From: a bacterium
GTDB taxonomy: Bacteria > Patescibacteriota > Minisyncoccia > JACQLN01
Reading direction: 5' to 3'
Assembly (NCBI GenBank): GCA_030697795.1
Contig: JAUYOV010000004.1
Location: 11,831 to 75,830 of the forward strand
Length of the DNA stretch: 64,000 nt
This document shows, in pieces, positions 1 through 64,000 of the stretch. The position numbers were made by a program, and so were the translations under genes. The notes beneath the pieces are model-generated. The model ran no database searches and had not been told where the DNA came from. It worked only from the letters and a program-made list of their open reading frames with translations. Within the stretch, counting starts at the first letter, position 1. Each line of letters begins with the position of its first letter.

Positions 1-167
1 AAGTTAAATTCCGGAACTTCATCCTGAAATTCAATATCTTCTTCGTAATTTTTTTCCCAAACTTTAGCCGATAATTTTTTAACTTTAAAACGGCCCGACT
101 TAGCTGGTTTAACCGATCGGCGTGGAGGAATTTTATTAGGGTCTATAAAAACAAAATCCGAGCTCAT
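1..167 (-). CDS. N-terminal fragment of a minus-strand gene that runs off the window start (MSSDFVFIDPNKIPPRRSVKPAK...); product unknown
   Basis: Reverse-complement ATG at 165-167 opens a frame with no stop before position 1. No ORF-track entry, as it is truncated. Confidence 0.3.
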   Translation of the reverse strand, partial: MSSDFVFIDPNKIPPRRSVKPAKSGRFKVKKLSAKVWEKNYEEDIEFQDEVPEFN

Positions 168-280
168 TTAGTAAGGAAAATAAAAGAAATACGTCTTAAG
201 TTTATCAGTAACGCCTTAATAAAAACAATACCCAGCTTGCCTAGAAAGCTGGGTATTGTTATGCCACGTTTTGCGTGGGT

Positions 281-975
281 CAAGAAAGCCGTAAGCCGAA
301 TTCTGTTCCAATTTTGTTTGAGCAATAGCGAAATTACAAAATTGAGAACCCTGCGAAGCCCGTTAGGGCGAAGTAGGGTAGTCCGCCTTTGCTAAAGCTA
401 CGGCGGATCTCAATTTTTTATCTGTTCGCTACGCTCACAGAAAAAATTGGAGATAATCATCTGTCTGGGATTGTTATTGCTAACAACCTCTGGCGACTCT
501 TCCTTAATAATTTAGATTACTAAGGACACGGTCTTGCACCAAGTGGGGTTTACAACTACCTAGTATTGCTACTAAATAGAATCGCGTTTGACGCGACACT
601 TTTCACCTTTAGACTCAATTTGCATTGAGCTTAGTATAGTCTCTGTTGCATAGGCTCACGGAATCAGCTGTCATCAATGAACCTATATCCAATAAAGGAC
701 ACTTTCCCTGGGCTTGAACCTAATTTTCATTAGATCTGCTCCCGGTTGCATTTCGCAACCACTTGTTTTGCCAATTTAATCTGAGTTTACGAAGCTATTA
801 AATTGAGCACCCTGCGAAGCTTGTTAGAGCGAAGTAGGGCTCCACCGTCGCTAAAGCTATGGTGGATGCTCAACTTTATATTTATTCGCTAAGCTCATAA
901 ATAAAGTTGGCAGGTGTTCGGACTTTCCTCCCCTCGATTACTCTCGGGGCGATTATCTCACTTTCTTGACAATAG
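281..975 (-). ncRNA. rnpB: RNase P RNA (bacterial type A), unusually long (~695 nt) because of two inserted ~115-nt homologous modules
   Basis: On the minus strand: 5' GUCAAGAAAGUGAG...UCGAGGGGAGGAAAGUCCGAACACC (P1/P2/P4 5' strand; compare E. coli GGAGGGGAGGAAAGUCCGGGCUCC) and 3' ACAGAAUUCGGCUUACGGCUUUCUUGACC (compare E. coli ACAGAACCCGGCUUAUCGG). The P1 pairing GUCAAGAAAG/CUUUCUUGAC closes the molecule. No real ORF lies in 170-1000. Confidence 0.7.
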
Positions 976-1006
976 ACATGATAATATTAAAAAAGATAAA
1001 AGTCAA

Positions 1007-1480
1007 TTATAACAAGCTAGCGTTTTTCCCCTTACCATCTAAGGCCTCGTTAACCAATTCATCGGCGCGTTTGTTCTGTTCGCGGGGAATAGATTTAAAA
1101 GATAGTTTTCCGAAATCAAACTTTAAATTCCAAACTTTCATAAAAAGCGCTTGCATTCTTTCTTCGTTAACTTTATATTCCCCACCTAATTGCAAAGCAA
1201 TAAGCTGACTATCCATTCTAAATTCTATATTTAAGTTTTTTGTGCCGTTTTTACCAAAAAGCTGTTTTAGTTTTTTAAGCGCGAAAATCACAGCTTCATA
1301 TTCTGCTTCGTTATTGGTAGAGTCATCCAGAACCTGATTATATTCTTTTATTCTTTTACCAGATTCGTCACAAACCACCACACCCACCGCCGATGGGCCG
1401 GGGTTACCCCTAGAACCTCCATCTGTATAAACAATTACTTTATTAGATTTCATAAAATTAATTCTGCTTGTTGTAATCAA
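1007..1480 (-). CDS. rnhA: Ribonuclease HI
   Basis: VIVYTDGGSRGNPGP...AEYEAVIFAL motifs typical of RNase H type 1. Confidence 0.85.
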   Translation of the reverse strand: MITTSRINFMKSNKVIVYTDGGSRGNPGPSAVGVVVCDESGKRIKEYNQVLDDSTNNEAEYEAVIFALKKLKQLFGKNGTKNLNIEFRMDSQLIALQLGGEYKVNEERMQALFMKVWNLKFDFGKLSFKSIPREQNKRADELVNEALDGKGKNASLL

Positions 1481-3251
1481 TAAGCTTTAATTGTATCTCT
1501 TTATTACCGTTCCATTCGTTAATATCCAACTCATAAACAATATCTAAAGTGTCGCCGATTTTAAAATCTTCAGCAAGCCCAGCTGTGTCGCGTTTGACGC
1601 GATGATTAAAAAATAAAACTGGAAATTCTTTACTTGTTTTTTTATCATGGGCGAAAATTTTCAAATGCTCGGAATTCTTCCCTAAGAAAACAAGTTTTTT
1701 GACTTCAATATTCTTACTTAAAAATTTTGGCTTAAAATTATTCATGCCAAACGGTTCAAACTTTTTAAGTGAATCCATCAAACCCCAATCAATTTCGCCC
1801 AAGTTTATTTCTGCGCTAATTTTTAATTTTTTCTGCAATAACTCTGAAGTTAAAACATTTTTAGCGTATTTATTTAAACCCAATTTTATTTTTTCTGCAT
1901 TAGAAACTTCAAAAGTGCAACCACCGGCCGCAGGATGCCCGCCATACTGTATAAATAAATCTTTAACCGAACCTAAAGCGTCTATTAAATTAAATCCCTC
2001 TATACTACGAAGTGATCCCTTGGCTTTAGTCTCGTCAACACTTTGATAAAGAATTACCGGCCGTTGATAGCGTTCAGCAATTTTAGAAGCCACCAAACCC
2101 AAAAGGTTGACCGACCAATCGGCCGAACCTTCCATAATAAAACTGGGTAATTCTGGATAAGCGTCTATCCGCGAACGGACATCTTTTAAAACTTTCTCTA
2201 CTATCTGCTGGCGCCTACGGTTATTATCGTTGAGCGATAAAACCAATTCATTTATTTTAGATTCGTCGCTACTAGTTAAAAGTTCGTAGGCTAAATTAGC
2301 GTGAGCCATACGGCTGGCCGCGTTAAGGCGCGGGCCTAAAGTAAAACCTAAAGTAAAGCTATCTAAATTAGTAGTAAGGGTTTCTAAGTTATATTTAGCC
2401 TCAACTCCGGCTGACTCCATTAATTTTCTTAGGCCAATTCTTTTGGTTTGAGCCAGAACAATTAAACCATATTTGACCATAACCCTATTTTCATCTAAAA
2501 GCGACACCATATCGGCCACTGTAGCCATAGCCACTAAATCTAAAAGCCATTTTTCTTTACCCTCCGAAGCTTTATGCGTAGGAGGGCTACCTTGAGTTGA
2601 CATCAAAGCACAATAGAGCTTGAACACTAAACCCGCCCCACACAAACCCTTAAACGGATATGTATCGCTTTCTTGATAAGGATTTACAAAAGCCACTGTT
2701 GCTGGGTTTCCTGCCACGGTTTGATGGTGATCTACCACAATCACATCCACACCTTTCTCTTTCGCCCACTCTATTTCTTTAATATTGGTGGTACCGCAAT
2801 CTAAAGTTATTATAAGCTTAGCCCCATTTGAAATTATTGATTCTAAAGCAGTTTGATTAACCCCGTGCCCTTCTTTTTGCCGATCGGGCATATACACCTC
2901 TACTGGATAATTTATGCCTTTAAAATATTCGCCTAAAACCGTGGCTGAACAGACGCCATCTACATCGTAATCAGCGTAGATAACTATTTTTTCCTTGCCC
3001 TGCGAAGCCTTGTGCGAAGCAGGGTTACCATTTATTGCCCGCCTGATTCTCTCACAAGCCTTATCCATATCTTTAAGCAAAAAAGGATCATGCAAACCGC
3101 CATCATATTTTGGATTAAAAAAACTTTCTATTTTTTCTAGCGTATTCAAACCGCGCTCAAACAGCATTTGACTGACCATAGCCGGATACTCCGAAAACTT
3201 AGCTAAAAAATCAGGCCTGGCCTGATCACTAAAAATCCATTTATATTTCAT
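1458..3251 (-). CDS. recJ: Single-stranded-DNA-specific exonuclease RecJ (DHH/DHHA1)
   Basis: DYDVDGVCS and VIVVDHHQ DHH motifs; length 597 aa. Contains two in-frame GC-rich hairpin inserts, both encoding HKAS(Q/E)GKEK. Confidence 0.85.
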   Translation of the reverse strand: MKYKWIFSDQARPDFLAKFSEYPAMVSQMLFERGLNTLEKIESFFNPKYDGGLHDPFLLKDMDKACERIRRAINGNPASHKASQGKEKIVIYADYDVDGVCSATVLGEYFKGINYPVEVYMPDRQKEGHGVNQTALESIISNGAKLIITLDCGTTNIKEIEWAKEKGVDVIVVDHHQTVAGNPATVAFVNPYQESDTYPFKGLCGAGLVFKLYCALMSTQGSPPTHKASEGKEKWLLDLVAMATVADMVSLLDENRVMVKYGLIVLAQTKRIGLRKLMESAGVEAKYNLETLTTNLDSFTLGFTLGPRLNAASRMAHANLAYELLTSSDESKINELVLSLNDNNRRRQQIVEKVLKDVRSRIDAYPELPSFIMEGSADWSVNLLGLVASKIAERYQRPVILYQSVDETKAKGSLRSIEGFNLIDALGSVKDLFIQYGGHPAAGGCTFEVSNAEKIKLGLNKYAKNVLTSELLQKKLKISAEINLGEIDWGLMDSLKKFEPFGMNNFKPKFLSKNIEVKKLVFLGKNSEHLKIFAHDKKTSKEFPVLFFNHRVKRDTAGLAEDFKIGDTLDIVYELDINEWNGNKEIQLKLIDYNKQN

Positions 3252-3258
3252 ACCAATT

Positions 3259-4440
3259 TTATTTATTCTGTGATTCTAACACTTTTATACCCGGCAGTTC
3301 ATCCCCCGCCAAAAATTCTAACATTGCCCCACCGCCAGTAGAAACATACGTCATTTTTTCAATTAAGTTTTGTTCAGCCAAAAAACCAATTAAATCTCCC
3401 CCGCCTATTATTTTTTCGCCTTGGTTTTCGGCTACGGCTTTAGCTATTTCCAACGAACCCTTTCTAAAATCGGACAGTTCAATATAGCCTACCGGACCGT
3501 TCCAAACAATCATTTTAGCTGTTTTAATTATTTCTTTAAAAGAAAAAATTGTTTCTGGCCCAATATCAACCACAAATTCTTCGGGTTTAACATCTTTTAT
3601 CTTTCTTACAGCTACATTCTTAGCTCTGGCTAAAGATTCTGTAACACAAACATCTGCTGGTAAAAATAAATTATTGGAAACAGAACTAATTCTTTTGGCT
3701 TCGGTTAATAACTTTTCTTCTACTAAAGATTTGCCCACGCTTAAACCTTTAGCGTTAAGGATAGTGTTAGCTAAAATACCGCCAAGCAAAATTGCTTCGG
3801 ATTTATTTAAAAATTCCTTAATCAATTTTAACTTTGTATCGGCTTTAGCTCCGCCCATTATAAAAACCAAAGGCTGGCGCGGTTTAGCTCGAACCAGACC
3901 CAACATAGAAACTTCTTTCTCTAAAAGAAAACCGGCGTAAGATTTTAAAAATTTAGGCAGCCCCACCATAGAAGCATGGGCGCGATGGGAATCCGCAAAG
4001 GCATCGTTAACAAAAATATCGCCGTAACTTGCCAATTTTTTAGAAAAATTTTCCTCGTTAGCTTCTTCTTCGGGATGAAACCTTAAATTTTCCAACAACA
4101 AAACCTCGCCTGCTTTAAGGCGCGATATTTTATTTTCCGTTTCTTGGCCAATAACATCTGTACTAAAAAATATTTTGTCCTTAGACCAAAGCTCTTTTAA
4201 CCTGCAAAAAACTGGGTATAAGCTAAAATGCATGTCTCGTCCTTGGGGTCGGCCCAAGTGGGCAATCAATATTATTTTAGCTCCAGCGTCCGAAAGATAA
4301 TTTAGGGTCGGCAAAATCGCGCGAATTCGCCAATCCGCCCCCACTGCGACTTCGCCGTCAACAACAGGCACATTAATGTCGGCTCTTAAAATAACTTTTT
4401 TTCCATTTAGATCGGTTATTTTTTTTAAACTAGGCAACAT
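3259..4440 (-). CDS. pgk: Phosphoglycerate kinase
   Basis: N-terminal KKVILRADINVP; full-length PGK architecture. Confidence 0.9.
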   Translation of the reverse strand: MLPSLKKITDLNGKKVILRADINVPVVDGEVAVGADWRIRAILPTLNYLSDAGAKIILIAHLGRPQGRDMHFSLYPVFCRLKELWSKDKIFFSTDVIGQETENKISRLKAGEVLLLENLRFHPEEEANEENFSKKLASYGDIFVNDAFADSHRAHASMVGLPKFLKSYAGFLLEKEVSMLGLVRAKPRQPLVFIMGGAKADTKLKLIKEFLNKSEAILLGGILANTILNAKGLSVGKSLVEEKLLTEAKRISSVSNNLFLPADVCVTESLARAKNVAVRKIKDVKPEEFVVDIGPETIFSFKEIIKTAKMIVWNGPVGYIELSDFRKGSLEIAKAVAENQGEKIIGGGDLIGFLAEQNLIEKMTYVSTGGGAMLEFLAGDELPGIKVLESQNK

Positions 4441-4443
4441 TGG

Positions 4444-5181
4444 TTATGATTTTTTTATTATTTCATAAAATTCACTACTTTTTAAAGAAGTTCCTCCCAC
4501 CAAAGCACCGTCAATATATGGTTCACTTAAAAACTTACTTGCATTTTCGGCATTAACAGAACCGCCATATAAAAATTTTATCTTTTTAGAATCTTCGCCA
4601 AATATCTTAAAGGCCACGTGCTTGAGTTCGCCTATTATTTGATTTGAGCGCGCTGGGTTATCGGGCTTAGCGTTGGGTGTGGTACTTATAGCCCACACGG
4701 GCTCGTAAGCTACAATTAATTTTTCTAAGTTTGATTTGTCGGCGCCTGTAATACTTTTTTTAAAACTTTTTATAACTTCATCCAAGCGATCATCTTTCTG
4801 AAGTTCACCCACCGCAACTATTACATTAAAATCGGCTGCTAAAGCTGCTTTCATTTTTCTGTTAATGTCTTCGTCGGTTTCACCAAAAATTAAACGGCGC
4901 TCGGAATGACCCACCAAAACCCATGCCACTCCAACGCCTTTTAGCATGGGCAAAGAAACCTCGCCGGTATAAGCCCCTCTTTTTTCCCAAAAAACATCTT
5001 GGGCGCCCCATTTAAAGTGCTTAAAACGTTTTACCAATTCTTCTAAAAAAATAAATGGCGGCAAAAGAACAACCCTTTCAAATTCCTCCACTTTCATTGA
5101 ATGCACCAAACCAGCAGCCAAAGTGATGGCTTCGTTTAAAGTGGTTGGATTTAATTTCCAATTACCTACGATTAGCTTCAT
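4444..5181 (-). CDS. tpiA: Triosephosphate isomerase
   Basis: MKLIVGNWKLNPT..., GHSERR, AYEPVWAIGTG-like motifs. Confidence 0.9.
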   Translation of the reverse strand: MKLIVGNWKLNPTTLNEAITLAAGLVHSMKVEEFERVVLLPPFIFLEELVKRFKHFKWGAQDVFWEKRGAYTGEVSLPMLKGVGVAWVLVGHSERRLIFGETDEDINRKMKAALAADFNVIVAVGELQKDDRLDEVIKSFKKSITGADKSNLEKLIVAYEPVWAISTTPNAKPDNPARSNQIIGELKHVAFKIFGEDSKKIKFLYGGSVNAENASKFLSEPYIDGALVGGTSLKSSEFYEIIKKS

Positions 5182-5191
5182 ATATTAATAA

Positions 5192-5273
5192 ATATATCAT
5201 CCCGAGTAGCATCATGGAGAAGACTATTTATATAAATAAAGAGGCTCCATGTCGTCTGCGAGGGGTGATATAT
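5192..5273. repeat. Copy A of the ~80-nt intergenic hairpin element, a candidate REP-doublet (REPIN-like; core CCGAGCAGCATTATGGAGAAGACT...AGGCTCCATATCGTCTGCGAGG)
   Basis: One of 4 copies sharing a ~60-nt core (about 80-90% identity by eye), with terminal inverted arms (ATATATCATCCC/GGGTGATATAT) that covary between copies. Confidence 0.8.
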
Positions 5274-5289
5274 TTACGCCAATAAACAC

Positions 5290-6282
5290 TTAAATTTTTA
5301 TACTTCTCAAATACTCGGCCACTTCGTCGGGATCAGTATTTATAACTTCACCACCCGTACCTAATTCAAAACCGCCCCAAACACCTACTCTGGGGTTTAT
5401 TTCTAAATGCCAATGGTAAAAACTGTAATCGTGTTCGGCATCGGTGGGCGGAGTATGTATAAAAAAGTTATACGAGGGATTATTTAAACCATGAAAAATT
5501 TTGGCTAAAGAAACTTTTAAAGCTTCGGCCAAATCTTTTAATTCTAAAGTATTTGCTTCTTCAAAAAAAACTTGATGTTTTTTAGGAAAAATTCTTATTT
5601 CGTAAGAAAATCTTGGCACGTAAGGCACTAGAACCACAAAATTATCGTTTTCGAATATTACTCTTTTCTGTTCTTTAAGCTCCCATTCTATAATATCGCA
5701 ATGGACACAGCGTTTTCTTTCTATTTTATATATAGCCGAACCCGATAAACTTCGGCTAATATCCGATGGTATAAAAGGTATGGCCAATATTTGAGAATGC
5801 GGGTGCGACACCGAGGCGCCAGCCTCACGGCCGTGATTATGTATTATTAAAATATAATTAGCGCATTCTTTATTTTTAAGATTATTGTATCTATCGTGAT
5901 AAGCCGAAACAATTTGCCAAACATTTTCGTTATCTAATTCCGCTATACTTTTTTTATGATCTTTAAAAATTACAACTTCGTGATACCCCGCCGAATCTTT
6001 TATTAAATATGGGCCATATCTTTTTTCTGAATTACAAGCCTCGCCTTTTATTATGGGGAACTTATTATTAACAACTTTTATGCCAGAAGAGTAATTTTTT
6101 ATAATTTCGTTGCCGTGAGCTTTGGGGTCTTCGAAGGGACAAAGATTAATTAGGGTTTCTTCGTGGAAATTTTTGTTCAACCCAAAAAAATCCGGCCTTT
6201 TGGATCTGCCAGAAGAAATTATTATCCAATCGCGACTGACCGGATCTTGGCGAAGTTCTGAAGTTTCTTTTTTATTCTCCAT
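5290..6282 (-). CDS. galT: Galactose-1-phosphate uridylyltransferase (HIT-like GalT family)
   Basis: CPF...HPHSQ(I) His-Pro-His active-site motif; ~330 aa. Confidence 0.7.
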   Translation of the reverse strand: MENKKETSELRQDPVSRDWIIISSGRSKRPDFFGLNKNFHEETLINLCPFEDPKAHGNEIIKNYSSGIKVVNNKFPIIKGEACNSEKRYGPYLIKDSAGYHEVVIFKDHKKSIAELDNENVWQIVSAYHDRYNNLKNKECANYILIIHNHGREAGASVSHPHSQILAIPFIPSDISRSLSGSAIYKIERKRCVHCDIIEWELKEQKRVIFENDNFVVLVPYVPRFSYEIRIFPKKHQVFFEEANTLELKDLAEALKVSLAKIFHGLNNPSYNFFIHTPPTDAEHDYSFYHWHLEINPRVGVWGGFELGTGGEVINTDPDEVAEYLRSIKI

Positions 6283-6399
6283 TTTTGACTAAATAGAACA
6301 GAATCGTTTCGAGCGATTTCAAGGAGGTTCAATTTATTTATAAAGAGGGAGGATGTAAGTGCTCCTCCTTGCAGGAGCGAGAAATGATTCTGCGACCAC

Positions 6400-7146
6400 T
6401 TAATTATATTTTCCCCTCCACAAATTTAATCTTACTTTTATAGTATCACGTAACACGCCTAAATAACCTGATAACTTTACATGGCTCTCGGCATCGTTTT
6501 CCCAATAAATAGGAATGATGCTAATTTTATACTTGAATTTTCTAGCCAGAGCCAACACCTCTACATCAAAACCCCAACGATTTATGGTTGCCTTAGAAAA
6601 TATTTTATTAGCAGCTTCAGCCGAAAAACCCTTAAAGCCATTCTGCGTATCCCAGATGCCAAAAACAGCCACCACCTGAATAAAAATATTGCCCATATTG
6701 CCCAGCAAACGCTTAAAGGCTGGTTGCGGTATGGCTTGCGTAGCCCCGATGGCATCTTTATAATCACGCGAGCCAATAACAACATGGAAGCCCTCTTTGA
6801 ATTTGGAAATCATTTTTTCTAGATGCTTGATATCTGTAGAATTATCGGCATCGGTAAAAACCCTGTACTCACCCTTGGCTTCTAGCATGCCTTGCTTAAC
6901 CACAAAACCTTTGCCGTGGTTTTGCTTATTACTGATTACTTTTAACTGGGGCCAATCTTTGGCCAATTTTTGAGCTACCTCGGCCGTGGTATCTTTGGCG
7001 CCATCTACCACAACCAAAACTTCATATGTATAATCTTGAGCAGATAAATATTCCTTGACTCTTTGGAGGGTTTTAGCGATTCTTTTTTCTTCGTTATAAG
7101 AGGGAATTATTATAGATATATATGGATCCATATTGTTTTGATTCAA
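6400..7146 (-). CDS. Family 2 glycosyltransferase (dolichyl-phosphate sugar transferase-like)
   Basis: ISIIIPSYNEE...DADNS GT2 motifs (DxD). Confidence 0.75.
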   Translation of the reverse strand: MNQNNMDPYISIIIPSYNEEKRIAKTLQRVKEYLSAQDYTYEVLVVVDGAKDTTAEVAQKLAKDWPQLKVISNKQNHGKGFVVKQGMLEAKGEYRVFTDADNSTDIKHLEKMISKFKEGFHVVIGSRDYKDAIGATQAIPQPAFKRLLGNMGNIFIQVVAVFGIWDTQNGFKGFSAEAANKIFSKATINRWGFDVEVLALARKFKYKISIIPIYWENDAESHVKLSGYLGVLRDTIKVRLNLWRGKYN

Positions 7147-7204
7147 TTATAGCAAATCCCGTTAGAAACAGCCCGCCCGTGGCGGGCGCGATTTCTAACG
7201 GGAC

Positions 7205-7238
7205 ATAAAAAAACGGCTCCGTTTTTTGTACGGAGCCA
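7205..7238 (-). terminator. Rho-independent terminator after the 7247..7594 gene
   Basis: GGCTCCG-loop-CGGAGCC hairpin followed on the minus strand by a U-run (plus-strand AAAAAAA at 7207-7213). Confidence 0.6.
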
Positions 7239-7246
7239 TAACACCA

Positions 7247-7594
7247 CTATTCGATCTTACCCAATTCGAGCTTAAGCTCTTGCGTCAACTCAGCTAGCTC
7301 ATCTTCATGTTCGCTTGGCTTTTCTGTTTGTTGTACTAACAAACTTAATTGGATCTCTTCACGGACATCTTCTGCTATGCATGCTTTCATTTCTTCTTCT
7401 TGTTTATCTGAAAGAGGCATTGTACCAACAACCAAAGTGAACTTAGCCGGGTTTGTAAAAACAATAGAGCACTTTGTACATATGTAAAGTGGCGACTTGT
7501 TGAAAGTGTCATCAGTTATAAGATCTTGTGAATGACCTATAGATTCATAATCTCTATTGCCACAAACCGCACACTTAAAAGAAACTTTATCCAT
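7247..7594 (-). CDS. Hypothetical protein with N-terminal CxxC...CxxC zinc-ribbon and acidic C-terminus
   Basis: ORF only; CAVCGN...CTKCS. Confidence 0.4.
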   Translation of the reverse strand: MDKVSFKCAVCGNRDYESIGHSQDLITDDTFNKSPLYICTKCSIVFTNPAKFTLVVGTMPLSDKQEEEMKACIAEDVREEIQLSLLVQQTEKPSEHEDELAELTQELKLELGKIE

Positions 7595-7612
7595 TTTTGC
7601 CTCCTTTTTGAT

Positions 7613-7837
7613 TTAGTTAGCCATAGTTAACATTTTTTGCAACGAAATTTCTCCTGTGTAGTAATCCTTATACTTTACGTAGTCTGTGATAAAAATATAA
7701 GCCAAGGAAAAAATAGATCCAAAATGTAAAGAAAGCCAGCTTACTAATCCGTTTTGAAATTGGTGAAAGAACCAAAACGAGGTAAGACCCCAAATCAAAA
7801 TCCCAACACAAGCATGCTGCCTATCGGAAAGTTGCAT
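7613..7837 (-). CDS. Small hypothetical membrane protein
   Basis: Hydrophobic 74-aa ORF in a gene-dense minus-strand run. Confidence 0.3.
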   Translation of the reverse strand: MQLSDRQHACVGILIWGLTSFWFFHQFQNGLVSWLSLHFGSIFSLAYIFITDYVKYKDYYTGEISLQKMLTMAN

Positions 7838-7885
7838 AAATAACCTCCTTTTTAAAGGTACAAAGCTTGAACTAAAATACCAGAA

Positions 7886-8257
7886 TTACGCTATGCGGTC
7901 AAGATAGGTCTGTAAAATAAGCGCGGCGGACGATTCGTCTATTTTTGTAGAATTTTCCGCAGCCATTTTAGAAGAAAATATTTCGTTAATAGTTTCCACC
8001 GAAACATCGGTGCGGGCTTCTAGATCTTCGGAAAATTCAATAATTTTTTGGGCAAACTCATTTACTTCGCCGTTAAAACTTACAGGAATTCCGACAATTA
8101 TTTTTTCTACAGCTTCCGTATTAACAATATCGGCGAGTTCGTTTAAAACGCCTTCGCTATTTAAAATAGTTTTTAAAGGTGTCGCTATTTTTAATAAACT
8201 ATCCCCCTTGGCTAAACCTATTCTTTTTTCACCATAATCAATTCCTAAATAAATCAT
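7886..8257 (-). CDS. ruvX: Holliday junction resolvase-like RuvX/YqgF
   Basis: MIYLGIDYGEKRIGLAKGD N-terminus. Confidence 0.85.
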   Translation of the reverse strand: MIYLGIDYGEKRIGLAKGDSLLKIATPLKTILNSEGVLNELADIVNTEAVEKIIVGIPVSFNGEVNEFAQKIIEFSEDLEARTDVSVETINEIFSSKMAAENSTKIDESSAALILQTYLDRIA

Positions 8258-8267
8258 AAACTAAATA

Positions 8268-8354
8268 CAATCGCATCATTCCGAGCAGCATTATGGAGAA
8301 GACTAAATTATAAATAAAGAGGCTCCATATCGTCTGCGAGGAGTGATGCGATTG
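8268..8354. repeat. Copy B of the ~80-nt hairpin element
   Basis: Same core; terminal arms CAATCGCATCA/TGATGCGATTG. Confidence 0.8.
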
Positions 8355-8359
8355 GAAAA

Positions 8360-8917
8360 TTATATAAAATATATCAAAACCACCAGTGCCAACACAAGAA
8401 CAATAAATTCAAAAATAGCTATAGGATGAAGTTTAAGATAATATTTTCTAAACCAATGATCATGGCCATATCTACTGACAACATTTCTAAGTTCGTTAGG
8501 CGACCATGAGACCATAAAACTATGACCGAATAAACTGCCGTTGATGTCGGAAAAAAACTTATAAGCTCTGTTAGAAAACGGCCACCACCATTTTATGCCC
8601 CAACCCATGCCAACACTATCATGCAAAAAATGGGCTAATAAATTAAGGCCGATAATAAAAGCCCAAAATTGACCAAAGAAATAATAAACTGCCCAAACCA
8701 AAGGAGTAAAAGTTAAAGGAAAATGGGTTAGTTCGCGATGATGACCTTGAACTCTGCCACCAATCCTGCCCCTTTTGGCGAGTTCAACAAAAACATCTAA
8801 ATCGGGAATTAGGTTAGCCAACACGCTCATGATCGTCAACTTCAACGACAAATCAATCTCATAAATATGAGAGGCTAAAATAGAAATCAATATTCCAATT
8901 CCAATATCAAAAGGCAT
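8360..8917 (-). CDS. Membrane-bound metal-dependent hydrolase-like protein (YdjM/DUF457-like)
   Basis: Polytopic membrane protein with a GHHRELTH motif. Confidence 0.45.
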   Translation of the reverse strand: MPFDIGIGILISILASHIYEIDLSLKLTIMSVLANLIPDLDVFVELAKRGRIGGRVQGHHRELTHFPLTFTPLVWAVYYFFGQFWAFIIGLNLLAHFLHDSVGMGWGIKWWWPFSNRAYKFFSDINGSLFGHSFMVSWSPNELRNVVSRYGHDHWFRKYYLKLHPIAIFEFIVLVLALVVLIYFI

Positions 8918-8926
8918 TACGGGGCA

Positions 8927-9691
8927 TTACGACTTTGTTAAAACTTCCGCACCTTTTTTTGTAACAACAACTGTGTGTTCAAAATGCGCAGCTAAACTTT
9001 TGTCTTTTGTCTGATAAACAAAACCATCTAAGCCTAATTCTACCGCAGATTTACCAATTGTTACCATTGGTTCAATTGCTAGAACCATGCCTTCTTTTAA
9101 CAGTGGTTCATCGCCTTTACTGCCATAGTTAGGCAAAAACGGATCTTCCTGTAAATTTTTGCCTACACCATGCCCTGTTAAATCTTTTACCACCGAAAAC
9201 TTGGCCGCTTCCACATGGCGTTGCATTTCCCAAGCGATATCACCCCAATAAATATTGGGCTTTATCATACTAATAGCTAAATCCAGAGCGCCTTCGGTTA
9301 CCAATATAAGTTGTGTAGCTTTTTCAGAAATTTCACCCATGCCAAAAGTTACAGCGCTATCGGTATGATAACCGTTATAAAAAACTCCTAAGTCTAAACT
9401 AATAATATCTCCATTTTTTAAAACCCTATCATCGGGTACGCCATGCACAACTTCATAATTTAAAGAAGCGCATAAAGCAGACGGATAGGCTTTTTTAGCG
9501 CCAGCAGGTTTGTAACCCTTAAAAGAAGATTTAGCTCCATAACCCAAAATAAGCTTCTCGGCCAAATTATCCAAATAACCTAAACTAACACCTTCTTTTA
9601 CTTCTAAAGAAAGCTCTTGTAAAACACGCGCCAGGATTTTTCCTCCTTGGCGCATGATTTCTATTTCTTCTGGTGTTTTGATTTGTATCAT
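8927..9691 (-). CDS. map: Methionine aminopeptidase type I; true start MIQIKTPEE, not the ORF-track start
   Basis: MAP type I fold motifs. The ORF-track start at 9733 is an ATG inside repeat copy C. Confidence 0.9.
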   Translation of the reverse strand: MIQIKTPEEIEIMRQGGKILARVLQELSLEVKEGVSLGYLDNLAEKLILGYGAKSSFKGYKPAGAKKAYPSALCASLNYEVVHGVPDDRVLKNGDIISLDLGVFYNGYHTDSAVTFGMGEISEKATQLILVTEGALDLAISMIKPNIYWGDIAWEMQRHVEAAKFSVVKDLTGHGVGKNLQEDPFLPNYGSKGDEPLLKEGMVLAIEPMVTIGKSAVELGLDGFVYQTKDKSLAAHFEHTVVVTKKGAEVLTKS

Positions 9692-9713
9692 GGTAATGGT
9701 AAAAAATTTAAAA

Positions 9714-9793
9714 AACATTGTCCCGAGCAGCATTATGGAGAAGACTATTTTATAAAATAAAGAGGCTCTATATCGTCTGCGAGGGATAATGTT
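9714..9793. repeat. Copy C of the ~80-nt hairpin element; fills the whole adk-map spacer
   Basis: Same core; arms AACATTGTCCC/GGGATAATGTT. Confidence 0.8.
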
Positions 9794-9795
9794 TT

Positions 9796-10362
9796 TTATA
9801 ACCCCAGTACCTGTTTAATTCGCAAATGAATTTCCTCTATACTACCCATACCATCAACCTTAATCAACCTATTCGATTTTTCGTAATATTCTATAGCTGG
9901 CATTGCATCGGTATTAAACCATTCCAAACGATGACGAATTGATTCTTCGGTATCATCTTTGCGTCCGCGTTTTAAAAGCCTTGTTACTGCTTCGTCTTCT
10001 GTAATATCTATTAAAACAACTTTAATATCTACTCTACCCAACCAACTTAAAACTTCGTCTATTTCTTTGGCTTCATCTAAACGACGAGGTGAGCCGTCAA
10101 AAATTATATTTTCTCCATCTTTTAATTTATAAACTAGTTCCTTCTGCCATAAAAAAGCGGCAATCCACTCTGGGGGCAGACCACCAGAATCCACAACTTC
10201 TTTAACTTTTTTACCAGCTAAAGTCTCTTCTTTTTCTAATAAACGAAAAAGATCGCCGGCGTAAATATAAAGACAGGGTTCTATAAGCTTTTTTAAAAGC
10301 TTAACCTGCGTGCCCTTACCCGACCCCGATCTGCCTAAAACGATTATGGTTTTACTAGACAT
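9796..10362 (-). CDS. adk: Adenylate kinase
   Basis: GRSGSGKGTQ P-loop and DGSPRRLDEA; start taken at MSSKT. Confidence 0.8.
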   Translation of the reverse strand: MSSKTIIVLGRSGSGKGTQVKLLKKLIEPCLYIYAGDLFRLLEKEETLAGKKVKEVVDSGGLPPEWIAAFLWQKELVYKLKDGENIIFDGSPRRLDEAKEIDEVLSWLGRVDIKVVLIDITEDEAVTRLLKRGRKDDTEESIRHRLEWFNTDAMPAIEYYEKSNRLIKVDGMGSIEEIHLRIKQVLGL

Positions 10363-10447
10363 AATAGATCTATAATAGCACAGCAAGATATCTTAAGAAA
10401 AAGCTCCCTTAATGGGAGCTTTTATAACTTTGAGGACTTGAAATCAG

Positions 10448-11062
10448 TCAGTCATCACAGGGTGTAGAACGCCTATAATCTTCGAATCTACTTCCTGTAA
10501 AAAAATACTGCATCGCAAGTTCTTTTAAAACACTTCTATCGCCTTCACAAAAAAGAACAAAGTACTCTGCTATTTTTTCCACTTCTTCTTTTTTCCTTGG
10601 GCAAGACATTCCTCCATCTAATAAATCAAAAAGACGGCCGCGAAGTAAACTGTAACTATCAAGACTTTCTACCAATCTCATTTCATGGAAATCTTCGCTA
10701 TGTTTTCCATGCCTATCCCAAAAAATACAACTAGCCTGCTTGAGAGCTTCGACTATACTTTCAAGATCTTCAACTTTTACTTCTGGAAATAAAAACGCAT
10801 AATTTCCAAAAATATCTGCTATTGATACTCCCAAGAGTCTTATTACTTCCTTGGGCAAAGAAATATCTTTATATGATTTGTTTGATTCTTCTGCACTCGT
10901 AACTCCGTACTCCCTCAACCAGTGTCCCAAGTGAGCTGTATAATATATTGGGTCATTGCCCAACTTAACTTTTTCAAACCCAACATACATCTCAATGACC
11001 TGCGGTGGCTTTTCCAAAGAAAGAAGAGATTCTCTCTTCTTTGATTCTACAGCCTTTTTCAT
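10448..11062 (-). CDS. Hypothetical protein
   Basis: ORF only; no confident family. Confidence 0.4.
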   Translation of the reverse strand: MKKAVESKKRESLLSLEKPPQVIEMYVGFEKVKLGNDPIYYTAHLGHWLREYGVTSAEESNKSYKDISLPKEVIRLLGVSIADIFGNYAFLFPEVKVEDLESIVEALKQASCIFWDRHGKHSEDFHEMRLVESLDSYSLLRGRLFDLLDGGMSCPRKKEEVEKIAEYFVLFCEGDRSVLKELAMQYFFTGSRFEDYRRSTPCDD

Positions 11063-11173
11063 ACAAAACCCCTTTCTTTTTTTAAAAAATGAATGATTTA
11101 AAGAACGACAAGAGTATACTATAAATAAATATAAATATCAAATACGTGCGCATAGAACAGACAGATCAACTAC

Positions 11174-11211
11174 TTGTCCACTTTTCAGGCGATCACATTA
11201 AAAATGGACAA
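11174..11211. repeat. 38-nt palindromic repeat TTGTCCA-N24-TGGACAA, downstream copy flanking the PaaX-like gene
   Basis: Near-identical to the copy at 11786-11823, including the internal ATCACATT. Confidence 0.7.
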
Positions 11212-11231
11212 CTTACTATTATTCTAATTTT

Positions 11232-11786
11232 CTAATTTAAACCAAATCTACTGCGTAAAAAATTGTCATTGGTTATACTTTTGGTAACAATATAATGAAC
11301 ATACTTACCTACTCCAAAAACTTCAGCGATAAAATCAACTTCGTTTTGGCAATTGTATGGATAAATCCAAACACTTTTCTGGAAAGGTATTAAACCCAAA
11401 TTTTTCATTTTTTCTCCCAAAGCATTGCGAGCCGATTTTTTATTTTCTGGAATATCAAAAACGACAATATGCCAATCGCCATCCCATTTTTTAGCTTTTT
11501 TTATAACCAGGCTATCAAACCTATATTCTAAAATCTTTTTCTTGCCTTGTTCGGTAAGAATAATTTTGACTTTATCATCACCCTCCTCTAAAAATTCTAA
11601 AACCTTGGTTTGACGTAACCGCCATAACACCTTTGAAACTTTCCTGGAACTAACACCTTTAACCTTAATATTATAATTAAAACCTCTACCCGATCTAGTG
11701 GTCTTGACCATTGGAATGTAAAACGGATCAAAAAAATATTTGCCAAATATGGTTTTGAGAATAATTTTGGTGATTGTATAAGCCAT
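11232..11786 (-). CDS. PaaX-like winged-helix regulator with Cas2-fold C-terminal domain (paralog 1)
   Basis: W(H/R)IV(V/L)FDIPE...QKSVWIYP PaaX_C/Cas2-like signature; paralog at 50272..50844. Confidence 0.55.
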   Translation of the reverse strand: MAYTITKIILKTIFGKYFFDPFYIPMVKTTRSGRGFNYNIKVKGVSSRKVSKVLWRLRQTKVLEFLEEGDDKVKIILTEQGKKKILEYRFDSLVIKKAKKWDGDWHIVVFDIPENKKSARNALGEKMKNLGLIPFQKSVWIYPYNCQNEVDFIAEVFGVGKYVHYIVTKSITNDNFLRSRFGLN

Positions 11787-11823
11787 TGTCCACTTTTAAT
11801 GCTATCACATTTTTTATGGACAA
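11786..11823. promoter_or_regulatory. Second copy of the TTGTCCA-N24-TGGACAA palindrome, in the divergent promoter region between the PaaX-like gene and the helicase gene
   Basis: Overlaps the PaaX-like start codon; candidate operator. Confidence 0.45.
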
Positions 11824-11884
11824 TTAAGTTTATCTTTTAATACTTCGTATATATAGATTGTAACGACCATCTAAAAATGATTAA

Positions 11885-14806
11885 ATGGTAACCAATATGG
11901 ATCTCTCTAGATTTAAAAAAGAACTAGGCGCCTTAAACCCCGAACAACGCCAAGCGGTGGAGACAATTGAGGGACCGGTTATGGTTATAGCCGGCCCTGG
12001 TACGGGAAAAACACAAATTTTAACTTTGCGGATTGCTAATATTTTAAACAAAACCGACACCAACCCCGAAAATATTCTAGCTTTAACTTTTACTGAATCT
12101 GCTACCGCCAACATGAGGCGTCGTCTAACCAGTTTGATCGGTACGCCTAGCTACTACATTAATATCCATACTTTTCACGGTTTTTGTAACAAGCTTATCC
12201 AAGATTACCCAGAAAACTTTCCAAAAATAATTGGCTCCACCAATGCTAATCAAGTAGATCAAATACAAATTATTAGAAAGATTATAGACGAGCATGGTTT
12301 TAAGAATTTGAAGCCATTCGGTAGTAAGTATTATTACGTTACCGAAATACTAAAAAACATCCGCCAATTAAAAAGCGAAGGTATTGGTCCTGTTGAATTT
12401 AAAAATATAACTTCTAAAATAAATCTCGAAGACCCCAAAGAGGAAAAAAATACCGAACGCTTAAAAGAACTATCTTTGGTATATAAAAAATATCAAGCCG
12501 AACTTTCAAAAAGAAAGCTATACGATTTTGAAGATATGATTTTGGAAACCATAAATTCGCTCAAAAAAGATAAGGATTTTTTGTTAGACCTTCAAGAAAA
12601 ATACCAATACATATTAGTAGACGAACACCAAGACACCAACGGCGCCCAAAATAAAGCCTTAGAGCTTTTAACCAATTATGATGAGAACCCAAACTTGTTT
12701 GTGGTAGGCGACGAAAAACAAGCTATTTACCGTTTTCAAGGCGCTAGTTTAGAAAACTTTTTATATTTTAAAGAAAAGTTTAAAAAAGCGAAATTAGTAG
12801 AATTAAAACAAAATTATCGCTCTACCCAAAAAATATTGGATGCCTCACATAGCTTAATAAAAAAAAATATAGCTGTCTTGGCTTTAACCAAACTCCAAGC
12901 CCAAAAAGGCAGGACCGACCTTCCTAGAAGGTCGGTCCTGCAGGTGGCAACCTGCGCTACACCCGAAATAGAATACCTTTTTATAACTCAAAAAATAAAA
13001 GAACTTCTAAGGCAAAAGGTTGAAGCTAGCAAAATTGCAATCTTATATAGAGAAAATAAAGATGCTTTTTCTGTTTCCGACTTTTTAACTAAACAGAATA
13101 TAAAACACGGCATAGAATCCGATGAAAACATATTAGAAGATATGGATATTAAAAAACTAAATATTCTTTTTGATGCCATAGAAAACTTTCCTTCTTTAGA
13201 ATTTTTAGCTCCAGCCTTACACCTAGATTTTTTAAATATAAACCCCTTAGAAGCTTATAAAGCCATAGAATCAAAAGATTTTAATAGTTCGCCTAATGTG
13301 TCTAACCTATTTAAAAAAATAGGTGAGCTTAAAAAATATAGCCGTAATAATGTTTTTGTTAAATTTTTTGAAAAAGTAATAAACGATACTGGTTTTTTAA
13401 AAAACATACTGGCCGAGGCCAATTACAACGAAAGATTAAATAAACTTCATGCTTTGTTTAGCGAAGTTAAAAAAATAAATTTTGCTAACCACAATTTTTC
13501 TTTACCAAACTATCTAAATCATTTAGAAATTTTAAGGGAACATAACTTGCCTATTCAAATTAAAACAAAAACATTACCCGCAAATGTTCGCTTAATGACG
13601 GCTCACCGAGCCAAAGGCCTAGAATTTGATTATGTATTTATTATAGGCGCCTACAATGGCCATTGGGGCAATAAAAGAAATATGAGCCATATAAAACTCC
13701 CCATAAAAACAAGCTTTGATGCTGATAAAATAGAAAAAAACGAGGATGAGCGCAGATTGTTTTATATGGCCATCACTCGAGCCAAAAAAGAAGCTTACAT
13801 AAGTTATTCCACTTCTTCGTTTGACGGCAAAGAGCAAGTGCCTAGCCAATTTATAAACGAAATCGATCCCGCCTTAAAAGAAGAACATATAATTGAGCAA
13901 AATCCAGAAATTAAAAAAATTGTACTAGCTTCAATTTCTAATAACAAAGCACCAAAAACAAATGAAAAAACTTTTGTGGTAGATATATTTTTGCGCCGTG
14001 GCTTCTCGCCTACCTCGCTAAATAATTATTTAACCTGCCCCTGGAATTTTTTCTATAACAATCTGCTTCGCATACCCAAAGCCCAAGCCAACTATTTAAT
14101 TTATGGCAACGCCAAGCACAAGGCCTTACAGCTTTTTTTTGATGAGAAAGAAAAAAATAAAAAAATAGGCTCTAAATTTATAATAGAAAAATTTATAGAA
14201 GATTTACGAAATTACCCTTTAATACCGAAGGATCATGAAACCTTGCTTAAAAAAGGAATAGAAAGTTTAACCGCCTATTATAATTTTTATAAAGATTCTT
14301 GGCCCGAAAAAACAGTAAACGAATACAACATTAAAGGAGTTAGTTTTAACTTAGGCGCGCAAGAAATAAAACTAAGCGGAAAACTAGATCGCTTAGAACT
14401 AAAACCAAATAGCCCAGCTGTTACAGTAGTAGATTACAAAACTGGAGCCGCCAAAAGCCGAAACGAAATTTTAGGCAACACCAAAAACGCCGATGGTAAT
14501 TATTTTAGACAACTTGTTTTCTACAAATTGCTTTTAGATATGTTACCCAACAAAAAATATAATATGCTGGCTGGTGCAATTGACTTCACTGAACCCCTCG
14601 ACTCCGCTCGACAAGGCTCGGGGCAAGCCGCTCGGGGCAAGCCTGCCTTTAAAAGAGAGGTTTTTGAAATTTCTAACGAAGAAACAAAAGCACTTAAAGA
14701 AACTATCACTAAATGCGCAAATGAAATTTTAAACTTAAAATTTTGGAACAAACTCTGCGGTGAAAAAGATTGTGAATATTGCGAGTTAAGAAAGTTAGTT
14801 TCTTAA
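11885..14806 (+). CDS. UvrD/PcrA-family SF1 helicase fused to a C-terminal PD-(D/E)xK nuclease domain with a Cas4/AddB-like Cys cluster
   Basis: AGPGTGKT Walker A, DEHQDTN motif II, DRLELK...VVDYKTG nuclease core, C...CGEKDCEYC. Contains two in-frame GC-rich inserts. Confidence 0.8.
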   Translation: MVTNMDLSRFKKELGALNPEQRQAVETIEGPVMVIAGPGTGKTQILTLRIANILNKTDTNPENILALTFTESATANMRRRLTSLIGTPSYYINIHTFHGFCNKLIQDYPENFPKIIGSTNANQVDQIQIIRKIIDEHGFKNLKPFGSKYYYVTEILKNIRQLKSEGIGPVEFKNITSKINLEDPKEEKNTERLKELSLVYKKYQAELSKRKLYDFEDMILETINSLKKDKDFLLDLQEKYQYILVDEHQDTNGAQNKALELLTNYDENPNLFVVGDEKQAIYRFQGASLENFLYFKEKFKKAKLVELKQNYRSTQKILDASHSLIKKNIAVLALTKLQAQKGRTDLPRRSVLQVATCATPEIEYLFITQKIKELLRQKVEASKIAILYRENKDAFSVSDFLTKQNIKHGIESDENILEDMDIKKLNILFDAIENFPSLEFLAPALHLDFLNINPLEAYKAIESKDFNSSPNVSNLFKKIGELKKYSRNNVFVKFFEKVINDTGFLKNILAEANYNERLNKLHALFSEVKKINFANHNFSLPNYLNHLEILREHNLPIQIKTKTLPANVRLMTAHRAKGLEFDYVFIIGAYNGHWGNKRNMSHIKLPIKTSFDADKIEKNEDERRLFYMAITRAKKEAYISYSTSSFDGKEQVPSQFINEIDPALKEEHIIEQNPEIKKIVLASISNNKAPKTNEKTFVVDIFLRRGFSPTSLNNYLTCPWNFFYNNLLRIPKAQANYLIYGNAKHKALQLFFDEKEKNKKIGSKFIIEKFIEDLRNYPLIPKDHETLLKKGIESLTAYYNFYKDSWPEKTVNEYNIKGVSFNLGAQEIKLSGKLDRLELKPNSPAVTVVDYKTGAAKSRNEILGNTKNADGNYFRQLVFYKLLLDMLPNKKYNMLAGAIDFTEPLDSARQGSGQAARGKPAFKREVFEISNEETKALKETITKCANEILNLKFWNKLCGEKDCEYCELRKLVS

Positions 14807-15988
14807 TTAATACTCCCTCAACTTATGAATCCTCTCGTGGCCACGTATTTTGTCTAAGGCTTTCGCTTCTATTTGACGTATGCGTTCGCGAGTTACGCCA
14901 AATTCTTTGCCTACTTCTTCTAAAGTATGCGTCGCCCCATCTTCCAAACCAAAACGCATTTGTAATATTTTTTGTTCGCGGGGCGAAAGATCGTCTATTA
15001 TAGATTTAATTTGATCGCGCAATAACTGTTGAGCTGCCACTTGCGAAGGCAATAAAGTTTTTTCGTCTTCTATAAGTTCGCCCAAAGTGCTGTCTTCATC
15101 GCTATCACCCACTGGCGACTCCAAAGAAACCGCTTCTTGCGTAATTTTTTGAATATGCCTAACTTTGGTTACGTCCATATCCATTTCTTGAGCAATTTCT
15201 TCGGCTAAAGGTTCACGGCCCAAATCTTGAAGCAGTCTTCTTTTAACTTGAGTATATTTAGAAATTGTTTCCACCATATGCACCGGAATACGAATAGTGC
15301 GCGCTTGGTCGGCCAGAGCTCTCGTGACTGCTTGGCGAATCCACCATGTAGCATAAGTAGAAAATTTATAACCCTTAGTATAATCAAATTTTTCTACGGC
15401 TTTAGTTAAACCAATATTTCCTTCTTGAATTAAATCAAGCAAGGTTAAATGCGAACTCCTACCCACGTATTTTTTGGCAATCGAAACCACCAAGCGCAAA
15501 TTCGCTTGGGTTAATTTTTGCCTAGCTTCTTGATCGCCTTTTTCTATTCTTTTAGCAAGTTCAACTTCCTCTGGACCGCGTAAAAGTGGAACCCTGCCTA
15601 TTTCGCGTAAATAAATTTGAACCGAATCAAATAATGGCCCTAAACCTGTATGAGAATCTGATTTTTTTGTTTTTTCTTTGCCGGGTACCAAATTTAACCT
15701 TTCTTGCGCACTGATTATCTTTATGTTTATAGATTCTAAGTGGCGATAAAGATGTTCCAAACCAGAAATATCTTGCTCGATGTTGGGAAAAGTTTGAATA
15801 ATTTCCGATTCGGTAATAAAACCCCGGCTTTTGCCACGCCTAACTAAATCGGCTAGTTTTTCTTCGGTCACAACTGGCACCTTAACTTTAGTTTTTGAGC
15901 GGCGCTTTTTAAACTTAACTCGTTTCTTAGAGATCTTTCTTGGTTTGACTTTTCTTTTGGACTTTTTAGATTTATTTTTTTTTGCCAT
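14807..15988 (-). CDS. rpoD: Primary sigma factor RpoD (sigma-70) with lysine-rich N-terminus
   Basis: Regions 2-4 strongly conserved ([13 protein letters not shown]..., [23 protein letters not shown]). Confidence 0.9.
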
Positions 15989-16023
15989 ATTTTTCTATGA
16001 ATTAAATGAATAGTTAAAAATAT

Positions 16024-16187
16024 GTGTCCGCAGTAGCCTTGCTTGGTTCTTTATCGTTACTTGATAAATGCGGGCGAAGGCGGGCCATAAATTTTTCTAA
16101 ATTTGGATGCAAATTCAGCTAAAAATATGAACACCTGCCGAACCTGCCTGCCGGCAGGCAGGGCTCCTAGGGAGCGAAGGCGGACAT
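16024..16187. repeat. GC-rich inverted-repeat element between dnaG and rpoD with central perfect palindrome CCTGCCTGCCGGCAGGCAGG
   Basis: Ends ATGTGTCCGC...GCGGACAT are inverted; GC far above flanking sequence. Confidence 0.55.
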
Positions 16188-16197
16188 CATAAGTTAG

Positions 16198-17949
16198 CTA
16201 CAAATTTAATAATTTTTGAGTAAGTTCACTAAACTCTATAAGCAAAAGATTCAAAGCCTGGCTGTCGCCATCGGCTTCAGCTTTTTTTATATCGGCTTGA
16301 ATAACTTTAAGCTTGGATTGCAAACTTTGTTTTTTTAAACTAACAAGAGTTCTGGCAAATTCGTCTGCCGGATCTATATTAAAATCGGCTATTAGCTCGC
16401 TCATAGCAATTAAGCGAGAATCAGCCGAGTCCGGAATTTTAGCGTCGTTATTTGCCAGCAGACTTTGGGCCAGCGAAAATAAATTTGGCTGGGAGAATAA
16501 TTCTAGCTCCTCATTGCCAAGGCGGCCTTTTAAGTCTGGATATCTTAGTATTAAAGATAACAGATACTCTTCTTGACGTAAACCCGGCAAATCTTTGGGA
16601 GAAATAATAGCTTTAGATAAAGCAATATTTGGAACCTGCGGTTTTTGATTAAAATCCTGAATAACTAACTGTCTTAACTCTAAATTTAAAACGTCTCTAG
16701 CTATACCGGCCTTGTGAGAAAGTTCTTCCAACCAATAATCCCTATCTAATGGCGAAATAATACTTTTTATAAATGGCAAAACATTGGCTAAAACATTTTT
16801 CTTAGATTCCAAAGTTCCAGAAAAATCTTTTAAAGATCTATTTATAATATGCGCTAAATACGGCACCGGTTTTAAAACCGATTCACTCCAAAGTTTTGGA
16901 TTTTCCTTTACAGTATCGGCCGTGTCTTTGCCCGAAGGAATAGAAACTACCGAAACATTTAAACCCGAAGCTATCGCCATATTAACGCCCTTTTTTAAAG
17001 CACTATCCCCCGCTTCATCGGCATCAAACGCCAACATTAATTTTTCGGTGTATCTTTTTATTATGCGCGCGTGGCTTCCGCCAAAAGCCGTACCACAAGT
17101 AGCCACCACATTTTTTACACCAGCCTGATGCGACATAAGCACATCCATTGTGCCTTCGAGAAGTATACAACCTTCGTTTCTAATATACGTTCTAGATTTA
17201 TCTAAACCATAAAGCGCTTGCGATTTGTCGTATAAAATGGTGCTTGGAGTATTTACATATTTTCCGGCATCTTCGTGCACAGTCTTACCTTTTACTTTTT
17301 CGAAAATTCTGCCCGTAAAGCCAATCACCTGCCCTTGACTATCGGCTATAGGAAACATTATGCGGTGTCTAAACCTATCGTGATATTCACGCGTGGTTTC
17401 GCTTTTTACAGCCAGCCCCGATTTATCTATTTCATCGTTGGTATAACCTTCGGAACTTAAAAAATTATGTAACGATTGCCAAGTATCAGGCGCCCAACCA
17501 ATTCTAAAGTTAGTTAAAGATTCTTTAGTTACTCCTCTTTCTTTTAAATATTCTACTGCCCCTAAACCTGGGCGAGATAATAACTGGCGTTCAAAAAACT
17601 TTGTAGCAAGTTCGCAAACTTCGTAAATTCTTTTTCGTTGCGAGCCTAACTGCACATCTTGATCGCGTTTTATTAATTTAACTCCGGCTTTCTCGGCCAG
17701 CATTTTTAACACATCGTAAAATTCCAAACCCTCCATTTTTTGCACAAAAGAAAAAATGTCTCCTCCTTCACCGCAACCAAAACAATGCCAAATCTGTCGA
17801 GCGGGCGTTACCACAAACGAAGGTGTCTTTTCGTGATGAAAAGGACACGAGCCCTTCCAGTTAGCACCAGCTTTTTGCAACTTTAAATAGCCCTGAATAA
17901 CTTCGGCAATATCTAAACGACTTTTTATGTCTTCAACTTGAGAGGTCAT
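16198..17949 (-). CDS. dnaG: DNA primase; true start MTSQVED rather than the ORF-track start
   Basis: CPFHHEKTPSF zinc-binding motif, TOPRIM region. Confidence 0.9.
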   Translation of the reverse strand: MTSQVEDIKSRLDIAEVIQGYLKLQKAGANWKGSCPFHHEKTPSFVVTPARQIWHCFGCGEGGDIFSFVQKMEGLEFYDVLKMLAEKAGVKLIKRDQDVQLGSQRKRIYEVCELATKFFERQLLSRPGLGAVEYLKERGVTKESLTNFRIGWAPDTWQSLHNFLSSEGYTNDEIDKSGLAVKSETTREYHDRFRHRIMFPIADSQGQVIGFTGRIFEKVKGKTVHEDAGKYVNTPSTILYDKSQALYGLDKSRTYIRNEGCILLEGTMDVLMSHQAGVKNVVATCGTAFGGSHARIIKRYTEKLMLAFDADEAGDSALKKGVNMAIASGLNVSVVSIPSGKDTADTVKENPKLWSESVLKPVPYLAHIINRSLKDFSGTLESKKNVLANVLPFIKSIISPLDRDYWLEELSHKAGIARDVLNLELRQLVIQDFNQKPQVPNIALSKAIISPKDLPGLRQEEYLLSLILRYPDLKGRLGNEELELFSQPNLFSLAQSLLANNDAKIPDSADSRLIAMSELIADFNIDPADEFARTLVSLKKQSLQSKLKVIQADIKKAEADGDSQALNLLLIEFSELTQKLLNL

Positions 17950-18119
17950 GCTGGAATTATGTATCAGAAATCGGGAATTAGGAAGTCTAATTTGACATAA
18001 ATAGCTAATCAAGCACTCTCTTATGTTAAACATCCAGTGTTTAACATTGAGGTACATGATAATCCCTTTCAACTCGCAGACTCTGTTCAGGGTATTTATT
18101 CAACACTTAGTGTTGAATA

Positions 18120-18153
18120 AATAAAAGAGAGGCTCCTGTTTAGAAACCTCTCT
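18120..18153 (-). terminator. Rho-independent terminator after the GC-rich gene
   Basis: AGAGAGG...CCTCTCT hairpin followed by a minus-strand U-run. Confidence 0.55.
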
Positions 18154-18173
18154 AGGTACTACTTACTTCTTGT

Positions 18174-18995
18174 TCAGTTGGTGCCGACCAACTCGGCCTC
18201 TTCTTCTGCTTCGAGATGGCCATTGCCGACGGGATCACCATCAACCCCGATCTCGCCTTCAGCGAGGTCTTCGACCACCTCGGCAGTGGTATTGCTGTCG
18301 ACGAGGCCTTTGACAACCCCGATCCCACCGAAGTTGATGTTCACCAGCAGGGCTTTCACTCCGAAACACACGGAGACGAAGTCCCTACCGGTTTCGGTCG
18401 GAGGCTCGAAACCGATGTGGTCGAGAACACTGCGAAAGTCCTCTTCCACGAATTTCCCCGCGCCTTTGAAGACGAAAGTGAGAAGATTCCTCACCACACT
18501 TCCTCCGCCCTGCATCTGGAGCGCATTCGCGAGCCAGACGACGGAGGGGAGTATTAACCCCACGCGGGTTGCCATCTTGAGCGTCTTGATGGCGTCGTCG
18601 CCGAGACCATGCCTCTTGAGTCCCGCCATTTCCATGCTCTCGTCTTGGATCCGCTCTCTCCGCGCTTTTTGCGTGGCATCATCACGGCTATACCGCGCAC
18701 AGCCGTTATGATCGAGGTAGCACGTAATCCAGCACTCGAGCTGGTGACCACCACTTCCTTCCTTGTAGCGGAAGATCTGGCCGGGAGCGAGAACCATTCC
18801 ACTGGCTTTCGCCTGAGTGTAGAGGAAAGTCAAAATCTTATCTCCCGGACAAAGAACACCGTACCCTCCAGTCTCTTCGTCTCTCAGGACCATGACCTCC
18901 TCTTTTCCGATGGCCGTCTGGCGCATATGCACGAACTGCTTGCGCTCGTTCGCAACATCCGCCTGGCGAACTATCTTGTTCGTCTTGGCACTCAT
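18174..18995 (-). CDS. Compositionally foreign (GC ~57%) orphan protein of 273 aa; start at second Met
   Basis: Abrupt GC jump confined to this ORF. Perfect SD AAGGAGG sits 8 nt upstream of the ATG at 18993-18995. Plus-strand ORFs here are high-GC artefacts. Confidence 0.6.
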   Translation of the reverse strand: MSAKTNKIVRQADVANERKQFVHMRQTAIGKEEVMVLRDEETGGYGVLCPGDKILTFLYTQAKASGMVLAPGQIFRYKEGSGGHQLECWITCYLDHNGCARYSRDDATQKARRERIQDESMEMAGLKRHGLGDDAIKTLKMATRVGLILPSVVWLANALQMQGGGSVVRNLLTFVFKGAGKFVEEDFRSVLDHIGFEPPTETGRDFVSVCFGVKALLVNINFGGIGVVKGLVDSNTTAEVVEDLAEGEIGVDGDPVGNGHLEAEEEAELVGTN

Positions 18996-19079
18996 AGCAA
19001 AAACCTCCTTATTGAAAAACCCCTGAATCGCGACCGTCATAGGCCGTCGCCGCCTATATTAAGAACAATTATGTTTATA

Positions 19080-19135
19080 AGTATAGTCTATATCATAACT
19101 CTTGTCAAGAGCCACCCTTAAAATCTCAAGGGTGG
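19080..19135 (-). promoter_or_regulatory. Conserved hairpin (CCACCCTTAAAATCTCAAGGGTGG) plus TTGACA-N18-TATACT promoter upstream of the GC-rich gene
   Basis: The same element recurs upstream of the second GC-rich gene (35935-35990). Confidence 0.5.
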
Positions 19136-19192
19136 GGTTGAAATCACTCATTTTTATTGACTATACTCAACAAAACTGATAAACTCTCGTCA

Positions 19193-19654
19193 ATGAAACT
19201 ATACGAACTATATACTGTTTTAAAACCATCTTTAAACGAAGATGGTCTCAATAAATTTGTTTCCGAAACAACCGAGGCCATGGCTAAAGGCGGTTTTGGA
19301 ATCACATTTTCTAAAATAAAATTGGGAGAATATTTGCCGTACCCTATAAAGCACTGTATTCAAGGTCATACCGTAGATCTGGAACTTTCCGGCGCAGAAG
19401 AAAGTGTTTTTCCTCCAGAAATTGAAATTAAATTACGCCACAGCGAAAATATTTTGCGCTACCTGCTTTTAGCTAAATCAGAAAAAATGTTAAAGAAAAC
19501 AAAACCCTTGCCTGTTTTTGAAGCACGCCCATACAGAACCGAAAGAAGACAATTACCTGTTTTAGAAACTGCTCCGATAGTTGTACAAAAAGAACCGCCG
19601 GTAGAAATTAATACAGAAGAAGTTGATAAAAAAATAGAAGAATTACTTAAATAG
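19193..19654 (+). CDS. rpsF: 30S ribosomal protein S6
   Basis: MKLYELYTVLKP start; rpsF-ssb-rpsR synteny. Confidence 0.85.
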   Translation: MKLYELYTVLKPSLNEDGLNKFVSETTEAMAKGGFGITFSKIKLGEYLPYPIKHCIQGHTVDLELSGAEESVFPPEIEIKLRHSENILRYLLLAKSEKMLKKTKPLPVFEARPYRTERRQLPVLETAPIVVQKEPPVEINTEEVDKKIEELLK

Positions 19655-19699
19655 CAAGATTAGCTTATTAGATCGTTAGCTTCCTAGAAAATTCCTAGA

Positions 19700-19729
19700 A
19701 AGCTAAAAGCTAAAAGCTAAAAGCTAAAA
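19700..19729 (+). repeat. (GCTAAAA)x4 microsatellite directly abutting the ssb start codon
   Basis: Perfect heptamer tandem; no SD present. Confidence 0.8.
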
Positions 19730-20227
19730 ATGAATCTTAACAAAATATTTGTCCTGGGCAATTTAACCCGAGACCCCGAGGTGCGTTCTCTGCCATCGGG
19801 CGGAAGCGTGGCCAGTTTTGCGGTAGCCACCAATAGAGTTTGGAATGATAAAAACGGGCAAAAACAACAAGACACCCAATTTCATAATGTTGTTGTATTT
19901 GGCAAAATGGCCGACATCTGCGCTAAATATCTTAACAAAGGCAAAATGGTTTTGGTGGAAGGCAGAATCCAAAACCGCAGTTGGGATGCGCCAGATGGCA
20001 CAAAAAAATATAGAACCGAAATCGTCGCCGAAGGCATTCAATTAGGGCCAAAAACAGCTGGCGAAACAAGCGGAGCAAGTTTTACATCTAATAGGCCAGA
20101 TACTCCCGTAGCCAATAAACCACAAGGACAAAACCAAAAAGCCGCCTCGCAGAATGCGCGGGAAGAAAATATACCTATAATAGAACAGGATGCGGAAGAA
20201 GTTGATATTTCGGATATACCATTTTAA
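19730..20227 (+). CDS. ssb: Single-stranded DNA-binding protein
   Basis: OB-fold N-terminus, Gly/Gln-rich tail, C-terminal DIPF. Confidence 0.9.
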   Translation: MNLNKIFVLGNLTRDPEVRSLPSGGSVASFAVATNRVWNDKNGQKQQDTQFHNVVVFGKMADICAKYLNKGKMVLVEGRIQNRSWDAPDGTKKYRTEIVAEGIQLGPKTAGETSGASFTSNRPDTPVANKPQGQNQKAASQNAREENIPIIEQDAEEVDISDIPF

Positions 20228-20322
20228 ACTGGATACTGGAAAGTAGAAGATGGTAGGTAGAGAATGTGGGGGTCAAAGATTTTCTCTGACTATAATCTGC
20301 TTTCTACACTCTAAAAATCTAA

Positions 20323-20565
20323 ATGTATAAACCACATACCAAAAAACAAAAGGTAGAAAAAAAACAGTGCTATTTTTGCACCAACGATATTGACGTTGTG
20401 GATTTTAAAGAAGCGGCTGGGCTTAAAAGTTTTTTAACCCATCAATATAAAATCGCTTCTAGAACTCGTACCGGCAACTGTTCTAAGCACCAACGCCGAG
20501 TGGCTAATGCCATTAAGCGGGCTCGCATCGCCGGCTTACTGCCGTTTACGCAACATAAAAGGTAA
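20323..20565 (+). CDS. rpsR: 30S ribosomal protein S18
   Basis: CYFC...KHQRRVANAIKRAR. Confidence 0.9.
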   Translation: MYKPHTKKQKVEKKQCYFCTNDIDVVDFKEAAGLKSFLTHQYKIASRTRTGNCSKHQRRVANAIKRARIAGLLPFTQHKR

Positions 20566-20576
20566 GCTTAATAAGT

Positions 20577-20617
20577 AAAATCCCGCATCTTTTTTAGTTA
20601 AAAAGGTGCGGGATTTG
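20577..20617. terminator. Bidirectional terminator hairpin shared by convergent rpsR and the sigma gene
   Basis: CCCGCATCTTTTTT/AAAAAGGTGCGGG stem with T/A runs on both sides; near-identical copy at 32749-32786. Confidence 0.6.
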
Positions 20618-20628
20618 TTTACACGAGA

Positions 20629-21495
20629 TTAAAAAAGAACTTCTAATTTATTTCTAGCAAAATGAGATCGAAGTTTACCTAAAGCACGTTCTTTTAGTTG
20701 CCGAATTCTTTCCCTTGTCAGATTTATATTTTCGCCTATTTTTTCCAAAGTTTGAGGCTCGGCGCCGTCCAAACCATGATAACGTTTTATTATATAATAT
20801 TCTCTGTCGTTTAAACACTCTCTTACAGCAACAAGAATGGCATGGCTTCTCTCCTTAATTTCAATACTTTCATCTGGCAAAGGGTCATCATCTATCAGGT
20901 TATCCAAAAAAGTCATGTTGCCATCATCATTTACTTCGTAATTTAGAGAAATGGGTTTCTGTGATATTTCTCTTAGGTCATCTATATCTTCTTTAGTTTT
21001 TAGTTCGCTTTCCGAAAGAATTTCTTCTATTTTAGGAATCCGACCTAATACCTGAACCAAACTCGCTTCAAGTTTATTTAATCTGTCTAATTCACCAATC
21101 TTATTTAACGGCAAACGAACAATGCGCGCATGCTCCGCAAGAGTTTGGAGAATTCCTTGCCTTATCCACCAAACTGCGTAAGAAATAAACTTAAAGCCTT
21201 TGTTACCGTCAAACCTTTGAGCAGCTGTAATCAAACCGCTATTACCAGCTTGAATTAGATCGCTAAGAGGCAAACCCTTGTTAATATATTTCTTGGCCAC
21301 ATCCACCACAAAACGAAGATTATTCTTAATTAGTTCGTTTAAAGCCTCTTCATCTCCAAGCTTTATAAGCTTGGCAAGTTCTTGTTCCCTTTCCGCTGGA
21401 AGACCTCCAGAGTTTTCTATATCACGAAAATATATATGAAGAAGATCAGAATTACCATCAAAAACACCCTCAATTGGATCGTCCCCACGAGACAT
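20629..21495 (-). CDS. Alternative sigma-70 family sigma factor
   Basis: Regions 2 and 4 (YAVWWIRQGILQ..., LEKIGENINLTRERIRQLKERAL). Confidence 0.8.
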   Translation of the reverse strand: MSRGDDPIEGVFDGNSDLLHIYFRDIENSGGLPAEREQELAKLIKLGDEEALNELIKNNLRFVVDVAKKYINKGLPLSDLIQAGNSGLITAAQRFDGNKGFKFISYAVWWIRQGILQTLAEHARIVRLPLNKIGELDRLNKLEASLVQVLGRIPKIEEILSESELKTKEDIDDLREISQKPISLNYEVNDDGNMTFLDNLIDDDPLPDESIEIKERSHAILVAVRECLNDREYYIIKRYHGLDGAEPQTLEKIGENINLTRERIRQLKERALGKLRSHFARNKLEVLF

Positions 21496-21601
21496 ATTAA
21501 CCTCCTTTTATTAAAGAACTATCTTTGGAAACAATGCCTGCATCTTAAAATAAAATCAAGCTATAGTCAAAAGCCCTGATTATTCTCGGAGCTTTTTTGC
21601 T

Positions 21602-22633
21602 TTAGGCTATTTGAGTTTCTATAGACTTCTTTTTTATTTCTTCCACTATTTCACTCGAGATTTTAATATTTTCTTTTAAATAAGCTACCGAGGCTTCGGT
21701 GCCTTGCCCTATTTTTTGCCCAGCATATTGATACCACGAACCAGATTTATCTAAAACGCCCAAGCGAACGCCGGTATGCAAAATGTCGGCTAAAGAAGCA
21801 ATACCTTGATTATACATAAGGTCAAATTCGGCCTGCCTAAACGGCGCTGCCACTTTATTTTTTACTACTTTCACGCGCACGCGGTTGCCCACAATTTCTT
21901 CTTTACTTTTTAATTGAGCAATACGGCGAATATCCATTCTTATAGAAGAAAAAAACTTTAAAGCGTTGCCGCCCGGCGTGGTTTCGGGGTTGCCAAACAT
22001 AACACCAAGCTTCATACGAATTTGGTTTGTAAATATAACAGTGGTACCGCTTTTAGCCGCAATGTTCGTAAGCTTGCGTAGTGCTTTAGACATTAACCTG
22101 GCTTGCAAACCCATCTGCATATCGCCCATCTCGCCATCTATTTCGGCTTGTGGCGTTAAAGCCGCCACCGAATCTACCACCACCACGCCTACTCTGCCCG
22201 ATTTTACTAAAGCCTCTACTATATCCAGAGCCTGCTCACCATTATCCGGCTGTGAAATCAAAAGGTTATCTGTATTAACCCCAATTTTTTTGGCGTAGTC
22301 TGGATCAAGCGCATGTTCCGCATCCACGAAAGCTGTTAAACTGCCGCGCTTTTGGGCTTCGGCCACTATGTGCAAAGTTAAAGTTGTTTTGCCAGAACTT
22401 TCAGGGCCATAAATTTCTACTATTCTGCCTTTGGGTATGCCACCTACACCTAATGCTAAATCTAAAGATATGGAACCAGTTGGTATGGCTTCCACATCTA
22501 CTTTAGGCGCGTCGCCCAAAGCCATTATGGCACCCTCGCCAAAACGCTCTCTAATTTCTTTGACTGTTTCCTGCAAACCTTTAATTGATGATTTTACTGA
22601 AATATTTTCCTCTTGAGTTATTTTTTTAGCCAT
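21602..22633 (-). CDS. recA: Recombinase RecA
   Basis: GPESSGKTT Walker A, full-length RecA. Confidence 0.95.
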
Positions 22634-22791
22634 ACTTACTAAATTTCGAAATTCGAATATCGAAATCCGAAACCCTACTTCGCTAAAGCTTCGTAGGGCA
22701 CAGCAATATCACTTATTTGGATTTGCTTGCCCGCCGTAGTTTTAACAGAGGCGGGTTTCGAATTTCTGATTTCGTGCTTCGAATTTTATTT

Positions 22792-23451
22792 TTAAGGATT
22801 ATAAGTTACGCGTTTAATTTCTTTATTTTCTTTTCCAAATCTGCTAACTGCTTTTATTTCGAATGTATTAATACCATTGAGCAACTCTATCTCTTTAACG
22901 AACGAGCCGTCTTCACCCGCAAAAATCGTTTCATTATTTATTGTTAAAACCGAATCCCGCGAAACCTTACCCTTAAATTCTAGCTTGGGATTATCCACAA
23001 TAGTATCGCTTTCAGTAGGATAGTTCAAATTTAAATCTGGTTTTTCTAGAATAACTTTAAACTGCCAGCCAATATAAAATAGCACAAAAACACCGACAGT
23101 ACCCAAAACAAGCCATCTAAAAGAAACTTGTTTTAAGAAATTTAGGCGGTTTAATATTTTATTTTTTGGTTTAGGCAAATCAACATAGCAAATTTGCTGC
23201 CACTCGTTTTCATAACGCAAAGCTAGCTCGTTTTCGTCTAGACCCACCACTTGAGCATATTTTTTTAAAAAACCTTTTACATAAACTCCCGAAGGCAAAT
23301 CGCACCACTCGCCTTTTTCAATTTTTTTTAAGTGCTTGGCCGGAATACCGGTCCTGGCTACTAAATCGCCAAAGCGAATTTTTAAAAACAGCCTACGTTC
23401 TGTAAGATAATCATTTAGTTTAAGATTGTCTTTGGTATAAGCGATGGGCAC
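22792..23451 (-). CDS. RodZ-like HTH (XRE) membrane protein
   Basis: N-terminal Cro/C1-type HTH, single TM, C-terminal beta-rich domain. Confidence 0.5.
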   Translation of the reverse strand: MPIAYTKDNLKLNDYLTERRLFLKIRFGDLVARTGIPAKHLKKIEKGEWCDLPSGVYVKGFLKKYAQVVGLDENELALRYENEWQQICYVDLPKPKNKILNRLNFLKQVSFRWLVLGTVGVFVLFYIGWQFKVILEKPDLNLNYPTESDTIVDNPKLEFKGKVSRDSVLTINNETIFAGEDGSFVKEIELLNGINTFEIKAVSRFGKENKEIKRVTYNP

Positions 23452-23604
23452 GTTACAAAATTAAAATTTAAATATAAAAATTAAAAATTATCGAGAAACT
23501 ATAAGATCAGACTAGCATCACAGAGACTAAGTATCAAGATAAACCTTATAAACTTTTCAAATATATTGTTAACACTTTTTGCCCGATCGAGGGGTGGTTG
23601 TTAA

Positions 23605-23645
23605 CAATAAAAAACCACTCTTCGATTAGACTCAGAGTGGTTTTA
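23605..23645 (-). terminator. Rho-independent terminator after ftsK
   Basis: AAAACCACTCT...AGAGTGGTTTT hairpin plus U-run. Confidence 0.55.
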
Positions 23646-23653
23646 AAAAACTA

Positions 23654-26044
23654 TTAGGAAAAATTTTCTTTGTTTTCCTCTTCTGTGTGTATATCTATAG
23701 CTTCTGGTGGAACTTCTGATTTTACTAAAACCTCTCTAGGTTTAGCCCCTTCACCGGGACCAATCATGCCTTGAGCTTCTAGAATATCGAGTAATCTTGC
23801 GGCGCGGGCGTAGCCGACTCTTAATCGTCTCTGGAGTAAAGAAGCCGAAGCTTTACCAGCCTGCATAATAGCTTCTTTGGCTTGGAGTAAAAGTTCATCT
23901 TCGTCACTAGAATCCATTTTATCAAAACTTACACCGGTAAGTATTGGTCTATGATCTGAGACAGCTTTTTCCAAACCAAGCGCTTCTTCTGGATTAGCAT
24001 CAGGCGCGTCTTCGGGTAGATTAGATCTTATAAACGAAACAACTTTTTTAACTTCTTTTTCCGAAACAAAAGTGCCTTGAATACGTTTGGGCTTGGGCGA
24101 ATCAGAAGTTACAAAAAGCATATCGCCCATGCCTAAAAGTTTTTCGGCGCCAGCCGAATCTATAATTGTCCGTGAATCTATTTGCGAAGCCACCGCAAAA
24201 GCTATGCGCGTGGTAATGTTAGCTTTAATTAAACCCGTAATAACTTCTACCGAGGGCCGCTGTGTGGCTAAAACCAAATGTATGCCCACCGCCCGCGCCA
24301 TCTGCGCTAAACGCACTACTGTAGCTTCTATTTCACGCCCGTAAGTAGACATTAAGTCGGCCAGTTCATCTATAATGATAACCAAATAAGGCATTAAATC
24401 GTCGCCTTTTTTAGCATCAACTTGAGAATTAAAACCGCCAATATCTCTAACTTTTTTTTCGGAAAGCAGGCTATATCTTCTTTCCATTTCTGAAGTCGCC
24501 CATTTTAAAGCCGACACCGCTTTTTTAGGCTCTACTATAACTGGGGTTAAAAGATGCGGAATACCATTATACAAAGTTAATTCAACTCTTTTAGGATCAA
24601 TCATTATAAAGCGTAAAATTTCTGGCGAATGTTGATACAGCAAATTAACAATTAACGAATTTATGGCTACGCTTTTACCCGAACCCGTGGCGCCCGCAAT
24701 AAGCAGATGAGGCATTCTGGTTAAAGCCGACCACATCGACCGGCCAGAAACATCTTTGCCTAAACCAATATTTAAAAAGTTTTTATGCTCCGAAGCCTCA
24801 AAACCCTGAAGCAAAGCTTTTAAACGCACCACCATAGATTTTTGATTGGGTATTTCTATGCCCACTAAAGATTTTCCCGGAATCGGCGCTTCTATTCTTA
24901 AAGATTCTCCGCCTAGGGCTAAAGATAAATCTTTTTGCAAAGCTAATATGCTAGCCAGTTTGACTCCAGTGGCTGGTTTTAAAGTAAACTGGGTTACCGC
25001 AGGGCCAATATTAACTTCCGACATTTCTACCGGAATATTAAAATTCTCTAAAGTTTTCTGAATAATTATGGCATTGCCCTTAATGTCGCCCGTCACCGGC
25101 ATAGAGCCTTCGTCTTCTAATAAATCTAATGGTGGAAATTTATAGTTAACGGAAAGTGGCAACACACTAAATCCGCTCGCCATATTTTCTTGTTTCTTTT
25201 TTGAAACCTCATCTGACTTGGCCATTACTGACGTACCTTGAGGAGAATTTATAGTGACAGTGTCTTCAGCCGGTTTGGGCGCTTCAACTTTTTTAGCGGT
25301 TTGAGGTAGTTTAGCTTTGCTGGCTAACGTTGCAATTTTAGTTACTAAACCTTTTTCTAAAACTAATTTTTTTTCTGGAATCATTTCGCCATTTTCGTCC
25401 GCCTTAAAAACAAATTTTTCTTTTATTTGATCTTTCAAAGGCAAACGAAAAACAATCAACATAGCCGAAAAGAAAAACGCCACAAAAAATATTAAAGAAC
25501 CCCAAAAACCAAACATCTGCCTAAACGGCCAGCCAAAATAATAACCCATTTTACCGCCAGCCTGATTTTGCGAAAATATTTCCATCAAGCCCAAAAAACT
25601 TAAAATTAGAACACTGCCCCCGATTATAGTGGAACCTAATATTTTTTTCTTGTCGGAAGTTAAAATAAAAAACGACATTAAAAACATCGTTAAAGGCACA
25701 AAGAAACTACCGGAACCAAACATATAATCGGCACCGGCTGTAATGGCTTCGGAAAAAGATCCCGACAAGCCAAAGAAAGCTAAGGTAGTTACCAAAGCCA
25801 CAGCCAGCAAAAGAACGCCCACTACGCTTCTTTTAACGCTTGATTCTAAATGGAGCCAAGAAGTTGTTCTTTTTGGCTTTTTTACTTGAGATTTTTTAAG
25901 ATTTTTAATATCCTCCTTTTCTTTTTCAGCAGGCATTAGGTTTAATCTATTACTAGAAAATAATAACATACAAAAAAGCCAAATAACAACAACGTTTTTC
26001 AGGAAGGGCGGTCCTTCCGATAGATTTCCTGCTATTTTTGGCAA
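23654..26044 (-). CDS. ftsK: DNA translocase FtsK/SpoIIIE; true start downstream of the ORF-track start, whose first codons overlap a REP
   Basis: GATGSGKS Walker A, C-terminal gamma wHTH domain, N-terminal TM segments. Confidence 0.9.
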   Translation of the reverse strand: MPKIAGNLSEGPPFLKNVVVIWLFCMLLFSSNRLNLMPAEKEKEDIKNLKKSQVKKPKRTTSWLHLESSVKRSVVGVLLLAVALVTTLAFFGLSGSFSEAITAGADYMFGSGSFFVPLTMFLMSFFILTSDKKKILGSTIIGGSVLILSFLGLMEIFSQNQAGGKMGYYFGWPFRQMFGFWGSLIFFVAFFFSAMLIVFRLPLKDQIKEKFVFKADENGEMIPEKKLVLEKGLVTKIATLASKAKLPQTAKKVEAPKPAEDTVTINSPQGTSVMAKSDEVSKKKQENMASGFSVLPLSVNYKFPPLDLLEDEGSMPVTGDIKGNAIIIQKTLENFNIPVEMSEVNIGPAVTQFTLKPATGVKLASILALQKDLSLALGGESLRIEAPIPGKSLVGIEIPNQKSMVVRLKALLQGFEASEHKNFLNIGLGKDVSGRSMWSALTRMPHLLIAGATGSGKSVAINSLIVNLLYQHSPEILRFIMIDPKRVELTLYNGIPHLLTPVIVEPKKAVSALKWATSEMERRYSLLSEKKVRDIGGFNSQVDAKKGDDLMPYLVIIIDELADLMSTYGREIEATVVRLAQMARAVGIHLVLATQRPSVEVITGLIKANITTRIAFAVASQIDSRTIIDSAGAEKLLGMGDMLFVTSDSPKPKRIQGTFVSEKEVKKVVSFIRSNLPEDAPDANPEEALGLEKAVSDHRPILTGVSFDKMDSSDEDELLLQAKEAIMQAGKASASLLQRRLRVGYARAARLLDILEAQGMIGPGEGAKPREVLVKSEVPPEAIDIHTEEENKENFS
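26000..26032. repeat. REP1 palindrome CAGGAAGGGCGGTCCTTCCGATAGATTTCCTGC at the 3' end of RAYT-1
   Basis: Further copies at 26526-26542 (inside RAYT-1), 26735-26750, 59691-59722; related sequence inside the helicase CDS at 12909-12941. Confidence 0.8.
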
Positions 26045-26706
26045 TCTTTATAGGAAAGCCAATCAAGAATAAAATCATCAAAGTCCTTTACACCGTCGAA
26101 ATAATCTGGAAAAGCTTTTTTGTTGATAATTTTTTGCTCTAATCTTTGAACACCTACATAATCAAGATAACTGGAATAATTATAACCATTTAAAAAATTT
26201 TGGGCCGCTAATTTATTTTTAATACCAGTTTCTTTCCAGTTAGGTTCAATCAACTTAATAGAATTTAAGTGTGTATAGGCAAAAATATATTTCAGATATT
26301 CATCTCTTTCAATATGTTTTGCTTGAAACCTTCCCTGAAATAAAGAACCGCTACGATCATGTCTTTTATTGAAATACATGGAATAACCGGTGGATACTTT
26401 TCCCATAAATTTAGAGAGTCCACCTTCTACAGTTTCTCTTGCAAGTAAATGGAAATGATTCGGCATTAATACATGTGCGCCTAAAGCAGTAATATCATCG
26501 CCAGTATTTACATCAAAAATATCTGGGAAGGACCGCCCTTCCAAAAGAAGCTCATTGATATCTACACGGTCATTGTTATTACAAAGATAAAGGAGCATCA
26601 AAAAACGTCTATATTCGCCTGTAGATTCAAATATAGTCCTCTTATCCACACCTCGATTGTAGATATGATAATATTCCCCTACAGAGAAAGTGAATTTACG
26701 TTGCAT
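26032..26706 (-). CDS. REP-associated tyrosine transposase (RAYT; IS200-like HuH Y1 transposase), copy 1
   Basis: GEYYHIYNRGV, HuH motif LMPNHFHLL, catalytic-Tyr helix region; flanked by REP1 palindromes. Confidence 0.7.
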   Translation of the reverse strand: MQRKFTFSVGEYYHIYNRGVDKRTIFESTGEYRRFLMLLYLCNNNDRVDINELLLEGRSFPDIFDVNTGDDITALGAHVLMPNHFHLLARETVEGGLSKFMGKVSTGYSMYFNKRHDRSGSLFQGRFQAKHIERDEYLKYIFAYTHLNSIKLIEPNWKETGIKNKLAAQNFLNGYNYSSYLDYVGVQRLEQKIINKKAFPDYFDGVKDFDDFILDWLSYKDCQK

Positions 26707-26766
26707 TCAATAATTATAATTCCTTAGGGTATTTATCGGAAGGGCGGTCCTTTTTAGGCCTAGGGT

Positions 26767-26795
26767 TTGACACAGGATTGGCTATGGTTTAGACT
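26767..26795 (+). promoter_or_regulatory. Putative sigma-70 promoter (TTGACA-N17-TAGACT) for the tRNA cluster, followed by a 15-nt tandem direct repeat at 26806-26835
   Basis: Hexamer match only; weak -10. Confidence 0.3.
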
Positions 26796-26840
26796 GATTT
26801 TTACTGTTCTTCATGATAAAGTTCTTCATGATAAATAAGT

Positions 26841-26918
26841 GTCGGGGGTAGCTCAATTGGTCAGAGCGGCTGACTGTGGATCAGACTGTGTCGGTTCAAA
26901 CCCGGCTCCCCGGCACCA
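26841..26918 (+). tRNA. tRNA-His (anticodon GTG) with G-1:C73
   Basis: Manual cloverleaf: G-1, acceptor TCGGGGG/TCCCCGG, D-arm GCTC/GAGC, anticodon loop CTGTGGA, T-arm GTCGG-TTCAAAC-CCGGC. Confidence 0.7.
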
Positions 26919-26927
26919 AAATTTAAT

Positions 26928-27013
26928 GGGCGTGCGGCTGAAAGGACTCCTCTGGACAGTTGGAGAAATCCGATTGAAGCTGGTGTCAGGAAATCCAGTC
27001 ACGCCCACCAATC
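26928..27013 (+). other. tRNA-like element (perfect 7-bp acceptor-type stem GGGCGTG/CACGCCC, terminal ACCA) with no canonical cloverleaf
   Basis: 86 nt between the two tRNAs. Possible degenerate class-II tRNA or tRNA-derived structured RNA; identity unresolved. Confidence 0.3.
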
Positions 27014-27017
27014 GTGT

Positions 27018-27123
27018 TCCGCGGTAACTCAGAGTGCTGACTTAAGGGCCGCAAGCCCCGGCCGGTTAGAGTGCCTAGCTGATAACTAGGAGGTCGTTGG
27101 TTCGAATCCAACCCGCGGAGCCA
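27018..27123 (+). tRNA. tRNA-Ile (anticodon GAT) carrying a ~31-nt hairpin insertion in the D-loop
   Basis: Acceptor TCCGCGG/CCGCGGA, D-stem ACTC/GAGT, anticodon arm CCTAG-CTGATAA-CTAGG, T-arm GTTGG-TTCGAAT-CCAAC, G73-CCA. Insert 27033-27063 AGTGCTGACTTAAGGGCCGCAAGCCCCGGCC. Confidence 0.5.
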
Positions 27124-27127
27124 AAAA

Positions 27128-27162
27128 CAAATCCCGCTTAGGCAAAAACGCCAAGCGGGATT
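27128..27162 (+). terminator. Rho-independent terminator after the tRNA cluster
   Basis: AAATCCCGCTTAGGC...GCCAAGCGGGATTT hairpin plus T-run. Confidence 0.6.
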
Positions 27163-27621
27163 TTATATTTTTTCTAACCATTTTTCTTTACCACAAACTA
27201 GGCAGATGACTCCGTGCAAAGCCTCTGATTGATTTTCTACTTCCCAAATCACAGATCTTGATACTGGAAGATTTATCTTTGCCGTATAACCTAAAAGTAG
27301 GGTCTGATTCTGTCTAACAAAATCAACTATACTCATAACACCAAGCTTAATCGCTTCAAAAAAGAATCCAGAAATAAAATCGGTGCGTGCGCCATAATTA
27401 ACTTCAGATTCCCAAACAAAGACATTCTCTTTTAGTTGAAAAAAAATAAGAGGTAATGAGTCTTTAAAAATAACTGCTCCTGGCGGAGCATCTTCTGGAG
27501 TATTTGCTATAAAAGTAAAAACCCTATTAACTATATCCATCTCCGGAAAATTAATAATGATCACGCCAGTATATTCTCTAGATATTTTTGTAACAGTAGA
27601 AATGTCCAGCAATAGAGACAT
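27163..27621 (-). CDS. Hypothetical protein
   Basis: ORF only. Confidence 0.4.
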   Translation of the reverse strand: MSLLLDISTVTKISREYTGVIIINFPEMDIVNRVFTFIANTPEDAPPGAVIFKDSLPLIFFQLKENVFVWESEVNYGARTDFISGFFFEAIKLGVMSIVDFVRQNQTLLLGYTAKINLPVSRSVIWEVENQSEALHGVICLVCGKEKWLEKI

Positions 27622-27657
27622 GGCCTGCCTTCTTTCTTTTTGTTTTAAAGAACAAAA

Positions 27658-28128
27658 TTATTTGTACACTTTTATAAACTTTAAAATTCTGGCTTCGTCG
27701 TAATAATCAAATTTATCTAACCTACCCCAAGCTGTTAAAGCAATAAGCTTGTCGTTGTTCGTTCTTGGGGTCAAAACCACACCTGTTTTGTATTTGGCCA
27801 CAATATTTTTTAAACTATCAATAATTTCTGGCGGGGCATCAGGGTGATAAGAAATCCAAACACCGCCAGCCACCAAGTTAGCTATTAAAGTTTGATCCGG
27901 CAATTCCTCGGTATAAACCCCCCAGTTAGCTTTATCGGCATAATGCCAACCAGAAACAGGCGGGCTGGTAAGATATATTCCCGGTAAAGGTTCGCCCGGT
28001 TTTATAACTTCGTTAGGTTGAATAGGTACAGCTTCGCCTGGTTTTTCTGAAGGTGATTTGATAAACCAAAAAATACCTAGGCCGGTTAATAAAACTATTA
28101 CTAAAATTGTGATTCTTTTTCTGCTCAC
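27658..28128 (-). CDS. Membrane-anchored DUF3105-like protein
   Basis: N-terminal TM; domain resemblance only. Confidence 0.45.
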   Translation of the reverse strand: MSRKRITILVIVLLTGLGIFWFIKSPSEKPGEAVPIQPNEVIKPGEPLPGIYLTSPPVSGWHYADKANWGVYTEELPDQTLIANLVAGGVWISYHPDAPPEIIDSLKNIVAKYKTGVVLTPRTNNDKLIALTAWGRLDKFDYYDEARILKFIKVYK

Positions 28129-28132
28129 TAAA

Positions 28133-28828
28133 TTATTTTAAATATTTATCTATAGCAACCTTAAACTGAGCAAATGGGTTTGATCTATCCACCCCCACAA
28201 CTAACTCTCCATTTATAAACGTTGCTGGCGTACCAGAAACACCAACTGAACGACCATAATCTGTATCATCTTTAACGGCTTGGGTATATTTTCCAGTATC
28301 CAAACAAGAATCAAATTCCTCGCTGTTAAAACCTAACTCGCTCGCAAATTTTTTTAAATTTTCTTTACTAAAAGCGCCCTCGTTTTCGCCTTTTTGCCTA
28401 TTTAATAATAGGTCGTGATATTGCCAAAACTTGCCTTGATCGTTAGCGCATCTAGCCGCTTCAGCCGCCCAAAAAGATTCTGGACCCAAAAAAGCGAAAT
28501 CGCGCCATTGCATCTTGGCTTGGCCATTCTTTATATATTGTTCGCGTAATATGGGTTCTACATCCTTAAAAAAGAATCCGCAAAAAGGGCACTGATAATC
28601 GGCAAATTCAATAATAGTTATCTTGGCTTTTTCGTCTCCCAATACAGGCAAATTGCCTAATTCAACTTTAACCGGTTTTGCGCCAATTTGGGCTGTAGTA
28701 TCAACATTACCCGTACCCCTAAACCAAACCGCGCCAGCCACCAAAAGACCGGCTACTACAATAGATATGGGAATAGATAAAGAACTTTTTAAAGGAGATG
28801 TGTTGTTTGTTTCTTGTTGTGGTTCCAT
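28133..28828 (-). CDS. DsbA-family thiol:disulfide oxidoreductase
   Basis: CPFCGFF CxxC thioredoxin fold, N-terminal TM. Confidence 0.75.
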   Translation of the reverse strand: MEPQQETNNTSPLKSSLSIPISIVVAGLLVAGAVWFRGTGNVDTTAQIGAKPVKVELGNLPVLGDEKAKITIIEFADYQCPFCGFFFKDVEPILREQYIKNGQAKMQWRDFAFLGPESFWAAEAARCANDQGKFWQYHDLLLNRQKGENEGAFSKENLKKFASELGFNSEEFDSCLDTGKYTQAVKDDTDYGRSVGVSGTPATFINGELVVGVDRSNPFAQFKVAIDKYLK

Positions 28829-28886
28829 ATTAATGAAATATTTTAATTATTTAGAAATCTTAGCAGGAAAAAATATAAATAAGCAA

Positions 28887-29681
28887 CTATTCGGAAATAA
28901 CTATAAAAACCTGTTTTAAATCCTTGGTATTAAAAAAGGGTCGCACTAAAGCTTTTTTAAAAGGAGCAGAATCACTGCTACTGACCTTGGTAACTTCTCC
29001 TACTAAAAAACCTCTTTCAAAAAAACCATCAAGCCCGGAACTCAAAAGAACTTGTCCGCTCCTTAATTCTGATTCTTTTAATACTAAATCTAAATTGAGA
29101 GCTCCGCTGGCCGAACCCGTTATCACACCCTTGGCTCCACCATCTTCCGAAACAGCCGTAACCTTGCTTTGGGCCGATGTTATTAAAATAATTCGACTTT
29201 CTTTAGCCAGAGCTTCTTTAACACGCCCCACCAAAATATTTCCCGAAAGAATAACCGAGTTGCCAACCTTAACACCATCTTTAGCGCCTTTGTTTACTAA
29301 TAAAGAATCTCCGGCTTGAAACGGATCCAGAGACAGGGTATCGGCCAAGATTATTTTTTTAGATTCTTTCTGGCCCAAACTTAAAGCTTTTCGCAAAAAA
29401 TCATTTTCTTCTTTTAACTGCAAAATTTTAAAATATTCTCCCCTGAAAAAATCCTTTTCACTTTTTAAAAAAATATTTTCTTTTATTAAATTTCTTACCC
29501 CAAAAACATTTTTAAATAAAAAACTGCTTTCTTCACCTATATAAAAAACTGATTTGGTGATGGGCGCCACGCCAAATCGGTTTAGCAAGTTTACTGAAAA
29601 ACTAAAGAAACCAGCTTTATCTAAAAAAAATAAGATGGTCGCCGTAAAAAGAGTTATAACAATTTTCTGCCAACTAGACAT
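28887..29681 (-). CDS. mreC: Rod shape-determining protein MreC
   Basis: Immediately downstream of mreB; N-terminal TM plus coiled-coil and beta domains. Confidence 0.65.
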   Translation of the reverse strand: MSSWQKIVITLFTATILFFLDKAGFFSFSVNLLNRFGVAPITKSVFYIGEESSFLFKNVFGVRNLIKENIFLKSEKDFFRGEYFKILQLKEENDFLRKALSLGQKESKKIILADTLSLDPFQAGDSLLVNKGAKDGVKVGNSVILSGNILVGRVKEALAKESRIILITSAQSKVTAVSEDGGAKGVITGSASGALNLDLVLKESELRSGQVLLSSGLDGFFERGFLVGEVTKVSSSDSAPFKKALVRPFFNTKDLKQVFIVISE

Positions 29682-29683
29682 AA

Positions 29684-30745
29684 TTAATCTTTCGGCGCAG
29701 TAGTGTAGTCCTTTGAGACTAAAAGTTCTCTATATTTTTCTGTATCTTCTAAAACTATACCCGTACCACGAGCCACCGCGGTTAAAGGATCATCGGCCAC
29801 TTTAACCGCAATGCCTGTTTCCTTGTTTATTAATTCATCTATGCCGCGCAGTAAACTGCCGCCGCCCGCTAAAACTATACCCCGCTTCATAATATCACCC
29901 AAAAGTTCGGGCGGAGTCTTTTCTACAATTTCCCTAACCATATCCACAATAGTTTTAACGGATGGTAATATAGCTTTTTTAACGTCTTTGGAAGTTATAA
30001 TAACCTCCTTGGGTAAGCCAGTTATTAAATCGCGCCCGCGCATAGTGGTTTCAAGTTTTTCACTTAAATCTATAACGCTACCCACTGCTATTTTTACCTC
30101 TTCGGCCGAACGAGGTCCTAAAAGTAAATTGTGGTCGTCGCGCGCCAATTGAATAATATCTTCATTTAGTTTTTCGCCCGCTATTCTTAAACTTCGCCCC
30201 GCCACTAAACCACCTAAAGAAATAACCGCTACCTCCGTGGTGCCACCGCCGATATCTACAATCATATTGCCCAAAGCTTCCTGAACAGGCAATCTGGCGC
30301 CTAAAGCCGCCGCCACAGGCTCTTCTATCAACATAACTTCTCTAGCGCCGGCATTGCGCGCCGCTTCTTCTACCGCTCTTTTTTCTACTTCGGTTACACC
30401 CGATGGAATTCCAATAACTACCCGAGGCCGAGGCACCATATAAAAAGACTCACCGTGAACTTTTTGGAAAAAATGCTTAAGCATCTGCTCGGTCACTTCA
30501 AAATCAGAAATAACGCCATTAGCCAAAGGTTTAATCGCTACAATATGATTAGGTGTTCGGCCCAACATTTTTTGGGCTTCTCGGCCAATAGCTAAAACCT
30601 GCCCTGTTTTTTTATTAACCGCAACTAAAGAAGGTTCGTTAACCACAATGCCACGATCCTTAACATAAATAAGGGTGTTGACTGTTCCCAGATCAACACC
30701 TATATCTTTAGCAAAATGACCAAAAAATTTATTCAGTAAATACAT
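29684..30745 (-). CDS. mreB: Rod shape-determining actin homolog MreB
   Basis: DLGTVNTLIYV..., full actin-fold motifs. Confidence 0.9.
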   Translation of the reverse strand: MYLLNKFFGHFAKDIGVDLGTVNTLIYVKDRGIVVNEPSLVAVNKKTGQVLAIGREAQKMLGRTPNHIVAIKPLANGVISDFEVTEQMLKHFFQKVHGESFYMVPRPRVVIGIPSGVTEVEKRAVEEAARNAGAREVMLIEEPVAAALGARLPVQEALGNMIVDIGGGTTEVAVISLGGLVAGRSLRIAGEKLNEDIIQLARDDHNLLLGPRSAEEVKIAVGSVIDLSEKLETTMRGRDLITGLPKEVIITSKDVKKAILPSVKTIVDMVREIVEKTPPELLGDIMKRGIVLAGGGSLLRGIDELINKETGIAVKVADDPLTAVARGTGIVLEDTEKYRELLVSKDYTTAPKD

Positions 30746-30841
30746 AACACAGAATTTCTAATTTCCAATATCTAAATCCTAAACAATTTCTAAATTCTAA
30801 TTTTCCAGAATATATTTGGAGCATTGTGATTTGAGATTTGT

Positions 30842-32128
30842 TTAGAGTTTAGTGCTTAGGATTTGGAGTTCGATTAGAAATTTTTCTAACTCTTTTAGTT
30901 TAACCATCTCCACTTTCTCGCTGGCGCGATTTTTGACCTCCACACTTTCTTGCGCCAAAGTTTTATCGCTAACTATTATCCGATATGGAATACCAATTAA
31001 ATCAGCATCCGACAACTTTACACCGGCCGATTCTTCGCGATCATCCCATAAGACGTCAAACGTCTTTAAAGATTGATACAGCTTCTCGGCTTCTTTCTTG
31101 GTATCGCCCAATGAAACTAAATGAATTAAAAACGGAGCCACGCTCTTTGGCCACTTCATTCCAGCCTCATCGTTAAAAACTTCGGCCAGCACTCCAACTA
31201 AACGGCTCATACCTATACCATAACTGCCTAAGTATGGCGGTTTATCTTTACCATCGGAATCTTTAAAATTAATCCCCATTTTTTCGGAATAAACTGTGCC
31301 AAATCTAAATATATTTCCAATTTCAACGGAACTAGCTTCTTCAACTTGTCCACCGCATTTTGGACAAGGATCCCCAATCTTGTGAGTATAAATTTCTTTG
31401 TTTTGCGCCCAATCACATTCGCCAGCCGGCGAATTGCAGAAATAAATATTATCTTCACCTACTGGGCTTACTAACTGAAATTCATGTGTATGACCCGAAG
31501 TAAACACACCGCCCGAAGCTTCAACCACCTTAACATCTTTTAATCCAACCCTGTTAAACACTCGTAAATAAGCATCTTTAACTTCCCAGTAAAATTTGTC
31601 TAGATCTTCCCCTGTGGTATGCAAACTATATAAATCTTTCATCATAAACTCCCGCCCGCGCAATAGGCCTGACTTAGCCCGAGCCTCGTTTCTAAACTTG
31701 GTAGAAAAGTGATAAAGCTTAATCGGTAAATTTTTATAGCTTAAAGAATTTTTCCTAACTACATCTAAAAATATTTCCTCGTGTGTAAAAGAAAGTCCAT
31801 ATTCTTTTTCGTCTACCGATTTAAACTGATACATTATCTGTTTAACATTTGGATCTGCCCAACGGCCGGTTTCATTCCAAACATCGCGAGGATGAAGTAA
31901 TGGCATTAAAACTTCGGCACTGCCAATAGCATTCATTTCTTCACGCACGATTTGTTCTATTTTTTGATAAACCCGCCAACCTAAAGGCAAAAAGGTGTAT
32001 GAACCCGCCATAAGCTTGTCTACAAAACCCCCACGCAAAAGCAACCTAGCATTAGTAGCTGTTTCGTCCTTTGGATCATCCCTGCGAGTGTTTATAAACG
32101 ATTGAGAGTAACGCATAAGAGTTATCAC
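30842..32128 (-). CDS. proS: Prolyl-tRNA synthetase (short form lacking the INS editing domain)
   Basis: MRYSQSF..LLRGG..YTFLPLGWRV..IVREEMN..G..EVLMP, closely paralleling E. coli ProRS motifs. Confidence 0.85.
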   Translation of the reverse strand: MITLMRYSQSFINTRRDDPKDETATNARLLLRGGFVDKLMAGSYTFLPLGWRVYQKIEQIVREEMNAIGSAEVLMPLLHPRDVWNETGRWADPNVKQIMYQFKSVDEKEYGLSFTHEEIFLDVVRKNSLSYKNLPIKLYHFSTKFRNEARAKSGLLRGREFMMKDLYSLHTTGEDLDKFYWEVKDAYLRVFNRVGLKDVKVVEASGGVFTSGHTHEFQLVSPVGEDNIYFCNSPAGECDWAQNKEIYTHKIGDPCPKCGGQVEEASSVEIGNIFRFGTVYSEKMGINFKDSDGKDKPPYLGSYGIGMSRLVGVLAEVFNDEAGMKWPKSVAPFLIHLVSLGDTKKEAEKLYQSLKTFDVLWDDREESAGVKLSDADLIGIPYRIIVSDKTLAQESVEVKNRASEKVEMVKLKELEKFLIELQILSTKL

Positions 32129-32316
32129 TAATATAGCTAATCGACGCTAATATAGCGAATTAATTTTTATTAGCTATATTCGCTTTCAATTCGCCATATT
32201 CGCGAAAAGTATTGATAGATTTTAACACCCCATTCAATGTCTGACAATTATTTTGACAAAAAACTATCTAGGTGTTAATTTATTAAAGTTCTTTAAACCT
32301 ATAAAAAGGAGAGGTT

Positions 32317-32745
32317 ATGCTTACCACTAGGCATGTAATAGGCTCAATGACATTGGAGTTGTGTCGGCTTTTGATTGAGTTAGACAGACTGTTTGTAGGC
32401 AATCTGGACGGATGGTTGCCCATAACTAGAATCGAATTAGAGTATATAAGACCAAAAAAGATACGCAGTCATACCAAAGACCTAAAAGTTAAGCTTCTGC
32501 CCGAAAATTGGCCAGTTGAATCGGAAATCTTCTGTAAATTATGTAAAACTGGAAATATCTGGAATGTTTGTGAGGTAACAATAAAAGCGCCTCATGTGCA
32601 CAGCTCGGAAATAGGCGGCATAGATATAGTTCTGCCGGTAATCGGTGGAAATATACTCTTGCCAAATGAGGTAGGATCCCCGAGTTCTGACGTGATAACA
32701 AACATAATGATTCAATCAAAACTCCGGAATAAGTTATACTCCTAA
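32317..32745 (+). CDS. Hypothetical protein
   Basis: ORF only; followed by a terminator. Confidence 0.4.
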   Translation: MLTTRHVIGSMTLELCRLLIELDRLFVGNLDGWLPITRIELEYIRPKKIRSHTKDLKVKLLPENWPVESEIFCKLCKTGNIWNVCEVTIKAPHVHSSEIGGIDIVLPVIGGNILLPNEVGSPSSDVITNIMIQSKLRNKLYS

Positions 32746-32748
32746 AAT

Positions 32749-32786
32749 GATCCCGCACCTTTTTAATTAAAAAGGTGCGGAATTTT
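32749..32786. terminator. Second copy of the CCCGCACCTTTTT/AAAAAGGTGCGG terminator hairpin
   Basis: Same stem as 20577-20617. Confidence 0.55.
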
Positions 32787-32789
32787 ATT

Positions 32790-32823
32790 TAGCATGAGCC
32801 ATGCGATCGCATGACTCATGCTA
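32790..32823. repeat. GCGATCGC-core palindrome TAGCATGAGCCATGCGATCGCATGACTCATGCTA (REP3 family)
   Basis: Family members at 50245-50280, 50896-50929, 52902-52931. Confidence 0.7.
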
Positions 32824-32862
32824 TTTTTTAAAAAAAGAAGAATATTTCTTCTTTTTTTAAAA

Positions 32863-33942
32863 TCAGAAAAATTTAACTATATCTTTCCAAGTTACAAAAA
32901 ACATTAGCGCGAGCAACAAAAGAAACCCTCCTATATTTACAGTATTTTCAAATTTTTGGCTTAAGGGCGAACCCTTAATTTTTTCTACTATTAAAAACAC
33001 TAATCTGCCGCCATCCAGCGCTGGAAAAGGCATAATATTTAGTATGGCCAAATTAACAGATAGTATGGCTACTAAATTTAATAAATAAACCATGCCCATG
33101 TTGTAAGCTTCGCCCGTCAAAGAAGCTATGCCAATGGGGCCAGTAATTTCACCCATAACTCTGCCTTCAATAAGTAAGGTTTTAAAAAACAAAAACAAAG
33201 CCGAGCCAATCACCCAAACCATAAAACCTAAATCTTTTAAACCACTCCATAAAAATAAATACCAGGGCGATTTAACTAAACCTGTTTTGGCCAGAGCCAC
33301 GCCCAAAGCGCCTTCACTTTGTGGAGGATTAACACGCGGGGTTATTTTAATATCTACATTTTCTTTGCCTCTTAATAAAACTAAATTTATTTCTTGACCA
33401 GCTTCGCCTTCTACAAAAGATTTAAATTCCGAAATTTCGGAAAATGTTTTTAAGGTGCCATCTGACAATTTTATGCCACTAATAGCATCGCCCATTTTAA
33501 TGTCTGCGTTTGACGCGGGAGAATTTTCAGCCAGAGCCGTAATTTGAATTTTAATATTTGTGGCCTTGGCACTATTGGTTTCGTCTAAAACCATCGGCCG
33601 GCCCATTAAATTTCCAAAACTTAAAAGCACATAGGCCAAAACTAAATTCATAAAAACACCAGCGCAAACTATCTTAACTCTTTTGGATATTTTAAGCGAA
33701 GAAAAACTACCGGCTTCGTTTCTGTGTTCGCCCGATTCACCAAATATTTTTACAAAACCACCAAACGGAATTAAATTAAAAGAAAAAACCGTCTCGCCTC
33801 TTTTTATAGAAAAAACCTTTGGCGGAAAGCCAAAGCCAAATTCTTCCACCTTGGCACCGGCCTTTTTGGCGGTTATGTAATGACCGTATTCGTGAACCAA
33901 AACCAAAGCAGATAATACGATAAAAAATACTAGGATAGTCAT
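32863..33942 (-). CDS. rseP: RseP-like site-2 zinc metalloprotease (M50) with PDZ
   Basis: HEYGHY HExxH motif, LDGG motif. Confidence 0.8.
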   Translation of the reverse strand: MTILVFFIVLSALVLVHEYGHYITAKKAGAKVEEFGFGFPPKVFSIKRGETVFSFNLIPFGGFVKIFGESGEHRNEAGSFSSLKISKRVKIVCAGVFMNLVLAYVLLSFGNLMGRPMVLDETNSAKATNIKIQITALAENSPASNADIKMGDAISGIKLSDGTLKTFSEISEFKSFVEGEAGQEINLVLLRGKENVDIKITPRVNPPQSEGALGVALAKTGLVKSPWYLFLWSGLKDLGFMVWVIGSALFLFFKTLLIEGRVMGEITGPIGIASLTGEAYNMGMVYLLNLVAILSVNLAILNIMPFPALDGGRLVFLIVEKIKGSPLSQKFENTVNIGGFLLLLALMFFVTWKDIVKFF

Positions 33943-34099
33943 AAATGTCTAATATCCAATTACTAATATCGAATCAATGACTAATTTATAAATGCCTAAT
34001 TTTGAATTTAGTTATTAGACATTGGGATTTGATTAGAAATTATCCCTCGATTGGGCTCGGGATCCTGAGCCTGTCGAAGGAGGTATTAGAAATTGGAAA

Positions 34100-34654
34100 T
34101 TAACTCATAAGCTCTTTTTCTTTTTTATTTTTTAAATCTTCCAACGCCTGATTATTTTCTTTCATCGCCTTTTCTATTTCATCCTTTTTTCTAAACTTAA
34201 TATCTTCCGATTTTTCTTGCTGAGCGCTTTTTACAGCCTCATCCCGCAACCTACGAGTTCTTATTTTTGCTTCTTCCAATTTTTGAGAAACAAGCTTTAT
34301 AAGTTCTTGCCTGCGTTCTTGAGTTAACTGGGGCAAACTTATTCTAATACTTTTACTGTCGGCAATTGGTTGAGCGCCAATATTAGCGTTAGTAATAGCT
34401 TTGGCTATCGGTTCTAAAGCGCTTTTATCCCAAGGCTCTACAACCAAAGTTCTGGCATCCAGCGAACTTATGCTGGCCATACCTTTTATTGGAGTTTTAT
34501 TGCCAAAATAATCAACCAAAATATCTTCCACCAAAGCCGGCGAGGCTCGGTTACTGCGTATTTTTGATAGTTCGCCCGTCAAAAATGTGGTGGCTTCTTT
34601 TAGCTTATTTTTAAAATCTTGCGTCTCCATAACAATAAAACCAGCATAACACAA
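34100..34654 (-). CDS. frr: Ribosome recycling factor
   Basis: Full-length RRF. Confidence 0.9.
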   Translation of the reverse strand: MCYAGFIVMETQDFKNKLKEATTFLTGELSKIRSNRASPALVEDILVDYFGNKTPIKGMASISSLDARTLVVEPWDKSALEPIAKAITNANIGAQPIADSKSIRISLPQLTQERRQELIKLVSQKLEEAKIRTRRLRDEAVKSAQQEKSEDIKFRKKDEIEKAMKENNQALEDLKNKKEKELMS

Positions 34655-34691
34655 AAAAGTCTAGATTATAAACCCTCTCGATTTATTCCCC

Positions 34692-34720
34692 ACATGTTCA
34701 ACATTCAATGTTGAACATGT
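34692..34720. repeat. REP2 palindrome ACATGTTCAACATTCAATGTTGAACATGT, left flank of RAYT-2
   Basis: Perfect palindrome; copies at 34901-34925 (inside the CDS) and 35390-35418. Confidence 0.85.
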
Positions 34721-34734
34721 TATAATTTTGATAT

Positions 34735-35391
34735 ATGAGAAAAACAATTTTGGCCGAAGGCGAATATTATCATATCTATAATCGTGGTGTAGAGAAAAGA
34801 AACATATTTTTAAACGATAACGATAAGTGGCGATTTATGACCCTCTTACTAATATTTCAAGGCAAGGGTCATATTGATAATATGCAACGTATTGTTAAAC
34901 TTGTTCAACATTCAATGTTGAACAAAGAACCATTTGACGACATCCTTTTGAATAAAAAGGTTGAACTGATATGTTTCTGTCTGATGCCAAATCATTATCA
35001 CCTTATATTAAAAGAAATTAAAAATGGAGGAATTTCTAGTTTTGGGCAAAGATTAGGTAACAGTTATACAAAATATTTCAACACTAAATATAAACGCACT
35101 GGACACTTATTTGGTGGAAGATTTCAAACGGTTCACATAACTCAAAATACATATCTCAAACATTTATCTTCTTATATACACAATAATCTAACAGAACTAA
35201 ATAATTGGAAAAAATTGGAAAACGAATATTTTTGGTCAAGTCTGCCAGATTATGTAAATAAAAACCGATGGGATAAGTTTCTAAACCCGGAAATAATTCT
35301 AAACCAGTTTAGGGGTAAAAATGATTATCTAAATTACATCAAAAATAATCGAAACAAAATTAAAAAACTAGATGGTTACTATATAGATTAA
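34735..35391 (+). CDS. REP-associated tyrosine transposase (RAYT), copy 2
   Basis: GEYYHIYNRGV, LMPNHYHLIL HuH motif; paralog of 26032..26706. Confidence 0.7.
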   Translation: MRKTILAEGEYYHIYNRGVEKRNIFLNDNDKWRFMTLLLIFQGKGHIDNMQRIVKLVQHSMLNKEPFDDILLNKKVELICFCLMPNHYHLILKEIKNGGISSFGQRLGNSYTKYFNTKYKRTGHLFGGRFQTVHITQNTYLKHLSSYIHNNLTELNNWKKLENEYFWSSLPDYVNKNRWDKFLNPEIILNQFRGKNDYLNYIKNNRNKIKKLDGYYID

Positions 35392-35418
35392 TTGTTCAAC
35401 ATTCAATGTTGAACAATT
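35390..35418. repeat. REP2 palindrome, right flank of RAYT-2
   Basis: AATTGTTCAACATTCAATGTTGAACAATT. Confidence 0.85.
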
Positions 35419-35431
35419 GGATCAGAGAGAT

Positions 35432-35470
35432 AATAAAAAGAGGCGTTCGATTAAGTCGAACGCCTCGGTG
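35432..35470 (-). terminator. Rho-independent terminator (GAGGCGTTCGA...TCGAACGCCTC plus U-run) ending the GC-rich small-gene transcript
   Basis: Strong 11-bp stem followed by a minus-strand TTTTT. Confidence 0.6.
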
Positions 35471-35647
35471 AGGATCTGCTTCCCCATGGCTCTCCATTTT
35501 TGATTCAATCGGTTCAAAAACGGGGACAAAAGACCTTTTCGTAGTGTGGTTTAAGTTACCAACTTCGTCGCATTCCTCTCACCTCCTTTCGTACACGCCG
35601 CTTGGTTTTCTCCAGAGGCGGCGGCCGAAGTTACCAGCTCACAGAGC

Positions 35648-35872
35648 CTATTTCTTGTTTCCCATCATGGCTTTGGCGGTCAGCAGACCAACGAAACCGG
35701 ATCCCACTCCCACCATCATCCATAACCCCATAGGCACAGGGTCTGGATGGGAATTGAATGAAGCCCCCAAGGCGATGCGTATATCATTCCCGATCTGGAA
35801 ACCAAACTGCACCGCCATTACGCTGAAACCCGCCGTCAGAATCGACGCGAAAAACATGATTACCTTTCTCAT
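35648..35872 (-). CDS. Small glycine-zipper membrane protein (74 aa) in a GC-rich island; start at MRKV
   Basis: GC ~50% island 35430-36000; SD GAAGGGG; two TM helices with GxxxG repeats. Confidence 0.45.
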   Translation of the reverse strand: MRKVIMFFASILTAGFSVMAVQFGFQIGNDIRIALGASFNSHPDPVPMGLWMMVGVGSGFVGLLTAKAMMGNKK

Positions 35873-35934
35873 TTTTTCCCCTTCTAAAGGGTTAAGAGTA
35901 TTTGTTAGTGTACTATCCTTTTCTAGCCTGTCTC

Positions 35935-35990
35935 TATCATAGCATAGTCCAATATGGCTTGTCAACCCCGCTCTTGAAATCTCAAGGGCG
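35935..35990 (-). promoter_or_regulatory. Second copy of the conserved hairpin (CCCCGCTCTTGAAATCTCAAGGGCGGGG) plus TTGACA element, upstream of the GC-rich small gene
   Basis: Aligns with 19080-19135 (ATAGTC...CTTGTCAA...CCnCCCTTnAAATCTCAAGGGnGGGG). Confidence 0.45.
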
Positions 35991-36074
35991 GGGCAAAAAG
36001 CCATACAAAAAACCTCATTTTAAGAGGCTTTTTTCTATCGAAGTGGAACTTCGATAGATTTCTTCGATAGATTT

Positions 36075-37205
36075 TTACTTTGGAAGTATAAAAAGCGAAC
36101 TTTGGTTAGATTTCTTGCCAGAACCGCTGGTTCCGGCAATTATTTTATCTGGGTTTTTAGGATCAACCCATAGAGTCCTAATTTGCCTAGCAGTGCCAAG
36201 TTTTCGTATCTGCCAAAATTTGCCGGCATCTTTGCTAGAATAAATAAAATTGCTAGCTGAAACAAAAATATTCGGCGAACTTCTGCCGCCAAAAGCTATA
36301 TCGGTTACGGGCAAAATGTCGTTAGCAATAACAATGTCCGCCGCCTGCCAGTTTATGCCAAAATCGTAAGACTTTATTAAACCAAACTTGCTAGTTAAAT
36401 AAACTCCGCCATCGGCTGGATTATATAAAACCTTTTCAATAAATTTAGCATTTTTAAAAGATCTTAGACCTTCGGTATCGTCCGTCCAACTTGCGCCACC
36501 ATCTGGCGAGGTAAATATGCTTCCAGAAAAAGTGGTAACCAACATTTGGCTAGAACTACTAGGGTTAATAAGCAAATAATTTATGGCCTTGCCAAATTCT
36601 TGTTGCAACTTCCAAGTTTCGCCGCCATCTTGGCTTTTTAATAAATTGCCCTCGCCCGTGGCCACCCACACAATATTGGGATTATGCGGATCCACCGCCA
36701 CATCAAAAACTGGGAAATTTGCGCGGGAAGTCAAATAAACTTCTTTAAACGAAAGTCCGCCATCTTCGGTTTTTAAAACCTTGCCCGACTTATTTTGATA
36801 CACCGCCAAATAAAATTTATCGGGAATGTCTTTGTTATAATTTGGAAAACGTGGATCGGCCGCTAAGGCAAAAACACTGGCCCGAGGAGCTAATATATTA
36901 TTTTTATCTCCAAGTTTATACCAAACCTCACCGCCATCGACACTTTTTAAAACTCCAGCGCCTAAAGTGGCAGCGTATAAAATTCTGGAATCTTTAGGGT
37001 TAGATTTGATTTCTAAAATATTTAATCTGTTTATACTGCCGCCCGTAGCCAAAGCACCTATCTTTTTCCAGGTAGTGCCCCTATCCACGCTAATAAAAAA
37101 ACCGCCTTGCGGGTTTAAAAATTCGCCAAAATAAACCTGCCCCACAAACAAAGCTATTGAGCCTAATACGGCAATAAAAATTATAAATTTTAATAAACCA
37201 GCCAT
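36075..37205 (-). CDS. BNR/Asp-box repeat beta-propeller protein, membrane-anchored or secreted
   Basis: Repeated S-x-D-G-G-x-(T/S)-W Asp-boxes. Confidence 0.6.
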   Translation of the reverse strand: MAGLLKFIIFIAVLGSIALFVGQVYFGEFLNPQGGFFISVDRGTTWKKIGALATGGSINRLNILEIKSNPKDSRILYAATLGAGVLKSVDGGEVWYKLGDKNNILAPRASVFALAADPRFPNYNKDIPDKFYLAVYQNKSGKVLKTEDGGLSFKEVYLTSRANFPVFDVAVDPHNPNIVWVATGEGNLLKSQDGGETWKLQQEFGKAINYLLINPSSSSQMLVTTFSGSIFTSPDGGASWTDDTEGLRSFKNAKFIEKVLYNPADGGVYLTSKFGLIKSYDFGINWQAADIVIANDILPVTDIAFGGRSSPNIFVSASNFIYSSKDAGKFWQIRKLGTARQIRTLWVDPKNPDKIIAGTSGSGKKSNQSSLFILPK

Positions 37206-37208
37206 TTA

Positions 37209-37967
37209 CTATATTTTAAAAAATAGATTCTCTAAAACCAACCGCGCGTTAACATTTGTAGATATTAAAAGACTTTTTGCCTGGGCCAGATTTTCTATAA
37301 ATTCGGCTTTATCTTTTTTATTAGCGTTAGTTAACAATTCAACTCTTAATTTAATAAGCCAAATATCTAACACTGGAAAGAAATTTTCTTTTTTGGCTAT
37401 TTCTTCGGCTAAATCAATTCTTTCTGCCAAAGTAAGATTTTGAACATTACCAAGCTTGCTAACAATTATATCATCTTTTGGGCTACGGGTTTTATTAAAA
37501 ATATCCTCGTTATAGAAAGGCAGGCTAACTACTCTAGAAATAATAGTTTTTGGTATATTTTTAATATTATTAGCCAGAATAAAAAAAATAGTATTACCCG
37601 TTGGCTCTTCCAGTGTTTTTAAAAGCGCATTCCAAGCTTCTTCGTTTAAATATTCGGCTTCTTTTATAAAGATGCCTTTATATTTAAAGTGGCTAGAGGT
37701 TAACGAGGCAAAATCTTTAAGCTTTCTTATTTGAGCTATGCCTATTTCCTTCTTGCCTTCCTCCCTGCTTATAAAAAGAGTATCGGGGTGAAATTCTTTT
37801 TCTATTTGTTTTTTATCTTCGGCTTTATTTATTTTAACCAAAAAATTCTTGGCTAAATTTATTTGGTATTCAAAATCAGAACCATACAAAAGCAAGGCGT
37901 GGGGAATAGTATTGTTTTTTAAAACTAAATCTAAATATTTTAATTGGCGCGAGTACATAAAATTCAT
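37209..37967 (-). CDS. holB: DNA polymerase III delta-prime subunit; start at MNFMYS, not the ORF-track start
   Basis: PHALLLYG motif. The ORF-track start is an ATG inside repeat copy D. Confidence 0.65.
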   Translation of the reverse strand: MNFMYSRQLKYLDLVLKNNTIPHALLLYGSDFEYQINLAKNFLVKINKAEDKKQIEKEFHPDTLFISREEGKKEIGIAQIRKLKDFASLTSSHFKYKGIFIKEAEYLNEEAWNALLKTLEEPTGNTIFFILANNIKNIPKTIISRVVSLPFYNEDIFNKTRSPKDDIIVSKLGNVQNLTLAERIDLAEEIAKKENFFPVLDIWLIKLRVELLTNANKKDKAEFIENLAQAKSLLISTNVNARLVLENLFFKI

Positions 37968-37969
37968 CA

Positions 37970-38058
37970 GCAGAAATATTATCTTGAGCAGCATTGTGGA
38001 GAAGACTATTTATATAATAAAGAGGCTCCACATCGTCTGCGAGAGATAATGTTTCTGC
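37970..38058. repeat. Copy D of the ~80-nt hairpin element
   Basis: Same core; arms GCAGAAATATTATCT/AGATAATGTTTCTGC. Confidence 0.8.
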
Positions 38059-38069
38059 TAAAACAAAAA

Positions 38070-39074
38070 CTATCTTTTTGCAAATAACGCTCTTTTATAT
38101 AATTCCAAGTTTTCTAAAGCGATGCCCGTACCTTTAACCACACAAAGTATAGGATCATCCGCCACATAACAAGGCACGCCCGTTTCTTGAGTTATTAAAC
38201 TATCTAAATTTCGCAATAAAGCTGTACCGCCGGAAATGATCATACCTTTATCCATAATATCGGCCGAAAGTTCGGGCGGAGTTTCCTGTAAAACCATTTT
38301 TACTGTTTTTATAATTTCCGCCAATGTATCTTTTATAGCTTTAGGAATTTCGTTGGAATGAAGTTCTATGGTTTTAGGCAGGCCTGCCACTAGATCGCGC
38401 CCGCGGATTTCTAATATTTCTTCTTCTTTTTTTGGCACAGCCGAACCAATAGCAATTTTAATCTGCTCGGCCGTACGCTCACCCACAGCTAAATTATGTA
38501 CTTTATGAATATAATTTTGAATAGCTGTATCTATGGCATTGCCACCCACCCGAGCCGAAGCCCACGCCACAATCCCGCCTAAAGATATTACAGCCACCTC
38601 CGTAGTGCCTCCGCCTATATCTATTATCATATTACCCGAAGCCTCGTTTATAGGTATGCCAGCGCCTAAAGCGGCCAGAATCGGTTCCTTAACCACGTAA
38701 GCTGCTTTGGCGCCCGCTTTTAAGGTAGCTTCTATAACAGCGCGCCTTTCGGTTGATGTGACACCAGCCGGAACCGCCACCATAACTTCTGGCCTAAAAA
38801 AACTAAACTTGCCTGTTATTTTTTTAATAAAATGACGAATCATCGCCTCGGTTATGCGGTAATCGGCTATAACCCCATCTCTAACCGGACGCACCGCCAT
38901 AATACTATCGTGGGTGCGGCCAATCATTTCTTTGGCTTCGTGCCCCACCGCCATAATTTTATTTTCATCTAAAGAAACCGCTACCACTGAAGGCTCGTTA
39001 ATAACCACTCCTTTTGACGGAACAAATACCAAAATATTGGCTGTGCCTAAATCTATGCCTATTTTTATGGCCAT
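38070..39074 (-). CDS. Second MreB-like actin homolog
   Basis: MAIKIGIDLGTANILVFV...; paralog of 29684..30745. Confidence 0.85.
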   Translation of the reverse strand: MAIKIGIDLGTANILVFVPSKGVVINEPSVVAVSLDENKIMAVGHEAKEMIGRTHDSIMAVRPVRDGVIADYRITEAMIRHFIKKITGKFSFFRPEVMVAVPAGVTSTERRAVIEATLKAGAKAAYVVKEPILAALGAGIPINEASGNMIIDIGGGTTEVAVISLGGIVAWASARVGGNAIDTAIQNYIHKVHNLAVGERTAEQIKIAIGSAVPKKEEEILEIRGRDLVAGLPKTIELHSNEIPKAIKDTLAEIIKTVKMVLQETPPELSADIMDKGMIISGGTALLRNLDSLITQETGVPCYVADDPILCVVKGTGIALENLELYKRALFAKR

Positions 39075-39269
39075 AATAGTATAAATTACGAAATTCTAAT
39101 ATCTAAATTCGAAACAATATCTAAATATTAAATTATAATTTGGAATTTTGAACATTGTGATTTGTTTAGAATTTAGTGCTTAGTATTTATAATTTTCTGC
39201 CGACTTTATACTAACATCCTAAAACCATTTTTCAAACTAATCAAAGTATGCTAATTTAAAGTCGTTAAA

Positions 39270-40601
39270 ATGACTATAAAAACCAGACGAATTTTGCTTA
39301 GCATGGCCGTGGTTATATTCTTAGCCGCAGGCTCTGTTTTGCTTATGTATGCCCGGGGCTACCGCTGGGATTTTTCCAGCAACAAATTTGTACTTTCGGG
39401 CGCCATATATGTTGAATCGGTCTACCCAAAAGAAACAGAAATTACCTATAACGGCAAAGTTTACAATAAAAATGGATCGGCTTTAATAAAGAATCTTTTG
39501 CCTTCAAAAAAATACAGAGTCAGCGTTTCTAAAGATAGTTTTCAAACTTGGGAAAAAGAATTTCAAGTAACTCCGGGCTTGGTAACAAATACCGAAAATA
39601 TAGTACTTTTCCCCAAACAATTACAAAACCAAATAGTTTGGCCAGAAACATCAGGTTTGAATGACTTTACAATTTCTGTTAACGAAAAAAATATTGCTGT
39701 AAAAATAAATACGGCTAAGGTTTTGGTGCGCGACCTGACCAATATAAACGCCACTTCAACCGAATTAAAATTCCCCGATAAATTAAAAAACAAAAGCGTA
39801 AGTTTTTTAGAAAATAATAAAGGCTGGTCTAAAGATTCACAAAAATTAATTATTTTGAGAGAAACCGCCAAAGCTATTAAAAATTGGTATATTTACGATT
39901 CCTCTAATGATTCATTTACCAATCTAACTACCTTATACGAAAAAAAACTTGTGCTTAAAAACCCCAGCCCCACGCCCTTGCCTACTAAATTTGCAGCCAC
40001 AAAACTAAAATGGTTTGGTGAAAATGGCATAATCGCTTTAATAGACGACAAACTAATTTTATTAGATATAAAAGAAGAAACAGTAACCGATCTTAATTTT
40101 AGCGGTATAGAAAATTTTGACGTTTTTGAAAATAAAATAATCGCCATTAAAAACCCGAATATTCTTTTACTAATGGATTCGGCTGTGCAAAATATTTCGG
40201 CTTTGGGCGAAACCAAATTTGAAAACCCTAACACAATATATTTTTCACCCGAAGGTGATAAAGCGGTTTACAGAGATCTTGGTGGAAAAAATTTAGGCGT
40301 TATTTGGTTAAAAGAAACAACCAAGGGACAGCCCCGCAAGGCAAATAATCAAGAAGTTATATATGTAAATAACGAGAATACGGGAAATATCGATAATGAA
40401 ATCTATTGGCACCACTTTGGCGAATATGTTTTATTTAACGAAGTAGAGTCTCTTAAAACTGCCGAAATAGACACTCGTTCCAATGTAAACATCGCCTCCT
40501 GGCCAGAAAATAAAATTAATAAAACCGTTTATCTACCGAAAGAATCTAGGCTATATATTCTGGAAAACTCTACTGTGAAAGTTGTTGAGGGGAAGTTTTA
40601 A
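39270..40601 (+). CDS. Hypothetical membrane-anchored protein (possible PEGA-like domain)
   Basis: N-terminal TM; weak PEGA-like YRVSVSKDSF. Confidence 0.4.
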   Translation: MTIKTRRILLSMAVVIFLAAGSVLLMYARGYRWDFSSNKFVLSGAIYVESVYPKETEITYNGKVYNKNGSALIKNLLPSKKYRVSVSKDSFQTWEKEFQVTPGLVTNTENIVLFPKQLQNQIVWPETSGLNDFTISVNEKNIAVKINTAKVLVRDLTNINATSTELKFPDKLKNKSVSFLENNKGWSKDSQKLIILRETAKAIKNWYIYDSSNDSFTNLTTLYEKKLVLKNPSPTPLPTKFAATKLKWFGENGIIALIDDKLILLDIKEETVTDLNFSGIENFDVFENKIIAIKNPNILLLMDSAVQNISALGETKFENPNTIYFSPEGDKAVYRDLGGKNLGVIWLKETTKGQPRKANNQEVIYVNNENTGNIDNEIYWHHFGEYVLFNEVESLKTAEIDTRSNVNIASWPENKINKTVYLPKESRLYILENSTVKVVEGKF

Positions 40602-40637
40602 TAATAAATCTCTAATATAAATATAAATAATTAAACT

Positions 40638-40712
40638 CCTCCCCGCACAGAGTGCGGGGTTTCCTATATGGAATTAAAAAGAGCAACATCTCTGTTGCTC
40701 TTTGAGTTTTTT
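40638..40712 (+). terminator. Tandem terminator hairpins (CCCCGCACAGAGTGCGGGG; AGAGCAACATCTCTGTTGCTCT plus T-run)
   Basis: Two stems each followed by T-runs. Confidence 0.6.
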
Positions 40713-40749
40713 ACTGTGGGACTCTGTAAAATTTGATCTGGAATATATA

Positions 40750-41151
40750 TCAAATCTCCGGAATTTTGGTATGAGGCAGTCTATTATAGTCGTAGTGCCT
40801 CCGAACAACCTCGCTTTCTGGACCAGCAAATGCTTCTACTATTCTGAAATCTGGTAACAAAAACTCACTCCCTTTTCCAATAACTCTGAAATATGTCCAC
40901 TTTTCTGGTATTAAACCCTTACATACACAAGGAAAAGAAAATTGCTCTTCTCCTAATTTCTTCTCCGATACCCAGTACTTACTTGACCAATACCAAGGCG
41001 AAAAAACTGCATAAAATAAAGTAACTCCGCCTTTTTCTTTTTTGAGTTCTGACCTTATCAGATCTTCGTGAAAACATACTCCCCGCTCATGAGCGAGAAA
41101 CACAGGGCACCATATTTTAGTGCCATTAGGAAGAACTCGGTGCAACATCAT
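40750..41151 (-). CDS. Hypothetical protein
   Basis: ORF only. Confidence 0.4.
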   Translation of the reverse strand: MMLHRVLPNGTKIWCPVFLAHERGVCFHEDLIRSELKKEKGGVTLFYAVFSPWYWSSKYWVSEKKLGEEQFSFPCVCKGLIPEKWTYFRVIGKGSEFLLPDFRIVEAFAGPESEVVRRHYDYNRLPHTKIPEI

Positions 41152-41239
41152 AATTAAACCCTCCTTAGTTAAGGAACAATCCGTTAAAAATCTGCTCTGA
41201 ACGAGTATACACGCATATTTAATTTACGTCAAGGCAACC

Positions 41240-41275
41240 TAAAAACAGCCACGTTTGACGTGGCTGTTTTTGATG
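41240..41275 (-). terminator. Terminator after rpsI
   Basis: AACAGCCACGTTTGACGTGGCTGTT hairpin plus U-run. Confidence 0.6.
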
Positions 41276-41285
41276 TATCTGAAAA

Positions 41286-41807
41286 TTAACGCTTCGAGAA
41301 TTGCGGAGCTCGTCTTGCTTTTTTCAAACCATACTTGCGGCGTTCTTTTTCGCGTGGATCACGGCGCAACATTCCAGATTTTTTAAGTTTCTTTCTAAAG
41401 TTTAAATCAAATTTAACCAGAGCTCGGGCAATACCTAAACGAATAGACTCGGCCTGCGAATTTGTGCCCCCACCATTCACTTTAACCGAAACCTTAAAAT
41501 GATCGGCAGCTTTTAAACGGTTTAAAGATTCCAAAGCCATTTCTACAAAAGCCGGCGTGCTGCCAAAATAATCTTTTAATGTTTTGCCATTAACCACAAA
41601 ACCACCCTGCGCAGCGGATTCTTTAGGGTTAGTTGTAAAAATTCTAACTCTAGCGATAGATCTTTTCCTGCGCCCAACTGCCTCAAAATATTTTTTAGAA
41701 TCTTTTTTATCGGTATTAAAAACAGTGGCCTCTTCTTTTTCTTCGGCAATTACTTCTTGAACTGGTAACAACACTTCCTTTTTTTTAATTTGAGTTTTAG
41801 TAGCCAT
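41286..41807 (-). CDS. rpsI: 30S ribosomal protein S9 (with N-terminal extension)
   Basis: C-terminal ...GLKKARRAPQFSKR. Confidence 0.9.
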   Translation of the reverse strand: MATKTQIKKKEVLLPVQEVIAEEKEEATVFNTDKKDSKKYFEAVGRRKRSIARVRIFTTNPKESAAQGGFVVNGKTLKDYFGSTPAFVEMALESLNRLKAADHFKVSVKVNGGGTNSQAESIRLGIARALVKFDLNFRKKLKKSGMLRRDPREKERRKYGLKKARRAPQFSKR

Positions 41808-41813
41808 ATTATT

Positions 41814-42188
41814 TTACTCGCCTTTTAAACCTCCTTTTAACAACTTCAAGTTAGCCATAAACTTATTTCGTAATCTATTTTTAGGCAACATGCCATAAAC
41901 CGCCATTTTAAAAACCTCTCTGGAATCTCTGTCCATTTGTTCCTCTAAGGTTCTTGTTCTTATGCCGCTGGGATAACCAGAATAAACATGATATTTTTTA
42001 TCTTCTAATTTATTGCCAGTAAATTTCAACTTGTCGGTATTATAAACAGTTACTTTGCGATTAAGATCTGGCCTATTAAGCGAAAAATCGGCACTGTCTT
42101 TGCCGCGCAAAACCACAGCCACTTGAGTCGCGAGCCGACCGAGTATTTCCCCTTTGGCATCAAATTTATATTCTTTATTTGTATTCAT
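41814..42188 (-). CDS. rplM: 50S ribosomal protein L13; start at MNTNKEY
   Basis: KGEILGRLATQVAVVLRGK. Confidence 0.9.
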   Translation of the reverse strand: MNTNKEYKFDAKGEILGRLATQVAVVLRGKDSADFSLNRPDLNRKVTVYNTDKLKFTGNKLEDKKYHVYSGYPSGIRTRTLEEQMDRDSREVFKMAVYGMLPKNRLRNKFMANLKLLKGGLKGE

Positions 42189-42226
42189 ATTCGTGTATTC
42201 GCGTGCATTCGTATATTGGTGTCGCG

Positions 42227-42577
42227 TTAAACGAATTCTATAAGGCACATCCTAGCGCCATCTTTTCTAACTTCTCCTAGTTTGATTATTCTGGTATAGC
42301 CACCGTTTCTATCTTTATACTTTGGACCAATTTCTTTAACCAATTTATTAACAGCCTGTTCCGACAAAAACTTGGCAATAAGTTTTATATTAGCCAAACC
42401 ACCTTTTTTGGCTTTCGTAACAAACGGAGAAATAACTGTGCCTAATTCTTTAGCTTTGGCTTCGGTTGTTTTTATTCTGCCTCTTAAAATTAAAGCTAAG
42501 CACAGGCTTTTAAGCAAAGCCTTTCTTACTTTCTTTACCCTGCCAAATTTTCTACCTTTCTTAGATACGTGTCGCAT
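42227..42577 (-). CDS. rplQ: 50S ribosomal protein L17
   Basis: MRHVSKKGRKFGR... L17 N-terminus. Confidence 0.9.
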   Translation of the reverse strand: MRHVSKKGRKFGRVKKVRKALLKSLCLALILRGRIKTTEAKAKELGTVISPFVTKAKKGGLANIKLIAKFLSEQAVNKLVKEIGPKYKDRNGGYTRIIKLGEVRKDGARMCLIEFV

Positions 42578-42609
42578 AAATCTTATAAGACCTATCAGTC
42601 CAATCGGAC

Positions 42610-43353
42610 TTATTCTGCTTTCTTAGACTTTTTAGCTGGTTTCTTCGTTACCTCTTCTTCCGTAATTTCTATCTCACCCAAAATTTTAATATGTTCATCC
42701 AAAATATCTACAGCTTTCTTAAAAGCTTCTTCTGGCCTTATGGAGCCATCTGTTTCAATTTCAAAAATTAATTTATTAAAATCAGTTCTATCGCCTACAC
42801 GCATATTCTCGGCACTAAATTTAACCCTTCTAACCGGAGTATAAATAGCATCAAGGGCAATACTGCCGATGGCTATTTTATCTTTCTTGCGTCGTTCTAT
42901 TGGCTCGTAACCTATGCCCGGTGTAATTTCGGCTTCGATTTCTAAGGTAGCTTTTTTGTCGGTCAATGTAGCTATGTAAGCCTCGGTATTTACAATTTCC
43001 ACTTCACCGCCAACTTTTTGAAAGTCTCCCGCCGTAACTTTCCTTTCGCCTTTAACAGATAATTTTATTGTTATAGCTTCTTCTTTAAAAAGCTTAAATC
43101 TTACTTGTTTTAAGTTTAAAAGAATATGGATAACATCTTCCATCACATTGGGAATTGTAGAAAATTCATGGTCCACCCCTGTTATTTTTACAGTAGTAAT
43201 GGCAGCTCCTGGAATGGAAGACAAAAGCACCCTGCGCAAAGCATTACCTAAAGTAGTGCCATAGCCAGGGTAAAGCGAATCAACTTCTATGACCGCCAAA
43301 TTTCCTTCTTTTTTTACGATCTTTGGTGACTGTGGCAGTGAAAATTTTTGCAT
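42610..43353 (-). CDS. rpoA: DNA-directed RNA polymerase alpha subunit, N-terminal domain only (247 aa; no alpha-CTD)
   Basis: Alpha-NTD motifs; ends in a short lysine-rich tail where the CTD would be. Confidence 0.85.
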   Translation of the reverse strand: MQKFSLPQSPKIVKKEGNLAVIEVDSLYPGYGTTLGNALRRVLLSSIPGAAITTVKITGVDHEFSTIPNVMEDVIHILLNLKQVRFKLFKEEAITIKLSVKGERKVTAGDFQKVGGEVEIVNTEAYIATLTDKKATLEIEAEITPGIGYEPIERRKKDKIAIGSIALDAIYTPVRRVKFSAENMRVGDRTDFNKLIFEIETDGSIRPEEAFKKAVDILDEHIKILGEIEITEEEVTKKPAKKSKKAE

Positions 43354-43425
43354 ACTTTTTATTTATAACCGTCCAGGTTGGTCTAGTTTAGCTCGACGAA
43401 GCTGGATCGGAATTATTTAATTATT

Positions 43426-44031
43426 TTATCTTGAATAATATTCCAAAACTTTTGAAACCTCTACCGGTAGTCCAGCCAAAAATTCTTTATCGGGTATGCT
43501 GATTACTTTTCCGGAAAGCTTTTCTCTGTCTAATTCTAACCATCTGGGTGGATTAAATTTCTTTAAAATGGTTCTGGTTTCAGAAAAAGTTTTCTTGGCT
43601 TTGCTGGATTCTTTAATATCAACTAATTCACCGGGACTAACCGAATAAGATGGTGAACTAACTTTCTTACTATTTATTGTAATATGGCCATGCCCAACCA
43701 ACTGTCTGGAAGCGCGCCTAGTTGGTGCCAACCCCAATCTAAAAACTACGTTGTCTAGCCGGCGTTCTAAAAGTTCCATCATTATTTGAGGCGTAACGCC
43801 ACTTTTTTTAGAAGCTGTATCAAAATATTTTCTAAATTGTTTTTCTCTTAAGCCATAAATAAGCTTAAGTTTTTGTTTTTCGGCTTGCTGAACACCATAT
43901 TCCGAAAGACGGCGACGAATATTTTTGCCGTGCTGTCCCGGTGGATAAGGTTTGCGAACCATACCGCATTTAGCGGAATCACATAATTTATAGCCCAAGC
44001 GTCTACATTTTTTACAAGTTGATTGATACAT
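43426..44031 (-). CDS. rpsD: 30S ribosomal protein S4
   Basis: Zinc-ribbon CKKCRR, S4 domain. Confidence 0.9.
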   Translation of the reverse strand: MYQSTCKKCRRLGYKLCDSAKCGMVRKPYPPGQHGKNIRRRLSEYGVQQAEKQKLKLIYGLREKQFRKYFDTASKKSGVTPQIMMELLERRLDNVVFRLGLAPTRRASRQLVGHGHITINSKKVSSPSYSVSPGELVDIKESSKAKKTFSETRTILKKFNPPRWLELDREKLSGKVISIPDKEFLAGLPVEVSKVLEYYSR

Positions 44032-44100
44032 GTTTAGCTTTCTAGCTTCTTAGCTTTCTAGCTTCTTAGGATTTAACTAAAAAGCTAATAAACTAACATC

Positions 44101-44541
44101 CTAGACTCTACGCGGTTTAGGCGGTTTAGGACCATTGTGTGGCACCGGAGTTACGTCTTTTATAGAAGTAACATTTAAGCCCTGTCCCACCAAAGCCCTA
44201 ACGGCGGACTCCCTACCCGAACCAATGCCTTTAACAAAAACCACCACATCCTTTAAGCCAACCTTTTTCATTTTTTCTCCCAAAGTTTCGATTATTCTAT
44301 TAGCAGCGTATGGTGTAGCTTTTCTTGGACCCTTAAAACCCAAAGCACCGGCCGAAGATTGAGCAATTAAATTTCCCCCGGCATCTGTAAAACTAACTAA
44401 AGTATTATTGTAACTAGCTTGAATATAAACTCTACCCTTTTCTACAGCGCCAACTTTACGGCTCTGTACTGGAGCCACTTTAGCTTCGCTAGAAGCCTCA
44501 CCTGTTTTATCTTCTTTTTCTATAATTCTTTTTTTACCCAT
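44101..44541 (-). CDS. rpsK: 30S ribosomal protein S11
   Basis: Conserved S11 core. Confidence 0.9.
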   Translation of the reverse strand: MGKKRIIEKEDKTGEASSEAKVAPVQSRKVGAVEKGRVYIQASYNNTLVSFTDAGGNLIAQSSAGALGFKGPRKATPYAANRIIETLGEKMKKVGLKDVVVFVKGIGSGRESAVRALVGQGLNVTSIKDVTPVPHNGPKPPKPRRV

Positions 44542-44670
44542 CCTTCGCTCCTCGCTTCGCTCAGAGCTACGGATGGCAAGCCATCTTTTTTACTGAAGGA
44601 ATCCAATAGCCTTTTGTGGCGAAGGATGTCCTTCCGTAGCTTTAGCGAAGGAGGACTACATTAATTAATT

Positions 44671-45057
44671 TTATGTCTTCTGCGCTGTTGGTTTTCTGCC
44701 CGAACCCATCGTCTTTCTGGTGTTGCCTCTTCGTGTTCTGTTATTAGTTTTTGTCTGTTGACCACGAACCGGCAAACCGCGCATATGCCTAATACCTTGA
44801 TACGAACCAATTTCTTTCTTTCTTTTTATGTTCTGTGTTATTTCCCTTTTTAGTTCTCCTTCTATCTTAAAATTCTTTTCAATATACTCTTTAATTTTAT
44901 TGGCTTCATCCGAAGTTAAATCCTTAGCTCTTTTATCTGGATCAATTTTTGTGGATTTTAAAATACCCTTAGCCAAAGTTAAGCCCACGCCAAAAATATA
45001 AGTTAAGGCGACTTCAACTCTTTTATTATCTGGAATATTTATGCCGGCGATTCTCAT
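44671..45057 (-). CDS. rpsM: 30S ribosomal protein S13
   Basis: MRIAGINIP... S13. Confidence 0.9.
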
Positions 45058-45148
45058 TACTTTTCTCTAATATGGCGAATTGACGCGAATATGGCTAATA
45101 ATAAGAATTCATTCGTATATTAGCTTTGATTAGCTATATTGGCGAAAA

Positions 45149-45265
45149 CTATGCGCCTTGGCGCTGTTTATGTTTAGGATTCGAACAAATAACGTAAATG
45201 CGCCCCTTACGTCGAACGGTCTTACACTTATTACAAATTTTTTTAACTGATGGTTGAACTTTCAC
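45149..45265 (-). CDS. rpmJ: 50S ribosomal protein L36 (GTG start), missed by the ORF track
   Basis: Translation (M)[37 protein letters not shown]; canonical L36 with C-x2-C...C-x-H-x2-C zinc ribbon. Confidence 0.8.
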
Positions 45266-45335
45266 AAATAGCTTTTAGCTTTTAGCTTTTAGCTTCCTAG
45301 GTTTACCCTAAAAAGCTAGTCAGCTAAGAAGCTAA

Positions 45336-45551
45336 CTACCTCCCCCTATAAACAATCCTGCCTCTTTTAGGGTCGTATGGAGAAAATTCCATAGCAACTT
45401 TATCTCCCGGAAGAATGCGAATAAAATTTAGCCTCATCTTACCTGAAAGATGGGCTAGTACCTCCATGCCATCGTCTAATTTAACCTTAAACATGGCGCT
45501 GGGAAGAGCCTCTAATACGACTCCTTCCTTTCGGATAGCATCCTTTTTCAT
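45336..45551 (-). CDS. infA: Translation initiation factor IF-1
   Basis: Full-length S1-like IF-1. Confidence 0.9.
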
Positions 45552-45660
45552 TATTTAGTAACTGCCAGAGTATAACAAATAGAATTATACCCGTCAAATG
45601 GCTTAAAATCAAGTAAATATAGCTACAAATATAGCTACATTGACACCTGAAATGAGTCTG

Positions 45661-46173
45661 CTATATAATTGAACTATTGCCGTTAGGCACTCGAGGACCC
45701 TTAATCGGGTCCGTTTTCGTTAAGGCCATAACCGAATCTTTAAGAGAAATAAACTGTTTATCGCTTATCTTACCTAAACGGCGAATCAATCTCTTGCTAC
45801 TCCAAAGGCGTAATTGCGATAATATTGCCGATCTTTCCAATCCATGCAAAATGAAAAAGTAATGAAATTTATCCTCTTTTTTCTTAGAAGTTAGAGGCAA
45901 ACCCCAAAACATTTCTTTATTAAACTTGCGCAAAACAAGAATTGGTCTTTCAAAAAATTCGTTCTTGCCATCTTCTTCTACACCAATATTCGCGCCCAAA
46001 GAACACCACCAAATTTCTTGCTCACGGAAAAGAGGCGGTTTATTATGTTCCTCTATATTTGATTTTAATGCATGCCACTTTTGAAAATCCTTTTTCATGC
46101 TTATATATATTTTACCAGCCCAACCACAATTAAAAAACCGCCCCGACTTTCCTTGGAAAGATTTTAATTTCAA
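45661..46173 (-). CDS. MazF/PemK/EndoA-family endoribonuclease toxin-like protein
   Basis: EIWWCSLGANIGVEEDG...RPILVLRK...LPLTSKK parallels the MazF/EndoA core; no adjacent antitoxin. Confidence 0.5.
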   Translation of the reverse strand: MKLKSFQGKSGRFFNCGWAGKIYISMKKDFQKWHALKSNIEEHNKPPLFREQEIWWCSLGANIGVEEDGKNEFFERPILVLRKFNKEMFWGLPLTSKKKEDKFHYFFILHGLERSAILSQLRLWSSKRLIRRLGKISDKQFISLKDSVMALTKTDPIKGPRVPNGNSSII

Positions 46174-46262
46174 GGATACTTATAATAAAAGCCCCTGACT
46201 TTCGTCGGGGACATATACCAAGGTTTAACCTTGATAGACTATTTCAAGAGATGATTTTGGAT

Positions 46263-46514
46263 TCATATAAATTTATTTTTAGATTTATATTTTAAGTACA
46301 TTAAATCTATAAGTGAAGATACTATATAACTGATAACTACTGAGATAATGGAGAAAAAAATAAATCCAGAAAAATAGAAATATTTTTGAGATATACCATA
46401 TTCTGGCGCATATTCAAGGACTATAAAACTTTTAAAATATATTAAAATTTCAAGGATCACAAATACAATTATAAATGATAAAATTTTTATTTTTGTTAAT
46501 TTGAAAAAATTCAT
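46263..46514 (-). CDS. Small hypothetical membrane protein in an extremely AT-rich (~22% GC) segment
   Basis: ORF only; composition outlier. Confidence 0.3.
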   Translation of the reverse strand: MNFFKLTKIKILSFIIVFVILEILIYFKSFIVLEYAPEYGISQKYFYFSGFIFFSIISVVISYIVSSLIDLMYLKYKSKNKFI

Positions 46515-46556
46515 CTTAATACTCTACTCCTTGAGATATTGGACTTACAAAGCTTT

Positions 46557-48284
46557 CTAAAGCCCTATGATGCTTACATTTACTCTATCTGGGTTGGATG
46601 GAATTGAGCGTACCCAGAACGGCCAAAGGTTAACTTCTATACGATCAGCCTTGTAATCGGCAATGTCTATATCCTTTTTTTTCTTATTTAAAACGCTTTT
46701 CTTGAAAGTTTCCATATTAAATTCGTCCATTACGTCGTATTTGACGTTTAGAGTTGCTGAAACAGTTCCTTTTTGGTAATCAACTAAGGGTTGCTTCAAA
46801 AAAGAAACATCTTTAGAACTAGTTAAAAGAGTTTTGCTTTCATCTATATCGTTAGAAATTCTTTTATTTATATAGGCATCTAAATCATCATTTTTAAAAA
46901 CTATGGCTCTAGCCACCATTTTTACCGTAGCTGTAAATTTTTCGCTGGCCACGCCAACCTCCGGCGAAACAGAACTTGAAGCTAACTCTTCGTTATAAGC
47001 TTCGGGCCAAAATTTGAAACCTTGTGGTAAGTTTTGTTTAAACAAATCAAACTCGGGTTTTATTTTTTCTTTCAAACTATCGTAGGCATTGGTAGCGTCA
47101 TCGTTGGAAACAATTTTGGCTCCTTGGGCACCGCCGCCTGTCATGGCTTCTTTAGAAACAGCATAAATTTTATTTCCTTTGGCAGTACCTTTAAATGCGG
47201 GCATCGTAAACTTAGAGGGGGCAATATTATAAGAATCCCCGCCTTCGGCCGCAATAACATTGGTTGTAATCTCTCCGGGAACTATTTTCCCACTCTTTGT
47301 TGTGTACCCTGGCACATTAACACTGGCTGTTGTCCAGAATATTTTGCCTGCCCCGACTCCTGTGGAGGGGCTGCTTTCGGATTGAAATCTAGAAGGCACA
47401 AATTTTTGCACCTGCGTTGAATAAGTATTATATATAGTTATCTTCCCCTTGGCTTTATCAGAAGAACTTTGCGTACCCGAAGCCACAAATTCACTGCTTG
47501 CCATTTTTTCGCTCGTTAAAAGTTCGCCCGGTATTAAACCTTTTTCCAAGTTTATTTTAGAATCTTTACCGGAAACAAAAACATCGACACTGCCATTTTT
47601 AGCTTCGCGTGTTGGGTAAATTAAAATATCGGCTTTAGGCAACACCCTGCTAAAAACAGCAAAAGAAACAGCCAGAGCCACAACTACCACCAAACCAACA
47701 AAAGCGCTGGGGCTTAAAAACTTTTTACGATTTATTTTTCTTAATTCGTTAAAAACACCCGCTTTAGAACGTTCCTCTCTGTATGATTTTAAAAAACTAG
47801 CGCCGTTTTCACCTTTATTTTTCTTTAAATAAAAATCTTCGGCTTTTTTATCGCTTGATTTACTAATATGTGAAGACCTCGGCATGGCCTTGGTTTTAGC
47901 AGTTAAAACAGCTTGCTGTTTTTTTTGAGAAGATATCCCTATGGGTATTCCTCTTTTTCTTGGAATAATATCGCTTATTCTGCCTGTAGTAGCAATTGCT
48001 GGCGAAGCCATAACGCCAGATTCATCATCACCATTCAAACCAGCTACGGCCAGCCCCGCCCGTTCGGCAAAAATCTTACCCATTAGATCGCTTGTGATCA
48101 CAGTCAAGTCTTTGCCGTATTCTTCGGCAATATCTTTTATAAGATGGGCATCTACTATATTTTGTAAGATTCTAGCGCCTGTGGGAATTACTAGATCTAT
48201 GGTATCGGCTTCGGCAGACTGTATTTTTTCCATGGCCGATTGGATATCTTCGTGGAGTTCTATATATATATTTTCTTTTGACAT
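46557..48284 (-). CDS. Hypothetical bitopic membrane protein (cytoplasmic N-domain, one TM, large extracytoplasmic domain)
   Basis: ORF only; TM near residue 190. Confidence 0.45.
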   Translation of the reverse strand: MSKENIYIELHEDIQSAMEKIQSAEADTIDLVIPTGARILQNIVDAHLIKDIAEEYGKDLTVITSDLMGKIFAERAGLAVAGLNGDDESGVMASPAIATTGRISDIIPRKRGIPIGISSQKKQQAVLTAKTKAMPRSSHISKSSDKKAEDFYLKKNKGENGASFLKSYREERSKAGVFNELRKINRKKFLSPSAFVGLVVVVALAVSFAVFSRVLPKADILIYPTREAKNGSVDVFVSGKDSKINLEKGLIPGELLTSEKMASSEFVASGTQSSSDKAKGKITIYNTYSTQVQKFVPSRFQSESSPSTGVGAGKIFWTTASVNVPGYTTKSGKIVPGEITTNVIAAEGGDSYNIAPSKFTMPAFKGTAKGNKIYAVSKEAMTGGGAQGAKIVSNDDATNAYDSLKEKIKPEFDLFKQNLPQGFKFWPEAYNEELASSSVSPEVGVASEKFTATVKMVARAIVFKNDDLDAYINKRISNDIDESKTLLTSSKDVSFLKQPLVDYQKGTVSATLNVKYDVMDEFNMETFKKSVLNKKKKDIDIADYKADRIEVNLWPFWVRSIPSNPDRVNVSIIGL

Positions 48285-48425
48285 ATTTGCCTATGAACGT
48301 TAGTGACTAGCTGAAAAAAATGCCCTCCAAAGTTTGAGCGTTTAGCCTTCGTAGCCGAAGTTACTTCGGCGGAGTAGGCAAGGAGGGTTACAATATTATT
48401 TATTATATACTATATTTGATAAAAT

Positions 48426-50144
48426 CTATTCCACAGTAGCTCTGATTCTACGAATACCTGCACTTGAACTCTCTTCTTTAACTATACGAAACTTTCCTAT
48501 CTCACCAGTACTAGAAACATGTGGACCGCCACATAGTTCGCGAGAAAAATCGGCTATTGAATAAACCTTAACTTGATCGGGATAATTTCCCTGATAGAAA
48601 AACAAAGCTCCAGATTTTTTAGCTTCTGCCAGTGGCATAGTTTTTATCTTAACTGGATAATTTGCGGCAATGGCTTCGTTAACCAAATTTTCTACTTTTT
48701 TAATTTCTTCGTCTGTTAACTTACGATTAAAAACAAAATCAAAGCGAGTTCTTTCTATGGTTATGTCCGACCCACGTTGAGAAACTTCGTCGCCCAAAAC
48801 TTTATGCAAAGCGGCGTTTAGCAAATGCGTGGCCGTGTGCAAACGAGTTTTTATTTTCATCTCTTCGGCGTTGGCCGCGGTTAAGTCGCCTTCTGTGATT
48901 CCATGACCGCCAAATTTCTTCTCCGCCCCCGCCCGCGAAATTTCTTGGTGTTTTTTAAACTTTTCTTCAAAATCTTTTTCGTCTATACTCCTGCCAGATT
49001 TTATTGAAAGATCTTTGGTCAAATCAAAAGGAAATCCGTATGTAGTGTGTAATATAAATGGATCTACACCTTTCTCAAATTGTTTTAGACCCGAATATAA
49101 AGTTTCTCTAAATTTGTCTTCTTCTTTCTTAATTTCCTCTAAAATAAGGATTTTTTTTGTTTTCAGTTCCTGATAAAAGTTTCCATAACTCTCAATAACT
49201 GTTTCGGCTATAGGTATCTGAGATTTATCCGGATGAGTTATCCTGCGAATTAAACGCCTTAAAATATAACCTCTATCTGTATTAGATGGCACGACATCAT
49301 CGCTGATCATAAACACAGAAGCTCTAATGTGGTCGGCTATTATTCTTTTCGATCTCTGATCCTTCTCGGGTGTATTTTCCTCTATTTTTTTAAAAATAAA
49401 CTCAAACAAATCCGTCTCAAAAATATTTTGTTTCTCTTGAACTGCAACAGCTAACCTTTCTAAACCCATACCAGTGTCAACTCCCTTGATAGCCAAAGGT
49501 TCTAGAGTCTTATCGGCCTTACAGTAGTATTCGTTAAACACTATATTCCAAACCTCTACTGCCGCTTGACCTGAGCTTGTCGAAGGTTTAACGTATATTT
49601 CTGTAGTAGGTCCACACGGACCTTCCGCGCCGGTTGGACCCCAAAAATTATCTTTTCTACCAAACTTTTCTATTTTAGTAATTCCTAAAGATCTCCAAAT
49701 TTCTTCGGATTCCGTATCGGCAGGAACAATTAGACCAAAGCCCTCTTGCCCTGAGTCCATCGAAGGGTCAAAAACACTAACGTAATCAATCGCAAGATCC
49801 ATTTCTTTGGTTATAAATTCGTAAGCGTATTTAATAGCATCGGACTTAAAATAACCGCCAAAACTAAAATTCCCTAACATTTCAAAAAATGTTAGGTGGG
49901 TTTCATCGCCAACTTCATCTATATCAGAAGTGCGAAAAGATTTTTGAACAGAAACAGTATTTTTAGAACCAAAATCTTTTACTGGGTCTTTTTGACCTAT
50001 AAAGTAAGGCTTAAACTGCTGCATACCTGCGGTTGTTAAAAGAACCGAAGGATCGGTTGGCACAAGCGAACTAGACGGCACCACCTTATGCCCCCTTTCT
50101 TCAAAGAATTTTAAAAACCTTTGCCGAATCTCTTGAGAATCCAT
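48426..50144 (-). CDS. alaS: Alanyl-tRNA synthetase (short form, 572 aa); start at MDSQEIRQ
   Basis: Class II motifs, FLKFFEERGHK, editing-domain HxxxH region. Carries in-frame GC-rich inserts. Confidence 0.85.
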   Translation of the reverse strand: MDSQEIRQRFLKFFEERGHKVVPSSSLVPTDPSVLLTTAGMQQFKPYFIGQKDPVKDFGSKNTVSVQKSFRTSDIDEVGDETHLTFFEMLGNFSFGGYFKSDAIKYAYEFITKEMDLAIDYVSVFDPSMDSGQEGFGLIVPADTESEEIWRSLGITKIEKFGRKDNFWGPTGAEGPCGPTTEIYVKPSTSSGQAAVEVWNIVFNEYYCKADKTLEPLAIKGVDTGMGLERLAVAVQEKQNIFETDLFEFIFKKIEENTPEKDQRSKRIIADHIRASVFMISDDVVPSNTDRGYILRRLIRRITHPDKSQIPIAETVIESYGNFYQELKTKKILILEEIKKEEDKFRETLYSGLKQFEKGVDPFILHTTYGFPFDLTKDLSIKSGRSIDEKDFEEKFKKHQEISRAGAEKKFGGHGITEGDLTAANAEEMKIKTRLHTATHLLNAALHKVLGDEVSQRGSDITIERTRFDFVFNRKLTDEEIKKVENLVNEAIAANYPVKIKTMPLAEAKKSGALFFYQGNYPDQVKVYSIADFSRELCGGPHVSSTGEIGKFRIVKEESSSAGIRRIRATVE

Positions 50145-50244
50145 TGTGGCTTTATTGTAACGGAAAAAGGCTAATAAAATCAAAGTTGCTCAATCGCCCT
50201 ACCATCTAATATTTCGTATATTTAACTTCTTTAATAAAATCCAC

Positions 50245-50280
50245 TTAGCACGAGTCATGCGATAGCAGTTCTCATGCTAA
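50245..50280. repeat. REP3-family palindrome (degenerate) overlapping the 3' end of PaaX-like paralog 2
   Basis: TTAGCACGAGTCATGCGATAGCAGTTCTCATGCTAA. Confidence 0.6.
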
Positions 50281-50844
50281 ATCAAAAATCTTGAGCAAGT
50301 GTAATTCATTATCTAAATCCGTAGCCGTAATAATTCTAACGTAGGAACGAATACTAAAATATTCAATCAAGAAATTGATTTCATCTTGGCAAGGATAAGG
50401 CTGTATCAAAACACTTTTTTGATATTCATAAAAACCTAATCTTTTTAGAGTTTCTCTTAAAGCTTCGCGGGCAGGTTTATGTTTTTCTGGTATATCAAAT
50501 AAAACTATTCGCCATTTTTTATCCCAGACTTTAGGTTTTTTGATTCCCATATTGTCTATATTAAAGGTAATGGCTTTATCCTTGCCTTTGTCTGTTAAAA
50601 TCATAGTTAAAGAACCGTCGGGGTTTTCATGTTCGCGGATAAGTTTGGATTTATACAAGCTGGCTATAGCTCTTTCTAAAGACTGTTTGTTAATTTTTTT
50701 CCATTCTTCAGCCGTGCTTTCTAATACTCGAAAATATTGTTTAGAGGTTCTGGCAAAGCTAAGACCTATTCCAGTAAATAAAAGTAATAATGCTTTTTGT
50801 TGGTTGGGACCTAAGCGTTGAATTTTCTTTTTCAAATTAATCAT
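50272..50844 (-). CDS. PaaX-like winged-helix regulator with Cas2-fold C-terminal domain (paralog 2)
   Basis: WRIVLFDIPEKHKPAREALRETLKRLGFYEYQKSVLIQP. Confidence 0.55.
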   Translation of the reverse strand: MINLKKKIQRLGPNQQKALLLLFTGIGLSFARTSKQYFRVLESTAEEWKKINKQSLERAIASLYKSKLIREHENPDGSLTMILTDKGKDKAITFNIDNMGIKKPKVWDKKWRIVLFDIPEKHKPAREALRETLKRLGFYEYQKSVLIQPYPCQDEINFLIEYFSIRSYVRIITATDLDNELHLLKIFDLA

Positions 50845-50895
50845 TCTTCTGCATTATTTTATTAGTTAGTTATTATATTATAATTATGGTAATTA

Positions 50896-50929
50896 TAGCA
50901 CGAGAACTGCGATCGCAGTTCTCGTGCTA
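50896..50929. promoter_or_regulatory. Perfect 34-nt palindrome TAGCACGAGAACTGCGATCGCAGTTCTCGTGCTA in the promoter region of PaaX-like paralog 2
   Basis: REP3 family; candidate operator. Confidence 0.5.
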
Positions 50930-51039
50930 AGTTGAGGGGAAAAAAAGAAACAAAAAACAGAACAGATCCGATCTAGATTAAATTACTTATCTTATCAGCT
51001 AGCAAAAAGCAAAATAAAGCAAAATAAAAAAGGAGACTG

Positions 51040-51072
51040 CAGTTTTTGCAGTCTCCCTTTTGCTCGGGCGAA
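51040..51072. terminator. Bidirectional terminator hairpin GGAGACTGCAGTTTTTGCAGTCTCC
   Basis: Stem flanked by A-run and T-run. Confidence 0.5.
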
Positions 51073-51155
51073 GGTTGAACCTTCGGGTTTAAAATCAGAG
51101 ATAAAGCAATAAAAAAAGCGCGGAACCCTTTTGTAGGCTCCGCGCGATAAGTCTC

Positions 51156-51635
51156 TTACTTTTCCTTTTCTTTAGAATCTTCTTCGGAAGCCGGGACTGA
51201 AAGCTCAAACTTGAAAAGATCAGAAAAATAAAAAATAGCTACTGTTATAGCCGTCCAAAAACAAACATTGTAAGGATTTGCCTCATATCTAAACATATAA
51301 AAGCCCCCACAAATAATCGGCGTTACTATCGTAAGTGTATAAAAAATACAGATCAAAAACCATGATCGATTCTTCATATCCAAAACATCTATATTTTTCT
51401 TTTCCATATGGCGAGTAGCAAGAACAAGTAAAGGTACAAATGGTGTTACAATAATACTGGCAAAAAACATTGGAATTTTTTCCAAGTCAAATGATCTTGT
51501 TTTGCTTGATGTAGTTACTTTAACAGAAAAAATAAATTCGATTACATAAGAAGAATGGAAAGTGCAAACTATACATCCGACCACATAAAGAAGAAATATT
51601 ACCAAGCACAACCACTCCCATACTTCTGAATACAT
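51156..51635 (-). CDS. Hypothetical polytopic membrane protein
   Basis: ORF only; own terminator at 51120-51155. Confidence 0.4.
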   Translation of the reverse strand: MYSEVWEWLCLVIFLLYVVGCIVCTFHSSYVIEFIFSVKVTTSSKTRSFDLEKIPMFFASIIVTPFVPLLVLATRHMEKKNIDVLDMKNRSWFLICIFYTLTIVTPIICGGFYMFRYEANPYNVCFWTAITVAIFYFSDLFKFELSVPASEEDSKEKEK

Positions 51636-51721
51636 TATGAGTCCTCCTTTTTGGGTAAAGGGTAAAGGATTTTAAATGAACCAATGGTATATTATACCAA
51701 TGCTGTTATTTTGTCAAATTA

Positions 51722-52690
51722 CTTGTAATGTCTCATATCTTATGCATAGGTTTTAGTTAGTATTTGAGCCATCTTTTGAGCAGGGGTTAAACCCTGTAAA
51801 CCTAGATGTGGACGATGGTTGATAAACTTGTCAGTGTAGGTTTTTAAGGAGCTATTCAAGGTGGTTAGAGACTGATTTAAGGATACTTTTCTCCAGAGTT
51901 CTTCGTCAATGGTTCTAATGAATCTCTCTACTATGGAATTGTCTCTAGGTTTTCTGATTCTTGAATAACGATGCAGAATCTTTAACTTGTTTAATTCTTG
52001 AACAAACTCTTTCTGAAACTCGGGACCATTATCTGTTTGAATCATCCCTACTTTAAAAGGTAATCTAGTTAAAGCTGATCGTAAAGCTCGGCTGGCTGAT
52101 GCCATAGAAAGTTTTTCTGTAACAATACAGACTGGATATATATCTGGTAGCCACATCCACGAAAACATACTGGTATCTTCTAGATTGATTTTTAACCATT
52201 AGATGCTTGGTATCTAACAAAACTAGCTTGCCGTCCTCTTGGGGTCTAAAGATGGGAGGTAGTTGTCTGTGTCTCCTTTGGTATCTATGTTTTGATTTAA
52301 TCAGCTGGTTTCTTTTAAGGACGCGGTAGGTTGTTATGTTGGTAATGCTGATACCTTGAGCCTTCAGGTAAAGAACTATCTTTTGATGACACCAACCCTC
52401 GGTTTTTCTTAAATGAATAATCTTTTCTTCTAACTCCAGAGAGGTCTGCTTGGGATGGGCACTTAAAGGCATCGGTCGAAAACTTTGAAGAGTGGGATAC
52501 ATACCCAACCAGCGGCTGATGGTAGATTGGTTGAAACCAAAGTATCTACTGATTCTCGACTGCGACCAACCTAACTCTTTAAGTTGCCAAACTTGGCGTC
52601 TGACTGCGATAATGTTTTTGTGAATGTGCATATATGGTGAGTGTATCATTTGACTACTCACCTATGCATTTTGAATGAAACATTACAATT
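51722..52690 (-). mobile_element. IS481-family-like insertion sequence (~970 bp) with imperfect ~30-bp terminal inverted repeats (TTGTAATGTYTCAT...ATGCATAGGT)
   Basis: Left IR 51722-51752 matches the reverse complement of right IR 52655-52690; encodes an HTH plus DDE (rve) transposase. Confidence 0.7.
51740..52661 (-). pseudogene. IS481-like DDE transposase split into two overlapping ORFs by a frameshift in a T5/A5 homopolymer (~52112-52116)
   Basis: The ORFs 52065..52661 (HTH plus start of rve) and 51740..52168 (DNGPEF...rve core) are related by a +1 shift. IS481 transposases are normally single-ORF. Confidence 0.55.
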
Positions 52691-53876
52691 ACTCTATAAC
52701 TCCTCCGCCTAGCAGTTCTTCACCCTGATAAAATACTACCGATTGGCCAGAGGCGACAGCGCGGACTGGTTTTTCAAAAACCACCTTCCACCGAGCTGAG
52801 CTCGGTCCGCTTTCAAGCTTTGATAACATTGCCGAAATTGGTTCTTGTCTGTAACGAATAGATGCCTGAATTTTAACCAACTTCTCTGATTCCTCTTTTG
52901 TACACCGAGCATACGATCGTATGCTCGGTGTATCATTATTTATAAAACTAACATTAGTAGCAATTAACTCTTTTGATTCTAAAGCCGACATATCTGTAAT
53001 AGGCGAAACGATTAAAGTATTAGTTTCGTAATCTTTTTTAGCAACGTAATACGGCCCAGTACCTCCTATGCCGATTCCTTTTCGTTGGCCAATGGTGTAA
53101 AAATATAAACCGGCATGTGTGCCAATTTTTTGCCCAGAAGTTGTAACAATATCGCCAATTTCTTTTTTAACGTACGGCTTTATAAATTCTTTAATATCCA
53201 CCGGCCCCATAAAACAAATTCCCTGTGAATCCTTTTTATTTGCCGTAGATAAACCCGCACCTTTCGCAAGTTTTCTAACTTCCGCTTTAGAGTCTATTTC
53301 GCCTATGGGGAATAAGCACTTAGCCAGTTGTTTTTGCTTGAGAGTCCAAAGGAAATAGGACTGATCTTTGTCTAAATAGCGAGCACGCAATAGCTTATAG
53401 CTTTTAGCTTTTAGCTTATTAGAATTTGAAAATTGGAAATTAAAAATTGGAAATTCCCGCGCCACGCGAGCATAGTGGCCCGTGGCAATATAATCAGCTC
53501 CAAGAGAAATAGCTTTTTCAAAAAATAAACCAAATTTAATTTCTTTATTACACATTACATCTGGGTTTGGAGTTCGCCCAACTGCATATTCGCGAAGCAT
53601 ATAATCTACCACCAAAGCTTTATATTCTTTTGTAAAATCCCAAGTTTCAAAGGGTATATTTAATTTTAAACAAACCCGCATAGCATCAGCACGATCTTCC
53701 TGCCACAAGCAAGGCCAAGCTGGATCGCTCCAGTTTTTCATAAATACACCGATTACATTATAGCCTTCATTTTTCAATAACAAAGCAGCAACAGAGCTAT
53801 CAACTCCGCCACTCATGCCTACATAAACCTTTCGACTCCGCTCAGGGCAAGTTTTTTGACCAACCGTATTTGACAT
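52689..53876 (-). CDS. mnmA: tRNA-specific 2-thiouridylase MnmA
   Basis: VGMSGGVDSSV PP-loop. Carries three in-frame repeat insertions; the IS abuts its stop codon. Confidence 0.85.
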   Translation of the reverse strand: MSNTVGQKTCPERSRKVYVGMSGGVDSSVAALLLKNEGYNVIGVFMKNWSDPAWPCLWQEDRADAMRVCLKLNIPFETWDFTKEYKALVVDYMLREYAVGRTPNPDVMCNKEIKFGLFFEKAISLGADYIATGHYARVAREFPIFNFQFSNSNKLKAKSYKLLRARYLDKDQSYFLWTLKQKQLAKCLFPIGEIDSKAEVRKLAKGAGLSTANKKDSQGICFMGPVDIKEFIKPYVKKEIGDIVTTSGQKIGTHAGLYFYTIGQRKGIGIGGTGPYYVAKKDYETNTLIVSPITDMSALESKELIATNVSFINNDTPSIRSYARCTKEESEKLVKIQASIRYRQEPISAMLSKLESGPSSARWKVVFEKPVRAVASGQSVVFYQGEELLGGGVIE

Positions 53877-53933
53877 AAACTAATAAATATCATTTTTTGT
53901 CTACTTTGTCATCATTGGGTTACAATTAACCAT

Positions 53934-54383
53934 ATGAAAAAGTTTTTTTTGATTCTAATTCCCTTGGTTTTAATCTGCTTGAGTGTTACTTGGTTTGTTT
54001 TAAAAGAAAAATCAAACTATCAAACAGATTTTAAAATTCTTCGGCTGGGCGATGCCGAATTAAAAGTTGAACTAGCCCAAAGCCAAGGCGCGCGAGCTCA
54101 AGGCTTAGGCGGTAGAAAATCTCTACCGCAAGGCCAAGGTATGCTTTTTATTTTTGATAAACCCGATGTTTATCCTTTCTGGATGCGCGATATGAATTTC
54201 CCTATAGATATTATTTGGCTAGATTCCGATTTTAGAGTTGTAGACCTAGCCGAAGACGTTAAACCAGAAACTTATCCGAATTATTTTGTGCCAACTAAAA
54301 AAGCGCTCTATGTTTTAGAAACTAGCGCCGGTTGGAGCAAAAAAAATAATATTAAAACAGGTTCCAAAGCTATTTTGAGGTAA
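53934..54383 (+). CDS. DUF192-family secreted protein
   Basis: Signal/TM then MLFIF...PFWMRD...IDIIW. Confidence 0.65.
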   Translation: MKKFFLILIPLVLICLSVTWFVLKEKSNYQTDFKILRLGDAELKVELAQSQGARAQGLGGRKSLPQGQGMLFIFDKPDVYPFWMRDMNFPIDIIWLDSDFRVVDLAEDVKPETYPNYFVPTKKALYVLETSAGWSKKNNIKTGSKAILR

Positions 54384-54445
54384 TACAAATATGCCAATAA
54401 ACCATGTTATCCTTAAAAAACCAAAGTTTGATTATAACTTCAATG

Positions 54446-56167
54446 TTAACTGGGTTTTATATCCGAAAGCAGCGAACGTAAACCTTCTATATCGGCTGGA
54501 GGTTCTTTGGTTTTATTTTTCTTTTTAAACGGACGTGCTTGATTGCCCGCGTGGTTAATCACTCCACCCCTTTGTAAAGCGTCTTGCAAACTGGTTGGCT
54601 TAAATTGTTCCGAGATAACTTGCTGCTTAACTTCGTTTAATTTATATAAATGATTCTTGCAATATATGGGGCGCACACCATCGGGTTTAAATGGCACCCA
54701 AACTTTTTCGCCCCCTTCCCAACAAATGGCCTCGAATAAATCTTTATCACTTTTTGGTTTAGCTGAAGATGCCGCGGGCGAAGCTTTGGGAGAACTCTGA
54801 AAAGCCCTATCGTCGTAATCATCTTCCATCCTAGAATCTTTTTTATTAGACGTCATTAACTCTCTAACGCCCGCCCAATCCGCTATTTCATTTTCTACTT
54901 TTTCGCGCGGCGTGCCATAAGTTTCCCTAGAGTGCTTAATAATTTCGTCACGACTACTTACAACTGGTTTGGGATAGGGCGCCAATGTTGTAGCCGAAAA
55001 AGCCCGAGAGGCTACGCCATCTATCATAAGTTTTAAATAAATATTGTACTTAGCCAAATTAACAATGTCAGTGGCCACAAATTCTGGCATAAACTCTTTT
55101 TCTAAAAACTCGGCATCTTCCGCGCCTATTCTAAAAGAAACCAGTGTGCCCACGTTGCCAAATATAGCGTCGCGCACCGCCGTGCTCTTGGAGCCAGCTA
55201 CGTTCTGCACCAATTGAGCAATGTATTGATTGGCCAAAATAAGAGCTAAGCGGTACTTGCGGGCTTCGGAAAGAATATTGCCAAAAGATTCAGTAGCAAA
55301 ATTTTGAAACTCGTCCACATATAAATAAAAATCTCGGCGGTCTTCTTCGGGAATATCTACCCGGCTCATAGCGGCCAGTTGCAATTTAGTAACCAATAAC
55401 CCGCCTAAAAGTTTGGAATTATCTTCGCCAATTTTACCTTTAGAAAGATTCATTATTAAAATCTTGCCTTCGTCCATTACTTTACGCATATCTATAGCGC
55501 TATTGACCTGTCCCACAATATTGCGAATAACCGCGGCCGAAAGAAACTGTCCCACTTTATTTTGAATAGCCGGCGTGGCTTCGGCGGCAAAGCGATCAGT
55601 GTATTTAGCAAATTCATCTACCCAAAAAGATTTAACCATAGGGTCCTTAATTTGATCCACCACTTGCTTTCTGTAATCTTTATTGGACAGCATGCGCATA
55701 ATGCCTAAAACCGTAGCGCCGGGGTAATCTAATAAAGCTAAAATTGTATTATTTAAAATATATTCCATTCTAGCCGACCAAACATCGGGCCAGATTTTTT
55801 TAAATACACCCATCAAACCCGAAGCCACCAAATGTTTTTTCTCGGCCTCCACGTTTTCTATAGCGTTAAAAGCGATGGGCATATCTAAATCGGAAGGGTC
55901 AAAGTAAATTACGTCTTTGATGCGTTCCGGTGGAATAAATTCCAAAATTTTATCGGCCGAATCGCCGTGAGGGTCTATAAAGCCTAAGCCCTTGCCGTGA
56001 ATAATATCGGAAATAATCATATTTTCCAGCATAGTGGTTTTACCCATACCGGTTTTACCGATTATATAGGTGTGCCTTCTGCGATCATCCAGTTTAATGC
56101 CAAACCGCCGCTTTTCATTGCGGAAATTTGTCTCTGCGAACAAAGTTATCTCATTATTATCATTCAT
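54446..56167 (-). CDS. VirD4/TraG/TrwB-like coupling-protein-family P-loop ATPase (FtsK/HerA superfamily)
   Basis: Walker A IIGKTGMGKTT, Walker B LYVDEFQNF, DPHGD motif. Confidence 0.55.
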   Translation of the reverse strand: MNDNNEITLFAETNFRNEKRRFGIKLDDRRRHTYIIGKTGMGKTTMLENMIISDIIHGKGLGFIDPHGDSADKILEFIPPERIKDVIYFDPSDLDMPIAFNAIENVEAEKKHLVASGLMGVFKKIWPDVWSARMEYILNNTILALLDYPGATVLGIMRMLSNKDYRKQVVDQIKDPMVKSFWVDEFAKYTDRFAAEATPAIQNKVGQFLSAAVIRNIVGQVNSAIDMRKVMDEGKILIMNLSKGKIGEDNSKLLGGLLVTKLQLAAMSRVDIPEEDRRDFYLYVDEFQNFATESFGNILSEARKYRLALILANQYIAQLVQNVAGSKSTAVRDAIFGNVGTLVSFRIGAEDAEFLEKEFMPEFVATDIVNLAKYNIYLKLMIDGVASRAFSATTLAPYPKPVVSSRDEIIKHSRETYGTPREKVENEIADWAGVRELMTSNKKDSRMEDDYDDRAFQSSPKASPAASSAKPKSDKDLFEAICWEGGEKVWVPFKPDGVRPIYCKNHLYKLNEVKQQVISEQFKPTSLQDALQRGGVINHAGNQARPFKKKNKTKEPPADIEGLRSLLSDIKPS

Positions 56168-56203
56168 ATTGATATAGGTCTTATAAGACCTATTAGACTT
56201 ATC

Positions 56204-57520
56204 TTAATAGGAAGGAAGCCCTGCTGGCGGTTCGCCTTTTTTGGCCTGAACCCTAGGCAAACTGGGCGCCATAACCACTCGGCCCGGAAAGTGAAATACC
56301 GTTGCTAATTCTTCTATATTCATAACAGACATAACTTTAGGACGTCCTCTAATTCTATATTGATACAATAACCATTTCTTTTTCTGCGCTTCTTTCATTT
56401 TTTTGAAAGGAAATCTGCCGGCAGTTAAAGTGGCATTATTTCTTTTGATAGCATTCAAATTTTGCGTACTAAATTGGTTAAAACCCGAAGATATATGAAA
56501 AAAATTTGGGATGTAAAAAGCATCCTTAGTAGCTATATATACAACTCTTATAACTGTTTCAAAAGCTACTTTAGCAATTTTTCGCTCAATAGCTTCTATA
56601 ATTTCTTTTTCGCCAGAGGTAAGAAACTGCATTAAAGAATGAGGTTTATCGCTTTTAGGCGTGCCCCATTCAAAAGGTTCAAATTCTGGAGTTTTAAACG
56701 GAGCCTGCACCGCGCCTTTAGCATAGTCGGATAATTCTTTTTTTAATAACGCCAACATATATGAACCCTGCGGCACTTCTTTTTTAGGACGGCCCACCAA
56801 TTTTAAAACTGTTTCCATAGCCAGATTTTTCCAAGTGTCATCTGTTGGCCTTATGGCGATTTGGATCCAGCCCTGTTCACCTTTTTTCAACCGAGTTAAT
56901 GTTTCCGTTATACCAGCTAAAGGGTCAACCAACGCAATATTAGAACCGCCTTCTTTGCTCGTTTCTGTTTTTAATTCAAAATCTTTGTAGGTGCGTATGG
57001 GATAGCCGTCCTCACGGCCCAATCTAAATTCAGAGCCAAAAAGATTATGCGTTTCGTTGGGAATTATCATGGGCACATTGGCTGTATAATCTTCGGCATC
57101 AAAAATTTCGGCCTGGGGATATTGAGCATAAATAGCCGCTTCTACTAAATTTCTAAATTGATTTAAGGTGCGAATATAAAAATGCAGTTCGCCTTCGAAA
57201 GAAGTTATTTCTAAACTAAACCATTCTTGGACGCGGCCCTCCACATAACGCTTCCACCAACTACCTTTAAAAAGAGTGCTTTGAATAATTGCCAAAACCT
57301 GCTCCATGGCTAGCGGGCTTTTTTCCACATCTGGCGGCAAGCGGAACTCCAGCATCTCCCATTTAAACTTTTTCATAGTACGAATGCGGATATAATACAA
57401 CCACGCGTCCCATAAAAATGGCGCCAAAAGAATAGGCAAGAAAACCCAGCCCCATAGCCAAATATGGTGCCAGACTATTCCCAAAACATCGAACATTAAA
57501 CTAAACGGATTTTGGATCAT
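56204..57520 (-). CDS. Hypothetical membrane protein (N-terminal TM hairpin), putative partner of the ATPase
   Basis: ORF only. Confidence 0.4.
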   Translation of the reverse strand: MIQNPFSLMFDVLGIVWHHIWLWGWVFLPILLAPFLWDAWLYYIRIRTMKKFKWEMLEFRLPPDVEKSPLAMEQVLAIIQSTLFKGSWWKRYVEGRVQEWFSLEITSFEGELHFYIRTLNQFRNLVEAAIYAQYPQAEIFDAEDYTANVPMIIPNETHNLFGSEFRLGREDGYPIRTYKDFELKTETSKEGGSNIALVDPLAGITETLTRLKKGEQGWIQIAIRPTDDTWKNLAMETVLKLVGRPKKEVPQGSYMLALLKKELSDYAKGAVQAPFKTPEFEPFEWGTPKSDKPHSLMQFLTSGEKEIIEAIERKIAKVAFETVIRVVYIATKDAFYIPNFFHISSGFNQFSTQNLNAIKRNNATLTAGRFPFKKMKEAQKKKWLLYQYRIRGRPKVMSVMNIEELATVFHFPGRVVMAPSLPRVQAKKGEPPAGLPSY

Positions 57521-57704
57521 CTTATTATATATTTTATCATTTTACCCCGTGTAATCCAAAATAAGTTATGCAGTATAAAATAGAGTGATATTATCCAGAA
57601 AATTAAGCGGAATGAACAAGTACGTAAGAAAGGATTTTACGGGACTTTGTAATCTTAATAAAACAAAAAGAGCGAAGCGGTTTTACGCTTCGCTCTAACA
57701 CGAA

Positions 57705-59579
57705 CTACTTCTTTTCCAAAACCTTGACCATGACCGAGCCAAAACCTTCCGGCAAAACCCAATCTAGTTTTTTCTCCAGACTAGTCGTATCGTTGTAGAT
57801 AGTGAGTTCTTCCAGAACAGGCAATAACATCGTCGACACCAACCCCGTTGAGTCTGACTTGGTTGAGTCTATTTTAGCCGCCTCAGAAATAGCGGTCAAC
57901 AAACTATCAACCGATACTTCTGTTGGCAAAGGCTGGCTAAAAGCAAGGATGACTTTCAAAATGGCTTTGGGTTCAGGACCATTCATGAAGTCAAAAACAT
58001 CTTGCAGGTTTCCAAACTCAACCGAACTGGGAGTGTCGTCATAATCAGCATCTTTGCCCAAAGAATACAGTGAGCCCACGGTCAAACTGTAGATGCCGGC
58101 CGCAAATGTATCCGGCACAGCTACTATCACATTGAAATCAGCATCCTTACTTCCTCCGACCCTTAAGCTAAATTTGACCGACAGGTCGCTACCGGCCGTG
58201 ACCACACTATCTGCTTCAAGCGCGATCGGCATAGCAAACAAAGCATCGTCCACTACATCCACGCTCATTTGGATACTACGGAACTCCAAATTGGCGTATC
58301 CGTTGGCCACGGAGTTCAAATAGACGCTAAAGACAAAATCGAACAGTGCCTCACCCAACACGTCTATCACCCCAGAATTGGGAAAAGCATAGATTCTCTC
58401 GCGCTCAACCTTTAAATCGGAATTAGTGAAGCTCGCCTCTGTTCGGACTTTCAGGCTCTTGCCGGTGGAATTATCCAACCGGTTGGCCAATGGCGACAAG
58501 AGCGTAACTCCTGTCATTATAGCCTGATTGAATAAGCCAAAACCGGACAGTTGCGTTCGAGCCATTCGGTGATTCATGCTAAAGGCTTTTTCACCAAAAA
58601 TGGAAGCGCTGAAGACCAGCGGAATCATATCGGGCTCTTGGCCAATCACACCTCCGACTCCGGGCATGCGATCATAAAGAATTGTTCCTAGAACTTTGTT
58701 GCCCAGAGTGGCAAATTTGAAAGGCGAGTTGAGATTACTTATCTCGCCCAGAACCTCGGCGCCGATTATCGGGATCGAAGTCTGACCATTGCCTAAAAAA
58801 GGATGGCCGAAACCGAGAATATTGTTACCCTCAACATAGGTTGCCGTTCCCACGGCTCCGATATTTACTTCATCGCCCGTAAATAAGGCAGCAGCCAAGG
58901 AACTGCCGGGTTTAAATTCTTGTTCGATTTTGCCGCCAACTCCAGCAGAACCGGATGCCGCGAGCAAATTGAGATGACTCTCGTCGCCCAATTTGTCGGC
59001 ATACTTTCGCATAGCCGCATCAAGCAGACGGTTGTTCACACCCGACATCAATAGGGGCAAAGCCAATGGTCTAACAATGTTTCCATTCCAAACCACCGGC
59101 TTACTGGATCTGATTTCCGGGTCGATGATGCCTTTTTGCATCCACTCAATTGGGGTTGCAAAAAAATAGTAAGGTGAGCTGTTCTCCGAATCAAAGCCCA
59201 TGGACAAAGCACCAATCACGCCGTCTTTTGTAAAAACTGGTGAACCCGACTGGCCACGAACCGCAGGACGCGAGGATTTGAACATGACCACTGGCATCGG
59301 TGGGACAAAATCGTCCACCACCGAAACCAATGCAACTTCAAAGTCTTCCATCTCGCCAAAAACAGAAGTTCGCACATACATCTTTGTTCCTGCGGGCATA
59401 GCCCGAACTGAATCCAATGGCACAATCTTGGTGAGATCCCAAGAAGAAGTATCCATATTGTTCGTTTCTACAACCACACCCTCATCTTCTGCGTTCGAGG
59501 ACAACACTGTTTTGCTTTTGCTATCACAGGCCAAAAGGCCAAGAGTGATAGCGAAAAGCCAAGTCAAATGATGAAACAT
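57705..59579 (-). CDS. Lipoprotein with a trypsin-like/SpoIVB-like serine protease motif
   Basis: Lipobox LGLLAC; RGQSGSPVF (GxSGSP serine-protease signature); GC ~45%. Confidence 0.45.
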   Translation of the reverse strand: MFHHLTWLFAITLGLLACDSKSKTVLSSNAEDEGVVVETNNMDTSSWDLTKIVPLDSVRAMPAGTKMYVRTSVFGEMEDFEVALVSVVDDFVPPMPVVMFKSSRPAVRGQSGSPVFTKDGVIGALSMGFDSENSSPYYFFATPIEWMQKGIIDPEIRSSKPVVWNGNIVRPLALPLLMSGVNNRLLDAAMRKYADKLGDESHLNLLAASGSAGVGGKIEQEFKPGSSLAAALFTGDEVNIGAVGTATYVEGNNILGFGHPFLGNGQTSIPIIGAEVLGEISNLNSPFKFATLGNKVLGTILYDRMPGVGGVIGQEPDMIPLVFSASIFGEKAFSMNHRMARTQLSGFGLFNQAIMTGVTLLSPLANRLDNSTGKSLKVRTEASFTNSDLKVERERIYAFPNSGVIDVLGEALFDFVFSVYLNSVANGYANLEFRSIQMSVDVVDDALFAMPIALEADSVVTAGSDLSVKFSLRVGGSKDADFNVIVAVPDTFAAGIYSLTVGSLYSLGKDADYDDTPSSVEFGNLQDVFDFMNGPEPKAILKVILAFSQPLPTEVSVDSLLTAISEAAKIDSTKSDSTGLVSTMLLPVLEELTIYNDTTSLEKKLDWVLPEGFGSVMVKVLEKK

Positions 59580-59690
59580 AAAAACCTCCGCGGATTAAGG
59601 TAAAAAAATCAAAGAACACGAATATGCATTAAAGCAAATATTTGACTAGATGTCAAATAAGTTTGTTTTTATCAGACTTTCTTAAAATAA

Positions 59691-59722
59691 CAGGAAGGGC
59701 GGTCCTTCCGATAAATTTCCTA
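59691..59722. repeat. Distant copy of REP1 (CAGGAAGGGCGGTCCTTCCGATAAATTTCCTAG)
   Basis: About 33 kb from RAYT-1. Confidence 0.75.
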
Positions 59723-59740
59723 GGTTTTTAGCAAATAAAA

Positions 59741-59768
59741 ATCGTCCCCGTTTTATTGGGGACGAAAT
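59741..59768. terminator. Terminator hairpin TCGTCCCCGTTTTATTGGGGACGA
   Basis: 8-bp stem, flanked by A and T runs. Confidence 0.5.
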
Positions 59769-59789
59769 CATAAAGGTAGACTTTTTGAG

Positions 59790-60125
59790 TCATCTCTCGG
59801 CGGTGCAGTCAGGGTCGTGAAGTGGAATACTTACATCATCTTTTATTATTTCTTCTAGATCCTCAATCCAAACCAATCTAGGGAAGACAACAGACATTTT
59901 AGTACCACTACAAGTTGCCTTTGTTGACTCCAAAAGAGATCTACATTTCTTGGCCATTTCTTGCCTAAGAGACAAAAAATGTTCATTCTCGTGAGAAACA
60001 GCTATAGGAACTGATAAACAATCTTTTTCAACTAATTTAAAATCTCCGAATTTATTTTCGGATCTAACATTATACATCAAATACCAAGCCATGACCGACC
60101 TTCCTTTTTTAGAGTTAAAGAACAA
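59790..60125 (-). CDS. Hypothetical protein
   Basis: ORF only. Confidence 0.35.
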   Translation of the reverse strand: MFFNSKKGRSVMAWYLMYNVRSENKFGDFKLVEKDCLSVPIAVSHENEHFLSLRQEMAKKCRSLLESTKATCSGTKMSVVFPRLVWIEDLEEIIKDDVSIPLHDPDCTAER

Positions 60126-60192
60126 ATCCGATAGACTATAATCTACAACATTTCGACTAATAAAATCAAATCCCTAGTGGCTAGTCCCTATT

Positions 60193-61224
60193 TTAGACTA
60201 AATGATATTTGTTATCGTCTTTCTTTTTAAAGCCGTTTAAATTTAGAATAATTGTGCTTGGTTTTACCATTCTTTTATCTAGAACGGATTTAACCACATC
60301 TTCCCGAGTCATTGGGCCTTTAGCTGTGAGCACGCTTTTAATTACATCCTTAACTGTGCCAGCTTCAAAACCCCAATCTTTTAAAGCATATAAACCTCGG
60401 CCCACCAAAACGAACCGGCCGTCTTTTATAAGTTCGTTGTGAACTGTTTGAGGTAAAGCTATGCGTTTAGAAAAACTAGCTTTATTAATTTCGCTGGCAA
60501 CTTCGGTAAAGTGCATCGGCTTTTGCACGCGCTTCATTACCAAATAAGCTTTGTCGCGCACACCCCGAGGCGAAACTTCGGCCCAAGAAATCATGCCCCA
60601 TTCGCCAAAAGAATTTTTAGAAATATTTTTAGCCGAAGTTAAATAGGCCAAAACCATATCTTTGTTTAAAATAGCATTATGTTTCTTAGCCCAATTAATC
60701 ATTTCTTCAAAACCCACCACTTTCTTTTCTTTCTTTAACTGGCTAGTTAAATGTGCCACCAAAGCTTCTTGATTTTTTACATGAGAATTGTCTAAAGCCC
60801 AGCGAGGCCAAAAATTTTCGTCTTCTTTGGTTCGCACAAAACTACCCGCCAAGTTTAAGAAAAACATAGTGGCGCCTTCGTATTTATTGGTGGCTTCTGG
60901 TTTTGTTTCAAAGTGAGTAGAAGCAAAACTGGCCTTTAAATCGTTTTCATCCATAACACCGCCATTAGCTTTAATAAAATCGTTTAAAACTATAATCACT
61001 GGTTTTATAGTAGGTTCGTTGGAAGCGCTTTTAATATGCTTTAAAGCATCGGCTTCTATTTGGCGAACCCTTTCGCGGGTAATGCCATAGCGCTGGCCTA
61101 TGGCCTCTAAAGTTTCGTAATCATCTTTACCAATGCCAAATCGGGACAAAATTATGTCCTTGGAGCGATCCGACAAGTTATCCACTAATCGGCTAACAAT
61201 TTTTTTGATATCAAACTTGACCAT
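60193..61224 (-). CDS. Protein with N-terminal sigma-70 region-4 HTH fused to a ~280-aa domain of unknown function
   Basis: RFGIGKDDYETLEAIGQRYGITRERVRQIEADALKHIK parallels the rpoD region 4 in this window ([27 protein letters not shown]). Confidence 0.55.
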   Translation of the reverse strand: MVKFDIKKIVSRLVDNLSDRSKDIILSRFGIGKDDYETLEAIGQRYGITRERVRQIEADALKHIKSASNEPTIKPVIIVLNDFIKANGGVMDENDLKASFASTHFETKPEATNKYEGATMFFLNLAGSFVRTKEDENFWPRWALDNSHVKNQEALVAHLTSQLKKEKKVVGFEEMINWAKKHNAILNKDMVLAYLTSAKNISKNSFGEWGMISWAEVSPRGVRDKAYLVMKRVQKPMHFTEVASEINKASFSKRIALPQTVHNELIKDGRFVLVGRGLYALKDWGFEAGTVKDVIKSVLTAKGPMTREDVVKSVLDKRMVKPSTIILNLNGFKKKDDNKYHLV

Positions 61225-61352
61225 TTTGGTAAACCCAGTAAAGCACCTCTAGAAACTAGATGCAACCGAGCTAATATTAACTTTTAAGCTTTTATATACT
61301 ATCATTACCCAAAACATATGTCAACTACCCATAGTACCCAAGCAAAACTAGG

Positions 61353-62240
61353 CTATTTATGCTTGGAGCCCGCCCAAAGACTTAATATGGGACTTGCCAA
61401 AAATATAGAGGAATAAGTTCCAAAAAAAACCCCTATAAGCAAGACAAGTGATAGATTTTTAGTGCTGGCCCCACCTAAAAAGTAACTGGCCAAAAGCACT
61501 AAAAACACCGTGAAAGAAGTATTTATAGAACGGGCTAAAGTTTGGTTAACGCTGTTATTTATAGTTGTAGAAAAGTTTTCGGCAGGATTTTTTCTTAAGT
61601 TTTCTCTGATTCTATCAAAAACCACAATGGTATCGTGAACCGAAAAACCTAAAATAGTTAAAATGGCCGTAACAAAATAAGCATCAACTTCTATACCGTA
61701 AAAATGCCCCAGAACAGCAAAGAGGCCCATAGGAATCGTAACATCATGCACCAGCGCAACAATGGCTATAACGCCATACTTCCAAGAAGAAACTGGTTTT
61801 GATACTTTTCTAAAAGCCCAAGCAATATAGGCCACTATCAAGACTAAAACGTAAGCGAGCGCCTTAACAGATTTTTTTTGAAGTTCTTTACCTATAACCG
61901 GTCCAATGGAATCAAATTTTTTCTCTTCTATGGGAAAAGCATCATTAAGATCCCGCTTCATAGCCTCGTGCGTATTTTCATTGACCGATCTAAATTTTAA
62001 AATTAAGCCCTTATCGCCGGTAGGCTGTAAAACAGAACTTTCTAATTTATAAAAAGATAAAGACTTTAAAACATCTTCATTGGCAGGGCGTGTATCTTTA
62101 AATTCAATTTCCCACTGTGAACCGCCCGTAAAATCAATACCAAATTTTAAACCCCAAAACAGCACAGGCAAAATACTAACGACAACCAATATTGCCGAAA
62201 TGGTTAAATATATTTTTCTGTTGGGAATTACAGCGAGCAT
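61353..62240 (-). CDS. secF: Protein translocase subunit SecF
   Basis: FGIDFTGG motif, 6 TM. Confidence 0.9.
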   Translation of the reverse strand: MLAVIPNRKIYLTISAILVVVSILPVLFWGLKFGIDFTGGSQWEIEFKDTRPANEDVLKSLSFYKLESSVLQPTGDKGLILKFRSVNENTHEAMKRDLNDAFPIEEKKFDSIGPVIGKELQKKSVKALAYVLVLIVAYIAWAFRKVSKPVSSWKYGVIAIVALVHDVTIPMGLFAVLGHFYGIEVDAYFVTAILTILGFSVHDTIVVFDRIRENLRKNPAENFSTTINNSVNQTLARSINTSFTVFLVLLASYFLGGASTKNLSLVLLIGVFFGTYSSIFLASPILSLWAGSKHK

Positions 62241-62373
62241 AATTTATAAATTTCTAATATCTAATTTCTAATCAAATTCTAATGCCTAATAACTAAAGTA
62301 TAAATTTTGGCATTAGACCTTTGGTAATTAGTCATTGATTAGGAATTAGTAATTAGATGTTAGTCATTTTTTA

Positions 62374-63702
62374 TTATTGTTTCCACAAAAACTTTACCCT
62401 CTCTAATCTTGTGCCTTCAAAAACTCTTAAAAATGTTCTGGTTAAAGTAATAGCAGAAAACATTGAAATTAAAATACCAATAATAAGCGTTAAGGCAAAA
62501 CCCCTAACCAAACTGGAACCAAAAGTATAAAGCACACCAGCCGTAATTAAACTAGAAACATTAGAATCGCGAATAGATGTCCAGGCTCTGGCAAAACCCT
62601 CTTTGACAGCAAGTCCAAAGGCCTTGCCGCTTCTTAATTCTTCTTTCATCCTTTCAAAGATTAAAACATTAGCATCCACCGCCATACCAATAGAAAGAAT
62701 AAAACCCGTAATGCCTGCCAAAGTTAGGGTAACTGGAATCAATTTAAATATAGCCAGAGAAATTATGGTATAAATTATTAAAGCCAAAACCGCCATAATA
62801 CCAGCCAAGCGATACCATATAATCATAAACAGCACCACTAAAACAAAACCTATAATACCTGCCACCAAACTCTTTTCCAAAGAAGCCTGGCCCAGCGTGG
62901 CGCCTACGCTTTGCTGTGAAATTAATTCTATAGGCACAGGCAAAGCGCCAGAATTTAAACGCTCCACCAAAGTTTTAGCTTCATCTATAGAAAAATTACC
63001 AGTTATTTGAGCGCTACCGTCTAAAATTTCCTGCTGAACCACTGGAGCCGATATGGGCAAACCATCTAAATAGATAGCTAACTGCTTACCCACGTTCTTT
63101 TTGGTTATTTCGGCAAAAAGTTGCTTGCCAATATCGTCAAATTCTAATAAAACTTCTGGACGAGTTGTTTGAGAATCAAAAGCCAAGCTAGCTTTTTTAA
63201 TATAACGGCCACTTAAACCGGAAGAAACAAAGTAAGGATCGGCTTGGGACAAATCTGGCTCTTTACCGCCTAGCAAATCAAGAGCTTTTTTTACTTCTTC
63301 TTCGCTACGCTGTTCTTTAAATTCTAAAAATGGAGTTTGGCCAATCAGTTTTATGGCTTGATTGATATCTTTTACGCCCGCGAGTTCCACAATCAGCCTC
63401 CAATTTTCGCCCGAATGATTTACAGTTATGGCAGGCTCCGAAACTCCAAAAAAATTAACTCGGCGTTCCACCACATCTTTTAAGCCATTCATATAAGAAT
63501 CTTTCTCGCTTTCTTCTACTTGAGAAAGATCAGCCTGATAAACCAAATGCGTGCCCCCCAAAAGATCTAAACCCAAACGAAATGGTTTTAGAAAAAAGTT
63601 TGGATAAAAACTATCAGTATCATTATTACCTGCTGGATAAATAAAAAGACCAGCTATAATAGCTAAAACTAATATAAGAGGTATAACAATTCTCGGAGAC
63701 AT
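62374..63702 (-). CDS. secD: Protein translocase subunit SecD
   Basis: LGLDLLGGTHLVYQ motif, RND-like TM bundle. Confidence 0.9.
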   Translation of the reverse strand: MSPRIVIPLILVLAIIAGLFIYPAGNNDTDSFYPNFFLKPFRLGLDLLGGTHLVYQADLSQVEESEKDSYMNGLKDVVERRVNFFGVSEPAITVNHSGENWRLIVELAGVKDINQAIKLIGQTPFLEFKEQRSEEEVKKALDLLGGKEPDLSQADPYFVSSGLSGRYIKKASLAFDSQTTRPEVLLEFDDIGKQLFAEITKKNVGKQLAIYLDGLPISAPVVQQEILDGSAQITGNFSIDEAKTLVERLNSGALPVPIELISQQSVGATLGQASLEKSLVAGIIGFVLVVLFMIIWYRLAGIMAVLALIIYTIISLAIFKLIPVTLTLAGITGFILSIGMAVDANVLIFERMKEELRSGKAFGLAVKEGFARAWTSIRDSNVSSLITAGVLYTFGSSLVRGFALTLIIGILISMFSAITLTRTFLRVFEGTRLERVKFLWKQ

Positions 63703-63852
63703 TGAATTTATTTATTTAACATCATGTATAACAGCTAAAAAATATTTTGGCAAGTCAAAACAACCAAACTAACAATGTTAACGCAATCAACGATCGTTTA
63801 TTATATTAACATTGTGTTGGGTATTGATTTATTTCAGGTATAACTAAAAAAT

Positions 63853-64000
63853 TATAAAATCTTCAATTGTTTCAAGGCCTTTTCGTAAGTATCGTAAACA
63901 TCGCGGGCTTGGTTGTAAGAAAGCCTGTAAGTGGCATCGTGCACCAGAGAATTTCTAACTTTGTGCACGCGCCAAACATCGTTAATATTGGGCAAATGTT
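63853..64000 (-). CDS. C-terminal fragment of a gene running off the window end; carries an Rx4-6H HEPN-like motif (VRNSLVHD)
   Basis: Frame ...HLPNINDVWRVHKVRNSLVHDATYRLSYNQARDVYDTYEKALKQLKIL* with TAA at 63853-63855. Confidence 0.3.

Follow-up and report, generated by a model that had tools for sequence, protein, structure and literature searches.

A small RNA operon of Parcubacteria with a tRNA-His gene and two putatively tRNA-derived RNAs, one with a predicted extra arm in its D-loop

When a gene with the sequence features of a tRNA-Ile carries about 31 surplus nucleotides in its D-loop, is it interrupted by an intron, damaged by recombination, or the template of an RNA that keeps a fifth arm, and what is the tRNA-like element located directly upstream of it? 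We addressed this question for a locus in a 64,000-nt stretch (hereafter, the window) of a contig from an uncultured groundwater patescibacterium, for which a sequence-only reading had listed a tRNA-His, a tRNA-like element and an interrupted tRNA-Ile. On balance, we find it probable that the locus is a lineage-specific stable-RNA operon of Parcubacteria, encoding a genuine tRNA-His together with two RNAs, termed X and Y, that derive from tRNAs and are compatible with the L-shape; X and the Y family would act as non-decoding mimics.

Organization and chromosomal context of the operon

The region 26767–27163 of the forward strand corresponds to a single small operon composed of a promoter, tRNA-His, X (83 nt), Y (106 nt), and a terminator, with spacers of 7–9 nt separating the RNAs. 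Its elements, together with the neighbouring transposase gene, are as follows:

26032–26706, minus strand: RAYT-like Y1 transposase ORF, context (Pfam Y1_Tnp; NCBIfam REP_Tyr_transpos below cut-off)
26767–26795, plus strand: sigma-70-type promoter of the RNA operon (TTGACA, 17 nt, TAGACT; 10/12 matches in a consensus scan)
26841–26918, plus strand: tRNA-His(GTG) (ARAGORN; Rfam tRNA, 51.6 bits over 26842–26914)
26928–27010, plus strand: element X
27018–27123, plus strand: element Y
27129–27163, plus strand: intrinsic terminator hairpin followed by a U-tract (fold −21.9 kcal/mol, z = −6.9)

The tRNA-His is genuine, and both ARAGORN and Rfam recovered it as the sequence-only reading had claimed. 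The gene encodes G-1 and an acceptor helix of 8 bp followed by A and CCA, and a near-identical orthologue is found in the close relative L034. In L034, L004, L007, and L065, promoter and leader motif ACTGTTCTT occupy an unchanged position, while the terminator is kept in L034 and L002; its hairpin is common to the RNA operon and a convergent ORF of 152 aa. One promoter, three RNAs with acceptor stems, and one terminator suggest that tRNA-His, X, and Y are co-transcribed.

The gene order ProRS-mreB-mreC-dsbA-DUF3105-[RNAs]-ftsK-HTH-recA was observed in many Parcubacteria MAGs, and the spot between DUF3105 and ftsK carries homologous RNA genes in related ones; judged by this gene order, the locus is chromosomal and conserved in position. 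Upstream of mreB, the class II synthetase is a ProRS, and its candidacy as a HisRS was rejected. A search of the spacer and the neighbourhood for partner proteins or toxin-antitoxin genes yielded none, the genes present being housekeeping ones and small ORFs that lack annotation. The third gene of the operon is wholly different between the window and L034, and assemblies often end at the operon locus. The RAYT-like ORF, situated 135 nt from the downstream tRNA-His, is bracketed by the REP-like motif AAGGGCGGTCC at 26004, 26530, and 26740 (motif counts), and in L004 a RAYT-sized ORF lies at the opposite side of the operon. We consider this ORF a neighbour of the RNA system that provides context, its membership being putative.

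Element X

Element X is a cloverleaf-like element of 83 nt with no anticodon, whose parts were delimited by comparison of four versions:

26928–26934 and 27000–27006, plus strand: acceptor-like stem, perfect 7 bp, GGGCGTG/CACGCCC
26936–26947, plus strand: hairpin C, GAAA loop
26948–26956, plus strand: invariant single strand UCCUCUGGA
26957–26976, plus strand: hairpin A, 8 bp, GAAA loop
26979–26999, plus strand: hairpin B, 5 bp with an 11-nt loop, directly adjacent to the 3′ acceptor strand
27007–27010, plus strand: 3′ end, A73 plus CCA

Alignment A1 comprised four distinct homologues (window, L034, L004, and L065). Across its 23 pairs, 94.6% of the cells were paired, compared with 27–49% in slid controls, and four pairs showed two-sided changes, with every one of the three hairpins containing at least one. 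The geometry is 7/5-like with a linker of 2 nt. The alignment supports a four-way, cloverleaf-like fold in which the arms in the 'D' and 'anticodon' places are capped by GNRA tetraloops and the 3′ end reads NCCA; by this comparison, X is a conserved structured RNA and not debris. The sequence-only reading had described an unclassifiable element of 86 nt with a perfect acceptor-like stem and ACCA but no cloverleaf. The 7-bp stem and the ACCA are indeed there; the length had to be corrected, and neither the missing cloverleaf nor the label 'unclassifiable' survives the comparison of the four homologues.

A covariance model of X run over 37 sources (421 kb) returned no additional homologues, and the core pattern of X, when run against metagenomes, matched only a duplicate of L034 and one chance sequence. 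A search within the window for targets of the invariant CUCCUCUGGACAG of X gave none that was convincing.

Element Y and related five-arm genes

Element Y, delimited with a structural scanner, is a tRNA-Ile(GAU)-derived, five-arm tRNA-like gene of 106 nt with the following parts:

27018–27024 and 27113–27119, plus strand: acceptor stem, 7/7, TCCGCGG/CCGCGGA
27027–27030 and 27069–27072, plus strand: D-stem, 4 bp
27031–27068, plus strand: D-loop, 38 nt
27033–27063, plus strand: extra arm in the D-loop, about 31 nt, between A14-G15 and G18-G19
27079–27085, plus strand: anticodon loop CTGATAA on a 5-bp stem, with GAT at 27081–27083
27096–27112, plus strand: T-arm GTTGG-TTCGAAT-CCAAC
27120, plus strand: G73, followed by CCA at 27121–27123

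All the cloverleaf features of a canonical tRNA-Ile(GAU) are present in Y, including the arms, the 7-nt anticodon loop with U33, the GAU anticodon, a purine at position 37, and the TTCRA loop, to which U8, a variable loop of 5 nt (AGGTC), and a 7/5 acceptor/T geometry are added; the exception is the D-loop, with 38 nt versus approximately 7–11 nt in the canonical tRNA. ARAGORN made no call on intact Y and reported tRNA-Ile(gat) once the 31 nt were removed in silico, whereas the only Rfam match (30.1 bits) was mis-registered and began within the insert. The earlier description of a tRNA-Ile that is canonical outside 27033–27063, with an insertion at an unusual D-loop place (between nt 15 and G18), is therefore borne out. 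The structural scanner found 0 Y-like candidates in 1.0 Mb of shuffled sequence.

The arm of Y is predicted to form the hairpin GGGC-CGCAA-GCCC, closed by CUG/CGG and with a bulge ACUUAA. The minimum free energy structure of Y (−37.9 kcal/mol) is not a cloverleaf; constrained to the cloverleaf, in which the insert folds by itself, the energy is −35.3 kcal/mol, i.e., 2.6 kcal/mol costlier. Folded in isolation, the insert of the window Y does no better than its shuffles (z = +0.23). The string GACTTAA followed by a hairpin is common to the Y insert and the L034 cassette.

The related genomes provided a broader basis for comparison. Five tRNA-like genes with D-loops of 30–57 nt were identified (window, L004, L065, L068, and L069); among the fetched bacterial loci such D-loops occurred at this locus only, the ordinary tRNAs found having 7–13 nt. 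The cores of the five genes were 100% paired, with compensatory changes in 14 of 22 pairs, in a comparison base (four X and five Y versions) that includes some closely related ones; L004 and L065 are identical over 120 nt upstream, so that the identity of their Y cores is hardly informative about selection. The 15-48 pair covaries, from G15-C48 to A15-U48 in L069, and U8, A14, G18G19, A21, and the TTCRA T-loop are retained. Orthologues and paralogues from four other genomes share the insert site, at which L004/L065, L068, and L069 bear differing hairpins, each self-contained. The L004 insert is a continuous hairpin of 7–8 bp, and those of L068 and L069 are, in our reading, homologous with two compensatory pairs. 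For L004, L065, and L068, the unconstrained minimum free energy structure is already a five-arm cloverleaf.

After removal of the inserts in silico, ARAGORN called Ile(GAT), Asn(GTT), and others; its 'tRNA-Gly(acc)' for L004 and L065 was judged a forced mis-registration in both cases. The variable loop and T-arm of the L004 gene match E. coli tRNA-Ile genes exactly over 21 nt, which points to an Ile ancestry of Y. The L004 and L065 orthologues have the acceptor stem and insert of the window Y, yet their anticodon loops read CGCGA / CGAGAA on a 6-bp stem, so the anticodon is not kept and the 7-nt loop is lost. Perfect anticodon loops are kept in two family members, the window (GAU) and L068, an Asn(GUU) version. 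By these comparisons, the five-arm design is common to the window Y and its relatives, and standard tRNA finders miss it.

A scan of viral contigs revealed approximately 13 further five-arm tRNA genes with a hairpin in the D-loop. Ten of these had 7/7 acceptor stems, most keep canonical anticodon loops, several place the arm after G19, and some lie within tRNA arrays, such as that of L209, situated between Thr, Thr and Gly, Asp. Two other viral candidates, L164 and L168, were discarded as class II-like CUA suppressor tRNAs that in our reading have no D-loop insertion. The phage genes had no conserved neighbours. Searching viral sequences for the flank motif of the window type, CTCAGAGTG...CCGG..AGAG, gave 58 matches, all of them attributable to a protein-coding gene or to chance, and BLAST of the cluster against phages and plasmids detected only generic similarity to tRNA 3′ halves.

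Competing explanations, possible role and comparison with known systems

We propose that the operon would be transcribed from its own sigma-70 promoter up to the intrinsic terminator, and that X and Y would be released in a tRNA-like manner, with RNase P cutting 5′ of the acceptor-like stem and 3′ trimming to the encoded NCCA. Y would be a paralogue of tRNA-Ile(GAU) with a hairpin grafted into the length-variable D-loop pocket between nt 15 and G18. In appearance a structural arm, the insert would persist as a fifth arm of the mature RNA and be neither intron nor damage; that phage tRNA genes also have D-loop hairpins, some inside tRNA arrays, makes its retention plausible. The selected role of X and the Y family would be that of non-decoding tRNA mimics rather than codon reading, with conflicts involving tRNA-targeting enzymes as the leading guess.

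The sequence-only reading had offered an intron or a disrupted tRNA instead. A short intervening sequence could be removed after transcription by some endonuclease and an RtcB-type ligase, yielding a 75-nt tRNA-Ile, or without religation a two-piece tRNA. Deleting 27033–27063 does leave a textbook tRNA-Ile, D-loop introns are known from archaea, and Patescibacteria have many introns and rRNA insertions (PMC13011429), but we rate this very unlikely: the insert shows no group I or group II signature in Rfam (E ≤ 10) and is 10-fold too short, and a manual check for a bulge-helix-bulge, in which a helix of 4 bp lies between two 3-nt bulges at the exon-intron borders, revealed none with the D-stem as the outer helix in the window or L004, where GUGC cannot pair with GUUA and GUGU cannot pair with GGCA, respectively. 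Its stems of 4–8 bp would also be short for RNase III, and its borders, with conserved flanks AGUG...CCGG and with G15 and G18G19 in register, are those expected of a retained arm. The core of a group I or II ribozyme exceeds 200 nt (P1–P9 or domains I–VI) and usually sits in the anticodon loop. It also appears improbable that X and Y represent degenerating tRNA pseudogenes, or debris of recombination left by neighbouring RAYT/REP activity or repeated tRNA-gene integration. The RAYT-like gene and REP-like motifs flanking the operon, the replacement of the whole third gene between the window and L034, and the frequent assembly breaks fit such a history, but none of the 22 core pairs is broken in the five Y-type genes, with many double changes, the three hairpins of X are maintained through compensatory changes, the promoter and terminator are intact and conserved, and the operon also exists without an adjacent RAYT (L065). 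The recombination scar suggested earlier likewise finds no support, given an insert site that recurs in four other genomes with intact, covarying cores and self-contained hairpins. A REP/MITE insertion mobilised by a RAYT would be expected in many near-identical copies, with a palindrome like that of the REPs around the RAYT; such a mobile element copy was rejected because no second copy of the insert exists within the 64-kb window at up to three mismatches, and AAGGGCGGTCC is unrelated to it. Finally, X could hardly be a diverged housekeeping RNA (4.5S/SRP RNA, the tRNA-like domain of tmRNA, or a Y-RNA-like YrlA). Its terminal stem with an NCCA-like end and its GNRA-capped hairpin followed by GAAGC do resemble 4.5S RNA, but the Rfam search of 551 nt, SRP models included, returned no family at E ≤ 10 (none in the relatives either), the tetraloop lies 8 bp from GAAGC versus the 2–3 bp that part the GNRA loop from the symmetric loop (AGG/AGCA) of helix 8 in SRP RNA, and the comparison supports a four-way fold with an uninterrupted 8-bp hairpin. 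As for tmRNA, its tRNA-like domain is marked by G3-U70, a TTCRA loop in the T-arm, and an mRNA-like region attached to it; X has G3-C70 and the 11-nt loop UGUCAGGAAAU, and ARAGORN found no tmRNA.

The alternative that deserves most attention is that the window Y works as an elongator tRNA-Ile(GAU), charged by IleRS and entering the ribosome with five arms, the additional arm being tolerated or useful, e.g., as a shield against toxins that cleave tRNA; we see this as possible, if doubtful. It is consistent with the perfect 5-bp anticodon stem, the loop CUGAUAA (U33, A37, A38), the full set of tertiary-contact nucleotides, and the encoded CCA of Y, with the equally canonical loop of the L068 Asn(GUU) version, and with phage five-arm tRNAs that have canonical loops inside tRNA arrays (e.g., L209); the perfect loops in the window, L068, and most phage examples fit real decoders as well as mimics. 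Against it, the L004/L065 orthologues lack the 7-nt anticodon loop, so the family is kept without decoding, and those genomes need another tRNA-Ile; an arm at the elbow might also clash with ribosomal elbow contacts. The identity set of E. coli IleRS consists of A73, C4-G69, C29-G41, U12-A23, and the anticodon loop. Y possesses the anticodon loop and U12-A23 but differs in having G73, G4-C69, and U29-A41, along with U1-A72, although the E. coli rules may not be those of this phylum. As orthologues with an identical acceptor stem have lost the 7-nt loop, the conserved role of the Y family is probably not decoding, while the window Y, whose anticodon arm shows the full sequence features of an Ile tRNA, may still serve in decoding, or do so in addition.

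Few shapes in biology are as constrained as the tRNA fold, for which, to our knowledge, the class II variable arm is the only accepted extra helix. More tentatively, five-arm tRNAs with a hairpin in one of the two length-variable D-loop pockets might constitute an overlooked natural class in candidate-phyla-radiation bacteria and diverse phages, invisible to tRNAscan-type tools and functioning as nuclease-resistant decoders or decoys, and the DUF3105-ftsK spacer might be a fast-turnover cassette site. If so, a conserved, covarying D-loop hairpin, found independently in reduced-genome bacteria and phages, would imply that the elbow tolerates or exploits a fifth arm, and the tRNA inventories of uncultured lineages and phages would be systematically incomplete. 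The anticodon-less Y versions and X would join the few bacterial tRNA mimics that have roles outside translation, and a chromosomal site that stays fixed while its cassettes turn over rapidly would hint at a conflict system.

When compared to known systems, Y resembles class II tRNAs (Leu, Ser, Tyr) in having a fifth helix at a region of variable length, the L-shape being canonical otherwise; the class II arm is situated between the anticodon and T stems (44–48), whereas that of Y occupies the D-loop from nt 15 to 18. The tRNA-Other of B. cereus, the tRNA-like module of YrlA, and the structural tRNA-Val/Phe of mitoribosomes are examples of the tRNA fold without codon reading. From general knowledge, they illustrate the kind of reuse that we suppose for X and for the Y of L004 and L065, but they have no relationship of sequence or context to X or Y, no rsr gene lies nearby, and X differs from them in that GNRA caps replace the D and anticodon loops. 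Like archaeal D-loop introns (BHB, EndA) and bacterial group I/II introns in tRNA genes, Y carries its extra sequence outside position 37/38, and one bacterial group II intron in a tRNA D-loop has been reported (PMC13011429); the inserts described here differ from both in measuring 24–50 nt and in having neither a BHB nor a ribozyme core. The closest precedent is provided by the irregular tRNA polycistrons and allo-tRNAs (Mukai et al. 2017, NAR 45:2776, PMC5389517; reviewed in PMC7609411), clusters from Acidobacteria, Clostridia, and Proteobacteria that standard tools miss. They show additional loops or junctions of five stems, along with anticodons that are diverse or have no meaning; some of their members are chargeable yet unused in translation, and the clusters are located near transposon-related genes (PMC5389517; PMC7609411). 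Those tRNAs have 8/4 or 9/3 geometry (12-bp acceptor branch), a long variable arm, and an additional 'E-loop' separating the D-stem from the acceptor stem, whereas Y has 7/5 geometry, a short variable loop (4–5 nt), and an extra arm within the D-loop, and the present host is a patescibacterium in which toxin-antitoxin genes were not found nearby. Both systems nevertheless share odd clusters of tRNA genes, G-1 and lengthened acceptor helices, and proximity to transposon-related genes.

The stable-RNA operon and its chromosomal setting

The RNA genes lie in a 456-nt intergenic gap, among the largest in the window, which is organized together with its borders as follows.

26032-26706, minus strand: RAYT-like ORF, one border of the gap
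26767-26795, plus strand: sigma-70-type promoter, TTGACA-17-TAGACT
26841-26918, plus strand: tRNA-His(GTG), called by ARAGORN (Rfam, 51.6 bits)
26928-27010, plus strand: element X, an 83-nt RNA
27018-27123, plus strand: element Y, a 106-nt tRNA-Ile(GAU)-like gene
27129-27163, plus strand: strong terminator hairpin (-21.9 kcal/mol, z = -6.9)
27163-27621, minus strand: 152-aa ORF, the other border

NCCA 3′ ends are found on tRNA-His, X and Y alike, with spacers of just 7-9 nt; this layout is most simply read as a single tricistronic stable-RNA operon, whose three RNAs would be co-transcribed and receive tRNA-like end processing. Database entries for the flanking proteins come solely from one NCBI MAG and a Logan contig. 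A scan based on MreB over species-representative genomes placed the window among the Patescibacteria, with relatives whose MreB is 86-95% identical and which carry the labels Yanofskybacteria, Parcubacteria, Minisyncoccia or Sungbacteria. The operon is flanked by genes encoding DnaG, S6, SSB, sigma-70, RecA, an HTH protein and FtsK on one side, and DUF3105, a DsbA-like protein, MreC, MreB, ProRS, RseP and RRF on the other. Since this order of housekeeping genes is kept in many related MAGs, the operon is chromosomal and not a prophage remnant.

The tRNA-His forms the standard 8-bp helix with G-1:C73, but C73 is followed by A and only then by CCA (a 4-nt ACCA overhang); the same arrangement is seen in the related locus L034 (13818-13896, minus strand), and an Asn-like gene in the relative L068 ends comparably, a C separating its 8-bp acceptor from the CCA. 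The encoded tail may be trimmed and rebuilt, or else the lineage may have an unusual tRNA-His end. Just upstream, the leader (26806-26835) contains a perfect 15-nt tandem duplication, GTTCTTCATGATAAA twice, that is missing in L034. A 62-codon GTG ORF (26839-27027, plus strand) overlapping tRNA-His and X is almost certainly spurious. The REP-like motif AAGGGCGGTCC has four exact copies in the window (26004, 26530, 26740, 59695), or six with one mismatch versus 0.7 expected. Of the two Y1/RAYT-like ORFs (26032-26706, minus strand; 34735-35391, plus strand), one is bracketed by the motif, which also adjoins the RNA operon in L034 and in the related locus L004; in L004 the operon has the RAYT-sized ORF on its other side.

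Element Y and the five-arm fold

The sequence-only reading had described Y as a tRNA-Ile(GAT) with surplus nucleotides in the D-loop, and this description is accurate. Y shows a 7/7 acceptor stem (TCCGCGG/CCGCGGA), U8-A9, the D-stem ACTC/GAGT, the anticodon stem CCTAG/CTAGG with loop CTGATAA, the variable loop AGGTC, the T-arm GTTGG-TTCGAAT-CCAAC and the end G73-CCA, while its D-loop measures 38 nt, the surplus part being 27033-27063. The same reading would have given way to a standard tRNA folded from different boundaries; ARAGORN made no call on Y, and the Rfam tRNA match (30.1 bits) was a mis-registration, with an alignment begun inside the insert and four acceptor non-pairs. After in silico deletion of the 31 nt, ARAGORN returned tRNA-Ile(gat).

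A purpose-written scanner requiring a T-arm, complementary acceptor, U8, D-stem and anticodon stem, with D-loop length left free, found D-loops of 7-13 nt in the ordinary tRNAs of the fetched bacterial loci. Among these loci, D-loops of 30-57 nt occurred only at the RNA-operon locus (38 nt in the window, 30 in L004 and L065/L066, 57 in L068 and 51 in L069), and 1.0 Mb of shuffled sequence gave zero finds. Without their inserts, the five Y-type cores form a cloverleaf with standard pairs in 110/110 cells and both-sided changes in 14 of the 22 pairs, including the tertiary pair 15-48 (G-C in four cores, A-U in L069). All five retain U8, A14, G18-G19, A21 and a TTCRA T-loop, which places the insert between nucleotide 15 and G18, a pocket of variable length among normal tRNAs. 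Each insert folds as a hairpin of its own. The unconstrained minimum-energy fold is the five-arm cloverleaf, that is, a cloverleaf with an extra hairpin within the D-loop, for L004, L065 and L068; in window Y this fold lies 2.6 kcal/mol above the minimum. L068 and L069 have homologous long inserts, whose main stems (GGCCGUU/AACGGCC versus GGUCGC/GCGACC) we read as kept via two double changes. GACUUAA followed by a hairpin is common to the window insert and the third gene of L034. On this sequence comparison of a handful of MAG-derived loci, Y is a member of a family of five-arm tRNA-like genes.

The surplus nucleotides had been attributed to a novel insertion, an intron or a disruption. The first is borne out; the other two are not. 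Rfam gave no signal for a group I or II intron, and the insert is about ten times too small; a bulge-helix-bulge motif could not be drawn in a manual check, and the stems are probably too short for RNase III-type excision. Broken genes are at odds with core pairs that are all kept through many compensatory changes. The insert occurs only once in the window and is unrelated to AAGGGCGGTCC, which speaks against a REP and, together with the preserved core pairs, against the recombination scar proposed earlier.

Element X and turnover at the DUF3105-ftsK spacer

Homologues of X occupy the same position in L034 (identical in L054), L004 and L065 (identical in L066). Although X had been read as having no cloverleaf, the alignment of the four distinct sequences (A1) supports a cloverleaf-shaped four-way fold, with 94.6% standard pairs versus 27-49% with slid partners, and both-sided changes in four pairs that between them cover all three hairpins. 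A 7-bp acceptor-like stem encloses, in order, hairpin C (GGCU-GAAA-GGAC in the window; relatives have GGC-GUGA-GCC or UGC-GUGA-GCA), the invariant single strand UCCUCUGGA, hairpin A (8 bp with a GNRA loop) and hairpin B, which has a 5-bp stem and an 11-nt loop and abuts the 3′ acceptor strand directly as a T-arm would; an anticodon loop and T-loop consensus are absent. The discriminator is A in three versions and U in L034, which would argue against a fixed synthetase identity. X is probably a conserved structured RNA, the covariation from only four sequences being suggestive, not conclusive. It matched no Rfam family, a covariance model found no further copies over 421 kb of related loci, and a metagenome scan with the X core returned only the L034 twin; X therefore seems restricted to a narrow clade.

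The window shares about 90% identity with L034 over the RAYT end, promoter, tRNA-His, X, terminator and downstream gene, whereas their third genes are unalignable except for the D-arm motif and T-loop, that of L034 having a 9-bp acceptor, an expanded anticodon arm and no CCA. L002, a relative with 95% MreB identity, shares the terminator of the window but has different RNAs. Multi-stem spacer RNAs of other Parcubacteria span 76-136 nt, with z-scores of -3.9 to -5.1, and the odd tRNAs and branched RNAs of the following four spacers had no Rfam match.

L002, 13575-13870, minus strand: tRNA-like RNA with a 9-bp acceptor, tRNA-Gly(GCC) with a 13-nt D-loop, and a 118-nt branched RNA
L007, 13600-13763, minus strand: tRNA with G3-U70 (the alanine pair), U73 and a 9-nt loop, plus a hairpin RNA
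L068, 2010-2085, minus strand: branched RNA
L135, 3700-3835, minus strand: branched RNA

In some relatives, small ORFs replace the RNAs. Four odd anticodon-like loops carry C at position 33, where U is universal. Loops of the C33 type read CCGCGAG, CCGAGAAG, CCAAAAA, GCCAAAA and CCCUUAA in L004, L065, L069, L007 and the phage contig L124, respectively, with CCAAAA common to L007 and L069. Assembly breaks are frequent at the RNA locus, consistent with strain-level variability or repeats; L005 has a 100-N scaffold gap (8343-8442) exactly there, and the contigs L067, L070, L071 and L072 end at the operon terminator or nearby palindromes. The locus appears to be a cassette-like hot spot, and such quick replacement of tRNA-shaped cassettes, with the ends conserved, may point to a conflict-driven system.

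Decoding, mimicry and five-arm genes in phages

Y probably derives from tRNA-Ile: window Y has the GAU loop, and the variable loop and T-arm of L004 Y match E. coli tRNA-Ile genes exactly over 21 nt (the sole E. coli feature hit), a match that with E = 2 is a pointer, not proof. The L004 and L065 copies have identical acceptor stems, D-arms and inserts and differ solely at the anticodon-loop position, where a 6-bp stem is capped by CGCGA or CGAGAA. Having no anticodon loop, these copies imply that another tRNA must read Ile codons there, and therefore that the family is maintained without decoding; by parsimony, a canonical tRNA-Ile is presumably also present in the window genome. Window Y also departs, at G73, G4-C69 and U29-A41, from the E. 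coli IleRS identity set. A working five-arm tRNA-Ile would account for the flawless anticodon arms kept in the window (GAU) and L068 (GUU) copies, but we regard it as the less likely reading, and a non-decoding tRNA mimic has the edge as the probable role of Y.

Fetched viral loci, which served as the negative control for the scanner, yielded a five-arm tRNA-like gene on the temperate-phage contig L124 (5794-5918, minus strand), with a 57-nt D-loop, an ACCA end, a five-arm cloverleaf as its minimum-energy fold, the C33 loop CCCUUAA and a U1xC72 mismatch. RecT and YqaJ follow downstream of it, and just upstream are an S24 repressor and an ORF with a hairpin domain of the anti-defence family Acb2/Tad1 (neighbours at 6496-7134 and 7203-8066). 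A dedicated IMG/VR scan (GTAGCTCAG, 25-55 nt, AGAGC, 24-27 nt, GGTTCRANTCC) gave 91 matches, of which 23 could form the acceptor, anticodon and T stems; 18 of these are distinct. After three tandem-fragment artefacts and two class II-like suppressors were set aside, about 13 phage five-arm tRNA genes remained, 10 with 7/7 acceptor stems and most with canonical anticodon loops; ARAGORN missed or misread them. The L209 gene sits within a tRNA array, L204 has tRNA genes at most 300 nt away, and in several the hairpin follows G18-G19, the other variable D-loop pocket. The two suppressors, on the viral contigs L164 and L168, were false positives of the D-loop pattern and have a long variable arm with a 7-nt loop; their loop CTCTAAA carries the amber-suppressor anticodon CUA.

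Seven phage genes from unrelated samples (L143, L174, L147, L221, L187, L204 and L141) share a near-identical acceptor, GCGCNNG/CNNGCGC, with A73 and no CCA, and have the anticodons CCU, UGC, UUC and UUU, the UGC one being without G3-U70. In this group, as in the Patescibacteria Y family, the scaffold is conserved and the anticodon varies. Judged from gene sequences, the phage genes show the D-loop hairpin to be a recurrent natural design, and this recurrence raises the odds that five-arm RNAs are mature and functional.

Full-text literature searches turned up no description of arms within the D-loops of tRNAs from Patescibacteria or phages. The tRNA introns covered by a recent survey of Patescibacteria are group I introns located in the anticodon loop, and the one D-loop case it cites is a group II intron from another phylum (PMC13011429). 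The closest precedent for the RNA operon is the set of irregular tRNAs of Mukai et al. 2017, some of which are chargeable and not used in translation (PMC5389517). The operon resembles these in kind; in contrast to them, its geometry is 7/5 with a short variable loop, the extra arm lies inside the D-loop, the host belongs to another phylum, and X is present as a companion RNA.

Follow-up and report, generated by a model that had tools for sequence, protein, structure and literature searches.

The window analysed here, a 64-kb stretch of Patescibacteria DNA, carries on its plus strand a transposase gene, named RAYT-2, together with three copies of one hairpin, which are located as follows.

34735–35391, plus strand: RAYT-2 ORF, an intact Y1/HUH tyrosine transposase homologue of 218 aa (HUH, H87-Y-H89; catalytic Tyr147 in YIHNN)
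34692–34720, plus strand: 5′ hairpin, a 29-nt perfect palindrome with its core at 34695–34717
34901–34925, plus strand: internal hairpin (site 1), a 25-nt perfect palindrome, in frame, encoding (L)VQHSMLN(K)
35390–35418, plus strand: 3′ hairpin, a 29-nt perfect palindrome with its core at 35392–35416, the foot of which is the right end of the cassette described below

The 23-mer TGTTCAACATTCAATGTTGAACA, which has one mismatch to its own reverse strand, namely the central base, occurs in the window as three exact copies (0 mismatches) at 34695–34717, 34902–34924 and 35393–35415, while the chance expectation from 100 dinucleotide-preserving shuffles was 0.00. The three hairpin copies at RAYT-2 are real and beyond chance. 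Palindrome extension gave the same limits (34692–34720, 29 nt; 34901–34925, 25 nt; 35390–35418, 29 nt) as a first-pass annotation of this DNA, and translation of the ORF agreed with its statement of an in-frame internal copy that codes for VQHSMLNK, the hairpin corresponding to residues 56–64, (L)VQHSMLNK. The same annotation correctly placed the 5′ palindrome before the start codon, but the distance that it gave, 15 nt, has to be corrected: the ATG lies 14 nt beyond the end of the 29-nt palindrome and 17 nt beyond the 23-mer. Its claim that the 3′ palindrome overlaps the stop codon holds, the last two bases of the TAA (35389–35391) being shared. Rfam gave no match at or beside the RAYT-2 locus. 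The 3′ hairpin was ruled out as an intrinsic terminator, because it has no T-run after it; a terminator at 35440–35466 belongs to the strand opposite RAYT-2. Two further genes of the window hold in-frame palindromes of 32–33 nt.

That the ORF encodes a transposase homologue, as had been proposed, was supported by a match to Pfam PF01797 (Y1_Tnp; 39 bits, cut-off 23, E = 1e-9) and by fold matches. The AF2 model of RAYT-2 (pLDDT 80.6) was matched by Foldseek with a probability of 1.00 to 2a6m, 2xo6, 2vjv and 4er8, the matched folds being IS608 TnpA, ISDra2 TnpA and E. coli TnpA_REP (4er8). By rmsd, 4er8 was the closest solved structure (4.7 Å over 163 columns), and a PDB sequence search returned marginal TnpA matches only. 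The columns of N86-H87-Y-H89 and Y147 are invariant in a 28-sequence alignment (A1), in which the family consensus of the Tyr motif is YIHLNP and RAYT-2 has YIHNNL.

The window contains a second, divergent paralog, as the first-pass annotation had claimed. This gene, RAYT-1, likewise has three hairpin sites.

26032–26706, minus strand: RAYT-1 ORF, 224 aa, 36% identical to RAYT-2, with the same three-site layout and its own palindrome
26002–26018, unstranded: RAYT-1 3′ hairpin, GGAAGGGCGGTCCTTCC, 13 nt past the stop
26526–26542, unstranded: RAYT-1 internal hairpin, an inverted copy, in frame, encoding LEGRSFP
26738–26754, unstranded: RAYT-1 5′ hairpin, with 2 mismatches, 31 nt before the ATG

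RAYT-2 and RAYT-1 thus each have a palindrome of their own, TGTTCAACATTCAATGTTGAACA and GGAAGGGCGGTCCTTCC respectively, as originally noted. Protein alignment showed that the internal hairpins of RAYT-1 and RAYT-2 occupy the same protein position. The in-ORF hairpin is a conserved family feature, present in RAYT-1 too, and as such it had been overlooked.

Homologues of RAYT-2 are abundant in Patescibacteria, with 2,974 word-sharing matches and 5,664 clusters (50% identity, E <= 1e-10). The hairpin layout was surveyed in 80 metagenomic loci and two GTDB loci with homologues, from which 78 genes had enough flanking DNA; ORF 16-mers were compared, with at most 2 mismatches and on either strand, with the 120 nt upstream or with the stop region. 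The results showed that ORF-to-flank matches were confined to nt 150–225 (site 1) and nt 435–495 (site 2) and were close to zero elsewhere. Upstream and downstream hairpins matched each other in 60/78 genes. A site-1 copy was present in 53/78 genes, 38 of which matched both flanks, and a site-2 copy in 12/78; 18/78 had flank hairpins without an internal copy, and only 3/78 had no repeat at all. A repeat-blind folding-energy profile had a weak minimum at +440 to +470 and further minima at −60/−50, +160 to +180 and the stop. Distant genes carried unrelated hairpin sequences with stems of 6 to 25 bp, and several site-1 inserts were doubled, REPIN-like perfect palindromes of 44–52 nt that kept the frame. 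Relative to the site-1 copy, the loop was in the same orientation in 18 and inverted in 17 upstream hairpins, and in the same orientation in 26 and inverted in 11 downstream hairpins, a mixture implying that there is no fixed strand. These results show that the layout of 5′ flank, ORF nt 150–225, sometimes 435–495, and stop is a trait of a very large family.

The genes for ribosomal protein L25 and a fructose-bisphosphate aldolase enclose the closest homologues of RAYT-2 (P0002, P0003 and P0004), which share this conserved locus on contigs from three different samples/assemblies (loci L125, L128 and L131). The hairpin variant is GTTCAACAT...ATGTTGAAC in the window, CAC...GTG in the flanks of L125, CACTTAGAG in L128, where an identical stem mismatch is found at all three sites, and TGTCAAACAT...ATGTTTGACA in L131. 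Within its own gene, every one of these variants is found at all three positions, 5′, internal and 3′. As each syntenic ortholog has its own variant at all sites, the copies of one gene are kept alike in place. The hairpin is thus shown to differ between genes and yet to change in concert at all sites of one gene.

Covariation within the internal hairpin was examined in 20 site-1 DNA segments with filled core columns, a subset used because site-1 indels defeated codon-anchored alignment of all 88 genes. With the segments positioned by protein alignment only, and with the caveat that six distant sequences visibly out of register were left out, the RAYT-2 hairpin was paired in 86% of cells compared with 70% after shuffling (0/500) and 32–44% with the partner slid. 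In these 20 segments, double changes were found in 8 of the 11 hairpin base pairs. At the protein level, residues 58/62 were palindrome-compatible in 0.80 of 120 homologues versus 0.62 when shuffled, and residues 59/61 in 0.66 versus 0.50; neither value was reached by any shuffle, and off-register pairs were without signal. The residue pairs compatible as codon complements were Q-L, K-F, E-F, H-M and H-V. These data show that pairing in the ORF is kept through compensatory codon changes, so that DNA structure constrains the peptide; as most of the 78 related genes share an in-frame copy, the hairpin partly dictates the protein sequence. The earlier proposal that gene and palindrome change together is accordingly upheld by the 78 homologues, by the syntenic orthologs and by covariation.

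In the AF2 model, residues 57–63 fall in the last part of helix 50–58 and in loop 59–64, ahead of helix 65–72, which places site 1 between helix A and the HUH strands, and site 2 corresponds to a low-confidence coil after the Tyr helix. The distance from beta1 to HUH had a median of 73 aa in homologues with a site-1 copy and 66 aa in those without (p = 3e-5). Some natural members are without the whole segment of about 27 aa (25–28 aa judged from match offsets), and others have an expanded segment. Site 1 is an insertion-prone segment.

Comparison with related genomes showed that RAYT-2 and its hairpins are part of a larger unit.

34660–35416, plus strand: cassette of 757 bp, comprising a 32-nt left arm, the 5′ hairpin, a promoter-like site, the ORF and the 3′ hairpin
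34660–34691, plus strand: left arm, 32 nt outside the 5′ hairpin, with the sequence CTAGATTATAAACCCTCTCGATTTATT

In four related lineages (L133, L134/135, L138/139 and L140/141), the Frr proteins of which are 80–89% identical, the gene order MreB, DNA polymerase III delta′, BNR-repeat protein, frr, M50 peptidase is kept, and no Y1 gene is present between the BNR-repeat gene and frr. The empty site, AACATGAAAATG-TT-TTGGAATAAAAAAGAG-terminator, is broken in the window at 34659/34660 and 35416/35417, which defines the cassette boundaries to about 2 nt, and no target duplication was evident at the junctions. The empty sites in four related lineages indicate that RAYT-2 lies on a 757-bp insert. Since the gene and its hairpins are an insertion relative to these lineages, RAYT-2 resembles a minimal IS200-type cassette more than a fixed, domesticated RAYT. 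The presence of P0002–P0004 at one locus across species implies, however, that mobility is at most occasional, and a single insertion polymorphism could be the product of illegitimate recombination. In L125, L128 and L131 a terminator-like hairpin (GAGGGTTGCCTAAYCAGCAACCCTC-TTTTT) precedes the orthologs; its 3′ half, together with the T-run, can be aligned with the left arm (CTAGATTATAAACCCTCTCGATTTATT), which is where similarity to those loci begins. The alignment suggests that the cassette may have come from an L25-type locus and have been cut in the loop of the terminator-like hairpin.

The 5′ hairpin coincides with a predicted promoter.

34698–34726, plus strand: promoter-like site, with a −35 box TCAACA (34698–34703), a 17-nt spacer and TGnTATAAT (34718–34726)

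This prediction, which is a consensus match only, has 10/12 consensus matches plus the TG extension. Between the predicted −10 box and the ATG there are 8 nt, and the 5′ hairpin covers the −35 box and the spacer. Direct reading of RAYT-1 found TATAAT 6 nt before its ATG. Across the family, a −10-like box ending 4–9 nt before the start codon was found in 40/84 genes, and a Shine–Dalgarno-like core in 7/84 only. RAYT-2 and its relatives are therefore predicted to have leaderless mRNAs. With a leaderless start, the 5′ hairpin would lie outside the transcript; an RNA-level role of this copy was ruled out on the ground that it is upstream of the predicted transcription start, and the hairpins most likely act at the DNA level.

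Subterminal hairpins of IS200/IS605 elements and REPs serve as substrates of their Y1 enzymes. We consider that RAYT-2 is probably a compact 757-bp Y1 cassette, with the same near-perfect hairpin at its ends and a third, in-frame copy in a variable segment on the protein surface. By analogy, the hairpins would then be the ssDNA that the encoded enzyme recognizes and cleaves. Transposases prefer acting in cis, and the internal copies may have arisen from the element inserting into the enzyme's own gene, in which case only in-frame insertions in two permissive loops would survive. Copying between sites, either by enzyme-mediated replacement or by short-tract conversion/template switching, may keep the copies alike. 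Binding of the enzyme at the 5′ copy, over the −35 box and spacer, would autoregulate expression. One point against this reading is that position and frame are exactly conserved in the RAYT-2 subfamily, a pattern easier to reconcile with one old insertion than with repeated ones.

A different account would be given by a classical domesticated RAYT/REP system, in which a fixed host gene disperses REPs genome-wide and the copies at the gene are mere members of the dispersed family. Copies and near copies away from the two genes were as follows, REP1 and REP2 being the palindromes of RAYT-1 and RAYT-2.

18023–18047, unstranded: ATGTTAAACATCCAGTGTTTAACAT, a degenerate REP2-like palindrome, different from REP2 (77% to REP2)
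18093–18123, unstranded: TATTTATTCAACACTTAGTGTTGAATAAATA, a degenerate REP2-like palindrome, different from REP2 (77% to REP2)
59693–59709, unstranded: solo copy of the RAYT-1 hairpin, intergenic, sharing 97% identity with the RAYT-1 3′ end over 31 nt and weaker similarity over 46 nt

Near the two palindromes at 18.0–18.1 kb no Y1 gene remnant was found. Consistent with dispersal, solo copies of the exact REP2 stem (GTTCAACATnnnATGTTGAAC) occur in GTDB representatives, mostly Patescibacteria and usually away from a Y1 gene, with 27/45 occurrences outside long open frames; an intergenic solo copy of REP1 exists, 9 extra copies lie near homologous genes, and the paralogs are low-copy and divergent, like class-2 TnpA_REP (PMC6006769). 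The copy numbers, however, argue against a dispersed family. Beyond the three gene-associated copies there is no further REP2 in the 64-kb window and only one solo REP1, the 9 extra copies around 42 homologues are spread over 295 kb, most of them no more than 3 kb upstream of the gene, and the exact REP2 stem is found 1–3 times per GTDB genome, including one exact copy in a complete 716-kb chromosome. Of the first-pass claim that each paralog is paired with its own REP family, the palindrome of its own thus stands and the dispersed family is still only putative. Moreover, the gene and hairpins are themselves an insertion, the solo REP1 copy is adjoined by RAYT-1 3′-end sequence and so looks like the relic of a gene copy rather than a mobilized REP, and RAYT-2 scores 31.7 bits (RAYT-1, 37.6 bits) with the RayT equivalog model NCBIfam NF047646, below its cut-off of 80. 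We regard the classical system as unlikely.

The in-ORF hairpins could instead be selected cis-regulatory elements rather than tolerated insertions: in the mRNA they might form stem-loops at which translation slows or RNase III is recruited, or they might be sites that the protein binds to curb its own production. Recognition by one and the same protein would explain why they match the flanks, compensatory changes keep the pairing over the subfamily (stems reach 25 bp in some genes), copies at the same fixed positions are found again and again in a family with thousands of clusters, and the 5′ copy overlaps the predicted promoter. Against such a function, the 18 of 78 genes without an internal copy and the natural variants without the segment imply that the internal copy is dispensable, the 5′ copy upstream of the predicted transcription start cannot act in RNA, and loop orientation is random; we find this explanation quite doubtful. 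Sites 1 and 2 bracket the HUH-Tyr catalytic core, as would suit hairpins that mark module boundaries and let paralogs exchange their N-terminal, core and C-terminal modules by recombination. Module-wise identities of 3741 gene pairs, however, gave no clear outliers (largest z = 4.3, in short segments), and the different hairpins in paralogs of one genome would prevent such recombination, which makes this role highly improbable. The internal palindrome might, finally, be a by-product of a conserved peptide and unrelated to the flanks, as close homologues show fair conservation of the peptide V-[QKE]-H-x-x-[LF]-[ND]. Yet the untranslated flanks carry the same sequence and follow the changes of the internal copy, distant homologues hold unrelated peptides and hairpins at this place that again match their flanks, and residue pairs covary as codon complements. 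Contradicted by distant homologues, syntenic variants and residue covariation, the by-product reading is scarcely credible.

If RAYT-2 is taken as a compact Y1 cassette, a bolder version of this reading would make the in-ORF hairpin a working site of the enzyme and a coding-protected master copy that regenerates the promoter-proximal and terminal copies. We hold this version to be rather unlikely. In the L128 gene, both flanks share the mismatch found in the stem of the coding copy, a hint that information flows from the internal copy outwards. In a related reading, alternative pairs of hairpins would lead to alternative excision products. If true, either reading would mean that thousands of Patescibacteria lineages have a self-referential transposase gene, its DNA structure and encoded peptide evolving as one.

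The properties of RAYT-2 were compared with those of known Y1 systems. The Y---NP motif and the low-copy, divergent paralogs (36% identical) of class 2 TnpA_Y1 were both found. Within this class, the RAYT-2 motifs (NHYH, FQ, the YIHLNP consensus and C-terminal WSS) fit, at the level of motifs only, the second motif row of subclass 2.1 (Bertels group 1; 'TIRYT'), the features of which (NH[YF]H, FQ, Y[IV]HLNP and a C-terminal tail with conserved SS) were all found when A1 was compared with Table 1 of PMC6006769; the median length of 238 aa and the low-copy divergent paralogs of that subclass are further likenesses (Table 1, PMC6006769). For subclass 2.1, automatic and manual searches gave no REP-like sequences near the genes (PMC6006769). 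RAYT-2, by contrast, has flank hairpins, and matching ones are present in 60/78 of the genes studied here, the assignment to the published subclass being by motifs only.

In-frame REPs inside tnpA_REP genes have been called 'unique' to subclass 2.4, where they are placed in a peripheral, variable region of the protein (Quentin, Siguier, Chandler and Fichant, 2018, PMC6006769). The RAYT-2 family resembles subclass 2.4 in having a class-2 Y1 gene, cognate flank hairpins and frame-keeping internal copies (PMC6006769). Unlike subclass 2.4, its in-frame insertions lie before the HuH strand (residues 56–64 in RAYT-2) and, in relatives, after the Tyr helix, the motif is FQ, the hairpins have no GTAG foot, and the hosts are Patescibacteria. 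The present case therefore differs from the published one in subclass, insertion positions and hairpin type. Fixed positions, concerted change and covariation are not reported for subclass 2.4 (PMC6006769); added here over the published case are family-wide fixed positions, concerted evolution, codon-level covariation and evidence of cassette movement.

With IS200/IS605 elements (IS608, ISDra2, IS200), RAYT-2 shares the Y1/HUH fold, a very small element size, hairpins at both ends, and asymmetric ends, the cassette extending 32 nt beyond the left hairpin and 0 nt beyond the right one. The presence/absence pattern of these elements, with clean junctions and no obvious target duplication, was found as well, in one case only. 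Unlike class 1 elements, RAYT-2 has a Y---NP-like Tyr motif (YIHNN instead of Y---Q) and a C-terminal domain, and there are no identical copies in the window, where the sole paralog is 36% identical; class 1 elements have several near-identical copies per genome. In IS608, both end hairpins act on one strand. RAYT-2 differs in having the same near-perfect palindrome at both ends, without a fixed strand. To our knowledge, internal hairpin copies have not been described for IS200/IS605 elements.

A gene flanked by cognate palindromes, as expected for RAYT/REP systems, was found for RAYT-2, for RAYT-1 and for 60/78 homologues, and the E. coli REPtron (yafM TnpA_REP with REP/BIME) is alike in combining a Y1 enzyme with cognate flank hairpins. 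E. coli REPs have a GTAG foot and hundreds of dispersed copies (PMC6006769). Neither was seen for RAYT-2: no GT[AG]G was found at the 5′ foot of its hairpins, the three copies being flanked by CCAC/GTTA, AAAC/AGAA and TTAA/TTGG, and by inspection no conserved foot or guide motif was seen beside the hairpins across homologous genes. Rickettsia palindromic elements/intragenic REPs, in the account of Ogata (2000) as relayed in PMC3733652, lie in frame in coding genes and are tolerated in loops, and such elements are known from organisms other than Rickettsia as well (PMC3733652). Those elements are in unrelated host genes, whereas the RAYT-2 copies are tied to the cognate enzyme gene and to fixed positions. 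A literature search on RAYT/Y1 transposases in Patescibacteria found nothing relevant, which is weak evidence, as most subscription journals were outside its coverage.

In the form of REPs, REPINs and IS200/IS605 elements, Y1/HUH enzymes and their hairpins shape bacterial genomes. The findings indicate that a very large branch in Patescibacteria, which by its motifs falls in a supposedly REP-less subclass, does carry cognate hairpins. They also provide a clear natural case in which DNA secondary structure dictates protein sequence, with residue pairs covarying as codon complements. Since each gene comes with three or four copies of its own presumed substrate, the family is a tractable system for the co-diversification of transposase and hairpin specificity. 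In-frame palindromes, together with the predicted leaderless starts, matter for gene calling and assembly of such genomes.

Variants of the hairpin were found among members of the transposase family. In locus L041 (GTDB MAG JBBTUP010000015), an 8-kb stretch contains three divergent family paralogs whose hairpins all differ; one hairpin carries a tandem extra arm at the 3′ end (TGTTCAACATTGAATGTTGAACAATGTTGAACAT). The paralogs of this locus are as follows.

92-733: family paralog
2636-3292: family paralog
near 6800-7475, minus strand: family paralog

At site 1 (ORF nt 150-225 of the family genes, the position of the in-frame hairpin copy), perfect palindromes of 36-52 nt were present in loci L061, L073 (two genes), L078, L064, L116 and L122. 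These are translated in frame into 12-17 residues, and several of them consist of two inverted hairpin units, resembling REPIN doublets but located within coding sequence. In some homologues of the 28-sequence protein alignment A1 (P0042, P0059 and P0119), the ORF includes the 3′ hairpin and the C-terminal peptide is therefore nearly identical to the site-1 peptide, for example VEHRMFN at the internal site with VEHRMFNI at the C-terminus, and VQSSTLH at both positions.

Perfect in-frame palindromes were also observed in two further genes of the window.

12909-12941: GCAGGACCGACCTTCCTAGAAGGTCGGTCCTGC, in frame in the 973-aa ORF 11885-14806, translated as GRTDLPRRSVLQ
52901-52932: TACACCGAGCATACGATCGTATGCTCGGTGTA, in frame in the 395-aa ORF 52689-53876

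Both are similar to the palindromic elements that occur in frame in Rickettsia genes, and the palindrome in the 973-aa ORF shares GGACCG..CCTTCC with REP1, the palindrome of the paralog RAYT-1.

The intergenic DNA of the window contains several repeat families.

32790-32823, 50246-50279, 50896-50929: three copies of a 34-nt palindrome, TAGCAYGAG..GCGATCGC..CTCRTGCTA (family D8)
5190-5275, 9711-9796, 8283-8340, 37986-38043: four copies of an element of ~60-86 nt, GAGCAGCATTATGGAGAAGACTA...AAAGAGGCTCCATATCGTCTGCGAG (families D3 and D9)
30753-30882, 33944-34041, 39084-39206, 62242-62306: AT-rich repeats with TCTAA/TTAGA-like units (families D1, D5, D11, D15, I2 and I4)

Pairwise identity among the three D8 copies is 76-100%, and no gene associated with this family was identified. 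The D3/D9 element shows internal complementarity and may represent a MITE-like or structured-RNA element. Copies of the AT-rich repeats are both direct and inverted and adjoin several genes.

Two candidate RNA features were also found, listed here with the neighbouring tRNA-His.

26841-26918: tRNA-His
27049-27119: weak Rfam tRNA match (30.1 bits), past tRNA-His
35470-35545, minus strand: conserved stretch of ~72 nt, ahead of the terminator 35440-35466

ARAGORN called no tRNA at 27049-27119. The Rfam match seems to be preceded by an acceptor-like 5′ half of this candidate, ~25 nt upstream at ~27020, and 26929-27010 forms a long stem with CCACCA at its end. The region 26920-27119 may be an interrupted or atypical tRNA.

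The minus-strand stretch is 92% and 82% identical to its counterparts in L133 and L138, respectively, two related lineages with no Y1 gene between the BNR-repeat gene and frr. An Rfam search returned no match for it. Its conservation is far higher than that of the intergenic DNA around it, and an intrinsic terminator marks its end, so the stretch may correspond to a small RNA or to the 3′ end of such an RNA.

L133 has an additional segment of ~110 nt (~4890-5000) that separates the frr promoter motif from the ATG of frr. This segment is rich in palindromes (TTGTAGCGAATAGCTACAA; GGAAATTC..GAATTTCC) and is missing from the window, L138 and another empty-site lineage, L134. Intergenic hairpin elements are gained and lost at the frr locus.

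Follow-up and report, generated by a model that had tools for sequence, protein, structure and literature searches.

Palindromes with gene-specific arms bracket a family of small PaaX-like genes in Patescibacteria

Long palindromes on either side of a short gene for a PaaX-like protein with a Cas2 fold (mini-PaaX) were first noticed at one locus of the window, the whole 64-kb stretch of DNA analyzed here, and comparison of 82 homologous genes reveals that this palindrome bracket is a property of the whole gene family. The association holds in both directions, from the gene to the palindromes and from the palindromes to the gene; the symmetry of the sites is conserved, their arms are specific to each gene, further copies are dispersed, and the gene itself is inherited vertically. 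As read from the sequences, a predicted DNA-binding protein and a palindrome family are tightly linked, throughout the protein family and paralog by paralog. The explanation that we favor, with a probability of roughly 0.55, is that each mini-PaaX dimer would bind a private family of palindromes, the copy at the promoter serving for autorepression. A search of the full-text literature for PaaX together with Cas2-like, Patescibacteria or palindromes found no description of such a module.

The mini-PaaX protein and its genomic neighborhood

The features of the window are listed in Table 1. The initial annotation had assigned the bracketed gene (paralog 2) to a PaaX/Cas2 fold, and this identity is borne out by a match to PaaX_M (PF20803; E=2.5e-22, 79.2 bits versus a cut-off of 24) and by structural matches to Cas2; paralog 1 matches the same profile (E=4.5e-22). 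Besides PaaX_M, no Pfam domain was found in the 190 aa of paralog 2, PF01797 included. Its NCBIfam matches are weak, reaching 31.7 bits for the PaaX equivalog TIGR02277, far below the cut-off of 264.55, and 22.1 bits for cas2 TIGR01573, just below the cut-off of 24.5; in the latter alignment, positions 2-37 of the HMM pair with residues 111-145 and put D117 at the Cas2 Asp. The AF2 model of the protein (pLDDT 83.7) consists of an N-terminal helical domain with a beta wing and a C-terminal ferredoxin-like domain. The best Foldseek matches are Cas2 structures (probability ~1.0, TM to target 0.5-0.67), with E. coli PaaX (8a39) also listed, and residues 22-90 give weak MarR/F93 winged-helix matches. 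An hhalign comparison with E. coli PaaX covered the central domain alone, and the C-terminal ligand domain of PaaX (PaaX_C) is absent from paralog 2. The FDIPE motif, which includes D117, is invariant in 29 of 29 family members, and its Asp aligns with the active-site Asp of Cas2 at the end of strand 1; the equivalent position reads SEGLD in E. coli PaaX and VTSIG in the PaaX-like structure 3kfw. Searches against Pfam, NCBIfam, PHROGs and PADLOC found no HUH/Tyr transposase, recombinase or other known mobilization domain in the protein. A phage or defense origin was rejected, as PHROGs returned noise only and PADLOC only weak Cas2 matches. Judged by these comparisons, the module falls outside the PaaX equivalog, CRISPR Cas2 and the RAYT family.

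At 50% identity the family comprises 498 clusters when E<=1e-30 is required and 2,803 at E<=1e-10; the best 150 members listed are mostly of ~180-200 aa. Homologs at the 80 loci fetched from GTDB genomes all belong to Patescibacteria, and some are annotated as Cas2. A groundwater MAG is the recorded source of a protein identical to that of paralog 2. In IMG/VR, the search for a phage link yielded one partial homolog, which is without palindromes.

The order mnmA-gene-alaS-orf575 is kept at five related loci (L005, L006, L008, L009, L014) and in two Hainich contigs (L115/L116), and at two loci where the contig is cut near the gene (L001, L011) the gene-alaS side is kept. AlaS of these syntenic relatives is 64-77% identical to that of the window, and the conserved synteny implies that the gene is vertically inherited; a recently mobile gene cassette was rejected on the same ground. 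In the window itself, mnmA is separated from the gene by an inserted IS (rve and HTH ORFs) and an inserted 159-aa ORF. Other paralogs have unrelated housekeeping genes as neighbors, and none of the genes around the 82 loci recurs as a partner. No paa genes lie near the gene, its neighbors being alaS, mnmA and other housekeeping genes. With no cas1 in the neighborhood of the 82 loci and no spaced repeat array in the window, a CRISPR adaptation context was likewise rejected.

Table 1. Genes, palindromes and other features of the window discussed in the text.
Feature	Position	Strand	Description
Mini-PaaX paralog 2	50272..50844	(-)	190 aa; N-terminal winged-helix-like domain and Cas2-fold PaaX_M domain
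Mini-PaaX paralog 1	11232..11786	(-)	184 aa; 39% identical to paralog 2
Putative promoter and 5' UTR of paralog 2	50845-50900	(-)	read from sequence
Upstream palindrome (U) of paralog 2	50896-50929		perfect, 34 nt, TAGCACGAGAACTGCGATCGCAGTTCTCGTGCTA, center GCGATCGC; overlaps putative promoter
Downstream palindrome (D) of paralog 2	50246-50279		degenerate, chimeric, center GCGATAGC; spans last two codons and TGA stop
Upstream quasi-palindrome of paralog 1	11786-11823		38 nt, TTGTCCA...TGGACAA, center GCTATCAC
Downstream quasi-palindrome of paralog 1	11174-11211		38 nt, center GCGATCAC
Solo palindrome	32790-32823		34 nt, one mispair, TAGCAYGAG arm family; convergent intergenic region
Solo palindrome	52901-52932		perfect, 32 nt, center ACGATCGT; in frame inside mnmA ORF 52689..53876(-)
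Solo palindrome	63772-63815		different arm family, AATGTTAAC...GTTAACATT, center ACGATCGT
Genuine RAYT	34735..35391		Y1_Tnp (PF01797) ORF; REP copies at 34695, 34902, 35393

Palindromes at the gene and away from it

The four palindromes that the initial annotation had placed at paralog 2 and at two other sites of the window were all recovered, with the perfect copy upstream of the gene and the intergenic member as first described, and with the outer ends of the stop-codon copy and the mnmA copy, given as 50245-50280 and 52902-52931, shifted by 1 nt to those of Table 1. A chance origin was rejected, since the U palindrome found no match at <=3 mismatches in 100 shuffles. The D copy, which is too diverged for the 3-mismatch search of the window, was compared by reading the letters and is identical to U at 29 of 34 positions (five differences); it is a chimera of one P1-type arm and one arm resembling that of the solo at 32790. 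As a DNA hairpin the U palindrome has a folding energy of -17.5 kcal/mol (z=-8.5), and the palindromes of the window in general fold, as single strands, far better than shuffles (z from -3.2 to -9.8). The window, which belongs to a Patescibacteria (CPR) genome, has a GC content of 38% and is thus AT-rich; known RNA families were rejected as a source of the palindromes, since Rfam at the gathering threshold yields only two tRNAs in it.

The octamer GCGATCGC, proposed at first as the mark of the family, did not hold up in this role. It occurs twice in 64 kb versus 0.38 expected, a number reached in 7 of 100 shuffles, and was thus rejected both as the signal and as a HIP1-like octamer enrichment. 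The element common to the palindromes of the window is instead a CGATCG-like center, with variants in the mnmA and stop-codon copies (Table 1). The mnmA copy, as had been claimed, is in frame: it encodes TPSIRSYARCT and constitutes an insertion of ~14 codons in a variable linker, with the same site occupied in L014 and the insertion absent from L005/L006. Occupied both in the window and, at the equivalent position, in L014, this mnmA site is the only one where a palindrome was found in a coding region. The arm type of the solo at 63772-63815 also flanks a distant paralog in L082.

The bracket around paralog 2 recurs around most of the homologous genes. In a gene-first census, both gene ends were scanned at the 80 fetched loci (82 genes compared overall), and most of the 82 genes carry a 28-46-nt palindrome at each end, the upstream one 25-120 nt before the start and the downstream one between 8 nt ahead of the stop and ~100 nt past it. 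At a palindrome score of at least 8, an upstream site is present at 50 genes, a downstream site at 58, and the pair at 41. Among the loci that score lower, many have weaker or asymmetric sites, which still match between both gene ends. The position of D, with its center at about +8 relative to the stop codon, is shared by L002-L006, L011 and L014. Within 650 kb of gene-centered loci, 99 of the 113 long palindromes with a CGATCG-like center lie within 200 nt of the end of a PaaX_M gene, and 14 lie elsewhere.

A palindrome-first census gave the converse. The pattern TAGCAYGAG-N4/5-CGATCG-N4/5-CTCRTGCTA, searched in metagenomes, was found at 33 sites in 30 loci (~25-29 distinct places), of which 6 flank a PaaX_M gene, the share expected by chance being <1% by a rough estimate, 14 are solo, defined by at least 700 nt of flank free of a PaaX_M gene on both sides, and 13 are not assignable to either class. 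Solo copies thus exist, as the label "REP" in the initial annotation had implied. Almost all of them are intergenic, many in convergent or 3'-proximal regions, and some adjoin canonical terminators or A/T runs. As no gene remnants were found within 800 nt of solos, their origin as scars of gene decay was rejected. The same 32-mer can recur at as many as five different loci, the gene-flanking palindromes of three loci (L084, L093, L096) are identical to solos at other loci, and left/right chimeras are present among the solos. The identical copies at unrelated loci and the in-frame insertion in mnmA imply that the palindromes have been copied from place to place; they thus behave as a copied repeat family, and the system is therefore organized like a REP/RAYT "REPtron".

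Symmetry is conserved far beyond sequence. Information is concentrated in the palindrome center C(G/T)A|T(C/A)G, with 1.3-2 bits per position, versus <0.65 bits in the arms, and arm positions +-8 to +-15 are 88-94% complementary despite this low information. In an ungapped alignment of 117 sites, with 867 cells changed on both sides, 87% of cells are paired, a percentage inflated by the choice of sites by palindrome score, versus 48.5% in shuffles and 33-41% when the partner is slid by 1-3 columns; selection by palindrome score cannot create the contrast with these two controls. Differences between both copies of one gene are compensated in 65 cases versus 37 single-sided, and outer arms that differ by fully compensated changes were seen by eye in L002, L004 and L006. 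As orthologous palindromes differ in arm sequence and yet are each symmetric, either selection or quasipalindrome correction must be actively maintaining their symmetry. On the gene strand, 116 mismatches are G-T and 88 are A-C; with no clear excess of G-T, an RNA-level hairpin on the gene strand was rejected, and a single acting strand is without evidence. DNA looping with helical phasing was also rejected, as the spacing between both copies of one gene (605-776 nt) has no 10-11-bp periodicity.

The two paralogs of the window have distinct palindromes, as had been proposed, and the same is true of paralogs within one genome elsewhere (L004/L007/L008/L028; L113/L115). Arm identity amounts to 82% between the two ends of one gene versus 36% for random gene pairs, and on one contig a solo located 9 kb from paralog A has the arms of A and not those of paralog B. 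Because of these two results, cognate recognition between paralog and palindrome appears probable, with strong comparative support.

Proposed action of the module and alternatives

Just upstream of the U palindrome are two canonical terminators, and a promoter of the gene's own is therefore required between 50929 and 50845. A simple -35/-10 scan found no canonical promoter upstream of the gene, and for the assignment we therefore rely on extended -10-like hexamers recognized by eye. The palindrome's end together with TAAT forms TGCTATAAT (50900->50892), further TATAAT hexamers are located at 50882->50877 and 50877->50872, and in relatives -10-like hexamers are found 0-25 nt past the U palindrome. 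A scan of positions 50100-51200 detected three terminator-like hairpins, none of them at either palindrome, and no canonical terminator after the gene.

In the mechanism that we propose, the locus would be one copy of a self-contained module widespread in Patescibacteria (CPR), made up of a mini-PaaX gene of ~185 aa within ~605-776 bp between two gene-private palindromes of 28-46 bp. From the comparisons above we infer binding, autorepression and a division of labor between the parts of the protein and those of the site. The protein would dimerize through its Cas2-fold domain and bind its own palindrome family, the conserved center C(G/T)AT(C/A)G lying on the dyad, under the conserved Cas2-fold dimer, and the more variable winged-helix domains recognizing the gene-specific arms. 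Overlapping the putative promoter, the upstream copy could mediate autorepression, much as E. coli PaaX autorepresses Px from the operator TGATTC-N27-GAATCA (PMC9493321). The stop-codon copy and the solos, which are mostly at gene ends, would be further sites for the same protein and may serve as roadblocks, insulators or terminator-associated sites.

Mini-PaaX resembles PaaX of E. coli and Pseudomonas in having a PaaX_M (Cas2-like) domain after an N-terminal winged helix, and the operator through which PaaX represses the promoter of its own gene is likewise a long inverted repeat, whose ~39 bp come close in span to the 34-44-bp palindromes found here. Unlike PaaX, mini-PaaX is without the C-terminal ligand-binding domain (190 versus 316 aa), has no paa genes nearby, keeps the Cas2-type FDIPE that was lost in E. 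coli PaaX, scores far below the equivalog cut-off, and comes as several paralogs per genome, with sites on both sides of its own gene and dispersed copies. Three observations speak against a plain autoregulator or transcription factor: the promoter copy would suffice for autoregulation, yet the downstream copy is equally conserved; solos lie in convergent or 3'-proximal regions without a promoter to regulate; and identical copies occur at unrelated loci. The differences between copies are compensated, and symmetry is unneeded for the reading of half-sites in duplex DNA, which points to a hairpin or cruciform or to quasipalindrome correction in replication. A conserved center with paired arms free of a fixed sequence is also the pattern expected from hairpin-loop recognition. 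The conserved downstream copy, the compensated differences, the promoterless solos and the identical copies match the REP/RAYT layout, and on the best reading of the analysis the module would act like a PaaX-type autoregulator and be organized like a REPtron.

A strict analog of the REPtron, which we consider unlikely, would go further: mini-PaaX would be the enzyme behind the propagation or maintenance of the palindromes and would recognize them in the form of extruded or single-stranded hairpins, with CGATCG as the loop, the arms as the stem, and cutting or joining by the Cas2-type acidic site (FDIPE); the gene would then be a domesticated element, passed on vertically and standing between its own substrates, as RAYTs stand between REPs. 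Two accounts of REP/RAYT systems (PMC3337134; 10.1101/2022.05.22.493013) describe a short gene of vertical descent that stands between copies of its own repeat family, with paralogs pairing with different repeats. Cognate-repeat flanking, family-specific association, vertical inheritance and A/T runs, as these accounts list them, are all present here, and the layout equals that of the bona fide RAYT of the window (PF01797), which has a REP just upstream and another over its stop codon. The likeness covers the short gene, vertical and with a single copy per family, the palindromic repeat of its own on both sides, the dispersal of this repeat between genes, frequently beside A/T runs at gene ends, and the paralog-specific repeat families. 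On the other hand, mini-PaaX combines a winged helix with a Cas2 fold and, unlike RAYTs, is without HUH/Tyr motifs or Y1_Tnp (PF01797); its repeats are zero-spacer palindromes with a conserved center, whereas REPs are imperfect hairpins with a conserved 5' head, found as doublets, and its solos, at about 1 per 20-45 kb here, seem sparse next to REPINs, which number in the hundreds.

The enzymatic reading would account for a conserved loop with a covarying stem, although quasipalindrome correction could give the same symmetry without any hairpin function, and the similar counts of G-T and A-C mismatches leave one acting strand unsupported. The identical 32-mers at several unrelated loci and the in-frame copy in mnmA argue that palindromes are copied, but the RAYT or IS transposases of the same genome could be the mobilizers, and neither a target-site duplication nor an insertion polymorphism between close strains has been demonstrated. 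In favor of the enzymatic reading, the Cas2-type Asp is invariant in this family and replaced in E. coli PaaX and 3kfw; Cas2, however, is not known to have strand-transfer activity, and the protein is without a transposase, recombinase or other known mobilization domain. We regard it as rather doubtful that the module stands for a second, non-HUH class of REP-type system, in which a Cas2-fold/winged-helix protein would recognize hairpin-forming repeats, nick, propagate or maintain them, and persist vertically in streamlined CPR genomes. If the protein did propagate the palindromes as well, REP-like systems would have evolved at least twice with unrelated proteins; such a class would, for the first time outside CRISPR, join a Cas2-fold protein functionally to palindromic repeats, and might shed light on the origin of the partnership between Cas2 and such repeats.

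It is also quite improbable that the palindromes are independent of the protein, being bidirectional terminators, mRNA 3'-end hairpins or selfish miniature elements moved by another enzyme that merely accumulate beside the mini-PaaX gene. Many solos do lie 4-50 nt past stop codons, about half of them with A-runs or T-runs beside them, the solo at 32790-32823 sits between two canonical terminator hairpins, and the lack of a canonical terminator after the gene in the scanned region means that the downstream copy may terminate it. This reading leaves unexplained, however, why copies should stand on both sides of most of 82 genes of one protein family, why arms are paralog-specific, and why 99 of 113 palindromes in the gene-centered loci abut the gene. 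Moreover, the canonical terminators of the window are GC-rich, T-tailed and different in appearance, two of them already precede the U palindrome, the palindromes at the gene are without the T-runs seen at some solos elsewhere, and the excess of G-T over A-C mismatches that an RNA hairpin would favor is missing on the gene strand.

Recombination sites, with the gene as an excisable or invertible cassette, crossover in the CGATCG center and solos as scars or targets, are suggested by the conserved center between variable arms, as in dif or lox, by the chimeric D copy of the window (a P1-type arm joined to a 32790-like arm) and by the left/right chimeras among solos, but are very improbable given that no recombinase occurs in the module or consistently nearby, that the gene stays between mnmA and alaS across genomes with 64-77% AlaS identity, that asymmetric centers are neither consistently direct nor consistently inverted between the two ends, and that no gene remnants near solos and no empty site were seen.

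Significance and relation to other systems

CPR/Patescibacteria have tiny genomes with few recognizable regulators, and yet several paralogs of the module are kept. If mini-PaaX binds private palindromes, as we favor, the family would offer a ready-made natural set of orthogonal pairs of protein and DNA site, and the module would probably serve an uncultivated phylum as an important device for regulation or insulation. The strong covariation yields a clean prediction, which can be checked with synthetic DNA without culturing the organism.

With Cas2 and VapD, mini-PaaX shares the ferredoxin-like fold and the conserved acidic residue at the end of strand 1; unlike them, it has an N-terminal DNA-binding domain and stands without cas1 or a CRISPR array, and its repeats bracket a gene and not spacers. 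The cyanobacterial HIP1 octamer (GCGATCGC) is the same as the center of some mini-PaaX palindromes. HIP1, however, is a bare and hyper-abundant octamer, whereas here the octamer occurs only as the center of 30-45-nt palindromes, and many centers are ACGATCGT, GCTATCGC or similar. Rickettsia palindromic elements, of ~100-150 bp, can enter protein-coding genes in frame and are not accompanied by a protein of their own; the mini-PaaX palindromes differ from them in being shorter and associated with a protein, and the copy in mnmA is like them in its in-frame insertion in a protein-coding gene.

Chimeric palindrome at the mini-PaaX stop codon

Comparison of the palindrome covering the stop codon of the mini-PaaX gene (50246-50279) with the solo copy at 32790-32823, which lies away from any mini-PaaX gene, revealed that the former is a chimera. 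Its gene-proximal arm carries the inner block AACTG, as does the copy upstream of the gene, and its distal arm carries TCATG, matching the solo copy, which lies at a distance of 18 kb. Left/right chimeras of a similar kind are found among the solo copies recovered from metagenomes. The chimeric arms at 50246-50279 could reflect exchange at the centre of the palindrome, or else simple mutation.

In some relatives, either a pair of solo palindromes is separated by about 40 nt, or the downstream copy is followed 0.1-1 kb farther on by a third palindrome that has the same arms; clusters with more than two copies therefore exist. An IS element, whose two overlapping frames represent a frameshift or a programmed shift, and a 159-aa ORF separate mnmA from the mini-PaaX gene in the window; in related genomes these two genes are neighbours.

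Features located in the window and, for the palindrome clusters, in loci of homologous mini-PaaX genes (L) from other Patescibacteria
Feature	Position	Strand	Details
IS200-like Y1 transposase ORF	34735..35391	+	PF01797, E=1e-9
IS element	51740-52661	-	HTH_32/HTH_23 and rve_3 integrase-core ORFs
159-aa ORF	51156..51635		no known family
tRNA genes (two)	26842-26914, 27049-27119	+	Rfam, gathering threshold
58-86-nt intergenic repeat	5190-5275, 8283-8340, 9711-9796, 37986-38043		
AT-rich intergenic blocks	30753-30882, 33944-34041, 39084-39206, 62242-62292		
Extra-palindrome clusters	L098 723-825; L038 3915-5734; L059 3909-4788		

A REPtron and other dispersed repeats

The region 34692-35418 is a genuine REPtron, in which the palindrome of the Y1 transposase gene, TGTTCAACATTCAATGTTGAACA, occurs at three sites: directly upstream (34695), within the gene (34902) and covering its stop codon (35393). 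Degenerate copies of this palindrome were observed at 18021-18046 (near 18024) and 18097-18119.

Copies of the 58-86-nt intergenic repeat are 81-86% identical to each other and contain an inverted symmetry, CCCGAGCAGCAT...GTCTGCGAGGG. No Rfam family scored above the gathering threshold for this repeat, which may represent a small RNA or a further miniature element; across the whole window, the same threshold returned nothing besides the two tRNA genes. The AT-rich blocks, in which AATTTCTAAT...TCTAAAT... precedes TTTAGAGTTTAGTGCTTAGGATTT, recur 5' of several minus-strand genes. Finally, a 46-nt direct repeat (CAGGAAGGGCGGTCCTTCCGATA...; 83% identity) occupies two distant sites, 26000-26045 and 59691-59736, each copy containing a short GC-rich hairpin.
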